This document shows positions 1 to 64,000 of a stretch of 64,000 bases of DNA, in pieces. The DNA lies in the NCBI GenBank assembly GCA_002316315.1, contig DCDG01000022.1:66731-130730 (forward strand), in the 5' to 3' direction. Each line of letters begins with the position of its first letter. Positions within the stretch are counted from its first letter, which is position 1. Source of the DNA: Candidatus Aminicenantes bacterium UBA1061 (GTDB lineage: Bacteria; Acidobacteriota; Aminicenantia; Aminicenantales; Saccharicenantaceae). The translations under genes and the position numbers were made by a program. The notes under the pieces are model-generated. The model was not told the DNA's origin and made no database searches. It worked only from the letters and a program-made list of their open reading frames with translations.

Positions 1-8694: not shown

Positions 8695-10458
8695 ATGAAA
8701 TGGTCAAGGTCGGGGAGTGTTTTTGTAGCGCTATTAACACTGACTTTTTTGGTTGTTGCGGCCTCGGCTGCCGGGCTGACACCGCTTCAGAAAGCCATTC
8801 AGAAGGGCGATATCAAGAAAGTTACTGAGCTTTTAGATAAAGGGGCTAAAATTAATGAATGGAATTTTGGCACGCCTTTAATCATGGCTGCCTCCTCCGG
8901 CCAGCTACAGATAGCTAAGCTTCTTATCGAGCGCGGGGCTGATCTCAATATGATCGGGCAGAACGGCTGGACAGCTCTCGGCTGTGCGGCCGCCGAAGGC
9001 CACAGTGATATAGTTGACCTTTTAATCAGCAAGGGAGCCGATGTCGATCAAGCCATTCAGGGGATGAAGACCTGGGCCGAATGGTCACGCAGTCTTGGAA
9101 CTAACCTTGATCAGAAATTAAGTCAGGGAGCAATATTGATTCAAAAACGTGCTGGCCAGGCTTATTATGCCTCCGGCCAGTACGAGAAAGCAGCCGCGGC
9201 TTTCAGGGCCCAGATTCAGTCCGACCCTCGAGAACCGCAAAACTATGTCTTTCTGGCTTTTTCTGATCTGGCCATAAAAAAATATGACGAAGCCCAGGCC
9301 GCGGCGGAAGCAGCCCTTAAACTCGCTCCAGACAATGTTGAGGCTCTCCAGGCTCTGGCCGACACCCTGGCCGCCACCGGGGATTATCCGGGAGCCATTA
9401 ATTCCCTCAACAAGGCCATTGCTCTTGATCCTAAAAATCCCTGGGTCGAGATGCGGCTGGGGAATATTTTCTATAACCTGGGAAACTATGACGAAGCTAT
9501 CAACCATTTTCGCACTGCTTCAGAGCTGGCCCCGGATGAGCTTTCGCCTCTAAGAAGTGTGATGAACGTTGCCGCTCGAGCCGGAAAATACGACGAGGCC
9601 ATCTCCGCGGCCAGCACTTTGCTCGCCAAGCTTCAGCCAAAAGACAGCGCAGAAGTGCTCGGACTCAGAAGTTTTCTTTACCGCGAAAAAGGTCTTCTGA
9701 CTGAAGCCGCCGCCGATGCTGATAAAGCAGCTTCCATCGATCCTGACCATGATTGGACACACCTGGCCCGGGCGGCTGTCGCTTTAGATCGCGGAGATAA
9801 TGGCCTGGCTCTGAATGAGCTTTCGGCTGTTAAAGATCCGGAAAATCTGGTGGCGGCCGTTCTTAAGGTTGTGGCTGTAGCCAGAAAAGGCGACCTGGCC
9901 GGAGCTGAATCAGCTTTCAGTCAAATCAGCAGAAATGTGGCCTCCTCAACTAATGCTCTTGTCATCCGGAACGCCAGCCTGGCGCTTGACCTGCTTAAAC
10001 CTGTCCGCCAGGCTCATCTTGATAAAGCAGCTTCCTTAGTTGCCGGGTCACACTGGGCAGAAGCCCTGAATGAATATGCTGCCGCCTTTAAAATTAGTAA
10101 CCAGGCGGGGCGGGAAGAACTCCTCTCCACGGTCAGTACTCTCTTTAAAAGTCACCCGGAATTAGCTGAACTTCCCGAAGAAGCCCGCAAGCATTCTCTC
10201 CGGGCTGAGGTTCTAATCCAGGAAAAAGACCTGACCGGAGCGGTTGAGGAATTTAATCAGGCGCTGGGGCTGGCTCCGTTTTGCCCGGTTCTCTACTATA
10301 ACCAGGCGTTAATCTTAGCCAATCTCAGGCAATACAGACAGGCAGTTGAACAGATGAAAACTTTTCTCCTCCTGGCCCCTAAGGATCAAAAGGCCCGTGA
10401 GGCCAAAGACCTGATTTATCAATGGGAATTCAGGCTCGAGCGCCAGGCCGGCAAATAA
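8695..10458 (+). CDS. Exported ankyrin-repeat / TPR-repeat protein.
   Basis: AGGAGG 5 nt before ATG 8695. The N-terminal hydrophobic segment VFVALLTLTFLVVAASAAG suggests a signal peptide. Ankyrin consensus G.TPL..AA..G...I...LL..GAD.N occurs three times (residues ~40-130). Downstream are multiple TPR-like A/L-rich 34-mers. Confidence 0.75.
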   Translation: MKWSRSGSVFVALLTLTFLVVAASAAGLTPLQKAIQKGDIKKVTELLDKGAKINEWNFGTPLIMAASSGQLQIAKLLIERGADLNMIGQNGWTALGCAAAEGHSDIVDLLISKGADVDQAIQGMKTWAEWSRSLGTNLDQKLSQGAILIQKRAGQAYYASGQYEKAAAAFRAQIQSDPREPQNYVFLAFSDLAIKKYDEAQAAAEAALKLAPDNVEALQALADTLAATGDYPGAINSLNKAIALDPKNPWVEMRLGNIFYNLGNYDEAINHFRTASELAPDELSPLRSVMNVAARAGKYDEAISAASTLLAKLQPKDSAEVLGLRSFLYREKGLLTEAAADADKAASIDPDHDWTHLARAAVALDRGDNGLALNELSAVKDPENLVAAVLKVVAVARKGDLAGAESAFSQISRNVASSTNALVIRNASLALDLLKPVRQAHLDKAASLVAGSHWAEALNEYAAAFKISNQAGREELLSTVSTLFKSHPELAELPEEARKHSLRAEVLIQEKDLTGAVEEFNQALGLAPFCPVLYYNQALILANLRQYRQAVEQMKTFLLLAPKDQKAREAKDLIYQWEFRLERQAGK

Positions 10459-10483
10459 TAAGCCCCGCCAGGCCGACTACGAG

Positions 10484-12943
10484 CTAACTGCGCCCGGCTA
10501 TTTCAGTTGCTAATTTTTTATTCTTCCCTGAACCGGCTATTTTCCTTAACTCCAGTAGCCCAACAATAATCATCATCGCCACGGCAATCGAGACCAGTTG
10601 AGCCGGGCTAATGTAAGCCAGGTTAAACCGCTCGTGTAAACCAGGGATATAGATAGCGGCTACCAGAAAACCGATCGCCCCCGCTGCCCAGATGTTCATG
10701 ACCTTATTGGTAAAGGGGCCCTGGCTCAGGACTGATTCCTTATCGGAGCGGGAGATAAAAGCCAGAATAATATGGCCAAAGATCCAGGCAGCAAAAGCAA
10801 AAGTCTGAGACTCGGTCACAGTTAGATTCCTGCCCCTCGCATAAAAATAAACCGCCGTTACCCCGGCAAACAGGACAGCTCCTTTGATTAGGATGTCTCT
10901 GACCACCCGGCGGTTGATGATATTCTCCCGGGGATTTCGAGGCCCTCTGGTATAGATATCCTTTTCCTTTGGTTCCGCCACAAAACCGGCCGAGGCAGCC
11001 AGATCCATAAACAGCTCCAGAACAATGATCTGAATCGGAGCTAAGGGCATCGGAATACCGGCCAGAGCCGGCAATAAAAAGATCAAAATCAGCGCTGCTT
11101 TAACGGCTAAGTAATACTTTATTCCTTTCTGGAGATTGTCAAAAAACTTCCGGCCTTCAAAAATTCCCTGGGTAATGGTGATGTAATTATCATCAGCCAG
11201 CACCACCTCAGCTGCCTCTTTAGCTACATCCGTTCCCCGGATGCCCATGGCGATGCCAATATCAGCCCCCTTGAGAGCTAAAGCATCGTTCAGACCGTCG
11301 CCGGTGACCGCCACCACTTCTCCATTTTTCTGCAGAGCCTGAACAATCCGGTATTTGTGCTGGGGAGTGGTTCTGGCAAAAACCGAAACTGTTTTAACTG
11401 TTTGCTGCAAGTCTTCATCACTCAGCTTATCCAGCTCTTCGCCGGTTAAAACCCGCTCGTTCTCTCTGATAATACCGACTTCCTTAGCGATATAACGGGC
11501 GGTTAACGGATGATCCCCGGTAACCATCATGGTCCGGACACCCGCCTTGGCCGCCCGGGCGATAGTTTCTTTAACTCCGCTTCTCGGCGGATCTTCAAAG
11601 CTAATCAAGCCGGCAAAATTTAAGTTCTTTTCAAGCTGACTGAAATCAAGCTGCTCTTCTCCGGCACTTAATTTCTTACAGGCAACAGCAATTACTCTCC
11701 GGCCCCTGGCCGTTTCTTCGGCCAGTTTGTTTTTAATCTCATCGCCGATGTTCTGGCACATAGTCAGTATTTCTTCCGGGGCACCGCTGGCGAACAATTC
11801 ATAGTCATTGCCACTTTTTCTGACTATTGATTTTGTTTTGCGGCCATTGCCCAGGTTCCGCTGGCGAACAATCCCGGAGGCCGCCTCAACTATCTTCAAC
11901 TCAGCCGCTTTATTTTTAATTTCCTGCTCCATGGGCGACAGAGAATATGGAGAAATTGCTCCCAGTGCTCTCTTTATGATTTCTTCCTGACTGCCCGGAT
12001 AAAGCGAAACGATTCTCATCTTGTTCTCAGTAATGGTGCCGGTCTTATCGGTCACAATGACCGTGGCATTACCCAGGATTTCGGCTGCCTTTATTCTTTT
12101 CACCAGAAAATTATTCTTGGACAGGGTATAAGCCCCAAGCCCTAAGACCATGGTGATAACGATCGGCAATTCTTCCGGAATGGTGGCAAAAGCTAAAGAA
12201 AGTCCGGTTAAAACCATCGTTCTGAAATCCTGGCCGCGGATGATGCCCACCACCGGAATTAGAATTGAAAAGAAAACAGCTAAATAAACCAGTTTGCCGG
12301 CTAAAGATTTCATGGCCAGCTGCAAAGCCGTCCTGGGAGGCTTAACCTCCTTCAGGGTAGCAGCAATTTCGCCCAGTTTAGTCTGGCGGCCGGTAGCCGT
12401 GACCTCGGCCTGCCCTTCACCGGAAACAACCACCGTTCCGGCATAAATCTCATCATTGTTATTTTTGTCCTGGGGGAAGGATTCGCCGGTCAGAGCCGAT
12501 TCATCAACCTGCAAACTGATGCTCTGCTCAACCCGGCCGTCAGCCGCTATCTTGGTGCCTGGAGTTAAAATCAAAATGTCGCCAGGGACTACTGCCTCCG
12601 ACTCGATTTCTGTTATTATTCCGTCCCTGAGAACTCTGGTTTTAGGGGCAGCAATCTTTTCCAGAGAGGAAATGGCTTTTTTGGCCCGGTACTCGTTGTA
12701 AACTTCAGCCAGGACCAGTAAGAAAATGACGGCAAAGATGGTAATGGCATCAGCCAGCTTGCCCCACAGGCTATAGACAATACCGACCACCAGCAAGAGA
12801 AGAATCATCGGTTCGGTTACTTCGTGCCTGGCTATGCCAAAAAAGCTGATTCTTGACGGCTGAAAAATCTGGTTTGGACCAAATTCCTCCAGCCGCTTTC
12901 TGGCCTCTTCGGCGGTCAGCCCTTTGTTTTCTTTTTGATTCAT
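10484..12943 (-). CDS. Cation-translocating P-type ATPase (P2-type; Ca2+/Mg2+-like).
   Basis: The hallmark motifs are present: TGES, phosphorylation site DKTGTIT, MVTGDHP, and the hinge VTGDGLNDALALKGADIGIAMG. About 10 predicted TM segments. Confidence 0.9.
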   Translation of the reverse strand: MNQKENKGLTAEEARKRLEEFGPNQIFQPSRISFFGIARHEVTEPMILLLLVVGIVYSLWGKLADAITIFAVIFLLVLAEVYNEYRAKKAISSLEKIAAPKTRVLRDGIITEIESEAVVPGDILILTPGTKIAADGRVEQSISLQVDESALTGESFPQDKNNNDEIYAGTVVVSGEGQAEVTATGRQTKLGEIAATLKEVKPPRTALQLAMKSLAGKLVYLAVFFSILIPVVGIIRGQDFRTMVLTGLSLAFATIPEELPIVITMVLGLGAYTLSKNNFLVKRIKAAEILGNATVIVTDKTGTITENKMRIVSLYPGSQEEIIKRALGAISPYSLSPMEQEIKNKAAELKIVEAASGIVRQRNLGNGRKTKSIVRKSGNDYELFASGAPEEILTMCQNIGDEIKNKLAEETARGRRVIAVACKKLSAGEEQLDFSQLEKNLNFAGLISFEDPPRSGVKETIARAAKAGVRTMMVTGDHPLTARYIAKEVGIIRENERVLTGEELDKLSDEDLQQTVKTVSVFARTTPQHKYRIVQALQKNGEVVAVTGDGLNDALALKGADIGIAMGIRGTDVAKEAAEVVLADDNYITITQGIFEGRKFFDNLQKGIKYYLAVKAALILIFLLPALAGIPMPLAPIQIIVLELFMDLAASAGFVAEPKEKDIYTRGPRNPRENIINRRVVRDILIKGAVLFAGVTAVYFYARGRNLTVTESQTFAFAAWIFGHIILAFISRSDKESVLSQGPFTNKVMNIWAAGAIGFLVAAIYIPGLHERFNLAYISPAQLVSIAVAMMIIVGLLELRKIAGSGKNKKLATEIAGRS

Positions 12944-12963
12944 GTCAAACCTCCATCACCGGC

Positions 12964-13848
12964 TTAGTGCAGTTGCTCATAGTCGTTATCGGCACAAATT
13001 TCACATTCGGATTGAATCACTGTATGACTGATATTGTATTTAGATTTAACCATCTCATTTATCTCAGAGACTATCTGGTTAATCGAATCGATATCATTCC
13101 TGTCTATTAAGACGTGCGAACTAAGGGCATAAAGGTCAGAGGACAGGCTCCAGACATGGAGGTCATGAATTCCTCTGACACCTTTAACAGATTGAATATC
13201 CCTGGCCAGATTTTCCAGATCAATGTTTTTGGGGGTAGCTTCCATGAAGATATCAATTGATTCTTTGATGAGTCGGACAGAACTGACCAGGATGAAGGCT
13301 CCGATCAAAGCGCTGATCAGCGGGTCAAAAATATTATTGCCGGTAATGATAATTAAGATGGCGGCCAGGATAACACCGATCGAGGTCAGGGTATCGCTCA
13401 GAACATGAAGGTAGGCTCCCCTGACATTGAGATTCTCCCGCTCATAGCCATGCATTTTTAGGACCACATACAAATTGGCCAGCAGCCCGATAACGGCGAT
13501 GACGAGCATTTCCGGACCTTTTACCGCCCGGGGCGAGAGAAACCGCTGATAGGATTCATAAAAAATATAAAGAGTAATCAAGACCAGAGCCACGCCGTTA
13601 ATAATGGCGGAGATAATTTCTCCACGATAATAGCCATAGGAGAATTTACTGGTGGCTTTTTTCTGCGAAAGACGGATTGAAAAATAGGTCAGGAGCATGG
13701 CCAGCAGATCAACCAGGACATGACCGGCATCGCTCAACAGGGCCAGGCTTTTAGTAAAAATGGACCCGGCGACTTCAATTAATAGAATAAAAGATGAGAG
13801 AAGAATAAAAACCTTGAATTTCTTCTGCAACGCCTCTCTGGCAATCAT
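12964..13848 (-). CDS. Cation diffusion facilitator (CDF) family divalent-metal efflux transporter.
   Basis: Six N-terminal TM helices with the H..VD motif in TM2 (HVLVDLLAML) and HxxxD in TM5 (HVLSDTL). The C-terminal cytoplasmic domain is typical of CzcD/FieF. The start overlaps PadR by 4 bp, and the gene lies 20 bp upstream of the ATPase. Confidence 0.85.
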   Translation of the reverse strand: MIAREALQKKFKVFILLSSFILLIEVAGSIFTKSLALLSDAGHVLVDLLAMLLTYFSIRLSQKKATSKFSYGYYRGEIISAIINGVALVLITLYIFYESYQRFLSPRAVKGPEMLVIAVIGLLANLYVVLKMHGYERENLNVRGAYLHVLSDTLTSIGVILAAILIIITGNNIFDPLISALIGAFILVSSVRLIKESIDIFMEATPKNIDLENLARDIQSVKGVRGIHDLHVWSLSSDLYALSSHVLIDRNDIDSINQIVSEINEMVKSKYNISHTVIQSECEICADNDYEQLH

Positions 13849-14153
13849 GACATGACCTCGGCAATTAATTCTTTGATCCTGTCTTTAGCCTGACTCAGAG
13901 CTTTCCGGCCCTTAGCTGTTGTTCGGTAATATTTGCGGATCTTGCCCTCGATGACCCTGTCCTGGCACTTTAAATACTTTTCTTTTTCTAAAGAATGAAG
14001 CAAGGGGTAAAGTGTTCCCGGGCTCAACCGGTAGCCGTGGCGGCCTAATTCTTCTATCAGCCACAGGCCATAGACCGGCTGCTCAGCCGCATGATGAAGA
14101 ATATGAATCTTGATGAACCCCAGAAAAAACTCATGAGTTAAATCATGTTTCAT
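13845..14153 (-). CDS. PadR-family transcriptional regulator, first gene of the metal-efflux operon.
   Basis: 102 aa. Winged-helix motif YGLWLIEEL..HGYRLSPGTLYPLLHSLEKEKYL, followed by the YY.TT.KG dimerisation helix characteristic of PadR. Confidence 0.85.
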   Translation of the reverse strand: MKHDLTHEFFLGFIKIHILHHAAEQPVYGLWLIEELGRHGYRLSPGTLYPLLHSLEKEKYLKCQDRVIEGKIRKYYRTTAKGRKALSQAKDRIKELIAEVMS

Positions 14154-14155
14154 CC

Positions 14156-14193
14156 TATATATCGCCTTTCGATATCGCCTTTCAATATATCAG
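14156..14193. promoter_or_regulatory. Candidate operator: tandem 13-bp direct repeat containing the perfect inverted repeat ATATCG-N5-CGATAT, immediately 5' of the padR start codon.
   Basis: Sequence tatatATCGCCTTTCGATATCGCCTTTCAATATat. ATATCGcctttCGATAT is a perfect 6-bp inverted repeat with a 5-bp spacer. A second copy, CGATATCGcctttCAATAT, has one mismatch. PadR regulators bind inverted repeats of this size. Confidence 0.3.
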
Positions 14194-14357
14194 GCTGGCT
14201 AATCAGAGTCAACAACCAAATAGTTTAGCCACGCTTCTCTGTAAGAGCCGCTGATCTTTTTCATTTTTAGGGCTCTGGCCCAGCCAGAAGAGCTCTGGCC
14301 ACCATCATTTCTGGTTTTGTTCTGGTGAGGGTATAATGGCCGTCAGGAGGGTTTAAT

Positions 14358-16286
14358 ATGGAAAATAAAACCAGCTTTACCCAGCTTTTGTCTCCTTTTA
14401 CTATCAAAGGAGTCGAGCTAAAAAACCGGGTGGTCTTTCTCCCCCATGAACCCTATTACGGGAGCGAAGATCATTTGCCGACCAGGAAACACCGGTTTTA
14501 CTATGAAGAGCGGGCCAGGGGCGGGGTAGGCTTAATCGTCATGCCCAGTCTCGGAGTTCATCCGAGCGGCTACTATGCCTGCCAGGTGGCAGCCAAGGAG
14601 GAAAGCCTGCCCAGGTTTAAAGAAATCACGGCTACCGTCCACGCCTATGGAACCAAAATATTCGCTCAGATGACTCACTATGGAAATCAAACCAAAAGTA
14701 TCGAAACTCTTCAGCCGACCTGGGCTCCATCAGCTATTCCCGACCTGACCGTCAGAGAAATCCCTAAAGAAATGACCAGAGAAGAAATCGCCACCCTGGT
14801 CAAAGCCTTTGGCCAGGCTGCTCAACTGCTAATGAGAGCTAATTTTGATGGCTTTGAAATCAAAGTGGCTCATGATGGAATTTTGAGGCAGTTTTTATCG
14901 CCGGCTAAAAATGCCCGAAAAGATGAATACGGGGGAAACCTCCAGAACAGAGCCAGAATCGTCATCGAGGTTCTCAGGGAAATAAGACAGTATATCGGCG
15001 ACAAACCCTTAGGCATCAGACTCTGCCTGGATGAATTCATTCCCAATGGCTACTCGATTGATGACGCCATTGAGTATGCTAAGCTATTTAATCCCCTGGT
15101 TGACTATATCAACTCTGATTTCGGCACCTGGGAGAGCATGGCCTATAGTCTCCCGTCTTTAAACTTCGAGCAGGGGCTTCATCTTCAGGCTATCGCCCGG
15201 GTCAAAAAGGCAGTCACCGTACCCGTCATTGCCTCAGGTCGAATCATTCAACCCGCTATGGCTGAGCAAGTTCTGGAGTCAGGAACAGCGGATTTGATCG
15301 GTCTGGCCAGGGGGTTAATCGCTGAGCCCTACTGGGTAAGAAAAGTAGAAGCCGGGGAGATAGATGAAATCTCCGAGTGCATTGGCTGTAACCAGAAATG
15401 TATTGGGCGACTCCTGCAGAATCGGGCCATTAGCTGTGTCGTCAATCCAGCCTCCGGTTTTGAGGAAAATTATTCGCGCCAGGTCCTTACGAGTCGCTCA
15501 CCAGTGTCCCGGAAAGTCGTTATTGTCGGTGGTGGTCCGGCCGGCCTGAAAGCAGCTGAGCTCGCCGCCAGAAAAGGTCATCAAGTTGTGCTGTTTGAAA
15601 AGAGCGACAGCCTGGGCGGGAGAGTCAAGCTGGAAAGCAGCTTGCCAGGGAAAGGAGAACTGGGTGGCATCGCTCGCTATCTAAAATGTGCCCTCAATAA
15701 GCTAAAAGTTGATATACGGCTAAACACAGAGGCGACTGAAGCCGCTATCCTGACTGAAAAGCCAGATACAGTCATTATGGCGACTGGTGCCAACCGCCTG
15801 AATAACCCGGGAACATTTTCTATTGAAGAGGTGCTGAACAACAAGGTTAAAGGCGAGAACATCCTGGTTATGGACTACGATGCTGGCCTGGAAGGCACCG
15901 GTGCGGTCGAGTATCTGGCCAACCAGGGGAAAACTGTTCACTGGGCGACGCCTGTCTTTTTTAACGGTCAGGATAATGAGGTTTCGACTGTTCTTCTGCC
16001 AATTTATAGACGGCTGGGCACCAGGGAGGTCATCATTCACCCGATGTCAGTCATGGTTAAGTTTGATAACGGTCAGGCAACGCTCTTAAATCCTTATTTT
16101 AACCGGATAGAAACCCTCAGCGGGATTGAGACTGTGGTGGTCACCGGAATAAAAGTAGCTAACAACGCTCTCTATGCCAGACTCAAAGGTAAAGTAGAAA
16201 ACCTCTTCCTGATTGGTGATGCGGCTGCTCCCCGGGATACGGCCGCCGCTCTGGCGGATGCCTTGAGTTTAAGCGCTAATCTATAA
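14358..16286 (+). CDS. Old-yellow-enzyme-like NADH:flavin oxidoreductase fused to an FAD/NAD(P)-binding reductase domain (2,4-dienoyl-CoA reductase / enoate reductase architecture).
   Basis: RBS GGAGGG before ATG. N-terminal TIM-barrel OYE motifs. The cysteine cluster CIGCNQKCIGRLLQNRAISCVVNP is the 4Fe-4S site of the FadH family. C-terminal Rossmann motif VVIVGGGPAGLKAAELAARKG. Confidence 0.85.
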   Translation: MENKTSFTQLLSPFTIKGVELKNRVVFLPHEPYYGSEDHLPTRKHRFYYEERARGGVGLIVMPSLGVHPSGYYACQVAAKEESLPRFKEITATVHAYGTKIFAQMTHYGNQTKSIETLQPTWAPSAIPDLTVREIPKEMTREEIATLVKAFGQAAQLLMRANFDGFEIKVAHDGILRQFLSPAKNARKDEYGGNLQNRARIVIEVLREIRQYIGDKPLGIRLCLDEFIPNGYSIDDAIEYAKLFNPLVDYINSDFGTWESMAYSLPSLNFEQGLHLQAIARVKKAVTVPVIASGRIIQPAMAEQVLESGTADLIGLARGLIAEPYWVRKVEAGEIDEISECIGCNQKCIGRLLQNRAISCVVNPASGFEENYSRQVLTSRSPVSRKVVIVGGGPAGLKAAELAARKGHQVVLFEKSDSLGGRVKLESSLPGKGELGGIARYLKCALNKLKVDIRLNTEATEAAILTEKPDTVIMATGANRLNNPGTFSIEEVLNNKVKGENILVMDYDAGLEGTGAVEYLANQGKTVHWATPVFFNGQDNEVSTVLLPIYRRLGTREVIIHPMSVMVKFDNGQATLLNPYFNRIETLSGIETVVVTGIKVANNALYARLKGKVENLFLIGDAAAPRDTAAALADALSLSANL

Positions 16287-16463
16287 AGAGGAGGCGCGTT
16301 CAAGGCTGCTTAACTAACCTGCTCAGGGGTAGAGCTTGCCAGGAAAAAGTTCAGATTCTAAAGCGGTGAAGAAGTCCCGGCCCGGCTGGCTTAAACTCCT
16401 GGTCGATTACTTTGACAGCTGAATAGCTTTTATGCTACTAAATATCAAAGGAAGGGAGGCACC

Positions 16464-17354
16464 ATGGCCAGACAATCTAAAACTTCATGGCTGCTAATCT
16501 TCATCTTGGCAATCCTTCTAAGCTGGCTTAGGCCGGTTTCTGTTCAGGCACAGGAAGTCAGGCTCGATGTACCATTCGTCCCAACCCCCTATGAGGTAGT
16601 GGATGAGATGCTGAGGTTGGCTAAACTTGAAAAAGGAGATATCCTTTACGACCTGGGCTGCGGCGATGGGAGAATCGTTATTGAAGCTGCCAAAAGGGCC
16701 GGCATCAGGGCGGTAGGCATAGATATTGACCCGGAAAGAATTGAGGAAAGCCGGGAGAAAGCCAGAGAGGCTGGCGTCGAGCACCTGGTGGAATTCAGGT
16801 GCCAGAACATTTTCGAGGCCGATTTCAGCCAGGCCACCGTGGTCACCATGTACCTTCTGCCCGATGTTAATATTCGCCTGCGCCCGACCATCCTCAGGGA
16901 GCTCCGGCCGGGGACAAGGGTTGTGTCCCATTCCTTTGACATGGATGAGTGGGAACCCGAAAAACATACTTATGTGGCAGCTGGTCTTTATCCACACTCG
17001 GTCTATCTGTGGATTGTGCCGGCTAATATCTCCGGCGTCTGGGAATGGAAAATGCATCTTAATCAGAAGAAAATAGATTGCCGCCTGGAAATCGAACAGC
17101 ATTTCCAGAAGTACTCCGGACAGCTGATTTTAGGCGAAGAAAAAATTACGCTTCCTGAGAATAAAGTTAACGGCGATTTGATTGACCTCGTGGTCAATCC
17201 TGCCAGTCTCAAGAAGACTACCCTGCATTTCACCGGCCAGGCCATCAAGGACATAATCAAGGGTCAGGCTCAGGTTATCTCCGGACAAAAGAATTCAAAA
17301 GAAAACTGGGAAGCCAGACGCCGGCCCGGGACAGCCAGGGATATCGATATCTGA
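16464..17354 (+). CDS. Class I SAM-dependent methyltransferase with an N-terminal signal/anchor sequence and a ~120-aa C-terminal extension.
   Basis: Motif I LYDLGCGDGRIV, acidic motif II GIDID, motif III TVVTMYLLP. N-terminal hydrophobic WLLIFILAILLSWL. RBS GGGAGG. Confidence 0.75.
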   Translation: MARQSKTSWLLIFILAILLSWLRPVSVQAQEVRLDVPFVPTPYEVVDEMLRLAKLEKGDILYDLGCGDGRIVIEAAKRAGIRAVGIDIDPERIEESREKAREAGVEHLVEFRCQNIFEADFSQATVVTMYLLPDVNIRLRPTILRELRPGTRVVSHSFDMDEWEPEKHTYVAAGLYPHSVYLWIVPANISGVWEWKMHLNQKKIDCRLEIEQHFQKYSGQLILGEEKITLPENKVNGDLIDLVVNPASLKKTTLHFTGQAIKDIIKGQAQVISGQKNSKENWEARRRPGTARDIDI

Positions 17355-17533
17355 GCGGGCGTTTTCTTCAATAATTTCTGCTTTTCTTTTTTTCTCTTTT
17401 ATGTTATTAAATATTCTTAGTCTTCGGGATCAGACCATTGATTAAAGAAACAAGCGAATCGAAGGTCGAACCATTTTTTAATTGCCTACCAGGGGGATTT
17501 TTATAAGAAAAATTTTTTCCTAAGGAGTATTTT

Positions 17534-18499
17534 ATGTTTTCCAACACCCATTTTTCAAAGGCCAAAAAATATTGGTACATGGGGAGGTTTTATGACTGGT
17601 CCGAGCCAACTTTCCATCCAATGACACATGCTTTTCACTATGGGACCAGCACTTTTGAGGGGATCAGAGCTTATCTTACGGACCGGGGTCCGGCTATCTT
17701 TCGCCTTAAAGAACACATAGATCGATTTTTCCATTCAGCCTCTGTGGTTAAAATGAAGGTGTCTTTTACCAAAGAGGAAGTTATTCAGGCCTGCAAAGAT
17801 ATCATTAAAGAGAACGGCTTCGACCAGGCTTATATCCGTCCCCTGATGTTTTATTCCTATGGAAATCTCGGACTGGTTCCGGTCCACTGTCCGATAGAGC
17901 TCGTCATCGGCGCCTGGGAATGGGCTGCTTATCTGGGTGAAGCAGGGGAAAAAGGTGTTTATGCTTGTATTGTGCCTAAACGCCGGATTCATAACTCTCA
18001 GCTCGATCTGTCTGCCAAGCTCGGCGGTGTTTATGTCCAATCAACTATTAATGGCATAGAAGCCAGAGAGCGGGGATACGATGAAGCTATTTTCCTCAAT
18101 CTCGAAGGCCGAATTGCCGAAGGTCCTGGAGAAAACATATGTATCATAAAAGATGGCGTCCTTCAGGCCAACTCTAAATCCGAATCAATTCTGGAAGGCA
18201 TCACCAGGACAAGCCTTCTCGAAATAGCTCCTGACCTTGGCCTAAAGACTCTGGTTGCGCCTATTACCAAGGAAGATCTGTTCAATGCCGATGAGGCTTT
18301 CTTCTGTGGAACGGCTGCCGAGATTTCGCCCATGACGAAGGTGGCCGATATGTCTGAAAACCAAGAAAATCCACCGCTCTATACGATTGGAACGGGAAAA
18401 CCCGGAATCCTGACGCTGAAGTTGGCTGAAGCCTACAAGGAAGTAACTACTGGAAAAAATCCAAAATATGAAAAATGGCTGGCCTTTGTGAACGAATAA
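17534..18499 (+). CDS. ilvE: Branched-chain amino acid aminotransferase (class IV PLP fold).
   Basis: N-terminus HAFHYGTSTFEGIRAY, GLVP, and the C-terminal region with E.GITR (ILEGITRTS) are typical of IlvE. 321 aa. AAGGAG RBS. Confidence 0.9.
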   Translation: MFSNTHFSKAKKYWYMGRFYDWSEPTFHPMTHAFHYGTSTFEGIRAYLTDRGPAIFRLKEHIDRFFHSASVVKMKVSFTKEEVIQACKDIIKENGFDQAYIRPLMFYSYGNLGLVPVHCPIELVIGAWEWAAYLGEAGEKGVYACIVPKRRIHNSQLDLSAKLGGVYVQSTINGIEARERGYDEAIFLNLEGRIAEGPGENICIIKDGVLQANSKSESILEGITRTSLLEIAPDLGLKTLVAPITKEDLFNADEAFFCGTAAEISPMTKVADMSENQENPPLYTIGTGKPGILTLKLAEAYKEVTTGKNPKYEKWLAFVNE

Positions 18500-18657
18500 C
18501 GGGCAAAAGTCATCTTAAAGAGTAAAGACCAAACCATCTTGGCCGGTCAAAATCAAAGCCTGAGTGTAGAGATATTAATCTCATAGCCTGGTGGATTTAG
18601 AAATTAAAATAAGGTTATAATTTCGCTGAATAAAATCTAAGGACAAAGGCCGGGCCA

Positions 18658-20823
18658 ATGGACAAATTAAAAGCTAAAAAGACATTAAACATAATATTGG
18701 GCAGTGCATTTGCCTTTTTATTTCTTTTTAGTTCGCTTTTTGCTCAGAATATTTTAAGCTCCTTGGCTGACAGCCAGAATTATCAAAGGAAAAGGGTCTC
18801 TTCGGCCGACCCAACTGGTGGTAATCGTGATTTTTTAACCATTCCCGCCGGGCAGACGGCTGTTCTGGCTGACCTTAAAGGCCCGGCCATTATTGACCAT
18901 ATCTGGATGACCATCGCCGCCGAGCCGTTTTACGGACGGAAGTTAACTCTGAGAATCTACTGGGATGGAGAGGATACCCCCTCGGTGGAAGTTCCCGTCG
19001 GGGATTTTTTCGCTGTTGGTCACGGTCTGGAAAGAAATCTTGTTTCTCTGCCTGTTATCCGGTCATCGGAGGGCCGGGCTCTAAATGCTTACTGGACTAT
19101 GCCCTTTCGTTGGTCAGCCAGGGTAACCATAACCAATGAGGGCAGCCGGGCAGTCGGTTCATTCTATTATCAGCTTGATTATCGCCAGGTTGAAGACATC
19201 AAACCTGATGTTCCCTATTTTCATGCTCAATATCGTCAGGAGTTTCCCTGCGAGGCTAGCCATAACTATCTCATTCTGGAGGCCGTCGGGCGGGGACATT
19301 ATGCGGGTTGTGTCCTGAGTGTTCTGCAGCGGTCGCTCGGCTGGTGGGGCGAAGGGGATGATATGATTTTTATTGATGGCAGCGAAACCCCGGTGATTAC
19401 CGGCACGGGCAGTGAAGATTATTTCTCCGACGCCTGGGGGATGAGAGAAGGAAATCATCTCTATTATGGTTGCCCCCTGCAGGAAGAAGATTTTCAGGCC
19501 GGAGCTAAAGCTTCAGTTTTCCGCTTCCATCTGCCTGACCCGATTCCCTTTTTTAAATCAATTAAAGTGACAATTGAGCACGGCCATGGAAACGATCGTT
19601 CTGATTACTACAGCTCAGTCGCTTACTGGTATCAGACTGAGCCTCATAAACCATTTCCACCTTTACCGTCGGTAGACAAACGGTTGCCATTTGCCTTCGA
19701 GACAGGCAATAATTTTTTCCTGCCCATCTGGCTGAAGGTAGAAAATGGACAGCCCGGTCAGGCTGAATATCTGGATAAAGTTAGCGGGACGAGACTGGCT
19801 GGGCATTCTCTGACTTCTTTACTTACCTCATATTATGCCCAGAGCGGCCAGCGTTATCAGGCCATAATCAGTCAGGAAGCCGCTGACGGCAGCAGGATCT
19901 CCCTGACCATCAAAGCCAGTCTGTCTGATCTTTACGATATAAAAATCTATTATTTAAAAGGACCGGCTTTTGGCAACTGGCAGGTTCTAAAAGAAATTAA
20001 AACCGGGGCAGCTGCTGAAGTCCAGCCTGAAGCCAGCACAAAAAACCTTCAGGCTGGAGAAAAAGAAAAAACAGAAGAAGCTCAGAAGAATCAGCTAAGC
20101 CAGGGGAGCCCGGTGGCCCAAGAAACACCGGCCGCAAATTACCTGACTCTGGCCAAGGTTAATACTTATGCTCCTGAGCTGGCTATTGATTCGGTGACGA
20201 TTAAGGCTCATGAACTTAGCGCAGGCGGTAATAGCTTCGTTCTGGAGGTAGCTGGGAAAGAAGCAAAATCAACCGGTTTCGATCTGGCCATGGTTGGGGT
20301 TAATCTGGTACCGACCGGACTTAATTTTGCCCTTGATTGGAATATTATCGGTCCTTTTGAGGCCAAAGACATGTCTTTTCTCTCCACACCCTATCCTCCC
20401 GAAACTGAAACAAACCTCAACAAGAGCTATCCCGGGAAGAATAATCAAGCGGTTGCCTGGCAGACCATCAAGGCACGAACTTCGGGCTATGTTGCTTTAA
20501 ATGAAATTCTTCAGCCAAATGAGCAGGCCATAGCCTATGGTTTGACTCATCTTTATTCGCCTGAAGAAAGACAGGTGACACTTCTTCTAGGAAGCGACGA
20601 CGGTGTCAAACTCTGGATAAACGACGTCCTGGTTCATACCAACCCTGCCTATCGCGGTGCTTATCCCGACCAGGATCGGATAAACGTTAATCTTAAGGCT
20701 GGCTGGAACAAGGTTTTAATCAAGGTACTGCAGGGTGCCGGTGGCTGGGGCTTTTACCTCAGAATTCCTGACCCCAAAGGTGAGTATCGCTGGAGTGCCA
20801 GGCCATCCAGGAAACAGGACTGA
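18658..20823 (+). CDS. Secreted DUF2961 (glycoside hydrolase family 172-like) protein with a C-terminal PA14-like domain.
   Basis: Signal peptide. Core motif GEGDDMIFIDGSETPVITGTGSEDYFSDAWG matches the DUF2961/GH172 signature. The C-terminal LLLGSDDGVKLWINDVLV ... GWGFYLRI resembles a PA14 carbohydrate-binding fold. Confidence 0.7.
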   Translation: MDKLKAKKTLNIILGSAFAFLFLFSSLFAQNILSSLADSQNYQRKRVSSADPTGGNRDFLTIPAGQTAVLADLKGPAIIDHIWMTIAAEPFYGRKLTLRIYWDGEDTPSVEVPVGDFFAVGHGLERNLVSLPVIRSSEGRALNAYWTMPFRWSARVTITNEGSRAVGSFYYQLDYRQVEDIKPDVPYFHAQYRQEFPCEASHNYLILEAVGRGHYAGCVLSVLQRSLGWWGEGDDMIFIDGSETPVITGTGSEDYFSDAWGMREGNHLYYGCPLQEEDFQAGAKASVFRFHLPDPIPFFKSIKVTIEHGHGNDRSDYYSSVAYWYQTEPHKPFPPLPSVDKRLPFAFETGNNFFLPIWLKVENGQPGQAEYLDKVSGTRLAGHSLTSLLTSYYAQSGQRYQAIISQEAADGSRISLTIKASLSDLYDIKIYYLKGPAFGNWQVLKEIKTGAAAEVQPEASTKNLQAGEKEKTEEAQKNQLSQGSPVAQETPAANYLTLAKVNTYAPELAIDSVTIKAHELSAGGNSFVLEVAGKEAKSTGFDLAMVGVNLVPTGLNFALDWNIIGPFEAKDMSFLSTPYPPETETNLNKSYPGKNNQAVAWQTIKARTSGYVALNEILQPNEQAIAYGLTHLYSPEERQVTLLLGSDDGVKLWINDVLVHTNPAYRGAYPDQDRINVNLKAGWNKVLIKVLQGAGGWGFYLRIPDPKGEYRWSARPSRKQD

Positions 20824-21053
20824 CTGTCTGAAAAAAATCATTGCGGAACAGCTCAGCTAAATAGATATGGCGGCTTGACCCGGCCCTTGCGAGCCCCCAT
20901 CTGCTGCCTTGAAAAGTACTTGACATTTACAAAGCATGCACTGCATAGCCGTGATGGGTTGATATTCTAGATTCAGAAGAGCAAGCATTTCATTTAAAAA
21001 AAGGCGCGGGCTCCTTCAAGAAAGAGGAGGATGCCCGACTAACTTAGCATCTA

Positions 21054-21845
21054 ATGAAGAAGTATATTATTACGCTTTTAATAACCTGTTTGTGTATTTT
21101 GCTTATCTTTTTTCTATTAAAAAAGATCAGGATCATCAACCTGCATAGAAAGGTAAGATAATAGAAAGCCCTGATAAGATCATTGTCCGGAATCCATCAG
21201 AACCCGCTTATAAGGACTATCAGCTCGACCTTGAATACATTTTTACCCTCGGGCGGGAATCAGACCGATGAAAATTATCTTTTTTATCAGGCGGAGGACA
21301 TCAAGCTTGATAGCCAGGACAATATATATGCTCTGGATTCGGGAAACTTCAGAATTCAAGTTTTTTACCCGAACGGGAAATATCTGAGGACAATCGGCAT
21401 TAGACGTCAGGGACCAGGAGAATTCTCTAATTTTATTTACAATTTTGATATTTCTGAAAAAGACTATATTTATGTCTGCTCGGGAAAATTTATAACCAGG
21501 TTTACGAGCGACGGGCAGTACGATGAATGCCTGAAGCATATAAAAAGCAGTTTAAAGAACAACAAAAGAGTTTTAGAACCCGTCTCCGGAATGCTCCGAT
21601 CCCGGAATATCATGTTTTTTTAAAGAAGATAATTGTTGATGACTATGGATACACCTGGGTGACACAACAAGTCCGAAAACTGATGAAACGGGATTTATAT
21701 TTGATGTCTTTGATTCGCGAGGAAGATATCTGAAGCGGTTCAACCTGAATTATTATCCTAATGTGATCACGAATAACTATCTTTACAGCCGGCGAATAGA
21801 TCCAGAAATTGGGCATCTTGTAGAAAAAGCAAAGATGAGAAACTG
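21054..21845 (+). pseudogene. Frameshift-disrupted gene for an NHL-repeat (β-propeller) secreted protein.
   Basis: ATG 21054 encodes signal-like MKKYIITLLITCLCILLIFFLL, then a stop. NHL-like repeats (YALDSGNFRIQVFYPNGKYLRTIG; VFDSRGRYLKRFNLNYYPNV) continue in three different frames across 21183-21845. Several frame changes fall in homopolymer runs. Confidence 0.4.
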
Positions 21846-22120
21846 ACCTCCCCGCTGATTTTACGAATTGGCACTTATGATGGTCTAAGCTGGATCATCC
21901 CCCTTGCCTCTCAAGCACCTTCTATTTATTATGAGCCGATTTAAGTGAAGCCTTCATGTGCTTAAGCTCGTAACCTCCCTGTATTGTAGAAGGCGGAACC
22001 CCGCACCGAAAGCCTATCAGAATTTACCATTTAACCTTGCGACAAAACCCGGGGCTTTCTGGTAAGTAGGAAAATCGTATCATGTCCCCGATTTCCCTCT
22101 GATAACCTTTATAAGCTTTT

Positions 22121-23536
22121 TTATTCTTTTTTCAAAATCTCATCAGCCTTCGCTCTGATTATTTCCAGAGCCTCCCGAACATGCCTTTCCTCTGTTGTTC
22201 TCTGGCCAACCACTAACCTGATAGTGAATTTTCCCTTGAGGGTGGTGTGGGTCAGAAAAACCTTTCCAGTAGAATTGATGGCTTCCAGCAATTGCTCGTT
22301 CAGCAGGTTAAGCTCATCTTCCGGCCGTCCATCATTCAACCTGAAGCAGACCAGGCTGAAATAGACCGGCGCCAAAACTTCAATTCTTTTATCTTTGACC
22401 AACTCATCGCAGAACCGCTCAGCCAGGTGGATATGGCGGCGGATAATTTTCTTTATTCCTTCAACTCCATAGCTTCTCAAGACAAACCAGAGTTTTAGGG
22501 AGCGAAACCTCCGGCCAAGCTGAATGCCCCAATCACGAAAATTTTTGACCTCAGCATCGACCCCTGTCTTTAGATATTCAGGATGGATTTCAAAAGTTCT
22601 GGTCAGAAGCCGATGGTCACAGACAAAAAAAGCAGAACAATCAAAATTGGTCAGCATCCATTTATGGGGATTGAAAACCAGAGAGTCAGCCTTTTCGACC
22701 CCTTCCAGGGCCCAGCGCTTTTCTGGCAGGATAGCTGCTGTTCCAGCATAAGCCGCATCCACATGAAGCCACAGGCCATATTTTGAACTTAACTCACCAA
22801 TAGCTTTGAGCGGATCTACGGCCCCGGAAGAAGTTGTGCCAACCGTCGCCACTACCGCCGTCGGCTTTAAGCCAGCCCGCAGGTCAGACTCTATGGCTTT
22901 TTCCATCTCTCCTGGAATCATGGCATACTCATCGTCGGTTGGAATATAGACCAGGTTTTTCCGGCCATAACCGGCTATCTTGACGCCTTTTTCCACACTT
23001 GAATGGGCTTCTTCTGAAGCATAAACCCTTAAAATCTCAGAAAAACCCGATTCATTGGCAGCAAAGCCGGTAGCCTTTTCACGGGCAGCCAGCAGGGCAC
23101 AAAGCGTGGCGGTGGAGGCTGTGTCCTGAATAACTCCAGCAAATTCCTCTGGTAAGCCCAACATTTGCCGGAGCCAGTCCATAACCACCTCTTCCAGTTC
23201 AGTGGCTGAAGGGGAGGTTTCCCAGACCATGCCCTGGGTGCCAAGTCCGGCAGATAGAAGTTCACCCAGAATAGAAGCAGGGCTGTTATTGGAGGGGAAA
23301 TAGGCAAACCAACCTGGATGCTGCCAGTGAGTCATGCCCGGCATGATAATAGAGTTGAAATCCATTAAAATGCGGTCCATCTCCTCAGATTGAGCGGGGG
23401 GAGAAGAAGGCAACTGACCCTTGACTTCTCCCGGCCTGACTGTTGATTTTACCGGATATTTTTCGACTTCTTCGAGATAATCACCTATCCAGTCTATCAA
23501 TTGATAACCATATTTTTGAAAATCTTCTCTTTTCAT
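22121..23536 (-). CDS. PLP-dependent group II decarboxylase (aromatic-L-amino-acid / tyrosine decarboxylase family).
   Basis: 471 aa. PLP-lysine motif SLVFNPHKWMLTNFDCSAFFV (the N-P-H-K-W signature of group II decarboxylases), plus a conserved N-terminal helical domain. Confidence 0.85.
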   Translation of the reverse strand: MKREDFQKYGYQLIDWIGDYLEEVEKYPVKSTVRPGEVKGQLPSSPPAQSEEMDRILMDFNSIIMPGMTHWQHPGWFAYFPSNNSPASILGELLSAGLGTQGMVWETSPSATELEEVVMDWLRQMLGLPEEFAGVIQDTASTATLCALLAAREKATGFAANESGFSEILRVYASEEAHSSVEKGVKIAGYGRKNLVYIPTDDEYAMIPGEMEKAIESDLRAGLKPTAVVATVGTTSSGAVDPLKAIGELSSKYGLWLHVDAAYAGTAAILPEKRWALEGVEKADSLVFNPHKWMLTNFDCSAFFVCDHRLLTRTFEIHPEYLKTGVDAEVKNFRDWGIQLGRRFRSLKLWFVLRSYGVEGIKKIIRRHIHLAERFCDELVKDKRIEVLAPVYFSLVCFRLNDGRPEDELNLLNEQLLEAINSTGKVFLTHTTLKGKFTIRLVVGQRTTEERHVREALEIIRAKADEILKKE

Positions 23537-23743
23537 GGTTGTTTCTCCTTTCTTTATGGCTGATTCAGGATATTTTTCTCTCCTTATCGGGCTTTTTAAC
23601 CTGACAACCTGTATTTTAATATCTTTTATCCCTCATTTTAAAGTCTTTTAGAGATTAAATCGGCTATTCGGGGACTTTTTCCCGGTCAAAACTGTCTGCT
23701 TTAGCTTAATTTCCTTCTTTTAAAGAAAGTTAGGCTTTTTTAC

Positions 23744-23772
23744 TTGATTTTTAAAAAGATCCATGGTATAAT
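23744..23772 (+). promoter_or_regulatory. Near-consensus sigma70-type promoter (TTGATT-N17-TATAAT) with no annotated gene downstream.
   Basis: TTGATT at 23744-23749, a 17-nt spacer, TATAAT at 23767-23772, in an AT-rich region. Confidence 0.45.
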
Positions 23773-23985
23773 TACAACGTTCTTTGAGAGGGGAAAAAGG
23801 CTTAATTAATTCAAAGACTTTTTAACTTTTTTTTCAACCTACCTGAGTTTAATTGCAACTAAAATTCCTTGATAGTCGTTTTTCATATTGAGAACGAGAG
23901 ATGAGAGAGCATAAAAACAAAACCCACGCTTCGAAAGAAAAATTCTCCTTTCTCTAATCCCCCCTCCTTTTTTGCCCTTAACCCT

Positions 23986-24022
23986 AAGCCCTGCTTCTTC
24001 TCGAGCAGGGCTTTCTTTATTA
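23986..24022 (+). terminator. Rho-independent terminator: perfect 10-bp stem, 8-nt loop, T-rich tail.
   Basis: AAGCCCTGCT-tcttctcg-AGCAGGGCTT followed by tctttatta. No T-tract exists on the opposite strand, so it is + oriented. Confidence 0.6.
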
Positions 24023-24067
24023 TCGTCCCGACAGCCGAAATATTCAAAGCCTTGACCTGTTTTCTCC

Positions 24068-24096
24068 TTGACTATTTCTTTTGAAGAGTTAAAATA
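24068..24096 (+). promoter_or_regulatory. Promoter for the riboswitch-btuB transcript (TTGACT-N16-TAAAAT).
   Basis: TTGACT at 24068-24073, TAAAAT at 24090-24095, placing the TSS just before the riboswitch. Confidence 0.4.
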
Positions 24097-24099
24097 ATG

Positions 24100-24260
24100 G
24101 CTTCAATATTGCGGGTTTAAAAGACAGGGAAGTCCGTTTTAGGCGGACACAGCCCCCGCTACTGTAATCGGCGACAAATCCCCGAGCAGGCCACTGCCCA
24201 TCAGGGCGGGAAGGCCGGGGAGGAGAATGACCCGAGAGTCAGGATACCTGTTTTAAACCC
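24100..24260 (+). promoter_or_regulatory. Cobalamin (B12) riboswitch in the 5' leader of the TonB-dependent receptor gene.
   Basis: Conserved core elements read directly: GGGAAGTCCG, CAGCCCCCGCTACTGTAA, GCCACTG, and the B12 box GAGTCAGGATACCTG (consensus rAGYCMGgAgaCCkGCc). It is followed by ~80 nt of expression platform and the RBS GGAAAGGAG before ATG 24341. Confidence 0.75.
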
Positions 24261-24340
24261 GGCGGACTTGTCTATCTTCGGGTGGAAGATAGAAAGTTGC
24301 CCGTCGTCAGATTTTCTCAAGCGGGGGGAAAGGAGTTTAA

Positions 24341-26275
24341 ATGAAAAAAGGCCTTTCTGCCCTTTTATTTTCAGGTCTGCTCTTAACCGCTATCTCCAGC
24401 CTGTCAGCAGATGATGAGAAGCAGCAGGAAAAAATCCATCATGAAATTTTGGTCACTGCCACTCGCCTGGAAACTCTATCCAGCGAGGTGGCTTCGGCTG
24501 CAACAGTGGTCAGAGTAGAGTCATTAACCCCGGTCAGCCTGACCCAGGCTCAGAATCTTTTTGCCCGGGTGCCTGGAATCTTTTTTCTTCAAACCGGACT
24601 GTCGGGAGGAACTGGTTCAGTTTTTATCCGGGGAGCCAATTCAGAGCACACTTTATTTATGTTGGACGGTTTTGAGCTGAATGACCCAATCTCTCCGGCC
24701 CGCTCTTTTAATTTCAATCTATTTAACCTCGGTCTTATCGATCGAATAGAAGTCCTGCGCGGGCCCCAGAGCAGTTTGTATGGGTCAGATGCCCTGGCCG
24801 GTGTAGTCAATCTTATTTCAACCGAGCCGAAAAAAAATCAACTGGAGCTTTCTGGCCTTTATGGCTCTTATAAAACCTTTAAGGGCGATCTCCGGCTAGC
24901 CCAGGTGAAAAAAAATCTTTTTTACCTTCTGGAATTTAATTCAGATGACAGCGGCGGGATATCTCAGGCCAGCAGTGCTTATAGCGGAAATAATGAATCA
25001 GACAGCTATACCCAGCAGAGCCTGGCTTTCAAGTTTAAATACCGGCCAGGAGAAAATTTTAATCTTTCCTGGCAGGCCAGGGCCCTGACCGCCCGGGCCG
25101 AACTTGACGCCTTTGGCGGTCCGGGCGGGGATGATCCCAACTCTGTCCAGAAGTCAACTTTCTTCTTCAATCGCCTGGAGCTTGACGGCTTTTTCTTCAA
25201 TCATCGCTGGGAACAGAAGTTAGTCCTTGGTTTCCAGGCAGGCCGGCGTCGGAATGACAATCCGGCGGATGAATTCCACCCTGAAATCGAGGAGGCTCGC
25301 TATAAAAGCCAGTTTTTTAAGCTGGACTGGCAGAATAATCTTTATCTCACGCTCAACCACCTGCTGATTTTTGGCTTCGAAGAAAAGCTCGAGCAGGGCA
25401 GCTCGAATTATTCTTATTTAAGTTCCTGGGGGGATTATCAGAGTGACTTTCCCAGGCAGAGTGCCTCGCTGGCCAGCTTCTATCTTCAAGATCAGTGGCG
25501 GCCCTGGTCTCAGCTGTCATTGACCTCAGGTGTTCGCTTCGACCACCACCAGAAGTTCGGTCCGGCTCTTACTTTCAGGCTGGCGGCTAATTATGACTGG
25601 TCAGAGCAGCAGACGCGGTTCAAATTCACTCTAGGTTCCGGCTTCAAAGCACCTTCTCTCTATGAGCTTTATGCTCCACCTGATAATCTTGGGCCGATTG
25701 GCAATATGTCCTTAGAGCCTGAAAAAAATCTGGGCTGGGACGCCGGCCTGGAAAAAATTTTCTTTGACCACCTGACCCTCTCCCTGACTTATTTTGAAAC
25801 CCGATTCCGAAATCTCATTCAGTTTTATTATGGCACTGGCTATCAGAATGTCGGGCAGGCTCGGACCAAAGGCCTTGAACTATCAATTAAAACCGCGCCG
25901 CTTAAAAACCTGGAGCTCACTGCCAGCTGGACTCACCTTCAGGCCAGAGACCTTGACCATCAAACCGATCTCCTCCGCCGGCCTAAAGATACATTTTATG
26001 GCAATCTGAATTTTTCGCGGAAAGCAGTTAGAATTAGCTCCGAAGTCTATTATTTGGGCCAGAGGTATGATCTTGATTTTTCTTCTTATCCCAACCGTGA
26101 AGTCTGCCTTCGGTCTGCCTTTCTGGTCAATTTTTTTGTGAGTTATGATCTTAAATCCACGACAAGCTTTTTCATTCGAGGAGATAATCTCCTTGGCACC
26201 AGATATGAGATGGTCTATGGCTATGGCTCCCCCGGGACTACAATTTCGACCGGATTTAGATTAAAATTATCTTAG
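24341..26275 (+). CDS. btuB: TonB-dependent outer-membrane receptor, BtuB-like (vitamin B12/corrinoid uptake).
   Basis: Signal peptide. TonB-box-like ILVTATR near the N-terminus, plug domain motifs (IEVLRGPQSSLYGSDALAGVVNLIS), and a long β-barrel with a C-terminal GFRLKLS. The B12 riboswitch sits directly upstream. Confidence 0.8.
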   Translation: MKKGLSALLFSGLLLTAISSLSADDEKQQEKIHHEILVTATRLETLSSEVASAATVVRVESLTPVSLTQAQNLFARVPGIFFLQTGLSGGTGSVFIRGANSEHTLFMLDGFELNDPISPARSFNFNLFNLGLIDRIEVLRGPQSSLYGSDALAGVVNLISTEPKKNQLELSGLYGSYKTFKGDLRLAQVKKNLFYLLEFNSDDSGGISQASSAYSGNNESDSYTQQSLAFKFKYRPGENFNLSWQARALTARAELDAFGGPGGDDPNSVQKSTFFFNRLELDGFFFNHRWEQKLVLGFQAGRRRNDNPADEFHPEIEEARYKSQFFKLDWQNNLYLTLNHLLIFGFEEKLEQGSSNYSYLSSWGDYQSDFPRQSASLASFYLQDQWRPWSQLSLTSGVRFDHHQKFGPALTFRLAANYDWSEQQTRFKFTLGSGFKAPSLYELYAPPDNLGPIGNMSLEPEKNLGWDAGLEKIFFDHLTLSLTYFETRFRNLIQFYYGTGYQNVGQARTKGLELSIKTAPLKNLELTASWTHLQARDLDHQTDLLRRPKDTFYGNLNFSRKAVRISSEVYYLGQRYDLDFSSYPNREVCLRSAFLVNFFVSYDLKSTTSFFIRGDNLLGTRYEMVYGYGSPGTTISTGFRLKLS

Positions 26276-26354
26276 TCTTTTTACCCTTCCAGCCAGCTGG
26301 CTGGAAGAGGGAAAGCCAACAAGAATTTCTATTTAACCGAGCTGGAGTCACAGG

Positions 26355-29042
26355 ATGGAAGAAATCGAAACCCTCGACAAGATATTCAAGCCCCAGCGGA
26401 TTGCTCTGGTTGGAGTCAGCCCAAATCCAAAGAGCGTCAGCGGGAAAATTCTGTCGAACTTAATTACCGGTGGCTATCGCGGGGTTGTCTATCCGGTTAA
26501 TCCAGCCGTCGAAGCAGTGATGGGAATTCCCTGTTTCCCAGAAGTGAAAGGCCTGCCCAAGACTCCAGATTTAGCCGTGATTGCCGCTCCGGCCACTCAG
26601 GTCCCACTGTTAGTTAAAGAATGTGGAGAGGCCGGCATTCTGGGCATCATTATTATTTCTGCCGGTTTTCGGGAGACCGGTCAAGAGGGCCGAGCTCTGG
26701 AAGAAGAAATTCTTGCCCACAAAAAAAACTACCCGGGTATGCGCATTATCGGACCAAATTGCCTTGGGATAATTTCTCCTAATTTCCAACTGAATGCCAG
26801 TTTTGCCGCCGCCATGCCGCTCAAAGGGCATATTGCCTTTATTTCTCAATCAGGGGCTCTTTGCACTTCCATCCTTGACTGGTCGCTGCGGGAAAAAATC
26901 GGCTTTTCTCATTTTGTTTCGATCGGCAATGCTATTGATATTGATTTTGGCGATTTGATTGATTACTTTGGCGAAGACGAAAATACCAGATCTATCCTTC
27001 TCTATATTGAATCAATTGCCAATCCGAAAGCTTTTATGTCCGCTTCCAGGGCTTATGCCAGAACAAAACCGCTGGTGGCCTATAAGGCAGGCCGTTTCCC
27101 CCAATCAGCCCGGGCTGCTTCTTCTCATACAGGTGCCTTGGCTTCAGAAGACGCCATATATGATGCAGCCTTTAAAAGAGCAGGGATAGCCAGGGTGTTT
27201 GAAATAGGTGAGATGTTTGATGTGGCCGAACTTATTGGCCGGCAAAAAATCCCCAAGGGTCCCTGGCTGGCTATTGTCACCAATGCCGGCGGACCGGGCG
27301 TGATGGCTTCAGACACCTTAATTGAAGCTGGCGGTGAACTGGCCGAACTAACTACTCAGACTGTCAAGCATCTCAATGAGATTTTGCCACCCGCCTGGTC
27401 GCATGGTAATCCGGTAGATGTCCTGGGTGATGCCAGATCGAAGACGGTAGCTAAAGCGGTTAAAGCTGTTCTTGATGACCAGCAGACTGACGCTGTCCTT
27501 CTCATCATCACTCCCCAAGCCATGACTAACCCAACAGGCATTGCCAAAGAATTGATACCGGTGGCCTCCGAGACTCCAAAACCGGTGCTGGCCGCTTTTC
27601 TGGGTGGTCCGTCCATGGATCAGGCAGTTAGTTTGCTCAATGAGGCCGGCCTCCCAACTTATGGGACGCCAGAGCAGGCTGTCAGAGCTTTTATGATCCT
27701 GGTCAATTATGCCCGAAATCTGGATAACTTGTATGAAACCCCGCGGGAAATCTCAGTTGAATTCCCGGTCGACAGAGAAAAAATTCGCCAGGAAATTCTT
27801 CCCTTATTAACTCAAGGGTCAGAAATTCTGGATGAGCTAACCTCCAAAAAAATTCTTAAGGCCTACGGATTGGAGACAACCTTGCCCCAGCTGGCCCGGA
27901 CCAAAGAAGAGGCGGTCAAAACAAGCCAGGAAATTGGTTTCCCGGTGGTTTTAAAAATTCACTCTCCTGACATTACCCATAAAAGCGATGTGGGCGGGGT
28001 AGCTCTTGACCTCGAAGATAGCCACATGGTTGAAACCGCTTTTGAACGCCTCCTGGCCACCGTCAAAGAAAGAGCGCCAGAGGCGAGGATAGAGGGTGTT
28101 GCTGTTCAGAAGATGATCAAAAACCAGCCAGCCGTGGAAATGATTCTGGGTAGCAAAAAAGACGAAACTTTCGGGGCAGTCATCATGGTTGGTTCAGGCG
28201 GAATAGCGGCTGAGGTTCTGGGTGATCGCTCACTGTGTTTTCCGCCTTTAAATGAAAGGCTGGCCAGGCGGGCCCTGGAAGAACTAAAAACCTGGCCTTT
28301 GCTTAAAGGCTACCGTGGCCAACCTCCAGTTAATCTGGAAAAATTAATTGAAACCATTATCAGATTTTCTTATTTAGTAGCTGATTATCCAGAAATAAAG
28401 GAGATTGATATCAACCCGTTGCTGGCGAGCCCGGTGGAAGTTATTGCTCTTGATGCCCGGATAATAGTGGATAAGACAGTTCCACCGGAGAAAGCAAAAC
28501 GTTATCAGCATCTGGTTCTAAGACCTTATCCGGAAGAATTTATCCGCAAAGTCAAAATGAGAGACGGCACAGAAATCACGCTGCGACCAATCAGGCCTGA
28601 AGATGAACCAGCCTGGATGGAACTTCTGGGAAGTTGCTCGCAGGAAACAATTTATTCTCGTTTCCGCTATTTCTTTTTCTGGCAGTCGCACGAAGTGGCC
28701 TCAAGATATTGCTATATAGATTATGACCGGGAAATGGCCATTGTGGCTGAGCTGCAGGAAGGAAATAAGCGCCGCCTGCTGGGGATAGGACGCCTGACCG
28801 CTGACCCCAGCCGGTCAGTGGCTGAATATGCTGTGCTTGTTCAGGATGACTGGCAGAACAAAGGACTGGGAGGATTGCTAACCGACTACTGCACCGAGAT
28901 CGCCCGGGCCTGGGGTGTAAAAAAAATCATCGCCTACACCACGACTGACAACCCGCGGATGATAGCTGTCTTTAAAAGGCGCAATTTTGACATCCGCCTT
29001 GACCCGGTCTCAAGTCTGGTCGAAATTCAAAAGAATCTTTAG
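26355..29042 (+). CDS. pat: Protein lysine acetyltransferase Pat-type: NDP-forming acyl-CoA synthetase-like domains (CoA-binding, ligase-CoA, ATP-grasp) fused to a C-terminal GNAT acetyltransferase.
   Basis: 895 aa. The N-terminal CoA-binding Rossmann and succinyl-CoA-synthetase-like flavodoxin domain is followed by an ATP-grasp region. The C-terminal GNAT motifs (AVLVQDDWQNKGLGGLL) match the Pat/YfiQ architecture. Confidence 0.8.
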   Translation: MEEIETLDKIFKPQRIALVGVSPNPKSVSGKILSNLITGGYRGVVYPVNPAVEAVMGIPCFPEVKGLPKTPDLAVIAAPATQVPLLVKECGEAGILGIIIISAGFRETGQEGRALEEEILAHKKNYPGMRIIGPNCLGIISPNFQLNASFAAAMPLKGHIAFISQSGALCTSILDWSLREKIGFSHFVSIGNAIDIDFGDLIDYFGEDENTRSILLYIESIANPKAFMSASRAYARTKPLVAYKAGRFPQSARAASSHTGALASEDAIYDAAFKRAGIARVFEIGEMFDVAELIGRQKIPKGPWLAIVTNAGGPGVMASDTLIEAGGELAELTTQTVKHLNEILPPAWSHGNPVDVLGDARSKTVAKAVKAVLDDQQTDAVLLIITPQAMTNPTGIAKELIPVASETPKPVLAAFLGGPSMDQAVSLLNEAGLPTYGTPEQAVRAFMILVNYARNLDNLYETPREISVEFPVDREKIRQEILPLLTQGSEILDELTSKKILKAYGLETTLPQLARTKEEAVKTSQEIGFPVVLKIHSPDITHKSDVGGVALDLEDSHMVETAFERLLATVKERAPEARIEGVAVQKMIKNQPAVEMILGSKKDETFGAVIMVGSGGIAAEVLGDRSLCFPPLNERLARRALEELKTWPLLKGYRGQPPVNLEKLIETIIRFSYLVADYPEIKEIDINPLLASPVEVIALDARIIVDKTVPPEKAKRYQHLVLRPYPEEFIRKVKMRDGTEITLRPIRPEDEPAWMELLGSCSQETIYSRFRYFFFWQSHEVASRYCYIDYDREMAIVAELQEGNKRRLLGIGRLTADPSRSVAEYAVLVQDDWQNKGLGGLLTDYCTEIARAWGVKKIIAYTTTDNPRMIAVFKRRNFDIRLDPVSSLVEIQKNL

Positions 29043-29172
29043 TTGCCTGATTTTCATTGCCTGAAGATCCTATCTGTTTATTTTAAAGCAGCGATTTTGC
29101 CAGAATTTCCAAACTAAAAAACTTTATCAGAGTTAGACTCGACTCAATTTATTTGTTATAAATAGCTTCATT

Positions 29173-30438
29173 ATGAACAGTAAAACAAGCAAGGGAAACC
29201 AGCGCCGGCTTTTATCCTTCCTTCTTTTAACTTTTTGCTTCATTTCTTTTCAGGCTTTTGATCTGCCGGCAGAAGAAAAGGAAAATATTTCTCTGACCTT
29301 TAGTGGCTATATCAAAACCGATATTATTTATGATACCAGACAGACAGTTAACCTGAGAGAAGGGCATTTCTTGCTTTTTCCTCAGGACAGGCTCCTTGAT
29401 CCGGCCGGGCGTGATCTTAACGCTAAAGATACTTTTCATATTCTGCCGATTCAAACCAGACTGGCTCTAAAGATCAACGGTCCACAAGCCCTGGGAGCTA
29501 AAACTTCAGGTTATATCGAAGCGGAATTTTTCGGCATGTCCGATGCCGATATCAATGGCTTCAGGCTGAGGCATGCTTATCTTAAATTAAACTGGAAGAA
29601 GACAGAACTGCTGGTGGGCCAATTCTGGCACCCGATGTTCATCAGCGACAGCTATCCTGAGGTTGTTTCTTTTAATACTGGCGCCCCTTTTGAGCCATTT
29701 TCGCGAGCACCGCAGATCAGTGTTACCTGGAGGCCAGAGCCGGCCTTGTCTTTTTCTTTAACCGCCCTTTCGCAGAGAGATTTCGCCTCGACTGGACCGG
29801 CTGGAGTAAGTACCTCCTATTTCAGGAATGCCGCCTGTCCTGAACTTGATTTTAAAGCAGCCTATAGCCAGAAGAATTTCCTGGCCGGGGCTGGAATCAA
29901 TGTGCTTAAAATTGTGCCGCGACTGGCTACTGAGACCGGTTACCAGGCGAATGAATCTCTGACCTCGCTGGCTGGCTATGCTTTTGGCCAGCTCAAAACG
30001 AAGCCCGTGACCATAAAGGCCGAAGGTGTCTATGGAGGCAATCTTCATCATCTGACCATGCTGGGTGGTTATGCTGTCTCCAAAATAGTTGATCCTATAA
30101 CCGCTCAACGCGATTATTCCCCAATTAATACTGCTTCCGGCTGGATTGATATCCAGACTAACGGAGAAAAATGGCAGCTTGGGCTATTCTCAGGCTATAG
30201 CCAGAACTCAGGAGCCAGAGGCGATATCGTCGGTCCTGTTTACAGCCGCGGCGAGACTATTGACCACCTTGTCCGAATTACTCCACGTTTTGTTTTTAAT
30301 GCGGGGAAGGTTCGATTAGCTCAAGAAATAGAATTGACTTCTGCCGCCTACGGTTCGCTTGACAGCCGTGGGCGGGTCAACGAACAAAGAACCGTCACCA
30401 ACCTCCGTTTTCTTTCGGCCGTCTATTATTTCTTCTGA
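29173..30438 (+). CDS. Putative outer-membrane β-barrel protein (porin-like), hypothetical.
   Basis: Signal peptide LLSFLLLTFCFISFQA. Amphipathic β-strand patterning throughout. C-terminal aromatic terminus AVYYFF is typical of OMP β-signals. Confidence 0.55.
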   Translation: MNSKTSKGNQRRLLSFLLLTFCFISFQAFDLPAEEKENISLTFSGYIKTDIIYDTRQTVNLREGHFLLFPQDRLLDPAGRDLNAKDTFHILPIQTRLALKINGPQALGAKTSGYIEAEFFGMSDADINGFRLRHAYLKLNWKKTELLVGQFWHPMFISDSYPEVVSFNTGAPFEPFSRAPQISVTWRPEPALSFSLTALSQRDFASTGPAGVSTSYFRNAACPELDFKAAYSQKNFLAGAGINVLKIVPRLATETGYQANESLTSLAGYAFGQLKTKPVTIKAEGVYGGNLHHLTMLGGYAVSKIVDPITAQRDYSPINTASGWIDIQTNGEKWQLGLFSGYSQNSGARGDIVGPVYSRGETIDHLVRITPRFVFNAGKVRLAQEIELTSAAYGSLDSRGRVNEQRTVTNLRFLSAVYYFF

Positions 30439-30471
30439 AGTATTTTTGCCGGCAAAAAAACAAAGAGCTGG

Positions 30472-31719
30472 CTACAGGCCGTATTTGTCGATGATTTCCT
30501 GTTTCGTTTTGTGGAGAATATCAAATTTCTTGCCGACTTTGATGAAAGCCTCCAGAGCTTTGTCCAGGTGATGAAGTTCATGAGCGGCAGAGATCTGAGT
30601 TCTGATTCTGGCCTGACCCTGAGGAACAACCGGGAAGAAAAAGCCGATGGCATAAATTCCCTCATCATAAAGAGCAATAGAAAAATCCTGGGCCAGTTTG
30701 GCATTATAGAGCATGATGGGGACAATCGGCGTGTCACCTTCCTTCAGAATAAAGCCAGCTTCAGTCAGGCCCTTCCTCCAGTAATCAGTATTTTTCTCCA
30801 GTTTGTCCCGCCGCTCGGTAGTGGCAGAGAGAATCTCCAGGACTCTTAACACACCTGCAATAATCATAGGAGCAACTGTATTGGAGAAAAGATAAGGCCG
30901 GGCTTTCTGACGGCACATCTCGACCAGCTCTTTCCGGCCAGACACGCAGCCACCTGTCGCTCCGCCGAGTGCTTTGCCAAATGTGGTCGTGATGACATCA
31001 ACTTTGCCCATCACCCCAAACTTCTCATGTGTCCCACGCCCCGTTTTCCCGATAAAACCAGTGGCATGCGAGTCATCAACCAGGAGCATAGCATTGTATT
31101 TCTCGCAGAGCTCGACCATCCTGTCCAGCTTGGCCGCATCACCATCCATGGAGAACACACCGTCCGTGACCACCAGTCTCAACCTCTTGTCCTGGTACAT
31201 CTGGAGCTTCTGCCCGAGGTGATCCATATCAGAGTGCTTGTAAGTGTCATTCATGGCACTGCACAGCCTGATGCCATCAATCAGTGAGGCGTGGACCAAT
31301 CTATCTGAGATAATTACATCCTCTTTGGTCAGGATAGCTTCAAACACGCCGGCATTAGCATCCATGCAGGAAGGAAAAAGAATCGTGTCCTCGGTTCTGA
31401 GAAATTCAGTTACCTTTTCTTCGAGCTGCCGATGAATATCCTGCGTGCCACAGATAAAGCGCACCGAAGACAGGCCAAAGCCCCGTCTGTCGAGCCCTTC
31501 ATGGGCAGCTTTAATGACCTCTGGATGACTCGACAGCCCCAGATAATTATTGGCGCACATATTGATGACTTTTTTCAAAGGCGCCCCGGCTGGAAACTCC
31601 ACTTCAATCTCGGCCGCCTGGGTCGAATGGATAGATCTCTCTTCCTTTAATATACCAGCTGCCTGCAGGGCCTCGAGCTGATCCTGGTATAGCTTTCTAA
31701 CCTCGTTAGGATAAGCCAT
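30472..31719 (-). CDS. α-Oxoamine synthase family PLP enzyme (serine palmitoyltransferase / 2-amino-3-ketobutyrate CoA ligase / BioF-like).
   Basis: 415 aa. Class II aminotransferase fold with PLP-lysine motif TTFGKALGG, the DDSHATGFIG pyridoxal anchoring block, and the LVVTDGVFSMDGD motif. Last gene of the acpS-ligase-ACP operon. Confidence 0.85.
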   Translation of the reverse strand: MAYPNEVRKLYQDQLEALQAAGILKEERSIHSTQAAEIEVEFPAGAPLKKVINMCANNYLGLSSHPEVIKAAHEGLDRRGFGLSSVRFICGTQDIHRQLEEKVTEFLRTEDTILFPSCMDANAGVFEAILTKEDVIISDRLVHASLIDGIRLCSAMNDTYKHSDMDHLGQKLQMYQDKRLRLVVTDGVFSMDGDAAKLDRMVELCEKYNAMLLVDDSHATGFIGKTGRGTHEKFGVMGKVDVITTTFGKALGGATGGCVSGRKELVEMCRQKARPYLFSNTVAPMIIAGVLRVLEILSATTERRDKLEKNTDYWRKGLTEAGFILKEGDTPIVPIMLYNAKLAQDFSIALYDEGIYAIGFFFPVVPQGQARIRTQISAAHELHHLDKALEAFIKVGKKFDILHKTKQEIIDKYGL

Positions 31720-31786
31720 GATTTTTTCCTCCTATTATTAAAAAGTCTGCCGGGCAAAGGCAAGCAACTCACCGGGCTGGCCAATC

Positions 31787-32035
31787 TTAACCTTTTACAA
31801 ATTCTTTGACCAACTCGGCGATTTTATTAACCGAGTCAAATGCCTCAGGCGTAGCTTTTTCATCAGGAATTTGAATCTGGTATTTATTCTCCAGAAACCT
31901 CTTGAGGGAAACCATCGAGAAGGAATCAACTATACCGCCAGAAATAAGCGGGGTTTCATAGTCAATTGGGTCGCTATCTGGTTCTAAATATTCATCGGTT
32001 ACATAATTTTTAATGACTTCCTTGAGTTCGTCCAT
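31787..32035 (-). CDS. Acyl carrier protein (dedicated ACP, not the FAS AcpP).
   Basis: 82 aa, acidic. The phosphopantetheine-attachment motif GGIVDSFSMVSL has a conserved Ser in the D-S-F context. It lies between the ligase and the α-oxoamine synthase. Confidence 0.75.
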   Translation of the reverse strand: MDELKEVIKNYVTDEYLEPDSDPIDYETPLISGGIVDSFSMVSLKRFLENKYQIQIPDEKATPEAFDSVNKIAELVKEFVKG

Positions 32036-32092
32036 GTTGTTGCTCCTTTTTTATTTTTGTCTTTTTATTAGATATTTTCAACCTTATTTTAT

Positions 32093-33796
32093 TTAATCAT
32101 TTTCCAGCGTCGAGGTATCACCAGCTTCTTCACCCCATTCTTTGGCATGGAGAATCCGGCGCATGATCTTACCGCTTCTGGTTTTGGGCAGCGTGTTAAC
32201 AAACTCGATTTCCTGGGGCATAGCCAAAGGTGAAAGTTTCTTGCGGATATAGTTCATGATATCAAGTTCAATATCCTTAGAAGGGCTATGGCCTGGCTTT
32301 AAGGTCACAAAGGCTTTAACCACTTCCATATTGATTGGATCAGGCTTACTGACCACGGCCGACTCTGCCACGGCCTGATGCTCGAGAAGAGCCGATTCAA
32401 CTTCAAATGGGCTGACCAGGTGGCCGCCCGTATTGATGATATCGTCATCCCGGCCAACAAACCAGAAATAGCCGTCGCTGTCAAGACGGGCCCGGTCTCC
32501 GGTCAGATACCAGCCATTATGAAATTTATTTTTATAGGCTTCTTCATTTTTCCAGTAGCCTCTCATCATGGAAGGCCAGCCAGGTTTTATTCCGATTAAC
32601 CCTATTTTCCCCGGATGAGGATAGGGCTCATAAGTATTTGGATTCAAGATCGTGGCCGTTATGCCTGGAAAGGCACGTCCCATTGAACCAGGTTTAACCG
32701 TCATGCCCGGAAAATTAGTAATCAGGATGCAGCCCGTTTCGGTCTGCCAGTAAGTATCATGAAATGGTTTCCCAAAGACTCTAATGGACCAGTTAACCGC
32801 CTCAGGATTGAGAGGCTCACCCACACTGGCCAGATGACGAAGTAAAGATAGGTTAAATTTTTTAATGATTTCATCTCCGGCTTTCATCAGTGACCTGATG
32901 GCCGTCGGTGCCGAATACCAGACGGTGATTTTATTATTCTCAATAAAGCGATACCAGGCCTCAGCCGAAAAACCGCTGTCCAGGACACATTGCGTCACCC
33001 CCAGGCTGAAGGGAGCAATTATTCCATAGGAAGTTCCCGTTACCCAGCCGGGATCAGCCGTGCACCAGTAGATATCATCATCTCTGAGATCCAGCACCCA
33101 TTTAGCCGTCAGATACTGAGAAATCAAGGAATAATGAACATGCTGAACTCCCTTGGGCATCCCCGTTGTCCCCGAAGTATAGTGAAGGACGGATGGCGAT
33201 TCAGCATAGGTTGGATAAATATCATAATCCTCGACTCCGCCCAGAGCCTCCATAGAAAAAGCTGTTTCCCTTTCCTGAAGCGGGCTTCGGCCATCATAGT
33301 CGACAATAAAAATATGCTGGAGAGAGGGCAACTTATCTTTGATTTTTCTGACCTTGGCTACATGCTTCTTTTGAGTAAAGATAGCCGCGGTCTGAGCATT
33401 TTCCAGCCTGACAAAAAGTGAATCTTCGCCAAAAGCTGAGAAAAGAGGCTGAGCAATAGCCCCTGTCTTCAGGATACCCACAAAGCCAATATAAAGCTCT
33501 GGTATTCTATCCATAAAGAGGCAGACCCGGTCGCCAGCCTTCAGGCCCGAATCGGTTAGGAAACGGGCAAAAGTATTGGAATAGCGCCTGAGATCGTTGT
33601 AGGTATAGATCTTTTTTTCTGCACTGAAGCCTTCCCAGATAAGGGCTATCTTGTCAGCTTTACCCTGCTGGCAAACACGGTCGGAGCAGTACCAGCCGAT
33701 ATTAATCGGCTGACCTGGCTGATAGCCGAGTTCCTGCTCGCTTAGCGACCAGGAAAAATTTTTAGTCCGCTCTTCATAGTTTCCAAAGTTGGACAT
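32093..33796 (-). CDS. AMP-forming acyl-CoA/acyl-ACP synthetase of the acetyl-CoA-synthetase-like subfamily.
   Basis: 567 aa. Adenylation motifs YTSGTTGMPKGV, YWQTETG, WYLTGD, GRDDDIINTGGHLVSPFEVESAL, and the C-terminal PKTRSGKIMRRIL all match the Acs family. Confidence 0.85.
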   Translation of the reverse strand: MSNFGNYEERTKNFSWSLSEQELGYQPGQPINIGWYCSDRVCQQGKADKIALIWEGFSAEKKIYTYNDLRRYSNTFARFLTDSGLKAGDRVCLFMDRIPELYIGFVGILKTGAIAQPLFSAFGEDSLFVRLENAQTAAIFTQKKHVAKVRKIKDKLPSLQHIFIVDYDGRSPLQERETAFSMEALGGVEDYDIYPTYAESPSVLHYTSGTTGMPKGVQHVHYSLISQYLTAKWVLDLRDDDIYWCTADPGWVTGTSYGIIAPFSLGVTQCVLDSGFSAEAWYRFIENNKITVWYSAPTAIRSLMKAGDEIIKKFNLSLLRHLASVGEPLNPEAVNWSIRVFGKPFHDTYWQTETGCILITNFPGMTVKPGSMGRAFPGITATILNPNTYEPYPHPGKIGLIGIKPGWPSMMRGYWKNEEAYKNKFHNGWYLTGDRARLDSDGYFWFVGRDDDIINTGGHLVSPFEVESALLEHQAVAESAVVSKPDPINMEVVKAFVTLKPGHSPSKDIELDIMNYIRKKLSPLAMPQEIEFVNTLPKTRSGKIMRRILHAKEWGEEAGDTSTLEND

Positions 33797-33810
33797 CTTC
33801 CCTCCAGTTT

Positions 33811-34185
33811 TTATTTTTCCAAAATGACCGTAGCTATGGCCAGCGTCCTGAGATGTGATAAGCTGACATAAAAGTGGCCGATACCTTCGGCCTGACAGAA
33901 TTCCTTAGCCTGACCATAAACCTCAATAACTGGTTGACCTGATTCCAGATTATGGATTTCTATTTCAGAAAATTTAACCCCGCGACTCCAGCCGGTGCCG
34001 AGAGCTTTCATAAAAGCCTCTTTGGCGGCAAAGCGGGCAGCATAATGCTGGAAAGCAAACTTTTTACTCTCGCAGTAGCCAATCTCAACGGGGGTATAAA
34101 GCTTTTCTTTAAGCCCCGGAGTTCTGGTTAGCTTATCCTCGATTCTCGCCACCTCAATGATGTCTACGCCTACCCCAAAAATCAA
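33811..34185 (-). CDS. acpS: Holo-ACP synthase (4'-phosphopantetheinyl transferase, AcpS type).
   Basis: 124 aa. Begins IFGVGVDIIEVARIE (the G.D..E motif). FAAKEA and the WS.G block are typical of AcpS. Confidence 0.8.
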   Translation of the reverse strand: MIFGVGVDIIEVARIEDKLTRTPGLKEKLYTPVEIGYCESKKFAFQHYAARFAAKEAFMKALGTGWSRGVKFSEIEIHNLESGQPVIEVYGQAKEFCQAEGIGHFYVSLSHLRTLAIATVILEK

Positions 34186-34308
34186 TGGCCCTCCTGATTT
34201 TCAATCAACCTCTTTGAGCTTCTCCTGCCTCTTTTTCTCTCCTCTTCAGTCCTTCCAGTCAAAAAAATATTATAGAAAAAACCGCGGCAAAGTCAAAAGG
34301 TGCGGCTA

Positions 34309-34875
34309 TCATGCCTGTCCCAGATGATCAAAAAGTATTTTGAACCCAATGAAAACCAAAACCAGGCCTCCAAACAGCTCTGCTCGGCGCCCCAGAACCT
34401 GGCCCAGGGCCGGGCCTAACCGGCTGCCAATGACAGTCAGGGTGAAAGCTGTAAGACCGATAACCAGGCTGGCCAGCCAGACATTGAGGCCAATGACCGG
34501 CAGGCTAAGACCACAAGCCAGCGCATCGAGGCTGGTAGCCACGGACAGGACCAGAAGTGGCCATCCCCGAGTTAAATCTTTACCGTTATATTTTTTGTCT
34601 CGGGACCAAAAAGATTCTAGAGCCATTCTTCCACCGATAAGGACCAGCAAGCCAAAAGCTATCCAGTGATCATAGCGGGAAATTAATTTTAGCAGATGCT
34701 CGCCAATTAACCAGCCGACAACAGGCATCAGAAACTGGAAAAAACCAAAATAAGAGGCCAGGCGAAAAGCCTGCCTGGTCTTCAAACCTGAAAGGGAGCA
34801 GGATAATCCAACGGTCACGGCGAAAGCATCAACAGCCAGAGCCAGGGCCAGACCGAGTAGAATAATGACTTTCAT
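34309..34875 (-). CDS. mntP: Putative manganese efflux pump, MntP/YebN family.
   Basis: 188 aa with 6 TM helices. N-terminal LALALAVDAFAVTVGLS and a repeated DA motif in the second half (TSLDALACGLSL), the signature of the MntP (DUF204) family. Confidence 0.65.
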   Translation of the reverse strand: MKVIILLGLALALAVDAFAVTVGLSCSLSGLKTRQAFRLASYFGFFQFLMPVVGWLIGEHLLKLISRYDHWIAFGLLVLIGGRMALESFWSRDKKYNGKDLTRGWPLLVLSVATSLDALACGLSLPVIGLNVWLASLVIGLTAFTLTVIGSRLGPALGQVLGRRAELFGGLVLVFIGFKILFDHLGQA

Positions 34876-34973
34876 AATTCTAAGATTCTATCATAGCTTG
34901 AGCTAATTTTCTCTCCAGGATTACAGCCAGCAGGCTTACCATCTCAGCTTTTTCAGAGTATAATTTTTTTTAT

Positions 34974-37718
34974 ATGGAAGAAAAAATTATTCTCCGGGGA
35001 GTCCGGGTTCATAATCTAAAGAACATTGATCTGGACCTGCCTGTCGGTCAACTTATTGTTATCACCGGGGTCAGCGGCTCTGGTAAGTCATCCTTAGCTT
35101 TTGATACTCTTTATGCTGAAGGACAGAGGCGTTATCTCGAATCTCTCTCTTCCTATGCTCGCCAGTTCCTCGAACGCCTCGACAGACCGGAGGCTGACCT
35201 GATTGAAGGTATTCCACCGGCCATTGCCATCCAGCAAAAGGCTTCGGCCAAAAATCCCAGGTCAACCGTGGCCACCGTCACCGAGATTTATGATTATTTA
35301 AGAGTCCTTTATGCTCATCTGGGGACAATACACTGCCTGCAGTGCGGCCAGCCAGTTAAAAAAGATACGATTGACTCCATGGTGGAAACCCTTTTTAAAT
35401 TTCCTGCCGGAACAAAGATGATTATTACCTTTGACTGGTCAGAGGAGAAAAAGCTTTCCGAGTTAAGAAGAGAAGGGTTTTTGAAAATTTATGGCCGCGG
35501 CCAGATTAGATCTCTTGATGATTTCGAAAACGGAAAACCAAACAAGAGTGGAGTGGAAGTGGTGGTTGATGAGTTAGTCCTTGATAAAGAAGACAGGGAG
35601 CGGCTGGTTGATTCTCTGGAAACGGGATTAAAGAAGGGTGAAGAGCATGTTCGAGTTCGGGTGGAAGGCGGGCCCGTTTATCTTTTCACCGAGCAGCTGG
35701 AATGCCGGCAATGTGGAATTGTCTATGAAGAGCCTTATCCTAATCTTTTCTCTTTTAATAGCCCGCAAGGAGCCTGCCCGGTCTGTCATGGCTTTGGCGA
35801 TCTGGCTGTTCTTGATGAGAACAAAATTGTTCCGGATAAAAACAAGTCCCTGGAAGAGGGTGCTATTGAACCCTGGACCAAGCCGGCCTCACGTGGACTT
35901 CAGAAGGAACTACTGCGGGAGGCCAGAAAGAGAGGCATCTCGACCTCGCTGCCCTTTTCCCGTCTTAAGCCTGAACAGCAAAAATTTATTCTGGAAGGCG
36001 GTGATGGTTATTATGGCGTCAAAGGTTTTTTTGACTGGCTTGAATCTAAAAAATATAAAGTTCAGGTTCGAGTCCTTCTAAGCCGTTATCGCCAGTTTGT
36101 GCCCTGCCCGGCCTGCTATCGAACAAGGCTTAATGAAAAAGCCCTGGCCATAAAAATCCAGGGAAAATCCATCGGAGATTTCTGCACCCTGACTGTCAGA
36201 GAGGCTTTTAACTTCTTTGAGAACTGGATACTGAGCCCGTATGAGAGGCAGGTTGGCGAGCGACTGATTCAGGAAATAAAAAACCGCCTGAACTTTTTGC
36301 TGGAAGTTGGACTTGATTATCTGTCCCTCGACCGCCTGACCTTTACCCTGAGTGGAGGTGAAGCCCAGAGAATAAACCTGGCCGCCGCCTTAAGCGCTTC
36401 CCTTGTCGGAACACTGTTTATTCTCGATGAGCCATCAGTTGGCCTGCATCCACGTGACAATAATCGCCTGGTCAAAATACTAAGAGAGCTGCAGGGGATA
36501 GGAAATACAGTGATCGTTGTCGAACATGATCCGGAGATTATTGCCCGGGCTGATTATATAATTGATCTCGGGCCAGGAGCCGGCGAATACGGCGGGGAAG
36601 TTATTTTTGCCGGGCCGATGAAAGATTTTCGGGAGGACCGGAAATCTCTGACAGCTAAATATATCAGGGGAGATTTATCCATCCCGCCGCCTCCTGCCAG
36701 GCGGCCGGTGACTGATTGCCTTAAAATCTACGGGGCCAGAAAACATAATCTGAAACATCTTAACTTCAGCCTGCCACTTGGAATTTTTGTCTGCATCACC
36801 GGCGTCTCGGGCTCAGGCAAAAGCACTCTCGCCGAGGATATTATATATAAAGGCCTCACCGGGGAAAATGGTGATGGCTATGACCGGCTGGAAGGTCAGG
36901 AGTTAATCAGCCAGGTCATTAAAGTTGACCAGTCGCCTTTAAGCACTTCTCCCCGTTCTATCCCAGCTACTTACACCAAAGCCATGGATAACATCAGGGA
37001 ATTGTTTGCTTCGACGCGGGAAGCTAAAGCTCTTGGTTATAAGGCTGGCCATTTTTCCTTTAACACGCCGGGTGGCCAGTGCCCTGACTGCCGGGGAGCC
37101 GGCTTTCAGCAGGTGGAAATGCAATTCCTGAGCGATGTCACCCTGACCTGTGAAACCTGTCAGGGCCGGCGATATAAACCAGAAATTCTCGAAATAAAAT
37201 ACCGGGGAAAAACTATTTATGATGTTTTAAAGATGAGTGTCAGCGAAGCCTTAGAATTTTTTGCTGGTGAGGAAGATATTGAGCGACGACTTCTGCCGCT
37301 GGCTGAGGTCGGACTGGGCTATCTGAGGCTGGGTCAGCCGACTACCACACTCTCCGGAGGAGAACTGCAGCGTATCAAGCTGGCCTACCATCTGGTTCAT
37401 GCCAAGAAACAGGAAATCCTTTATCTTTTTGATGAACCAACTATTGGGCTTCATGCTGATGATATCAAAGTCCTTCTCCAGTGTTTTCAAAAACTGGTCG
37501 AGGAAGGAAACAGCCTGGTGGTGATTGAACATAATCTCGATGTGGTCAAATCAGCTGATTATATAATTGATCTCGGACCAGAGGGCGGAGAAGGGGGCGG
37601 TTATATCGTTGCTCAGGGTTCTCCTGAGGAAGTAGTCGCCACACCCCGTTCAATAACTGGTGTCTTTTTGCAAAAAGTCCTGGTCAAGCCTCAATCAACT
37701 GGTATCGGCCGTCGATGA
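34974..37718 (+). CDS. uvrA: Excinuclease ABC subunit A.
   Basis: Two ABC ATPase modules ([28 protein letters not shown]), zinc-finger cysteine pairs (CRQCG, CPVCHG, CPDCRG, CETCQG), and LSGGE signatures. 914 aa. Confidence 0.95.
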
Positions 37719-38155
37719 TAATCAGCATAATCCGGCACCTGGCGGAAATATTCCTGGTTCATCAAAGGCGAGGAAATCATAAAATCCGCTGAGGAACGGT
37801 TACACGCCACCGGGATATTCCAGACAGCGGCTATCCGCAGCAAAGCCTTGATATCCGGGTCATGAGGCAGGGGTTCAAGCGGATCCCAGAAAAAGATCAG
37901 AAAATCAATGGCCCCTTCGGCAATTCTGGCTCCAATCTGCTGGTCGCCGCCCAGCGGTCCGCTTTCCAGTGTATTAATCTTAAGTCCAAGCTCCTTAGCC
38001 AGGAGCAGGCCTGTTGTCCCTGTTGCCCATAATTCATGATGTTCTAATGAGCCGCGATTATACCTGGCCCAGTCGAACAGATCCGGTTTTTTATTATCAT
38101 GAGCGACCAGAGCTATTTTTTTCCTGACGGCCATTTTGACCAGCTTAGTTTTCAC
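37691..38155 (-). CDS. mgsA: Methylglyoxal synthase.
   Basis: 154 aa. [18 protein letters not shown], and [11 protein letters not shown] match MgsA active-site blocks. The 3' end overlaps the uvrA 3' end by 28 bp (convergent). Confidence 0.85.
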
Positions 38156-38237
38156 GGCCCTCTCCCTTCTTATTTTTTATCATGTCTCGTTTCGCAGACT
38201 GACCGACCACTGGCTGGGCAGGCCAGACAGAAAAAAA

Positions 38238-39521
38238 TTAGAGTACCACTTTTTTCCTTCCCCATTTTAGCTTCATGGTCAGCACCCGGTCAGTAGCAAA
38301 AATCCTGGTCGTCCAGATTAGCATAACAATTACAAAGGCAAGATTGTAGGCAAGGCCCAGCCAGAACATGCCCATATGGCCAAACATCATGTTTTGCATA
38401 GCAAAAAAGGGATGAGAAAAAGGAATGGCCAGGACCAGAATTTTGGCCGGTAGACTCATAGTATTAATATCAGCAAAAAGGCTAATAAAATAAGGCACCA
38501 GAATGAGGAAAACCAGTGGAATATTTAAACTCTGGGCTGTCCGGTAATCTTCAGCCAGAACCCCGAGAATGGTAGCTATCGATAGCGCACAGAGGATAGC
38601 CAGGAAAAGAGACAGGCCAAAAAGAACATAGCCTTGAGTATCAATAGTCAATCCCAGTTGCTTTAGAATCGGAGCCAGCCCGCCGGTCGCCGAAGATAAT
38701 TCGTCAGTTGGAAAACTGAAAGCCATCTGGAAGCCATAAAGATAAATAGCCGCTGACAGGAGGCCAACCAGGCCAGCGGCCAGCATTTTAGCCATGGCTA
38801 TTGCCTGGCGAGAGATGGGCACAGTCAGGAGGGTTTCGAGTGTTTTATTCTGTTTTTCCATGGCAATAGCGGTGATGACCATTTGAGAAGAATACATAAT
38901 GATCATCATCAGAATGATGGGCAGAATATAGCTCTGGGCATAGAGCGTGCCGATTACCGCTGCACTTGAGCCCTCAGCCATTCGATCTTTGACCATTATA
39001 AATTCCCGGTTTTTAATCGGGGCTTTAATTTCCGCCGGATTAATCTCAGGCAACTTCTCTTTCAAAAATTGATTGGAGAGAAAATCATTAGTAGTATCCA
39101 GCACCGCTCTAACTACTTCCGAGGTCCTGGTTCCCGATATTGAAATGCCCCGGAGATAGGAATAAGTTTCAACCTCAACCGACTTAAGGTTAGATACTTC
39201 CTGGCTGAAGCCGGGCGGAATGATCACCAGCAATCCCAGGTCAGACTGTTGAAGCTTTTTAACGACTTCTTCTTTTTCTCCGTTTTGCTCCTCAATGATA
39301 AAGTTGGCCATATTAAGAGTTCCAATTAGGTTCTTGGATAGTTCTGACTTATCGAGGTCTAAAATCGCAATTTTCTGTTTGGAGATGGCTTTTTTCATCT
39401 CTTTTTTAGTTACATTGCCAATAAAACTGAAGATCAGGAGCATCATGGCGAGAGAAATAATCAACTGTTTATTAATGAGTTCTTTTATTTCCTTGACCAG
39501 CAGATGTCCAAAGTTTTTCAT
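38238..39521 (-). CDS. ABC-2 family transporter permease.
   Basis: 427 aa. An N-terminal TM helix and a large extracytoplasmic domain are followed by 5 C-terminal TM helices. It is translationally coupled to the upstream ATPase (ATG 39521 overlaps its stop). Confidence 0.75.
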   Translation of the reverse strand: MKNFGHLLVKEIKELINKQLIISLAMMLLIFSFIGNVTKKEMKKAISKQKIAILDLDKSELSKNLIGTLNMANFIIEEQNGEKEEVVKKLQQSDLGLLVIIPPGFSQEVSNLKSVEVETYSYLRGISISGTRTSEVVRAVLDTTNDFLSNQFLKEKLPEINPAEIKAPIKNREFIMVKDRMAEGSSAAVIGTLYAQSYILPIILMMIIMYSSQMVITAIAMEKQNKTLETLLTVPISRQAIAMAKMLAAGLVGLLSAAIYLYGFQMAFSFPTDELSSATGGLAPILKQLGLTIDTQGYVLFGLSLFLAILCALSIATILGVLAEDYRTAQSLNIPLVFLILVPYFISLFADINTMSLPAKILVLAIPFSHPFFAMQNMMFGHMGMFWLGLAYNLAFVIVMLIWTTRIFATDRVLTMKLKWGRKKVVL

Positions 39522-40252
39522 TAAATGTTACTCCTGACCGAATTTTTAAAAACAATTTCGAGGTTTGGTGCCTGATATTTATCTTTGAGCGCCTGTGAGC
39601 TGCCGCTGTCAAGGATCTGGCCGCGATCAATCAGGGCAACGCGGTCGGAAAGGAACTCAACCTCCAACATATTATGAGAAGAAAGCAAAACAGAGACGCC
39701 CTCCCCGGCAAAGCGCTTTATGGTTTCCCTGACTTCAAGTGAGTTAATGACATCCAAGCCAGAGGTCGGCTCATCCAGGATAGCCAGGGCGGGTTTGGTC
39801 ATTAAAGCTCTGGCCAGGAGCAGTTTTCTGGTCATGCCCTTACTATAGGTGCCCACTTTGTCTTTAAGCCTGACACCCAGGTCGCTAATCTGCTGGCCGC
39901 GGGCCACATATTCTTTGACTTCTCCCTCATTTCTACCGTAAAAGCGGGCCATAAATTCCAGGTAATCCTGGCCTTTCATATTACGATAAGCCCCGGCTTC
40001 TTCCGGTAAATAGCTGATTTTCTCCCGGAATTTTTCCGGATTTTTTCTGAGATCAAAACCGAGAAAGGCGACCCTGCCATCAGATGGTGTAAGCAGCGTA
40101 GCAATGATCCTCAGGGTTGTCGTCTTACCTGCTCCATTCGGGCCGATCAAACCAAAAATCTCACCCCGGTCAACTTTAAAGCTGATACCTTTAAGAGCTT
40201 CAAGCTGGCCATAATTTTTTTTCAAGCCTTCTACGTCAAGAACAGGGGTCAT
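39521..40252 (-). CDS. ABC transporter ATP-binding protein.
   Basis: Walker A GPNGAGKTTT, Q-loop, signature SKGMTRKLLLA, Walker B LAILDEPTSGLD, H-loop. Confidence 0.9.
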   Translation of the reverse strand: MTPVLDVEGLKKNYGQLEALKGISFKVDRGEIFGLIGPNGAGKTTTLRIIATLLTPSDGRVAFLGFDLRKNPEKFREKISYLPEEAGAYRNMKGQDYLEFMARFYGRNEGEVKEYVARGQQISDLGVRLKDKVGTYSKGMTRKLLLARALMTKPALAILDEPTSGLDVINSLEVRETIKRFAGEGVSVLLSSHNMLEVEFLSDRVALIDRGQILDSGSSQALKDKYQAPNLEIVFKNSVRSNI

Positions 40253-40548
40253 TCTGTCCTCCTTTTTCGTTGCTTATTCCCGATAATATACACAATTTCC
40301 ACTATACAAATCCAATTCCAATCAAAAAAATTTATCAAGCGGAATTATCCCTGAAAAGCAGTTGCTTTTCAACTTATGACCAGAAAGAAGATAATTAGCC
40401 AGCTCCGCCAGGAATGATTAACTGCAGTTAGACTAGCACCCCCCTGAATTTTATTACTGTCAGCTTAATATTCTCTAAGAAGGCTTGGAGGCAATATGAC
40501 TATTTCAGCCTGTTATTAAGGCTGATTGATAATAATTTTTAAGATAGC

Positions 40549-41601
40549 TCAATCAGGCTTTTTCTGGCTTTCTTCCTCAGCTGCTGGCCACAGACCAACC
40601 TTTTGCCTTATTTCTTGGTCAAGCCGGTCTGCCAGTTCTTTATTCTCTTTCAGAAGTTTTTTCACATTTTCCCGGCCCTGACCCAATCTTTCGCTCTTAT
40701 ATGAATACCAGGTGCCAGTTTTTTCCAGAACCCCATATTGAAGGCCGCAATCGACCAGATCTCCCTCCCGGGAAATACCCTCACCGAAAATGATATCAAA
40801 TTGAGCATCCCGGAAAGGCGGAGCCAGTTTGTTCTTCACAATTTTAACCTTGGCCCGGTTTCCGACCACATTTTCTCCTTCTTTGATAGTGGCCAGCTTC
40901 CTGACATCTACACGGAGAGAGGCATAAAATTTAAGAGCCCGACCGCCAGTCGTTGTTTCAGGCGACCCGATGAAGACACCAATCTTTTCTCTGATCTGGT
41001 TAATAAAAATAAAGCAGGTTTTAGACCGGCTGACAATGGCTGTCAACTTGCGGAGGGCCTGAGACATCAGCCTGGCCTGTAGCCCCATGTGAGTATCCCC
41101 CATTTCCCCTTCCAGCTCAGCTTTTGGCACCAGAGCGGCAACAGAATCGACCACAATGACATCAACTGCCCCGCTTCTAACCAGAACTTCAGCAATTTCC
41201 AGCCCCTGTTCTCCGTAATCTGGCTGAGAAATCAGGAGATCATCAATGCTAATGCCTATTTTGGCGGCATAGAGAGGATCAAGAGCATGTTCAGCATCAA
41301 TAAAAGCTGCCTGGCCACCCCTCTTCTGAGCTTCAGCAATGACATGCAGGGCCAGAGTAGTCTTGCCAGTAGCTTCAGGACCAAAAATTTCAACTACCCG
41401 GCCGCGCGGAAACCCGCCAATACCAAGGCTCAGGTCAAAGGCTATAGAGCCGGTTGGGATAACCTCGGCTTTGACCGCCGCCTCCTTCTGGCCGAGCTTC
41501 ATCACAGCTCCTTTGCCAAATTGCTTTTCTATTTGCGATAAAGCTGCATCCAGAGCTTTTACCCTGGAAGTTTGTTTCTGTTCAATTTCTTCCGTTTTCA
41601 T
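40549..41601 (-). CDS. recA: Recombinase A.
   Basis: 350 aa. Walker [13 protein letters not shown], the L1/L2 loops, [13 protein letters not shown], and a conserved C-terminal region. Unmistakable RecA. Confidence 0.95.
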
Positions 41602-41629
41602 TTAGGCCTCCAAAAATATAAAGCCCGGC

Positions 41630-43270
41630 TCAAATCATTCCAGTGATTCTCCCGTTTTCATCCACATCTATTTTTTCAGCAGCTGGTGCTTTGGGTAAGC
41701 CAGGCATGGTCATTATATCACCACAATGGACAACTACAAAGCCAGCGCCCGAACTAAGCGTGGCATTGGTCAGCGTCAGATTCCAGTCTCGCGGCCGTCC
41801 AAGTTTTTTAGAATCATCAGACAGAGAAGCTTGTGTTTTGGCCACACACACCGGCAAATTGGCCAGGCCAAGCTGTTCAAAAAGTTCGATCTTTTTTCTG
41901 GCGGCGGTCTCAACCTTAATCCCATCTGCTCCGTAGATTTTGAGGGCAATAGCCTCAACTTTTTTCAACAGAGGCAGGTCGGAGGCATATAAAAATTTAA
42001 AGTCGGCTTTATCTTCGCCCATTGCTTTCATGACTTCCGCAGCCAGTTCCAGGCCGCCTTCGCCACCTTGATTATATACATTACTCAGGGCATATCTGGC
42101 TTTTTCCTGCTTGATAAGTTCAGTCCAGCGTTTAATTTCGGACTGATGATCAGCCGGGAAAAGGTTCAGCGCTACGACGAAGGGAATACCAAATATTCTC
42201 AAATTCTCAATGTGTTTTCTTAAATTTTCAAATCCAGCCTCTACCGCCTGTGGATTCTCGTTGGCCAGTTCATTAATTTTCAGTCCTCCGTGATATTTTA
42301 AGGCTCTCAAGGTTGAGACCAGCACGCAGGCAGCCGGGGCTGGCACCTGGCCGGTTCTAACTACGATGTCAAAAAACTTCTCAGCCCCCAGGTCAGAAGC
42401 AAATCCAGTTTCCGTCACGACATAATCGGCCAAGCTCAGGGCCAGCCGCGTAGCTATAATGGAATTTGTCCCGTGAGCAATGTTGGCAAAGGGGCCACCG
42501 TGAATAAAGGCCGGTGTTCCCTCCATGGTCTGAACAAGATTGGGGTTGATAGCATCCTTAAGAAGAGCGGTCATCGCCCCCTCAGCCTTAATATCCCGGG
42601 CAAAGACTGGCCGGCCATCAGTTGAAAAGCCAACTAAAATGTTGCCGACTCTATCCTTTAAATCTTTCAGATCGCTGGCCAGACAAAGTATAGCCATAAC
42701 CTCGGAAGCCGCCGTTATATCAAAGCCAGTTTTACGGGCCATGCCCTGGAAGGTTTCGTCGGCTCCAATGATCACCTGACGTAGAGCCCGGTCATTCATA
42801 TCTAGCACTCTTTTCCAGGTAACTGTCCGGCCATCAAGCAGTCCGGCCGAACCATCAAAATGAATTCGGTTATCAACCATGGCTGCCAGAAGGTTATGAG
42901 CCGCGGTCACTGCATGGATATCGCCGGTGAAATGAAGATCAATCTCCTCCCTCGGCACCACCATGGCTTTCCCCCCTCCGGTAGCTCCTCCCTTAATACC
43001 GAAGACAGGCCCGAGGGAAGGCTCGCGCAAAGTGAGACAGGCTTTCTTCCCCAGGCGGCTGAGAGCTTCTGACAGACCGATGGCTGTCGTGGTTTTGCCT
43101 TCGCCGGCCGGGGTCGGCGTCATGGCAGTCACCATGATCAGCCTGCCTTGTGAACTTTTATTATGGAAGGCCTGATAATCAACCTTGGCTTTATATTTTC
43201 CATAAAGTTCAAGATTTTCTTCGGAAATACCAAGCTGCCTGGCCACTTCTAAGACGGGCTTGAAGTTCAT
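41630..43270 (-). CDS. fhs: Formate--tetrahydrofolate ligase.
   Basis: 546 aa. The P-loop region TPTPAGEGKTTTAIGL and conserved blocks throughout match FTHFS. Confidence 0.95.
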   Translation of the reverse strand: MNFKPVLEVARQLGISEENLELYGKYKAKVDYQAFHNKSSQGRLIMVTAMTPTPAGEGKTTTAIGLSEALSRLGKKACLTLREPSLGPVFGIKGGATGGGKAMVVPREEIDLHFTGDIHAVTAAHNLLAAMVDNRIHFDGSAGLLDGRTVTWKRVLDMNDRALRQVIIGADETFQGMARKTGFDITAASEVMAILCLASDLKDLKDRVGNILVGFSTDGRPVFARDIKAEGAMTALLKDAINPNLVQTMEGTPAFIHGGPFANIAHGTNSIIATRLALSLADYVVTETGFASDLGAEKFFDIVVRTGQVPAPAACVLVSTLRALKYHGGLKINELANENPQAVEAGFENLRKHIENLRIFGIPFVVALNLFPADHQSEIKRWTELIKQEKARYALSNVYNQGGEGGLELAAEVMKAMGEDKADFKFLYASDLPLLKKVEAIALKIYGADGIKVETAARKKIELFEQLGLANLPVCVAKTQASLSDDSKKLGRPRDWNLTLTNATLSSGAGFVVVHCGDIMTMPGLPKAPAAEKIDVDENGRITGMI

Positions 43271-43340
43271 GATCTCCCTCCTATAACTAGTTATTTAACC
43301 AGAATTTATTTCTTTCTTCAATCTCCTTTTTCTTCTTGAA

Positions 43341-44096
43341 TTAATCTACTGCCCGGGCAAAGCTCACATTATAAAAATGGGTTTGATATTTTTCTATCAA
43401 CCCCTCATCAGCAAAACTATAATAGCAATTATTCCCAATGACAATATGATCAAGGACCCTGATTTGCATAACAGCACAGGCAAAAACCAGATCTCTGGTT
43501 ATTTCCCGGTCGCAACTGGAAGGTTCAGGATCTCCAGAGGGGTGATTATGAACAAAAATGAGGCTGGAGGCTTCATATTTTAAAGCCTGTTTGATAACTT
43601 CTCTTGGATAGACAGCACTTGAATCAACCGTGCCTTCAAACAGGGTTTTTTCCTCAAGGATATGATTTTTGGTATTAAGAAACAGAACTTTAAAAACTTC
43701 GATTTTAAGATCTCTCAGACTGTAATAGAGATAATCAAAAACTTCCTGAGAAGACTTGCAAACCGGGCGCTTGATCATACAGTCTTTAAGATAGCGGCGA
43801 GCCACCTCCTGGACGAGTTTTAAGCCGAAAACATTCTGCCGGCCGATGCCTTTTATTTTTTGTAAATCTACTGGATCAGCTTCCATGACGCCTCTAAAGG
43901 TCTTAAACTCTTTGATAGCCAGCCGGGCCGCCTCCCGGCAGTCTTTCCGCGGCGTGCCCAGGGTTAGCAGCAGCTCGACAATCTCATAGTCAAGAAAACC
44001 AGCCAGGCCGCCTCTTAGAAATTTTTCACGCAAGCGCTGCCGGTGTCCTTCCTGTGCAGGCACTTGCCGCTCAATATCTTCAGCCATAATCTTCAC
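43341..44096 (-). CDS. radC: RadC-family JAB/MPN-domain protein.
   Basis: The C-terminal JAMM motif HNHPSG.P.PS..D is preceded by a helix-hairpin-helix N-domain. 251 aa. Confidence 0.85.
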   Translation of the reverse strand: MKIMAEDIERQVPAQEGHRQRLREKFLRGGLAGFLDYEIVELLLTLGTPRKDCREAARLAIKEFKTFRGVMEADPVDLQKIKGIGRQNVFGLKLVQEVARRYLKDCMIKRPVCKSSQEVFDYLYYSLRDLKIEVFKVLFLNTKNHILEEKTLFEGTVDSSAVYPREVIKQALKYEASSLIFVHNHPSGDPEPSSCDREITRDLVFACAVMQIRVLDHIVIGNNCYYSFADEGLIEKYQTHFYNVSFARAVD

Positions 44097-44230
44097 CCTG
44101 TTTAAGATTTTTAGATTGGGGCAATCCGGGCAGTTGTTTTTGCTTCAGAGGAAAAGACGAAGCAGCAGTCAGGTTTTTCCCAGCCAGTTAATTATTTTTT
44201 GAAAAAAAGTGATGCCTCCTGCCCGGCAGC

Positions 44231-46009
44231 TTAATCAACATACAATCTGTCAATTAACGGTTTGTACTTTTCTTCGATGACTTTTCTTCTGACTTTCAGG
44301 GTGGGTGTCATTTCGCCTGTTTCAATCTCAAAATCTCTATCCAGAATGACAATCTTTTTAATTTTCTCATAAGAGGCCAGGTGCGAAGTCAATCGGTTAA
44401 TTTCCTGCATAAAAAAGTTGTAAATCTCTGGTTTTTCAACTAGCTCTTTCTCAGTCGAAAAAGTGAGGTTATGTTCGGCCGCATATTTTTTTGTCTTTTC
44501 CAGGTCAGGCACAATGAGAGCAGAGACAAATTTTCGCCGATCGCCAGTGACCACCACATTGGCAATATAAGGACTGGCCATCAGGGCATTTTCAATCGGT
44601 TGAGGGGCAACATTTTTCCCACCAGAGGTCACAATGATGTCTTTCTTACGGTCAGTGATCACTACAAAACCGTCTTGATCAAGGTAACCAACATCACCTG
44701 TTTTAAACCAGCCATCCTCAAAAGCCTCTTCAGTCAAAGTTTCCTTATTGAAATACCCTTTCATGACATTCGGGCCATGAACCAGAATTTCTCCATCCGG
44801 AGCAAATTTCACTTCCTCTCCAGGGAGAACTTTCCCGACCGTTCCAAATTTAAAATCACTGACCGTGTTGAGAGAAATAACAGGCGAAGTCTCAGTTAAG
44901 CCATAACCTTCAATAATCAGAATTCCCATGGCATAGAAAAATTCGGCAATTTCCCGGGCCAGAGGAGCTCCGCCCGAGACAAAAAACCTGACCCGGCCTC
45001 CAGTTCTTTCCACTATTTTGGAAAAAACCAACCGATAAGCCAGCTGGTAACGGACTTTAAGCCAGGCTGGGAGTTGGCCATGACTGGTTTTAACCTGAAC
45101 ATACTTTCGCCCAACCTTAAGAGCCCAGAAGAAGATTCTTCGCTGCAAATTAGGCGAGCCCAGGACACTGTCCACTACCGCCGCATAAAATTTGTCAAAA
45201 AACCTGGGAACACTGACCATAATGGTTGGCCTGGCTTCAACCAGGTTGTCAGCTACCGTCTCCACACTTTCAGCATAGGCTATGGTGGCGCCAACATACA
45301 GCCAGGCAAAAGTACACATTCTCTCCAGCACATGAGACAGAGGAAGAAAACTTAAGGCCGTATCACCTGAGTTAAAGTCTACCAGTGAGCGCAGCGTCTG
45401 AATATTATTGACCAGATTATAATGGCTGAGCATAGCACCTTTTGGAGTGCCGGTCGTGCCGGACGTATAAATGATAGTCGCCAGGTCGTCGGGCAGAATG
45501 GATAGGGCTGCCCGGTCAAAATCGGCAGGGTGGTCCAGGTTATATTGTTCCCCGATTTTTTCCACTTCGGCCAGGCCGACCACCCCATCCGGGACATTGC
45601 CTTCCATCAGTATATATTTTTCAACGAGTGGCAGTTCGTGGCGGATCGAAGTAATTTTCTGCCAGAGCTTCAAGTTAGAACAAACCAGAAACCTGGCCTG
45701 CGAATCATTGATAATATATTTAATCTGGTCGGGAGCAAGATTCGTATAAACTGGAACAGTGACTCCACCCCCAGAAACCGTGGCCACATCAACCATGACC
45801 CATTCTGGCCCGTTTTCGGATAAAATAACCAGTTTGTCTCCTTTATTTAAGCCAGCAACCTTCAGACCAGAAGAAATATTTCTAACCCGCCGGGCGAACT
45901 CAGCGGTGGAAACAGGAAGATATTGACCATTCTTTTTAGCCAGCATCAGCGCTTCCTTCTGGTGGTTCTTGTCTAAGTTAAGGAAAATCTTCGACAGAGT
46001 GTCAATCAC
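44231..46009 (-). CDS. Long-chain fatty-acid--CoA ligase (AMP-dependent synthetase).
   Basis: Adenylation motifs YTSGTTGTPKGAML, EGYGLTETS, WFKTGDVGYLDQDGF, and TPTLKVRRKVI. 592 aa. Confidence 0.85.
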   Translation of the reverse strand: MIDTLSKIFLNLDKNHQKEALMLAKKNGQYLPVSTAEFARRVRNISSGLKVAGLNKGDKLVILSENGPEWVMVDVATVSGGGVTVPVYTNLAPDQIKYIINDSQARFLVCSNLKLWQKITSIRHELPLVEKYILMEGNVPDGVVGLAEVEKIGEQYNLDHPADFDRAALSILPDDLATIIYTSGTTGTPKGAMLSHYNLVNNIQTLRSLVDFNSGDTALSFLPLSHVLERMCTFAWLYVGATIAYAESVETVADNLVEARPTIMVSVPRFFDKFYAAVVDSVLGSPNLQRRIFFWALKVGRKYVQVKTSHGQLPAWLKVRYQLAYRLVFSKIVERTGGRVRFFVSGGAPLAREIAEFFYAMGILIIEGYGLTETSPVISLNTVSDFKFGTVGKVLPGEEVKFAPDGEILVHGPNVMKGYFNKETLTEEAFEDGWFKTGDVGYLDQDGFVVITDRKKDIIVTSGGKNVAPQPIENALMASPYIANVVVTGDRRKFVSALIVPDLEKTKKYAAEHNLTFSTEKELVEKPEIYNFFMQEINRLTSHLASYEKIKKIVILDRDFEIETGEMTPTLKVRRKVIEEKYKPLIDRLYVD

Positions 46010-46021
46010 TGCCTGCCTCCT

Positions 46022-46543
46022 TTATTTTATGCTCGCTTCCTTGTCTGATGGAGAAAAATAACCGGACATTTTCCTCTCATGTGCCAGCAACCATGTCTTA
46101 CGCCAGAGTCCAGCCCCAAAGCCAACCAGGCTGCCATCAGCTCCAATCACCCGGTGGCAGGGAATGATGATGACCAGAGGATTGTGGTGATTGGCTCTAC
46201 CCACTGCTCTGGCCGCACCCGGTCGGCTGCAAGCGGCAGCTATTTCTCCGTAAGTCCTGGTCTCGCCATAAGGAATTTTCTGTAGCTCGCACCAGACTTT
46301 ATTTTGAAAGTTGGTTCCCTCCAGCCACAGGGGCAGAGAAAACTCCCGTCTCGTCCCACGAAAATACTCATCCAGCTGCTGCCAGGCTGCCACCAATGGT
46401 TCTGGCGCTCGGGCCAGACTGGCCTTCGTCTTATCGAGAGAAAAGGCCAGCTGGCTTTGTTTTAAAAACGAACAACCTTCCAGTCCTTCTCTCTCGCCAG
46501 TTAATTCTATTAAGCCTATCGGAGAATCATAATATGCTTTCAC
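46022..46543 (-). CDS. ogt: Methylated-DNA--protein-cysteine methyltransferase.
   Basis: Active site IIIPCHRVIGADGSLVGF (the PCHRV motif). Upstream helix-turn-helix YGETRTYGEIA. Confidence 0.85.
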   Translation of the reverse strand: MKAYYDSPIGLIELTGEREGLEGCSFLKQSQLAFSLDKTKASLARAPEPLVAAWQQLDEYFRGTRREFSLPLWLEGTNFQNKVWCELQKIPYGETRTYGEIAAACSRPGAARAVGRANHHNPLVIIIPCHRVIGADGSLVGFGAGLWRKTWLLAHERKMSGYFSPSDKEASIK

Positions 46544-46561
46544 CCGCTCCCGTCCCTAACT

Positions 46562-47314
46562 TTATTCTTTCAATCTTACCCAGATGTAGGTTAGGCCCTT
46601 GTCATTTTCCAATCTTAATTCAAAGACCTCAGGAAAGGCTTTAAATAACTGCGACAGCTGGCGATAGCCATAGGTTCTCGGATCAAAACCAGGATCGAGC
46701 TGGCGTAGATAAAAGCCGATGCTGCTCAGTTTCCCCCAGCCATTTTCATCGGCGGCCATATCCACGGCCGCTTTTAATAGCGGCAGGGGATCATAACCGC
46801 GCGGCTTGGGTTCCTCGCTGGTCTTCTCGGCCGGGCTGGATCTTCTCTTTTTTTCTTTTCCGCCAAGGCCAAGGTTTTCGGTGTAAATAAAAACATTGCA
46901 GGCATTGATGAAGGCCTTGGGAGTTGTCCTTTTGCCGATACCCATGACAAAGTAGCCAGCTTCTCTGATTCTGGTGGCCAGCCGGGTATAATCAGAATCG
47001 CTGGAAACAATGCAGAAGCCATCCACCAGACGGCCATGTAGAATATCCATGGCATCAATAATTAAGGCACTATCCGTAGCATTTTTCCCGACGGTATAAC
47101 GGAATTGCTGAACTGGCTGAATAGCATTTTCATGCAAGACTTTTTTCCAGCCAGCCATGTTAACTGTGGTCCAATCGCCATAGATACGCCGGATGGTAAT
47201 CAGCCCGTATTTGCCGACCTCAGCCAGAATATCAGAGATAAGCGTCGGCTGGGCGTTGTCACCATCAATTAGCAGGGTAATTTTCCTGCTCTTTTCTTCC
47301 AGACTATCAATCAT
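46562..47314 (-). CDS. NYN (PIN-like) nuclease domain protein with a C-terminal OST-HTH/LOTUS domain.
   Basis: The N-terminus LLIDGDNAQ..., IRRIYGDW, and AT D.A.IIDAMD match the NYN/LabA fold. The C-terminal ~70 aa (GWGKLSSIGFYLRQLDPGFDPRTYGYRQLSQLFKAF) is OST-HTH-like. Confidence 0.7.
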   Translation of the reverse strand: MIDSLEEKSRKITLLIDGDNAQPTLISDILAEVGKYGLITIRRIYGDWTTVNMAGWKKVLHENAIQPVQQFRYTVGKNATDSALIIDAMDILHGRLVDGFCIVSSDSDYTRLATRIREAGYFVMGIGKRTTPKAFINACNVFIYTENLGLGGKEKKRRSSPAEKTSEEPKPRGYDPLPLLKAAVDMAADENGWGKLSSIGFYLRQLDPGFDPRTYGYRQLSQLFKAFPEVFELRLENDKGLTYIWVRLKE

Positions 47315-47468
47315 GGTGCCTCCAAAAAGCCCTTAAAGCTTTCCTATTTTACTTGTTTTCTGATTATTATTAAATATCAAGTTTGCTTGCTACTCAAGAC
47401 CTCTTTTTTCTCCATTGATATAAATATTTGCCACCAGCCGAACTCTTGAGATAAAGTTATAAAGTAAA

Positions 47469-49319
47469 ATGCTAAAAATTGGAAACAGAACTTATAAAGT
47501 TTTTCTACTGGCCAGCTGGCTTCTTAGCTTCTACGTTCTGGTCAGTCTACCACCGGCTGCGGCCAGGACCGGGGAGCCGGCTCCGGCTGCTTCCATCCAT
47601 CCGCAGGGTGGTCCGAGACCCGGTGGGCCCGGCGGGGGGAGCGATCGCTTCCTAGCGGGACAATTGTCCCGTTCGCTGGATGAGAAGCTTCATCTCTGGC
47701 TAATTAAACAACTTGAGCCCCCGGCTCTCGAAGAATTTGTCCTGAACTCTCAGGCCATCTTAGATTCAGCCGGCTTTGATTTATATTTGCTGGAATTGTG
47801 GCTGAAGGGCCACCCGCTCGAAGCACTGGCTCTTCTTGATAGTAAATTAGACATAGCTCCAGATGATCAGCTCCGCCTTAATCAGGTAGGCAGTTTCTTT
47901 TTTTCCTTAGGTGAGTATGAACTGGCCAGAGATTTTTTTACCGCTGCCAGCACCCGCTGGCCAGACCAGCCCTCCATCTTGAATAATCTGGCGGCGACTC
48001 TTTCTGCCCTGGGGCTAAGGAAAGAAGCGGCCGACCTCTACAGGCAATGTCTTGAGCTTGATCCCTGCCACCCTGAGGCTAACCTCGGTTTATATGAGTT
48101 GAGTTCTTTAGAGGCAGGCGGCCGCCCTGACCAGAGCCGGCTGATAAAGGCCCTTCAGGGGGCCTATAGAGAAAAGGTGGCCAGACTGATCGGAATTTTC
48201 AGCTGGCCATTGCCCCAGTCCTTTGAGCAGGAGGTAAATTTCCATCTGCCGCCGCTGCCCTCCAATTTCGAACAATATATCAGCTCAGTCAGTATCTACC
48301 AGGAAGCTCTGTTTGAACTAAGTCAGAGAGAAGGAACACTGGCTCGAGAGCTGGCCCGACAGCAACGACTGGCAGCAACTTCTTCCAGCCAGGAGAAAAC
48401 AGATAATCTGGCCAGCTCCTGGCGGCTTTTTTCTTCCATGAGCTATGCCTGCCTGCTGCAAGCGGAAGGTCGCCTTGATTGGCTGGAAAGGGAAGCAGAG
48501 AACCCAGCTGATCTTGATCTGGAAAGAATTATAACCGCTTCAGTTCAGTCCCTGGAATCAGTTTATAAAGCTTACCTCCAGCAAGAAAAAAAGGCACTTG
48601 ACGCGCCTCACTCGACCAGAGCAGATGAACTGAAAAAAGCCCGCGATTATTATTGTCTCGAATACAGAAAAGAGGTAACCCACTGGTATCTACAATATCG
48701 GGAAAGACTTCTGGCCTATTTCCAGCAAGCCCGGCAGGAACTTAAAACTTTCCTCCCCAGGTTTTATTTCTGGCTCAGATATTTACCGGAGAATCAACAG
48801 ACATCAAGACGCCAGGAGACCGAGCTCAGGCTCATAAAAATTTATTCCAGGCTGTGGGAAAAAGCACTGTGGCTTCAAACCAGACTCGGTCAGCCAGCTT
48901 TCGCGGACTGCCTCCCTGCTCTGGAGCCTTCTCCTGAAGACCGAAACGAACCGGATATCCCCCTGTACTCACCTGTTGATGATCTGGAACTTGCCTTTAA
49001 ATCAGAAGTCTTTTCCTTTTCTTTAAAGGCTGACCAGGTGGGTTTTTCTGACACTCAGCCAGCAGCTGGTTCTCCTGGGAAAGCCTTATTTCCCTCAGCC
49101 ACCATTTATTTATATCCACCGGCTTCAGAAAACAACCAGCCGGTTTATCTGGTGGTCGATGAAGAAGGCAGGTTAATTGATCTAGGAAAACTCGTCTCTT
49201 TGCCAACTGGTCGACTCTCTCCGGGTAGCCACTTTGAGATTGTTTTTAACTTGAGCTACCCGTCACAGAGGATTTCTTCAGGTGCGAAAGACAGCGGAGC
49301 AGATCTTGGTGGTTTTTAG
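47469..49319 (+). CDS. Hypothetical exported protein with a Gly/Pro-rich N-terminal segment and TPR-like repeats.
   Basis: N-terminal TM/signal FLLASWLLSFYVLVSL, then PQGGPRPGGPGGGSD. TPR-like helices follow (ELARDFFTAASTRWPDQPSILNNLAATLSALGLRKEAADLYRQCLELDP). Confidence 0.6.
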   Translation: MLKIGNRTYKVFLLASWLLSFYVLVSLPPAAARTGEPAPAASIHPQGGPRPGGPGGGSDRFLAGQLSRSLDEKLHLWLIKQLEPPALEEFVLNSQAILDSAGFDLYLLELWLKGHPLEALALLDSKLDIAPDDQLRLNQVGSFFFSLGEYELARDFFTAASTRWPDQPSILNNLAATLSALGLRKEAADLYRQCLELDPCHPEANLGLYELSSLEAGGRPDQSRLIKALQGAYREKVARLIGIFSWPLPQSFEQEVNFHLPPLPSNFEQYISSVSIYQEALFELSQREGTLARELARQQRLAATSSSQEKTDNLASSWRLFSSMSYACLLQAEGRLDWLEREAENPADLDLERIITASVQSLESVYKAYLQQEKKALDAPHSTRADELKKARDYYCLEYRKEVTHWYLQYRERLLAYFQQARQELKTFLPRFYFWLRYLPENQQTSRRQETELRLIKIYSRLWEKALWLQTRLGQPAFADCLPALEPSPEDRNEPDIPLYSPVDDLELAFKSEVFSFSLKADQVGFSDTQPAAGSPGKALFPSATIYLYPPASENNQPVYLVVDEEGRLIDLGKLVSLPTGRLSPGSHFEIVFNLSYPSQRISSGAKDSGADLGGF

Positions 49320-50638
49320 TCGCCAAATCGCGGATTAACCACCCCGGCATAGATAGAACCAAATGTATAGCTTATTCCTAATGACAGCCCGTAGCTATAG
49401 GAAGTGGCCAGTGCTTTTTTCTGGAGCAAAATATCTTCCAGACTGAGGTCCCCTTTGGCCAGATAAACCTGATCATTGATTTTGGAAAACCTGCCAGTAA
49501 AGTTGATGGAAAAACCGCGGTAGAGTCTGAGGTTAAGGTTTGTCCACAAAACCAGATGATTCTTTTTAAAATCATTAAAATAATGGAAACCCTCCAGCGA
49601 CGAACTGATATTTCCCCAGGGTTCCTTCATCTCAAAGCTCACGGTTAAGGTTTCTCCCAGGAGGGCTTCCCTGGTTTTATCAAAGATAGTCTCCTCATGA
49701 TAGTAATTGAGATTAAAGCCTAATCGGTAAAGAATCCGCAACTGACGCCGCGTAGATTCCGAATAAGGGAAAAAATTGTATTCAATAGCCGGAGCCGGAT
49801 TTAAAGAAAAATCAAGATTATTATATGTTGAGGAAGATAGGCTCAACCAAGCGCCGATCGACCAGTGCTCATTCAAAGAAACAACATAAAGGTTCGACAG
49901 GTTGAAACTTTTCTGAATCGAAGTAATATCTTCCGTCACACCATCTTCCTCCACCTTAAAGACACTGCTGCTGTAATAACCTGACAGACCGGTTCTAAAT
50001 TTCATTTTATCTGTCACCCGGTTAGCACTTAAGTTCCCGCGAGCAGACAAGAAATGTTTGGTTTTTTCACCCGACAGGCTGCCGGAAAGTCCAAGGCTAA
50101 AAACCCAGGATTTCCAGGGATCCTCAGCCGGAGCCGGCGGCAGCCTCTTTTCAAAATCTATGCGGAGATAATCACCTAAATCCGTTTTAGCCACATATGG
50201 AACCAGGCCAACCTTTAACACGCGGACGAGGCCCTTGCGTTCCACATCGGCCGAATCAGTTCGTTTAGAGATATATTTCAGAGTATTATGAATATCATAA
50301 AAATTATTCCGGCCAATAAAATTAAGGGTATATTCACGGCCGCCATCGCCCGTCGACTGTATGGTAATCAACACATGAATATCCGCTTCATTCTGATCAC
50401 GGACAAAATGGACAAAGGTAATTTCTGAACGAATGTAGGTCATATCACATTGATGACAATCAATAAAAACTCTGGGCGGTTCAATCTGAGGCTGGTTGAT
50501 CTCCCTGATTTGCGCCAGGCCTGGCCAGCTAAGAATAAAAACCAGACCGGTCAGGGCCAAAAGGCTGTTAGAAAGACGGCCATAAGCAGGCCGGATTTTC
50601 AATCCATCTGTCCTTTCGTTGAACTCTGTTCTGGTCAA
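49316..50638 (-). CDS. Hypothetical protein with an N-terminal signal-anchor, β-rich (possible outer-membrane/periplasmic).
   Basis: 440 aa. Hydrophobic N-terminus LLALTGLVFILSWPGLA. Tyr/Ser/Asn/Leu-rich alternating segments in the C-terminal two-thirds. I recognise no named motif. Confidence 0.55.
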   Translation of the reverse strand: MTRTEFNERTDGLKIRPAYGRLSNSLLALTGLVFILSWPGLAQIREINQPQIEPPRVFIDCHQCDMTYIRSEITFVHFVRDQNEADIHVLITIQSTGDGGREYTLNFIGRNNFYDIHNTLKYISKRTDSADVERKGLVRVLKVGLVPYVAKTDLGDYLRIDFEKRLPPAPAEDPWKSWVFSLGLSGSLSGEKTKHFLSARGNLSANRVTDKMKFRTGLSGYYSSSVFKVEEDGVTEDITSIQKSFNLSNLYVVSLNEHWSIGAWLSLSSSTYNNLDFSLNPAPAIEYNFFPYSESTRRQLRILYRLGFNLNYYHEETIFDKTREALLGETLTVSFEMKEPWGNISSSLEGFHYFNDFKKNHLVLWTNLNLRLYRGFSINFTGRFSKINDQVYLAKGDLSLEDILLQKKALATSYSYGLSLGISYTFGSIYAGVVNPRFGD

Positions 50639-51117
50639 ATATTTGACCGCTTCGCCGGCTGATGTTCAGCCCTGTCGGTTAAAAGTTCTAATTTAATACC
50701 CGGTTTTTGGCTGCCAGGAGGCCCTCCTGGATAATTGGTCTTCCCTGAGTTAAACCAATTTTTCATCTCCTGGCTGAAAATATTAAAGAGGAGTTTCAGA
50801 CCAAAAATTGTTCCGATGGGGACCAGTAAAGTTAAAATCACTGCCGTTAATAATGATGTCACCCGTGACCACTTCTTCTTTTTAGACAGACCAGAAGCAG
50901 TTAAGATGGCCATCAAGCCAAAAAGGAAAGAGGCTAAAGACAGCCACAGACCGCGGCTGATGAGATAATCTCCGCCGGAGAGGTGAAGAAGTTCTTTCTC
51001 TGAGCCGGATGACAGATAGATAAAAATAACTACGCCCAGGGTAACAGCAACAGTAAAGATGGCCAGCACTCCGGCTGTCTTAATAATAGTTCTTGACAGG
51101 CTGATTTTTTCTGGCAT
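50635..51117 (-). CDS. Hypothetical membrane protein (4 TM), translationally coupled to the downstream gene.
   Basis: 160 aa with four hydrophobic helices. The stop overlaps ATG 50638 of the next gene by 4 bp. Confidence 0.5.
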   Translation of the reverse strand: MPEKISLSRTIIKTAGVLAIFTVAVTLGVVIFIYLSSGSEKELLHLSGGDYLISRGLWLSLASFLFGLMAILTASGLSKKKKWSRVTSLLTAVILTLLVPIGTIFGLKLLFNIFSQEMKNWFNSGKTNYPGGPPGSQKPGIKLELLTDRAEHQPAKRSNI

Positions 51118-51276
51118 AAGCTTACTATCCGTTAGACTCTTATTTTACTTGAGTTAGCTCTGGATTCAAGTCAGAATTTTAAGTAAAATCCTTACGTCTG
51201 AGATGACCAGCCCATTGGGCCATCATCTAGCCGTTTTCTGACTGGCTGGAGCTGGGCTTTTTTTGGAGGAAAATAA

Positions 51277-52008
51277 ATGAAAAAAACTATTTTATTATTT
51301 TTGACTGTTCTGGTTTTGGTTTCAACTTTAACGGCAGACATTTATATTAAGACCAGGATTAATGTCGACCCCATTAATGTCTTAGGACAGAGCATCCCGG
51401 CCAAGGAAACCTTCTCTGAACAATGGATAGGAGCTGACCTGACAGCTATTGTAAGCCAGGGGTTTAGCTATCTTTTTGATCTGAAAAAAAACAAGGTTTA
51501 CCTCATTAGCCAGGCGACTAAATCTTATCTCGAAATTACTCCGCCGGTAGATTATGCTCAGCTCCTTCCGCCTGAACTTTCCCCGATGGCCCAGGCCTGG
51601 CAACAGATGACCATAACAGTCACTCCAAAAAATGAAACGAAAATCATAAATAATATTCCCTGTCAGGCTTACCAGATGAAAATGACAGTCATGATGTACC
51701 CTGTAGAAATGACGATCTGGGCCTCAGAAAAACTGCCATTTGATCTGAGCGACTACCTGCAGCGGGTTCAGCCTGAAATAATGAAGATGGAGCTCCGGGC
51801 CTCGGGGGAGACAGCTCGTGAGCTGCAAAAGATTAAGGGATTATGGGTAGCCTATGAGATGAAATCTCAAATGATGGGGACTGAGATAAAATCCCGAGCT
51901 GAAGTGATCGAAATCAGTAAAAAGCAAGCTCCGTCAGGCATTTATTCTATTCCCGCGGATTACCAGAAAAAAGATCGCCTGAGCCAGGAAGACATTCAGG
52001 GATTTTAG
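51277..52008 (+). CDS. Hypothetical secreted protein.
   Basis: GGAGG RBS and signal peptide MKKTILLFLTVLVLVSTLTA. 243 aa. Confidence 0.6.
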   Translation: MKKTILLFLTVLVLVSTLTADIYIKTRINVDPINVLGQSIPAKETFSEQWIGADLTAIVSQGFSYLFDLKKNKVYLISQATKSYLEITPPVDYAQLLPPELSPMAQAWQQMTITVTPKNETKIINNIPCQAYQMKMTVMMYPVEMTIWASEKLPFDLSDYLQRVQPEIMKMELRASGETARELQKIKGLWVAYEMKSQMMGTEIKSRAEVIEISKKQAPSGIYSIPADYQKKDRLSQEDIQGF

Positions 52009-52103
52009 TTTTTAAGCTGCTCAACTCGATTACTATTCATTGTGCTTTCCAGCGCCCCAAAGGCTGACTTGATTTTTCACCCGGCTGACATTATCCTTAG
52101 CCT

Positions 52104-53627
52104 ATGACCAATAGCGATAAAATAAGAGTCAGATTTGCACCCAGTCCAACCGGTTTTATTCACGTGGGCAATGCCAGAACAGCCCTTTTCAACTGGCTGC
52201 TGGCCCGGCAAAAAGGTGGAGTTTTTGTCCTTAGAGTCGAAGATACGGACCTGGAACGTTCCAAGGAAGAATATGAAAGGAACCTCATCGAGGATTTACA
52301 CTGGCTCGGTCTTGACTGGGATGAGGGACCGGATATCGGCGGAGAGTTCGGTCCATACCGTCAGTCTGAAAGGCTTGGGTTTTATCATCAATATGCTAGA
52401 GAGCTTCTGGAGAAAGGCCAGGCTTACTATTGTTTTTGCCCGCAGGAGGAACTGGAAAAAGAAAGAGAAGAAGCGCTGGCTCAAGGGCGCTCGCCTGTTT
52501 ATAGCGGCCGTTGCCGGAATATCCTCTTAAAGGAAGCTCAAAAAAGACTGGAGACTGGAGAACAAGCAGCCATCAGGCTTAAAGTTCCCGAGGAAGGCCT
52601 GGTTAGATTTACTGACCTGGTGCGTGGAGAGGTTGAGTTTGACCTTAAGCTTATTGGTGACCCAATTATAGTCAGATCGAACGGCATGCCCGCTTATAAC
52701 TTTTCTGTGGTTATAGACGATGCCCTGATGCATATAACTCATGTGATTCGGGGGGAAGACCACATTTCGAATACACCACGTCAGATTCTTTTATATCAGG
52801 CTTTCGACTGGACACTGCCGGTTTTTGCTCACCTGTCCATGGTCATGGGCCAGGACAACACCAGATTAAGCAAGAGACATGGAGCAACTTCTATTGATCA
52901 GTTCCGCCGGGAAGGAGTTTTGCCCCAGGCTCTCTGCAATTATCTGTCCTTTCTTGGCTGGTCCCCGCCAGAAGGCAAAGAGGTCCTGACTCTGGAGGAA
53001 CTGGTTAAACTTTTTGACCTCAGCCGGGTAAATCGCTCGGCAGCTATTTTTGATTATGAGAAACTTTACTGGTTAAACCGCCAGCATATAAAGCTCCTGC
53101 CTGCTCAGAAAAAACTCGAACTGGCCCTGCCCTATTTACAGGCAGCGGGTCTGGTTGGGAAGGACATTACGTCTGACGAAGAGCAGTGGTTGAGCCAGGC
53201 TGTAGAGCTTCTGCTGGAAGGTGTGGATAAATTTTCTGATTTACCACAAAAATTTTCTTTAATTTTTGATTTTAAGCCGGAGTCTCTGGATGAGGAAGCT
53301 AAGGACATTATCAGCTCGGCTGCTGCTCGCCAGGTGCTCAGGGCTTTTGTGGAAAAAACCTCAGGGCTGACCGATTTCAACTATGATCTTTTTGCCAGAA
53401 TCACAGGAGAAATAAAAAAGGAGACAGGTATTAAAGGCAGAGACCTCTATCACCCCCTGCGGGTCATGCTGACAGCCAGAGCTTCCGGGCTGGAGCTTGA
53501 TAAATTTATTCCACTAATTGAAGACGGGGCCAAACTGAACTTTCCCCGCCGAATAAAAAGTTCACTGGAGAGAATCAGAGAATTTGCCCGGCTAATGCAC
53601 TTAGAATCAGAAAGACAGCCAGTATGA
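52104..53627 (+). CDS. gltX: Glutamate--tRNA ligase.
   Basis: Class I HIGH motif (RFAPSPTGFIHVGNARTAL) and KMSKS-equivalent RLSKRHG. 507 aa. Confidence 0.95.
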   Translation: MTNSDKIRVRFAPSPTGFIHVGNARTALFNWLLARQKGGVFVLRVEDTDLERSKEEYERNLIEDLHWLGLDWDEGPDIGGEFGPYRQSERLGFYHQYARELLEKGQAYYCFCPQEELEKEREEALAQGRSPVYSGRCRNILLKEAQKRLETGEQAAIRLKVPEEGLVRFTDLVRGEVEFDLKLIGDPIIVRSNGMPAYNFSVVIDDALMHITHVIRGEDHISNTPRQILLYQAFDWTLPVFAHLSMVMGQDNTRLSKRHGATSIDQFRREGVLPQALCNYLSFLGWSPPEGKEVLTLEELVKLFDLSRVNRSAAIFDYEKLYWLNRQHIKLLPAQKKLELALPYLQAAGLVGKDITSDEEQWLSQAVELLLEGVDKFSDLPQKFSLIFDFKPESLDEEAKDIISSAAARQVLRAFVEKTSGLTDFNYDLFARITGEIKKETGIKGRDLYHPLRVMLTARASGLELDKFIPLIEDGAKLNFPRRIKSSLERIREFARLMHLESERQPV

Positions 53628-54364
53628 GCCAGGAAGATAGACTCGGCCGTATTAATGCCATCATTGAGTTTCTGAACCGCTCACCCCAGCGTGTTAATAA
53701 GATTTTTATCCAGAAAGAAAAAGGACATTACCAGTTGGCCGAGATCATCCGCCTCGCCCGGGAAAACCATATTCCGGTTGTTTTTGCGCCGCGGGACAGG
53801 CTGGACAGCCTCTGCCCTCATCATCAGGGAGCCGTAGCTTTTGTGGCCGAAAAAGAATACTTAAGACTCGAAGATCTGATCACGGGCAGCCAGCCGGCCT
53901 TCTTGGTCATGCTGGATGGGGTGGAAGACCCGCAGAATATCGGGGCAATTGTGCGCAGTGCCGAAGGGGCCGGAGCCAATGGTCTTATTCTTCAGGAACG
54001 TCACTCGGCCGGCCTGACGCCGGCTGTCGCTTCGGTTTCGGCCGGGGCCATTCATCACCTGAAGGTAGCCAGAGCAACCAATTTATCGAGAGCCATTGAC
54101 TGGCTTAAGGAGCAGGGTATCTGGGTAGCTGGCGCTGCCGGTGAAAGCCAGACTAAATGGTTTGAGTTCGATTTTACCCTGCCGGTGACTATTGTTCTTG
54201 GTTCAGAAGGTTATGGCCTCAGATCTAATATCCGGAAAAAATGTGATGTCCTGCTGTCCCTGCCGATGCTCGGCCAGGTGAAAAGCCTTAATGTTGGTGC
54301 AGCAGCGGCTGTCTTTTTCTACGAAGTCGTCCGTCAGCGTTTGATCAAAAGTCAGAAGAAATGA
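53624..54364 (+). CDS. rlmB: SpoU/TrmH-family rRNA 2'-O-methyltransferase (RlmB-like).
   Basis: N-terminal L30e-like domain. SPOUT motifs LVMLDGVEDPQNIGAIVRSA, IVLGSEGYGL, and LSLPMLGQVKSLNV. The start overlaps the gltX stop (ATGA). Confidence 0.85.
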   Translation: MSQEDRLGRINAIIEFLNRSPQRVNKIFIQKEKGHYQLAEIIRLARENHIPVVFAPRDRLDSLCPHHQGAVAFVAEKEYLRLEDLITGSQPAFLVMLDGVEDPQNIGAIVRSAEGAGANGLILQERHSAGLTPAVASVSAGAIHHLKVARATNLSRAIDWLKEQGIWVAGAAGESQTKWFEFDFTLPVTIVLGSEGYGLRSNIRKKCDVLLSLPMLGQVKSLNVGAAAAVFFYEVVRQRLIKSQKK

Positions 54365-56024
54365 CCTGTTCATCTCCTGACGCGTTGACCACGCTCTCCA
54401 GAAAAATCTTCTCCACGTCTGGAACAGGAATAGTTTCGAGCTCATTCCGGAGTTTTTCGTCCTGAAGTAAATTCTCCAGGTGGAGACCGGCCAGGTAGTT
54501 AAAGCTTTTCCCATTGAGTTCTTCCCCGATGAGCTGGCCGAGTTTTCTTCCCAGTTCTGGATTCCCTTTAATGGCCTGGAAAATCTGCCAGCTGGTCTTT
54601 AGCCTGTCTATTTCACCACCACAGATAATTTTCCCCTTATTTATCAGGACTATTTCCTCACAGACCCGCTCAACTTCAGGCAGGAGATGAGAAGAGAGGA
54701 AAATGGTTATTCCCCTGGCTCTGAGCTCGAGTATTAGATTCCTGACCTCATGCATGATGATTGGATCGAGGCCGGTATATGGCTCGTCAAAAATCAGAAA
54801 ATCGGGCTGGCCGATGACCGCCACCCCGAGCGCTACCTTCTGCCTGGTTCCTTTGGAGAGACTTTTAATCCGGCTATCAAGATATTCATTGAGATTAAGC
54901 ATGCTGGCCATTTCCAGGGATTTTTCACCAGCTTCAGCCCGGCTGAGACCGTCATTTCTGGCCACCAGTTCAAAGATTTCCCTGACCGACAGAAAGGGAT
55001 AAAGGCTGGCATTTTCCTGCATGTAGCCTATATTGAGAGAAGCTGAAGTTCCGCCTCGCTCCGCTTTAGAATAATACTCAATTTGACCGGAGTCTGGTTT
55101 TAAAAAACCCAGAATAATTCTGATGGTGGTTGTTTTGCCGGCTCCATTTGGCCCCAGAAACCCGGTCAGCCGCCCTGCCTTAATAGAAAAATTAACCCCG
55201 GACAGAGCTTCTTTTTTTTGCCTGGTCAGAGGACCTTCCCTAAAAGTTTTCCTCAGGTCTTTTAGCCTTAGGAGATAAGAATTTTTTTCAGTGTTTTGAG
55301 GAATAAGATTATTTCTCAATCCCTTGCTTTTAAACAAAGCAAAACTGGCCAGAAGGAAAACAGCCGTTAAAAAAAGCGCATAGGCGACATGCCAGCTTTT
55401 TAAAGTTATCCATTCTGGAACAAAAGCAAGAGCAACGAGACTTTTGGGATTGACTGAAATCAGCTGGCCGGATTTTAATAGTTCCTCCGCCCATCCTTTA
55501 TATATGTAAATCACGACGGTGGCTACTTGTAAAAGTAGAACCGCCGCAAAATTCATGGCACCTCGCAGGAAACAGGCAAATAAAAACCCCAGAGCAAAAT
55601 AATAAGTGGAGACAAGCAGCCCATGGACCAGGCCCTCTAAAATATCCGGGAAAATGGCTATCTGCGCTTTTATCTCCAGAGAGAGAAGCGAGCAGATAAG
55701 GAGAAGGAAAAAGGCTCCTACCACCAGCAGCCAGACAGCCAGATATTTTCCCCAGAAAAAGACAGCCTTCTTCTTTCTGGAAAGCAAGGGATCAATTTGC
55801 CTGGAATCAAACTCATCAAAGACCAGGCCTCCGCTGAGCAGCACCGCCAGTAGGCCAAACAGACTCCCGAATTTATTAACCCCCTCAGAAGGATTTCCAG
55901 TAAATAGAATAAAATAAAGGCAAAGTCCCAGCGTAAAAGCCACCAGGATCGACTGAATCCAGTTTACCCTGAAGATCTTTTTCCAGGTCAGCATGAGTAT
56001 TTCTTTTAGCATTGTTCCCCCCAT
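54345..56024 (-). CDS. Fused ABC transporter: N-terminal ~230-aa polytopic membrane domain plus C-terminal ABC-2-type ATPase.
   Basis: A hydrophobic N-terminal half, then Walker A GPNGAGKTTT, signature LSKGTRQKVALG, and Walker B LIFDEPYTGLD. The 3' end overlaps the rlmB 3' end by 20 bp. Confidence 0.8.
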   Translation of the reverse strand: MGGTMLKEILMLTWKKIFRVNWIQSILVAFTLGLCLYFILFTGNPSEGVNKFGSLFGLLAVLLSGGLVFDEFDSRQIDPLLSRKKKAVFFWGKYLAVWLLVVGAFFLLLICSLLSLEIKAQIAIFPDILEGLVHGLLVSTYYFALGFLFACFLRGAMNFAAVLLLQVATVVIYIYKGWAEELLKSGQLISVNPKSLVALAFVPEWITLKSWHVAYALFLTAVFLLASFALFKSKGLRNNLIPQNTEKNSYLLRLKDLRKTFREGPLTRQKKEALSGVNFSIKAGRLTGFLGPNGAGKTTTIRIILGFLKPDSGQIEYYSKAERGGTSASLNIGYMQENASLYPFLSVREIFELVARNDGLSRAEAGEKSLEMASMLNLNEYLDSRIKSLSKGTRQKVALGVAVIGQPDFLIFDEPYTGLDPIIMHEVRNLILELRARGITIFLSSHLLPEVERVCEEIVLINKGKIICGGEIDRLKTSWQIFQAIKGNPELGRKLGQLIGEELNGKSFNYLAGLHLENLLQDEKLRNELETIPVPDVEKIFLESVVNASGDEQVISSDF

Positions 56025-56455
56025 GGTACGATCTGTCTTAGTTTATAAAAAGGCAAGGGACTGCCTTAAAAGAAGTTAATCTGAAAGCTAAGGCCATGAT
56101 AATCTCTTTTTCCTTTACGGGCCAGGATAAGCATATGATCAAAAATCACCCCCTCTTAAGCTGGCCCCTTTCTGGCTTCGCATATAAATCACTTTAATAG
56201 TGACGTCTGACCGCTGCTTTTTTTCTCACTGCCATTATTCTGATTATCAGCCTGAAATTGAATAGGACTGATAATAAAATTGCCAGTGACTTCCACAGGC
56301 TGACCACTCTTAATCATCCTGGCCATTGGGACTTTTTGCTTTTTAAAAATTATTTCCCCTGATTTTTCATAAATTTCAACTTATATAACCTAATTATAAT
56401 CAATAACTTTACCGGAGGAATCCAAACCAGTTGAGGGATGGCGGTTGCCCTGGGA

Positions 56456-56486
56456 CTTGACAGTTAAGAAGGCTAATCTTTAGAAT
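56456..56486 (+). promoter_or_regulatory. Putative promoter for accA (TTGACA-N18-TAGAAT).
   Basis: cTTGACAgttaagaaggctaatcttTAGAATac, about 50 nt upstream of the accA start. Confidence 0.3.
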
Positions 56487-56531
56487 ACCCTCGGCGGCTG
56501 TTTTCTGATAGAATATTTCAAAAGAGAGTAA

Positions 56532-57506
56532 ATGATGAAAGAAAGACTTGATTTTTATTCCCTGGAGAGACCTCTGGTAGCTATTAAGGATCAGATTGAT
56601 GCCCTGGAAGCCAGCGAGGATTCCAACCGGAAAGAAAAAATAGCCGCCTTGAGAGCTCAGCTGGAAAAAGAGTGGGCAAAAATTGTTCCGAAATTGACAG
56701 CTGTCCATATTGTCCAGATTGCCCGTCACCCGCGCCGGCCCTACACACTCGACTACATCAACGCTCTGTTCCAGGACTTTATGGAATTCCACGGCGACCG
56801 GCGCTTTGCCGATGACCCGGCAATTATTTCCGGCCTGGCTTTTTACAAGGGTCAGACCGTAGCCGTCATTGGCCACCAGAAAGGCCGCACAACTAAAGCC
56901 CGGATTGAACGAAACTTTGCCCAGCCCAATCCCGAAGGTTATCGCAAAGCACTGAGGATTATGCAGATGGCAGAAAAATTCGGTTTTCCGGTCATAACTT
57001 TTGTTGACACGCCGGGTGCCTACCCTGGAATTGGAGCCGAAGAGAGAGGGCAGGCCGAAGCTATAGCCTATAATCTTAAGGTTATCTCCCGCCTGCAAAC
57101 TCCTATCATAAATATCATCATCGGAGAAGGGGGAAGCGGCGGCGGCCTGGGCATAGGCTTTGGCGACACTTTGTTAATGCTCGAATATGCCTTCTATTCG
57201 GTCATCTCCCCGGAAGGCTGTGCGGCTATTCTGTGGAAAGATCAAGGACCGTCGGCCGTCGAACAAGCAGCTGAGAATCTCGGCCTGCGGGCTCAAAAAC
57301 TTTATGAACTGGGCATTATTGACAAAATCATTCTGGAACCGCCAGGTGCTGCTCATATGGATTACGAAACGACTTTTAAGAACGTTGATAAGCAGCTAAA
57401 TCTGACCCTAAAGAAGCTTCAGCAGCCAAATCTGACGGATCTTCTGGATGAACGTTATCGAAAGATCAGACGCCAGGGGATTTTCGAAACGAAGAAGAGT
57501 CAATAA
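56532..57506 (+). CDS. accA: Acetyl-CoA carboxylase carboxyltransferase subunit alpha.
   Basis: Characteristic AccA blocks: ARHPRRPYTLDYI, FVDTPGAYPG, AEERGQAEAIA, and IGEGGSGGAL-like IGEGGSGGGL. Confidence 0.95.
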   Translation: MMKERLDFYSLERPLVAIKDQIDALEASEDSNRKEKIAALRAQLEKEWAKIVPKLTAVHIVQIARHPRRPYTLDYINALFQDFMEFHGDRRFADDPAIISGLAFYKGQTVAVIGHQKGRTTKARIERNFAQPNPEGYRKALRIMQMAEKFGFPVITFVDTPGAYPGIGAEERGQAEAIAYNLKVISRLQTPIINIIIGEGGSGGGLGIGFGDTLLMLEYAFYSVISPEGCAAILWKDQGPSAVEQAAENLGLRAQKLYELGIIDKIILEPPGAAHMDYETTFKNVDKQLNLTLKKLQQPNLTDLLDERYRKIRRQGIFETKKSQ

Positions 57507-57599
57507 TCGGGCAAAAAGAATTTAATAGCCAGCGGCAGGCCATTATCATGACCACCAAAAACTGTGATGAATAATCGTGAATAAGAAGGTTGGGATAAA

Positions 57600-58895
57600 A
57601 TGAGCAGCAAGCAAAACGAACAAGCTATCTCCCCCATTAAGGGCATGCGAGACATACTGCCCGAAGAAGCCAGGCTATGGCAGATGGTAGAAGCCTCCGC
57701 CCGAAAAATCTTTGAGCTTTATGGCTTCCGTGAGCTGCGAGCCCCCATTCTGGAGCCAACCGAGCTTTTTGAAAGGGGCACCGGAGCTTCTTCTGATATT
57801 GTCACCAAGGAAATGTATACCTTTACTGACAAAGGTGGACGCTCGGTCACCCTGCGTCCGGAGTATACTCCTTCCGTGGTTAGAGCCATCATTGAACACC
57901 GCCTTGATCTTCAGCCACTCCCTCTTCGTTTTTATTATACCGGACCAATGTTTCGCTATGACCGCCCGCAGAAAGGGCGCTACCGTCAGTTCCATCAGAT
58001 AGATGTTGAAGTGTTTGGCGAACAGGATGCAGCCATTGATGCCGAGATTATTGAAATGGCTTACCGTTTCTTCCAGGAAGTCAAAGTCGAAGGTGTCAGT
58101 ACCCTGGTCAATTCAGTTGGCTGTCCACGGTGCCGACCAGCTTATGGACAGGCTCTGAGGGAAGCTGCAACTAAAGCCAGCGATAGGCTCTGCACTGATT
58201 GCCAGAGAAAAGCTGAAATAAATCCATTGCGGATTTTTGACTGCAAGCAGGAAAGCTGTCAGGAAGCGGCCAGAACCTTCCCCAGGATCACCGATTACCT
58301 GTGCGAGGAGTGCCGGGAACATTTTAAAAAGTTCCTGAGCTACCTGGATCTTTATCAGCTGCCTTACCGGATAGAACCGACTCTTGTCCGAGGCCTCGAC
58401 TACTATACCAAAACCACTTTTGAGCTGGTGGTGGAAAATCTTGGTGCTCAGAATGCCATCGGCGGTGGCGGTCGCTATGACAATATGGTCAAAGAGTTTG
58501 GCGGACCGGATTTATGCGGCACCGGACTGGCCATTGGACTGGAGAGGCTCCTCCTCGTCTCGAAGCTGGAAGCGCCCGCTCCAGATTTTGCCTATTTCGC
58601 TTACAGCGGTGAGCAGGCCAGGCAGGCCAGCCTGCTGGCTGCCCGCTATTTCCGCACCCTGGGGATTCCCTGTATCATAGAGTTCAAAGAGAGAAGCTGG
58701 AAAGCCCACTTCAGCCGGGCCAACAAAATCGGTGCGACCTGGACGGTTATTATCGGCGAAGATGAGCTGTCCTCAGGAGAATACCAGCTCAAGGATATGC
58801 TGGAATCAAAACAATATAAAGGAACGATCGAACAGCTGACGCAAATTGTCATTGAAAAAGAGAAAGCGCGACAGGGCATTCTCGGAAGGGATTAA
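57600..58895 (+). CDS. hisS: Histidine--tRNA ligase.
   Basis: Class II motifs: GMRDILPEE, motif 2 FRYDRPQKGRYRQFHQ, motif 3 GGGRYD, and a C-terminal anticodon-binding domain. Confidence 0.95.
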   Translation: MSSKQNEQAISPIKGMRDILPEEARLWQMVEASARKIFELYGFRELRAPILEPTELFERGTGASSDIVTKEMYTFTDKGGRSVTLRPEYTPSVVRAIIEHRLDLQPLPLRFYYTGPMFRYDRPQKGRYRQFHQIDVEVFGEQDAAIDAEIIEMAYRFFQEVKVEGVSTLVNSVGCPRCRPAYGQALREAATKASDRLCTDCQRKAEINPLRIFDCKQESCQEAARTFPRITDYLCEECREHFKKFLSYLDLYQLPYRIEPTLVRGLDYYTKTTFELVVENLGAQNAIGGGGRYDNMVKEFGGPDLCGTGLAIGLERLLLVSKLEAPAPDFAYFAYSGEQARQASLLAARYFRTLGIPCIIEFKERSWKAHFSRANKIGATWTVIIGEDELSSGEYQLKDMLESKQYKGTIEQLTQIVIEKEKARQGILGRD

Positions 58896-58898
58896 GCT

Positions 58899-60689
58899 AT
58901 GGGCAACAACAGTCAGCAAAATAAATCTCAATCGGCTTCGAGGACAGATTATTGCGGCCAGCTCGAGGCCAGCGATGTCGGCCGGGAAGTGGTTTTAAAG
59001 GGCTGGGTACAGAGAGTACGCGACCTCGGGAGTCTGGTGTTTATTGACCTCCGTGACCGAACCGGTCTTGTTCAACTGGTCGCCAGAAATAGTCAGCCTG
59101 AACTGCTTGATGAAGCGAAAAAGCTACGCTGTGAGTATGTCGTCGAAGCCAGAGGGCTGGTCAACCGGAGAGAACCAGCGGCCATTAACCGGCAGATGGC
59201 CACCGGTGAAATCGAAGTCGAAATATCCGGACTCAAGGTTTTGAACAGCTCCGCTGTTCCACCTTTTGTGATCGCCGATCCGCCTCAAGCGGCAGAAGAG
59301 CTACGGCTTAAATACCGTTACCTCGATTTAAGACGGCCTTCGATGCAGAAAAATCTTATTCTCCGCCATCAGGCCGCACTGGCCACCAGGAATTATCTAA
59401 ACCAGCAGGGTTTTCTGGAGATTGAAACACCTTTCCTCACTAAAAGCACACCGGAGGGGGCCAGGGATTATCTCGTTCCCAGCCGCCTTCATCCCGGAAA
59501 ATTTTATGCGTTGCCTCAGTCCCCGCAGCTTTTCAAGCAAATTTTGATGATCGCCGGTTTCGATCGCTATTTTCAAATTGTCCGCTGTTTTCGGGACGAA
59601 GACTTGAGAGCTGACCGCCAGCCGGAATTTACCCAGATTGATATCGAAATGAGCTTTATTGAACGAGAAGATATCTACCACCTTATCGAAGGATTAATGG
59701 AAAAGCTTTTTGCCCTGAATGGAGAAAAGATCAGCCGGCCATTTTCCCGTCTGACTTATGCTGAGGCTATGGACCATTACGGCACAGATAAGCCTGACCT
59801 CAGGGACTCTATTGCCATAGAGGATTTAAGCGAACTTGGCCGGAATCTTAATTCCGAGTTGATTAAATCAGCTCTGGACAGCGGCGGCGTGCTAAGAGGC
59901 TTGCTGGTCGAGGGAGGGGCTGAACTTTCGCGCTCCCACCTGGACAGGCTGCAGGAAAAAGCTAAGTCTCTGGGAGCCCCTGGTTTGATCTGGGTCAAAA
60001 GAAGTGAGGGGAGTTTTAAATCATCCTTAAAGTTGGCTGAAGATGAACTGCGTCTTCTCACGGAAAAACTTCAGGCCCGGGATGGCGACCTGGCGTTACT
60101 TATTGCTTCTCCACGCGAAACGGCGATTAAAGTCCTGGGCGAATTGAGAAGCAATTTTATAGCCGAAAAAATAAAGACAGGGAAAATCAATAAAAACAGC
60201 CGCGCTTTTGGCTGGATCACCGACTTTCCTCTCTTTGAATGGAGCGAAGAGGAGAAAAGGATTGTTTCCATGCATCACCCTTTTACTTCCCCTGATCCGA
60301 CTGACCTCGACCACCTGGAGAGCGAACCGCTCCGGGTCAAATCACTGGCTTATGATCTGGTACTCAATGGCTATGAAGTCGGGGGCGGCTCCATCAGAAT
60401 TCACCAGCCGGAGCTCCAGTCCAGAATTTTTAAAGTGCTTGGCCTTTCGCCCGAGCAGGCCAGACAGAAATTTGGCTTCTTTTTAGAAGCTCTAACCTAT
60501 GGTGCGCCACCTCACGGAGGAATTGCTCTTGGTTTTGACCGGCTGGTTATGCTGCTCTGTAACCTTGATTCTATTCGCGAGGTGATTCCTTTTCCCAAGA
60601 CAACGAGTGCCTTGTGCCTCATGACCGACTCGCCCTCAGAAGTGGACGAAAAGCAACTGGCCGAGCTGGGCATTAAACTCTGTAAGTGA
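58899..60689 (+). CDS. aspS: Aspartate--tRNA ligase.
   Basis: OB-fold N-terminus, class II motifs ([35 protein letters not shown]), and a GAD insertion. 596 aa. It starts 3 nt after the hisS stop. Confidence 0.95.
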
Positions 60690-60872
60690 GAGCCCTGTTC
60701 TAGCTCATTCCCGTTTGCCGCTTTACTGTTCTCAGAATTCAGGGCTGGAAGCTGACTTTTTATTACCCATTAATGCCTTATTTTGAATTTTCGCTATCTA
60801 TACAAAAGTATAAAGAATGCTGAGGATAATGCCAATCTTTTCGTCCTGGGCTTTATTCAAGGTTGGAAAACA

Positions 60873-60925
60873 CAAAAAAAGAGGGGCCAGCCCGGCGGCC
60901 AGCCCCTCTTGATCTCATTTTTGAA
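60873..60925. terminator. Probable bidirectional intrinsic terminator between the convergent aspS and M16 peptidase genes.
   Basis: aaaaaaAGAGGGGC-cagcccggcggcca-GCCCCTCTtgatctcattttt. A GC-rich 8-bp stem is flanked by an A-run on the 5' side and a T-rich tract on the 3' side. Confidence 0.45.
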
Positions 60926-61049
60926 ACAGTGTTCAGTCAGCTCAACTCTTTATCATCCAGCGTCTGTTCTTGACTTGTATCTTTAGCTACATCACTTGTC
61001 TCTTTCTGATCGTCAGCCTAAAACTCACTGACCTCGCTTGTGGTCTTGC

Positions 61050-62516
61050 TTATTCCACCAGCTGGCCGGTCAGAGGATCAAGCAATTTTACCTGGTGAAC
61101 TTTGCCCAGTCTGTCGAGCGGGCCAGGGAACTTTTCTGAGCCCTGGTTACAAGGTTCGAAGTCACCAACAATCATGATGACCATTTTATCCGGATGAATA
61201 TATTTTTGAGCCACTTCCATAACCTTTTCCTTGGTCACAGCCTTAATCTTATCCCGGTAAGTAGCATAATAATTCATCGGCTTGCCCTGCATTTCCAGGC
61301 TGGCAAAATTGATCATCGTTCTGGACGCGCTCTGGAAGAAATCAGTAAAGCTTTCCAGGAAATAATTAACAGCTGTTTCCATTTCTGCATCTGATACAGG
61401 TTCCTGCCGGATGCGTTCAAATTCCTTTAGAATCAAAGAAATAGCATACCCAACAGTCGATGACTTGGTTTGAACATAGCCGGCCATGGTTCCAGGGAAG
61501 CCCCAGCGATAGGTGAAACGGCTGCCGCAATTATAGGCCAGGCCCTCATCTGACCTGACCTTGGAGGTAATCCTGGAAGTAAAGCTGCCACCGCCAAGAA
61601 TAAAATTCATTACCTGCACAGCAAAATAATCTGGATTGGTATCTTCGAGACCAAGATGGCCAATATTAATATAGCCCTGGTTTATTTTTTTCTGAACGAA
61701 ATATACGCCTGGCTCAGGCTGAGGAAAAGTTTTAGCGGTCTCCGGGAAGCTTAAAGGCTGATTGGCCCATTTTGAGGCATATTTATTGATTTTGGTTCTT
61801 AACTGATTACGGTTGAAATCGCCCGCACCAGCCAGAATGATGTTTTTGGGGAAGAAATATTTTTTGTGGAAAGCTTTAAGATCAGCCTGATTAATTGACT
61901 CAACCGTCGCTTTGGTTGCCTGGTAGGTAAGCGGACAATCACCATAGAGAACTTTTTCGAACTCCCGGCTCAGCACCAGACTCGGGTTATCGTTGGCTCC
62001 ACGCATCTGCTCAATGATTTTGCCTTTGGCCAGCTTCAGGCTGTCTTCCCGGAATTCAGGATTCATCAATAGATCAAAGAAAATATCCAGCCCTTCATCC
62101 AGGTCTTTGCTCAGGATAGACATACTAAGTGTAGCTGTTCTCTCACCGACTGAAAAATTGATTGTTCCCCCAAGAAAATCCAGCCGTTCTTCAATCGCCG
62201 AACCTGTCCTGGTCTTGGTCCCGCCTTTAATCAGGCACTCAGACAGGACAGATCCCAGCCCGGCTTTATCCTTGGGAGCATAAAGGCTTCCGGTATTGAT
62301 CATCGCCGTGATGTTAACGATGGGCAGGGATTTGTCCTCCTGGATGTAGCCGCGGAGGCCATTGCTCATCATCATCCGAAAACTGGAAGGTTGGGGTGGT
62401 TCAAATTGAAGTGGAGGGAACTTCAAATTTTCCGGCCTGGTAACCTGAGCAGTGACGACACCAGCTGCCATAACCAGGAACAAAAGCCCGAAAATCAAAA
62501 TAGTTTTTTTCTTCAT
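61050..62516 (-). CDS. M16-family peptidase-like protein lacking the HxxEH zinc motif (likely the non-catalytic partner subunit).
   Basis: 488 aa. Signal peptide. M16 fold blocks are present, but no H-x-x-E-H. It lies directly downstream of a catalytic M16 gene (12-bp gap). Confidence 0.75.
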   Translation of the reverse strand: MKKKTILIFGLLFLVMAAGVVTAQVTRPENLKFPPLQFEPPQPSSFRMMMSNGLRGYIQEDKSLPIVNITAMINTGSLYAPKDKAGLGSVLSECLIKGGTKTRTGSAIEERLDFLGGTINFSVGERTATLSMSILSKDLDEGLDIFFDLLMNPEFREDSLKLAKGKIIEQMRGANDNPSLVLSREFEKVLYGDCPLTYQATKATVESINQADLKAFHKKYFFPKNIILAGAGDFNRNQLRTKINKYASKWANQPLSFPETAKTFPQPEPGVYFVQKKINQGYINIGHLGLEDTNPDYFAVQVMNFILGGGSFTSRITSKVRSDEGLAYNCGSRFTYRWGFPGTMAGYVQTKSSTVGYAISLILKEFERIRQEPVSDAEMETAVNYFLESFTDFFQSASRTMINFASLEMQGKPMNYYATYRDKIKAVTKEKVMEVAQKYIHPDKMVIMIVGDFEPCNQGSEKFPGPLDRLGKVHQVKLLDPLTGQLVE

Positions 62517-62528
62517 GATTATCCCTCC

Positions 62529-64000
62529 TTATCTCGCCTGACCCCGGGAATAGATGGCCACCAGGGAATTATCCTTATCAAAATACTTATTAGCCACTTT
62601 CTTGATATCATCAGAGGTAACCTTTTTTATATCTTCCAGATCCGTTAAGAGTGAACGCCAGCCACGGTTAAGTTCTGCCCGACCGATCCTTGAGGCCAAA
62701 AACATCGGAGATTCGAGGCTGCGAATAAAGGCGGCTTCAGTCTTATTTTTGGCTTTCTGCAACTCTTCCGGCATCACACCATCCTTTTTAATTTTGTCAA
62801 TTTCTTCCCAGATAGCCTTTTCGACTTCCTCCGGCTTGGCTGCCGCCTGAAGTTTCGGGATGATACTAAAGGTGAAAGCACCGGCGTACCACTGAGGCCG
62901 GCTCATGGCCATGGCTCTGATAGCCAGGTCTTTTTCTTTGACCAGCGATTTGTTCAGCCGGCCAGTTTCCCCGGAAAGAATGCTGGATAGAAGATTGAGA
63001 GCCGGCACATCAGGATCGCCATCAGGCGGAATGTGGAACCAGAGTTGAAAGCTGGGCATACCTGGCCCCTGGCCATACATCCTTTTTTCAGAATATTGTG
63101 GAGGCTCGCCTGTTCTAATCGGCTCGACATCGGGTGCCTTGGGAATAGCCCCAAAATATTTTTCGGCCAGGGAAATAATGGCCTCTGGTTTAACATCACC
63201 GACATAGATAGCAATGGCATTGTTGGGGACATAATATTGATCATGGAACTCAATCAGATCATCTTTGTTGACTTTCTTCAGATCATCCATCCAGCCGATG
63301 ACTTCCCAGTGATAAGGAGAGGCTGCATAAAAAGCAGCATTGACCTGTTCATTGAAATAAAAGCCGGGCTGATTTTCGCTCAGCCGTCTCTCTTCCATGA
63401 TGACATCTTTTTCTGAATAAAACTCCCGAAAATAGGCATTCATCATACGGTCAGATTCCAGCAGCATCTGCAACTCAACTTTATTGGAAGGCAAGGTGAC
63501 ATAATAGCCAGTCACCTCGCTTGAGGTTGAGGCATTGAGACCGGTGCCACCATTTTTCATATAAGTTTCCCACAGGTCATCTTTGATGATGTATTTTTTC
63601 TCGGCTTTAATCAGTTCATCCACCTGCTTCTGCCATTCAGCAATTTTGGCCTGATCGCCATCCTTTTTCCAGTACTTTTCTCGATAAATCTTGTTCATCA
63701 GGTCATCAATCTGGCGATTCAGGGCATTGTCGGCCTCAAAATCAGTTACTCCCATTATCCTGGTACCCTTGAACATCATGTGTTCATGAATATGGGCCAG
63801 GCCGGTTGTTCCGGGACGCTCGTTGATTGAGCCTACCTTATAATAGATATGGCAGACAACTCTCGGCACACCTGGCTTGGGAATCATTAAAATCTTCATC
63901 CCGTTGGTCAGGACATGCTCTTTCACCTCGAGCTTAACCTGAGCCTGCCCCGGACCGGACAGAGCTAGAACCATAAGGGCCGTTAAAAAGATACTCGACA
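62529..64000 (-). CDS. M16-family zinc metallopeptidase (pitrilysin/insulinase-like), 5' end beyond the window.
   Basis: Inverted zinc-binding motif HIHEHMMFKGT (HxxEH), with the downstream E of the EERRLSENQ-type region. The reading frame stays open to position 64000 with signal-peptide-like residues, so it is N-terminally truncated by the window edge. Confidence 0.8.
   Translation of the reverse strand, partial: SSIFLTALMVLALSGPGQAQVKLEVKEHVLTNGMKILMIPKPGVPRVVCHIYYKVGSINERPGTTGLAHIHEHMMFKGTRIMGVTDFEADNALNRQIDDLMNKIYREKYWKKDGDQAKIAEWQKQVDELIKAEKKYIIKDDLWETYMKNGGTGLNASTSSEVTGYYVTLPSNKVELQMLLESDRMMNAYFREFYSEKDVIMEERRLSENQPGFYFNEQVNAAFYAASPYHWEVIGWMDDLKKVNKDDLIEFHDQYYVPNNAIAIYVGDVKPEAIISLAEKYFGAIPKAPDVEPIRTGEPPQYSEKRMYGQGPGMPSFQLWFHIPPDGDPDVPALNLLSSILSGETGRLNKSLVKEKDLAIRAMAMSRPQWYAGAFTFSIIPKLQAAAKPEEVEKAIWEEIDKIKKDGVMPEELQKAKNKTEAAFIRSLESPMFLASRIGRAELNRGWRSLLTDLEDIKKVTSDDIKKVANKYFDKDNSLVAIYSRGQAR

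Follow-up and report, generated by a model that had tools for sequence, protein, structure and literature searches.

The locus analysed here raises the question of what is made by an operon in which an alpha-oxoamine synthase (AOS) lies behind its own carrier protein and an adenylating ligase. A sequence-only reading of the window, the whole 64-kb stretch (64,000 nucleotides), had suggested that an Spt-like AOS, a dedicated ACP and an acyl-ACP synthetase here lead to a sphingoid base, a capnine-type sulfonolipid or another amino-lipid. The features on which our own analysis draws are as follows.

33811..34185, minus strand: acpS, holo-ACP synthase (group I phosphopantetheinyl transferase), 124 aa, from TIGR00516, NF000832 and PF01648
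32093..33796, minus strand: Acs-clade adenylating ligase, proposed acetate:[ACP] ligase (acetyl-ACP synthetase), 567 aa, from family models and residues
31787..32035, minus strand: dedicated stand-alone carrier protein (type II ACP/PCP-like), 82 aa, from motif and predicted fold
30472..31719, minus strand: Kbl-clade AOS, proposed acetyl-ACP-using glycine C-acetyltransferase, 415 aa, from Kbl models and residues
34269..34296, minus strand: likely promoter of the four-gene unit, TTGACT-16 nt-TATAAT, an 11/12 match to the sigma-70 consensus
31747..31763, minus strand: weak terminator-like hairpin and T-run between ACP and AOS, from a pattern match only
26355..29042, plus strand: Pat/PatZ-architecture protein, associated with the operon and outside it, from Pfam domains

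The operon and its carrier protein

All four ORFs were confirmed, and together with the family matches they show that the genes had been correctly identified. They lie on the minus strand in the order acpS, Acs-like ligase, carrier protein and AOS, separated by gaps of 14, 57 and 67 nt, each with a GGAGG-type ribosome-binding site and with a single promoter candidate ahead of the set. The latter, the top sigma-70-like match in a scan of 30300-35100, sits between mntP and acpS, 84 nt ahead of the acpS start, and likely drives the whole unit. The hairpin has a 5-bp stem with three GC pairs; it is possible that it attenuates read-through from ACP to AOS, although its significance is doubtful, terminator-like sites being no more numerous in the region than in shuffles.

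AcpS, translated from a TTG start with AGGAGG 5 nt before it, passes TIGR00516 (91.4, cutoff 59.8) and matches NF000832 (114.4, cutoff 107) and PF01648 (5.9e-16). The description of it as dedicated to this pathway is unproven, since acpS adjoins the other genes in only 46 of 80 related loci and its median identity across loci, 48% as against 70-78% for the other three genes of the module, is what ordinary vertical inheritance would give. The enzyme probably serves the organism as its general AcpS and shares a transcript with a carrier that needs priming.

The carrier is acidic (pI 4.29), with its phosphopantetheine site at Ser38 in the motif GGIVDSFSMVSL, and its core, PLISGGIVDSFSMVSLKRFLENKY, is near-invariant. 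It scores 16.5 against Pfam PP-binding, under the cutoff of 20.8, and its best NCBIfam match is ACP_for_OlsHI (61, cutoff 130). The AlphaFold (AF2) model (pLDDT 86.7; helices 2-15, 38-52 and 69-80) predicts a carrier-protein fold in which Ser38 would start the second helix. Its best Foldseek matches in the PDB are PltL, PigG, DltC and a glycyl-carrier protein, that is, carriers loaded by stand-alone adenylating enzymes.

Affinities of the synthase and the ligase

The AOS carries its PLP lysine, K249, in the motif TTFGKALGG and matches Aminotran_1_2 at 4.5e-60. It passes two Kbl models (NF005394, 572 with a cutoff of 460; TIGR01822, 570 with a cutoff of 493) and fails three Spt models, all of them by far (score/cutoff 321/640, 280/500 and 229/670), as well as those for BioF, ALAS and CqsA. 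Matched to PDB entries, it reaches 440-462 bits with Kbl, compared with 244 with Spt and 186 with cysteate-C-fatty acyltransferase, and identity to the Kbl enzymes of E. coli and C. necator is 54-55%. The catalytic and substrate residues of Kbl are all invariant in the module enzymes, including the glycine-selecting Val79 (V86 in the window), where Spt has Ser.

These results bear directly on the amino-lipid proposal. Sphingolipid-producing Alphaproteobacteria of the Caulobacter/Sphingomonas type have Spt, a dedicated ACP and an acyl-ACP synthetase, and the present ligase, ACP and AOS, with AcpS, formally reproduce that architecture: here, too, an adenylating ligase would load a private carrier that feeds an AOS. 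The module, however, is built from short-chain subfamilies, the Acs and Kbl clades, with Val at the serine-selecting position and a ligase pocket sized for acetate (see below). The AOS clusters firmly with Kbl, and its orthologues adjoin tdh in 30 of 80 loci, tdh and kbl being the recurrent neighbours; genes for ceramide synthase, a reductase or any other lipid function are absent from the 64-kb window and do not recur at the 80 loci. An amino-lipid product is therefore most improbable.

Module AOS sequences form a tight, monophyletic clade apart from the canonical Kbl enzymes that share their genomes, marked by about 20 fixed substitutions (N135V, F112M and V369T among them), a 3-aa insertion (EFPAG at 41-45) and a basic, Lys-rich C-terminal tail (~401-415). 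In 272 of 276 genome pairs they are more conserved than the co-resident Kbl (82% vs 62%). Horizontal transfer, as opposed to constraint, might explain part of the very high identity across phyla. A separate canonical Kbl, scoring 600-670 bits against TIGR01822 compared with 570 for the module AOS, occurs in ~28 loci, and this coexistence, along with the fixed substitutions and the tail, argues that the module AOS is a distinct, specialised and very conserved Kbl paralogue. Compared with the Tdh-Kbl pathway (E. coli Kbl, PDB 1FC4, 54% identical), it shares the family, the key residues and the link to tdh; it differs in being such a paralogue, in following a dedicated carrier and an Acs-like ligase and in its proposed donor, which we infer to be acetyl-ACP instead of acetyl-CoA.

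The ligase, composed of AMP-binding and AMP-binding_C domains, passes NF003313 (762.8, cutoff 729) and falls below TIGR02188 (499.6, cutoff 724.95). It resembles AMP-forming Acs/AcsA (Salmonella, 2P2F; the 572-aa 9G79, at 47% identity its closest solved relative) in fold and motifs. The acetate pocket of Acs, GWVTG, SVGEP and YWQTETG, whose residues correspond to Salmonella V310/T311/V386/W414, is kept in 65 of 65 module ligases, with the Trp414 equivalent present in 61, and all 65 have the A10 Lys in PKTRSGKIMRR. Judged by these residues, the pocket is acetate-sized, not long-chain, and acetate would be the acyl group that the module handles.

At the CoA step the ligase differs from true Acs. 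The equivalent of Arg526 is Leu in 65 of 65 module ligases, and a conserved basic patch, Q-[RK]-K-H-x-x-K-V-R-K at 142-151, stands where Acs has its Arg191/194 segment; the partner ACP is acidic and its gene comes next. In Acs, Arg526 is highly conserved, and mutating it lowers kcat 130-326-fold or abolishes CoA saturation (PMC10455477). These traits suggest that the thiol acceptor is the ACP rather than CoA. As a counterpoint, the ligase passes the ‘acetate--CoA ligase’ equivalog cutoff and retains the equivalent of Arg584, which in Acs binds the 3'-phosphate of CoA. Arg also occupies the Arg526 position in enzymes that load carriers, among them DltA and NRPS A domains, so that the Leu is unusual but not diagnostic.

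The plus-strand protein at 26355..29042 (Pfam CoA_binding_2, Succ_CoA_lig, Ligase_CoA_2, ATP-grasp_5 and Acetyltransf_1) has NDP-forming acyl-CoA-synthetase-like domains followed by a C-terminal GNAT. Thirteen of the 80 loci have such a gene next to the module, among them loci of Bacteroidales, Ignavibacteriales and Terriglobia MAGs. Because of the established Acs/Pat biology and the PKTRSGK retained in the ligase, a possible role is that of a lysine-acetylation regulator of the ligase.

Conservation, neighbours and a sister cassette

Of 77 related loci, all 77 have the ACP gene immediately before the AOS; ligase and ACP both precede it on the same strand in 65 of the 69 with enough upstream sequence, and the median gaps are 53-56 nt. 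Such an arrangement goes well beyond what chance would give. It is found in uncultured anaerobes of some 10 phyla, the MAGs being labelled Aminicenantes, Bacteroidales, Ignavibacteria, Zixibacteria, Cloacimonadota, KSB1, Delongbacteria, Elusimicrobiota, Gemmatimonadota and Neomarinimicrobiota. A search for ligase-ACP or ACP-AOS fusion proteins found none. The surroundings are of housekeeping type (uvrA, gltX, RNR), and peptidase and MFS-transporter genes are occasional neighbours.

On four independent contigs there is a sister cassette in which ligase and ACP are followed by an MBOAT O-acyltransferase where the AOS would stand. Its ligase is 63% identical to that of the window, with identical Leu, pocket and basic patch traits, and its ACP is 48% identical to the window carrier. 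In DltA-DltC-DltB, the carrier is charged by the ligase and then gives up its acyl group to the MBOAT (PMC12148441). By analogy, the sister cassette argues that the module ligase, too, loads its carrier and, with the conservation just described, it upholds the earlier view of a self-contained unit in which the AOS has its own carrier and adjacent adenylating ligase. The module is like the Dlt system of teichoic-acid D-alanylation in having a stand-alone adenylating enzyme, a small type II carrier, for which DltC is among the structural matches, and one dedicated consumer. It differs in that its ligase is Acs-derived with an acetate pocket, whereas DltA activates D-alanine, and in that the consumer in the window is a cytoplasmic C-C-bond-forming PLP enzyme, not a membrane acyltransferase. 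ATP-dependent acetylation of a carrier thiol from free acetate also has a precedent in the acetate:[ACP-SH] ligases CitC and MadH of citrate lyase and malonate decarboxylase, which belong to an unrelated protein family and act on the 2'-(5''-phosphoribosyl)-3'-dephospho-CoA prosthetic group of a lyase subunit.

The same data allow the genes to be considered as uncoupled neighbours, the ligase being a plain acetyl-CoA synthetase, the AOS an ordinary CoA-dependent Kbl and the ACP the servant of some other process or a regulatory or structural partner. In curated equivalog models, both enzymes score above the cutoffs for their CoA-dependent counterparts, the ligase keeps the A10 lysine, Pat motif and Arg584 equivalent with a Pat-like gene near by, and acs and kbl share acetyl-CoA, so that co-regulation alone could account for their clustering. 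We nevertheless think this unlikely, given an ACP gene between ligase and AOS across so many phyla, the canonical Kbl already present in many of the loci and the loss of Arg526 from the ligase, whose nearest non-module relatives are again paired with the same ACP family.

Proposed pathway and direction of flux

The tdh genes that adjoin the AOS are of two non-homologous types, never together in one locus: a Zn-type in 16 loci (NF003808, 541 vs 380) and an SDR-type in 14 (415 bits to the TDH structure 7cgv). Operon-like orders include Tdh-AcpS-LIG-ACP-AOS and Tdh-LIG-ACP-AOS-Kbl. Neither tdh nor a second kbl lies within the 64-kb window, and the threonine link therefore rests on other genomes; the tdh of the window organism would be encoded elsewhere or absent.

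We propose, as a reading with an even chance of being right, that the operon is a carrier-protein-dependent version of the acetyl-CoA synthetase and Kbl reactions. AcpS would place phosphopantetheine on Ser38 of the carrier, and the ligase would adenylate acetate with ATP and pass the acetyl group to the carrier thiol, not to CoA, giving acetyl-ACP. The Kbl-clade PLP enzyme would then interconvert acetyl-ACP plus glycine and 2-amino-3-oxobutanoate plus holo-ACP, and Tdh, encoded beside the module in many genomes, would interconvert 2-amino-3-oxobutanoate and L-threonine. By keeping a private pool of carrier fully acetylated, the AMP-forming ligase would push the Kbl equilibrium uphill and leave the CoA pool untouched, and it would probably be switched off by the Pat-like acetyltransferase. 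We found no description of such a system in the literature.

The substrates might differ from these, with the ligase loading propionate or some different acid of C2-C3 length, or the AOS having turned into a decarboxylating enzyme, and the product being an aminoketone such as aminoacetone, a pyrazine precursor or signal. Carrier-paired AOS enzymes are typical of secondary metabolism, N135V and V369T adjoin the catalytic His136 and Arg368, where they could alter product handling, and 2-amino-3-oxobutanoate gives aminoacetone by spontaneous decarboxylation. 2-Amino-3-oxobutanoate has been termed an unstable beta-keto acid (PMC11906848). We consider this reading very unlikely: extreme conservation and housekeeping neighbourhoods are unlike a secondary-metabolite cluster, tailoring genes do not recur near the module, the acetate pocket is intact, Trp414 included, and the fact that two kinds of Tdh are independently linked to the module suggests that the intermediate in common is 2-amino-3-oxobutanoate itself.

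Within the acetyl-ACP pathway that we favour, flux may be assimilatory and ATP-driven, from acetate and glycine through 2-amino-3-oxobutanoate to threonine, and we lean modestly towards this direction over the reverse. In a catabolic, energy-conserving alternative, Tdh would oxidise threonine, the AOS would thiolyse 2-amino-3-oxobutanoate onto holo-ACP to give glycine and acetyl-ACP, and the reversed ligase would convert acetyl-ACP, AMP and PPi to acetate and ATP. In its favour, about 30 loci have the classical genes of threonine catabolism, tdh and canonical kbl, intermingled with those of the module on a single strand, the hosts are, by record titles, anaerobic fermenter lineages from sediments and digesters, and peptidase and transporter genes are sometimes close. 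AMP-forming Acs is reportedly run in reverse for ATP synthesis by Syntrophus aciditrophicus. In operons of threonine-catabolic appearance, moreover, a synthetic branch driven by ATP and a canonical Kbl on the same transcript would together form a futile cycle unless both were regulated, which argues for the reverse direction. Against this, thiolysis with CoA is already favourable and canonical Kbl is present, so that an extra carrier brings no obvious gain; the ligase must act forwards in the sister cassette; Pat-type control is known for acetate-activating Acs; and we know of no carrier-protein-loading adenylating enzyme that runs backwards physiologically. On balance we consider the catabolic alternative, its ligase step included, unlikely. 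If the assimilatory pathway is correct, the module would stand to the reversible Tdh-Kbl pair much as Acs stands to Pta-Ack, as its ‘biosynthetic’ counterpart.

Operon layout and the small carrier protein

The four open reading frames (ORFs) that the sequence-only reading had assigned to a sphingoid-base or amino-lipid module were all found at their proposed coordinates on the minus strand:

33811-34185, minus: acpS, 124 aa, TTG start
32093-33796, minus: AMP-forming ligase, 567 aa
31787-32035, minus: small ACP ORF, 82 aa
30472-31719, minus: alpha-oxoamine synthase (AOS), 415 aa

The genes are separated by 14, 57 and 67 nt, a GGAGG-type ribosome-binding site is present at each, and the top sigma-70-like promoter match of the region (TTGACT-16-TATAAT, 11/12) lies just 5' of acpS, so that the four appear to be transcribed as a single unit. 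Neither a riboswitch nor any other Rfam element was found 5' of the module in the window or in five comparison loci. Recent horizontal acquisition in this genome was rejected, the GC content over the operon being unremarkable.

AcpS, ligase and AOS are all recognised by Pfam and NCBIfam. The ACP scores 16.5 against PF00550 (PP-binding), below the threshold of 20.8, and is below cutoff for every NCBIfam ACP model (best 61 vs 130). Despite the sub-threshold Pfam score, the 82-residue ORF encodes a carrier protein: the product is acidic (pI 4.29), contains a GGIVDSF motif and is modelled by AlphaFold2 (pLDDT 86.7) as a helical-bundle carrier fold in which the D-S-x serine, Ser38, opens the second helix (38-52). 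The PDB matches of the model are stand-alone type II carriers, namely PltL, PigG, DltC and a glycyl-carrier protein, with a Foldseek TM of 0.8 to PltL/PigG at probability 1.00. The gene for a phosphopantetheinyl transferase, acpS, shares the operon. Assignment as an ornithine-lipid OlsHI ACP was rejected, the NCBIfam match being under cutoff and the OlsHI paper containing no relevant statement on the ACP. The ACP family is frequent in metagenomes yet compact: of 1.84 billion representatives 52 match at E <= 1e-10, and no ligase-ACP or ACP-AOS fusion proteins were found among those 1.84 billion.

Assignment of the synthase and the ligase

The AOS passes both equivalog models for glycine C-acetyltransferase, Kbl (NF005394, 571.8 vs 460; TIGR01822, 570.3 vs 493), but fails all the curated models of serine palmitoyltransferase, Spt (NF047600, 321 vs 640; NF047599, 280 vs 500; NF047603, 229 vs 670), the enzyme that the lipid proposal called for. 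It is also under cutoff with BioF, ALAS and CqsA models. Against the PDB, Kbl structures score 440-462 bits, compared with 244 for Spt, around 190 for BioF and 186 for cysteate-C-fatty acyltransferase, and identity to the Escherichia coli and Cupriavidus Kbl enzymes is 54-55%. Residues N50, V79, H136, S185, D210, H213, T241, K244, S274 and R368 (E. coli numbering) are invariant across module AOS proteins and canonical Kbl. Of these, position 79 weighs most: the residue there touches the C-alpha of the bound amino acid, and where all KBL have Val, SPT/AONS have Ser, ALAS Thr and Alb29 Leu (PMC11906848). Its equivalent (V86 in the window protein) is Val, and never Ser, in all 73 module AOS proteins, so that the AOS carries the glycine signature. 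All this points to a Kbl, not an Spt. Two other members of the superfamily were considered and rejected: BioF (TIGR00858, 369 vs a cutoff of 426, with bio genes absent from the window) and a CqsA/Lgs-type autoinducer synthase (NF005526, 196 vs 428). The Lgs system of Bacteroides fragilis is CqsA-like and lacks an ACP (PMC13080023).

The ligase appears to belong to the acetyl-CoA synthetase (Acs) clade, passing NF003313 (762.8 vs 729) but falling below cutoff with TIGR02188 (499.6 vs 724.95) and NF001208 (496 vs 657), and its closest solved Acs is 9g79, at 47% identity. When aligned to the Salmonella enzyme it keeps the acetate pocket (V310/T311 in GWVTG, V386 in SVGEP, W414 in YWQTETG) and the catalytic and acetylated A10 lysine, Lys609 (PKTRSGKIMRR). 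Since GWVTG, SVGEP, YWQTETG and PKTRSGK are present in 61-65 of 65 module ligases, a C2 or at most C3 acid, rather than a fatty acid, is the indicated substrate. A second ANL-family ligase in the window (44231-46009, minus, 592 aa, AMP-binding and AMP-binding_C_3), lying by radC and ogt-like genes, is unrelated to the module.

The sphingolipid or amino-lipid proposal is consequently not borne out. Along with the failed Spt models, the Val rather than Ser at position 79 in 73/73 AOS sequences speaks against it, and the partner once taken for a long-chain acyl-ACP/CoA synthetase has an acetate pocket that includes the Trp414 equivalent. Lipid genes are lacking too: no ceramide synthase or 3-keto reductase was found among the annotated ORFs of the 64-kb window or as a recurrent neighbour in 80 comparison loci, and the window contains no ceramide, biotin or fab genes. 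The module would work like the ligase-ACP-AOS sets of sphingolipid producers, but its enzymes come from the short-chain subfamilies, Acs and Kbl.

In central metabolism both Kbl and Acs are textbook examples of enzymes that depend on CoA. The module proteins fall within both sequence families but one defining Acs feature is missing, and CoA use is the point in doubt. Three conserved arginines of Acs (Salmonella R191, R526 and R584) act in binding CoA and in forming the thioester; in the Methanothermobacter enzyme, changing the R526 equivalent lowered kcat 130-326-fold, and the Ala variant was not saturable with CoA (PMC10455477). The R526 equivalent is Leu in 65/65 module ligases (GGHLVSPFEVE) and Arg in all three closest solved Acs, while R584 is retained. 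R191 has no confident alignment, with Ala/Ser at the aligned column; the segment aligned to R191/R194 is a Lys/Arg-rich patch, conserved as Q-[RK]-K-H-x-x-K-V-R-K, which would suit an acidic carrier.

Synteny, a specialised paralogue and a sister cassette

The module was compared across 80 fetched loci encoding the closest AOS relatives. The best-matching locus is 95% identical, and the source of the window is related to Candidatus Saccharicenans (Aminicenantes). The loci, mostly MAG contigs whose taxon labels may be imperfect, are labelled Aminicenantes, Bacteroidales/Rikenellaceae/Prolixibacteraceae, Ignavibacteria, Zixibacteria, Cloacimonadota, KSB1, Delongbacteria, Elusimicrobiota, Gemmatimonadota and Neomarinimicrobiota. 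The ACP lies directly 5' of the AOS wherever there is enough sequence (77/77 loci), and ligase plus ACP precede it on the same strand in 65 of 69. Exceptions include locus L029, where the ligase is non-adjacent, and L052, a Cloacimonadales contig where a block of unannotated ORFs and a TIR-domain protein (530-7967) is inserted between ligase and ACP-AOS; this insert may be a defence island splitting the module. At two loci (L034, 5961-7647; L068, 5976-7678) the module ligase is matched by tblastn in several pieces, reflecting either frameshifts in a pseudogene or long-read assembly errors. Outside the closest relatives (L012-L080), median identity to the window proteins is 78% for AOS, 74% for ligase and 70% for ACP but only 48% for AcpS, whose gene is adjacent in 46 of the 80 loci. 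A binning artefact is made less likely by differences among the loci in flanking genes, in the type of threonine dehydrogenase (Tdh) and in how far AcpS and Kbl have diverged. The remaining recurrent neighbours (Ser/Thr kinase, Lon, Hsp20, peptidases, MFS, SDR) occur too sporadically for interpretation.

The module AOS proteins form a monophyletic, short-branched clade. All 73 share 70% identity or more with the window AOS, compared with 49-56% for co-resident, E. coli and Cupriavidus Kbl. A second AOS-family gene is present in 31 loci and in about 28 of these is a canonical Kbl; canonical examples score 600-670 bits with TIGR01822, compared with 570 for the module AOS. The module AOS is the more conserved of the two in 272 of 276 genome pairs (median 82% vs 62%). 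Around 20 substitutions are fixed in its clade, among them F112M, G116A, N135V, which adjoins the catalytic His136, and V369T, which adjoins Arg368; also present in the clade are an insertion of three residues (EFPAG) and, at the C-terminus, a conserved Lys-rich tail, ILHKTKQEIIxxYG. In three loci (L020, 1964-3223; L045, 9288-10547; L067, 2666-3919) a second AOS of 417-419 aa and 59-61% identity follows the module AOS in tandem, with the same tail and insertion and roughly half of the residues specific to the module, but retaining the Kbl-type N135 and F112; 3' of it lie genes for a 1254-aa Ser/Thr kinase, Hsp20 and Lon.

The obligatory adjacent ACP, the coexisting canonical Kbl and the clade-specific tail and substitutions suggest that the thioester partner of the module AOS is the ACP rather than CoA. 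Less probably, these are ordinary CoA-dependent Acs and Kbl enzymes and the carrier serves something else. Against that reading speak the synteny of ligase, ACP and AOS, the presence of a canonical Kbl alongside and the loss of the ligase arginine equivalent to R526.

In part of the loci, neighbouring tdh genes connect the module with threonine. A Zn-type L-threonine 3-dehydrogenase (NF003808, 541 vs 380) is found in 16 loci and an unrelated SDR/GalE-type threonine dehydrogenase (415 bits to the TDH structure 7cgv) in 14, giving 30/80 tdh-linked loci with both types together in none. Operon-like orders include Tdh-AcpS-LIG-ACP-AOS, Tdh-LIG-ACP-AOS-Kbl and Tdh-Kbl-LIG-ACP-AOS, where LIG is the module ligase. 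That two analogous Tdh enzymes were recruited independently to one module argues strongly for 2-amino-3-oxobutanoate, which Tdh produces and Kbl uses, as its metabolite. Within the 64-kb window there is no tdh (the ORF at 2218-3243 is not Tdh) or second kbl, and a search of the window found no second AcpS or Acs.

Beside the operon the window contains three further features:

24075-24269, plus: cobalamin riboswitch RF00174, 99.9 bits, directly 5' of a BtuB-like TonB-dependent receptor (24341-26275)
26355-29042, plus: protein of Pat/PatZ architecture, ADP-forming acyl-CoA-synthetase-like domains plus GNAT
29173-30438, plus: porin-like outer-membrane beta-barrel, weak DcaP similarity, C-terminal YYFF

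In Aminicenantes, and in some of the Bacteroidales and Ignavibacteriales loci as well, the Pat/PatZ and porin-like pair again lies by the module, a Pat-architecture gene being adjacent in 13 of the 80. This recurrence hints at acetylation control of the ligase; perhaps substrate uptake is involved too. Elsewhere in the window (28-7965 and 8149-8592, plus), five consecutive same-strand ORFs (142, 561, 341, 965 and 566 aa), none with a Pfam match at 1e-8, are followed by an AbiEii toxin fragment, and the region may be mobile or defence-related.

Relatives of the ACP led to a sister cassette. In four independent contigs (L081, 3-1253; L082, 3-1083; L087, 5016-8483; L088, 9-1527) a ligase (58-63% identity) and an ACP (46-53%) are followed, in the AOS position, by an MBOAT protein (PF03062, an AlgI/DltB-like O-acyltransferase). 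The sister ligase is nearer to the module ligase than is any solved Acs and shares its acetate pocket, Leu and basic patch. The L087 cassette lies within a polysaccharide-biosynthesis cluster (GT2, GT1/4, PGA_cap), and remoter carrier relatives (30-38%) also adjoin ANL ligases, often with an MBOAT. Since sister ligase-ACP pairs precede an MBOAT instead of an AOS, ligase and ACP behave as a constant acyl-ACP-generating cassette whose consumers are exchangeable. Among other ACP relatives, one of 44% identity (L083, 7001-9581) lies directly 5' of a hydrogenase-maturation carbamoyltransferase of the HypF type and has no ligase in its vicinity, while P0169, P0183 and P0129 are on contigs that are too short or in an unrelated context next to HypF.

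In the Dlt system the carrier is charged by a ligase, and the MBOAT then draws the acyl group off its phosphopantetheine arm (PMC12148441). The sister cassette has the DltA-DltC-DltB order, and the ligase-ACP-AOS set of the window, like Dlt, places an adenylating ligase and a carrier beside one dedicated consumer enzyme. According to a 2025 paper, non-Dlt MBOAT/SGNH pathways have no carrier protein; the sister cassette looks like an MBOAT system that is distinct from Dlt and yet depends on a carrier protein. Together with the changed CoA-step arginines and the structural neighbours of the ACP, which are carriers charged by stand-alone adenylating enzymes, it suggests that the ligase loads the ACP, and of these lines the sister cassette is the most telling.

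Direction of flux and significance

In the scheme that we favour, AcpS would prime the carrier with phosphopantetheine, the ligase would convert acetate and ATP to acetyl-ACP, and the Kbl-type AOS would condense acetyl-ACP with glycine to 2-amino-3-oxobutanoate, which Tdh would join to threonine. A serious rival is the reverse, an ATP-yielding threonine fermentation by the module: its genes run in the same direction as tdh and kbl, which form the classical catabolic pair. The forward, assimilatory direction is favoured because the sister cassette can only work forwards, because no carrier-loading adenylating enzyme is known to operate in reverse, because Pat-type control belongs to acetate-activating Acs, and because only the uphill condensation gains from a private thioester pool kept fully charged by ATP -> AMP + PPi, the last argument being made by analogy with thiolase and not computed from data.

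Tentatively, and with more doubt than confidence, we propose that many uncultured anaerobes use acetyl-ACP, made by an Acs-derived acetate:ACP ligase, as an acetyl currency not recognised before. This currency would drive a route to threonine, powered by ATP and gated by the carrier, that leads from glycine and acetate through 2-amino-3-oxobutanoate and is the assimilatory mirror of Tdh-Kbl; in the sister cassette it would feed MBOAT O-acetyltransferases, the second carrier-dependent MBOAT system after Dlt. The whole model rests entirely on sequence inference. A full-text literature search found no description of an ACP-dependent Kbl/Acs module, although one could still be described elsewhere.

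One clade of each of Kbl and Acs seems to have switched to a carrier protein of its own, at 70-80% identity over some ten phyla of largely uncultured anaerobes and in abundance in metagenomes, and the module thus appears as a widespread, strongly conserved and unexplained rewiring of two textbook enzymes. If the model is true, the metabolism of threonine, glycine and acetate would gain a new node, and 'acs' and 'kbl' annotations in MAG reconstructions would need to be re-read. A carrier protein would then be thermodynamically insulating a thioester pool inside primary metabolism and, as the sister cassette suggests, some polysaccharide O-acylation systems would use acyl-ACP, not acyl-CoA.
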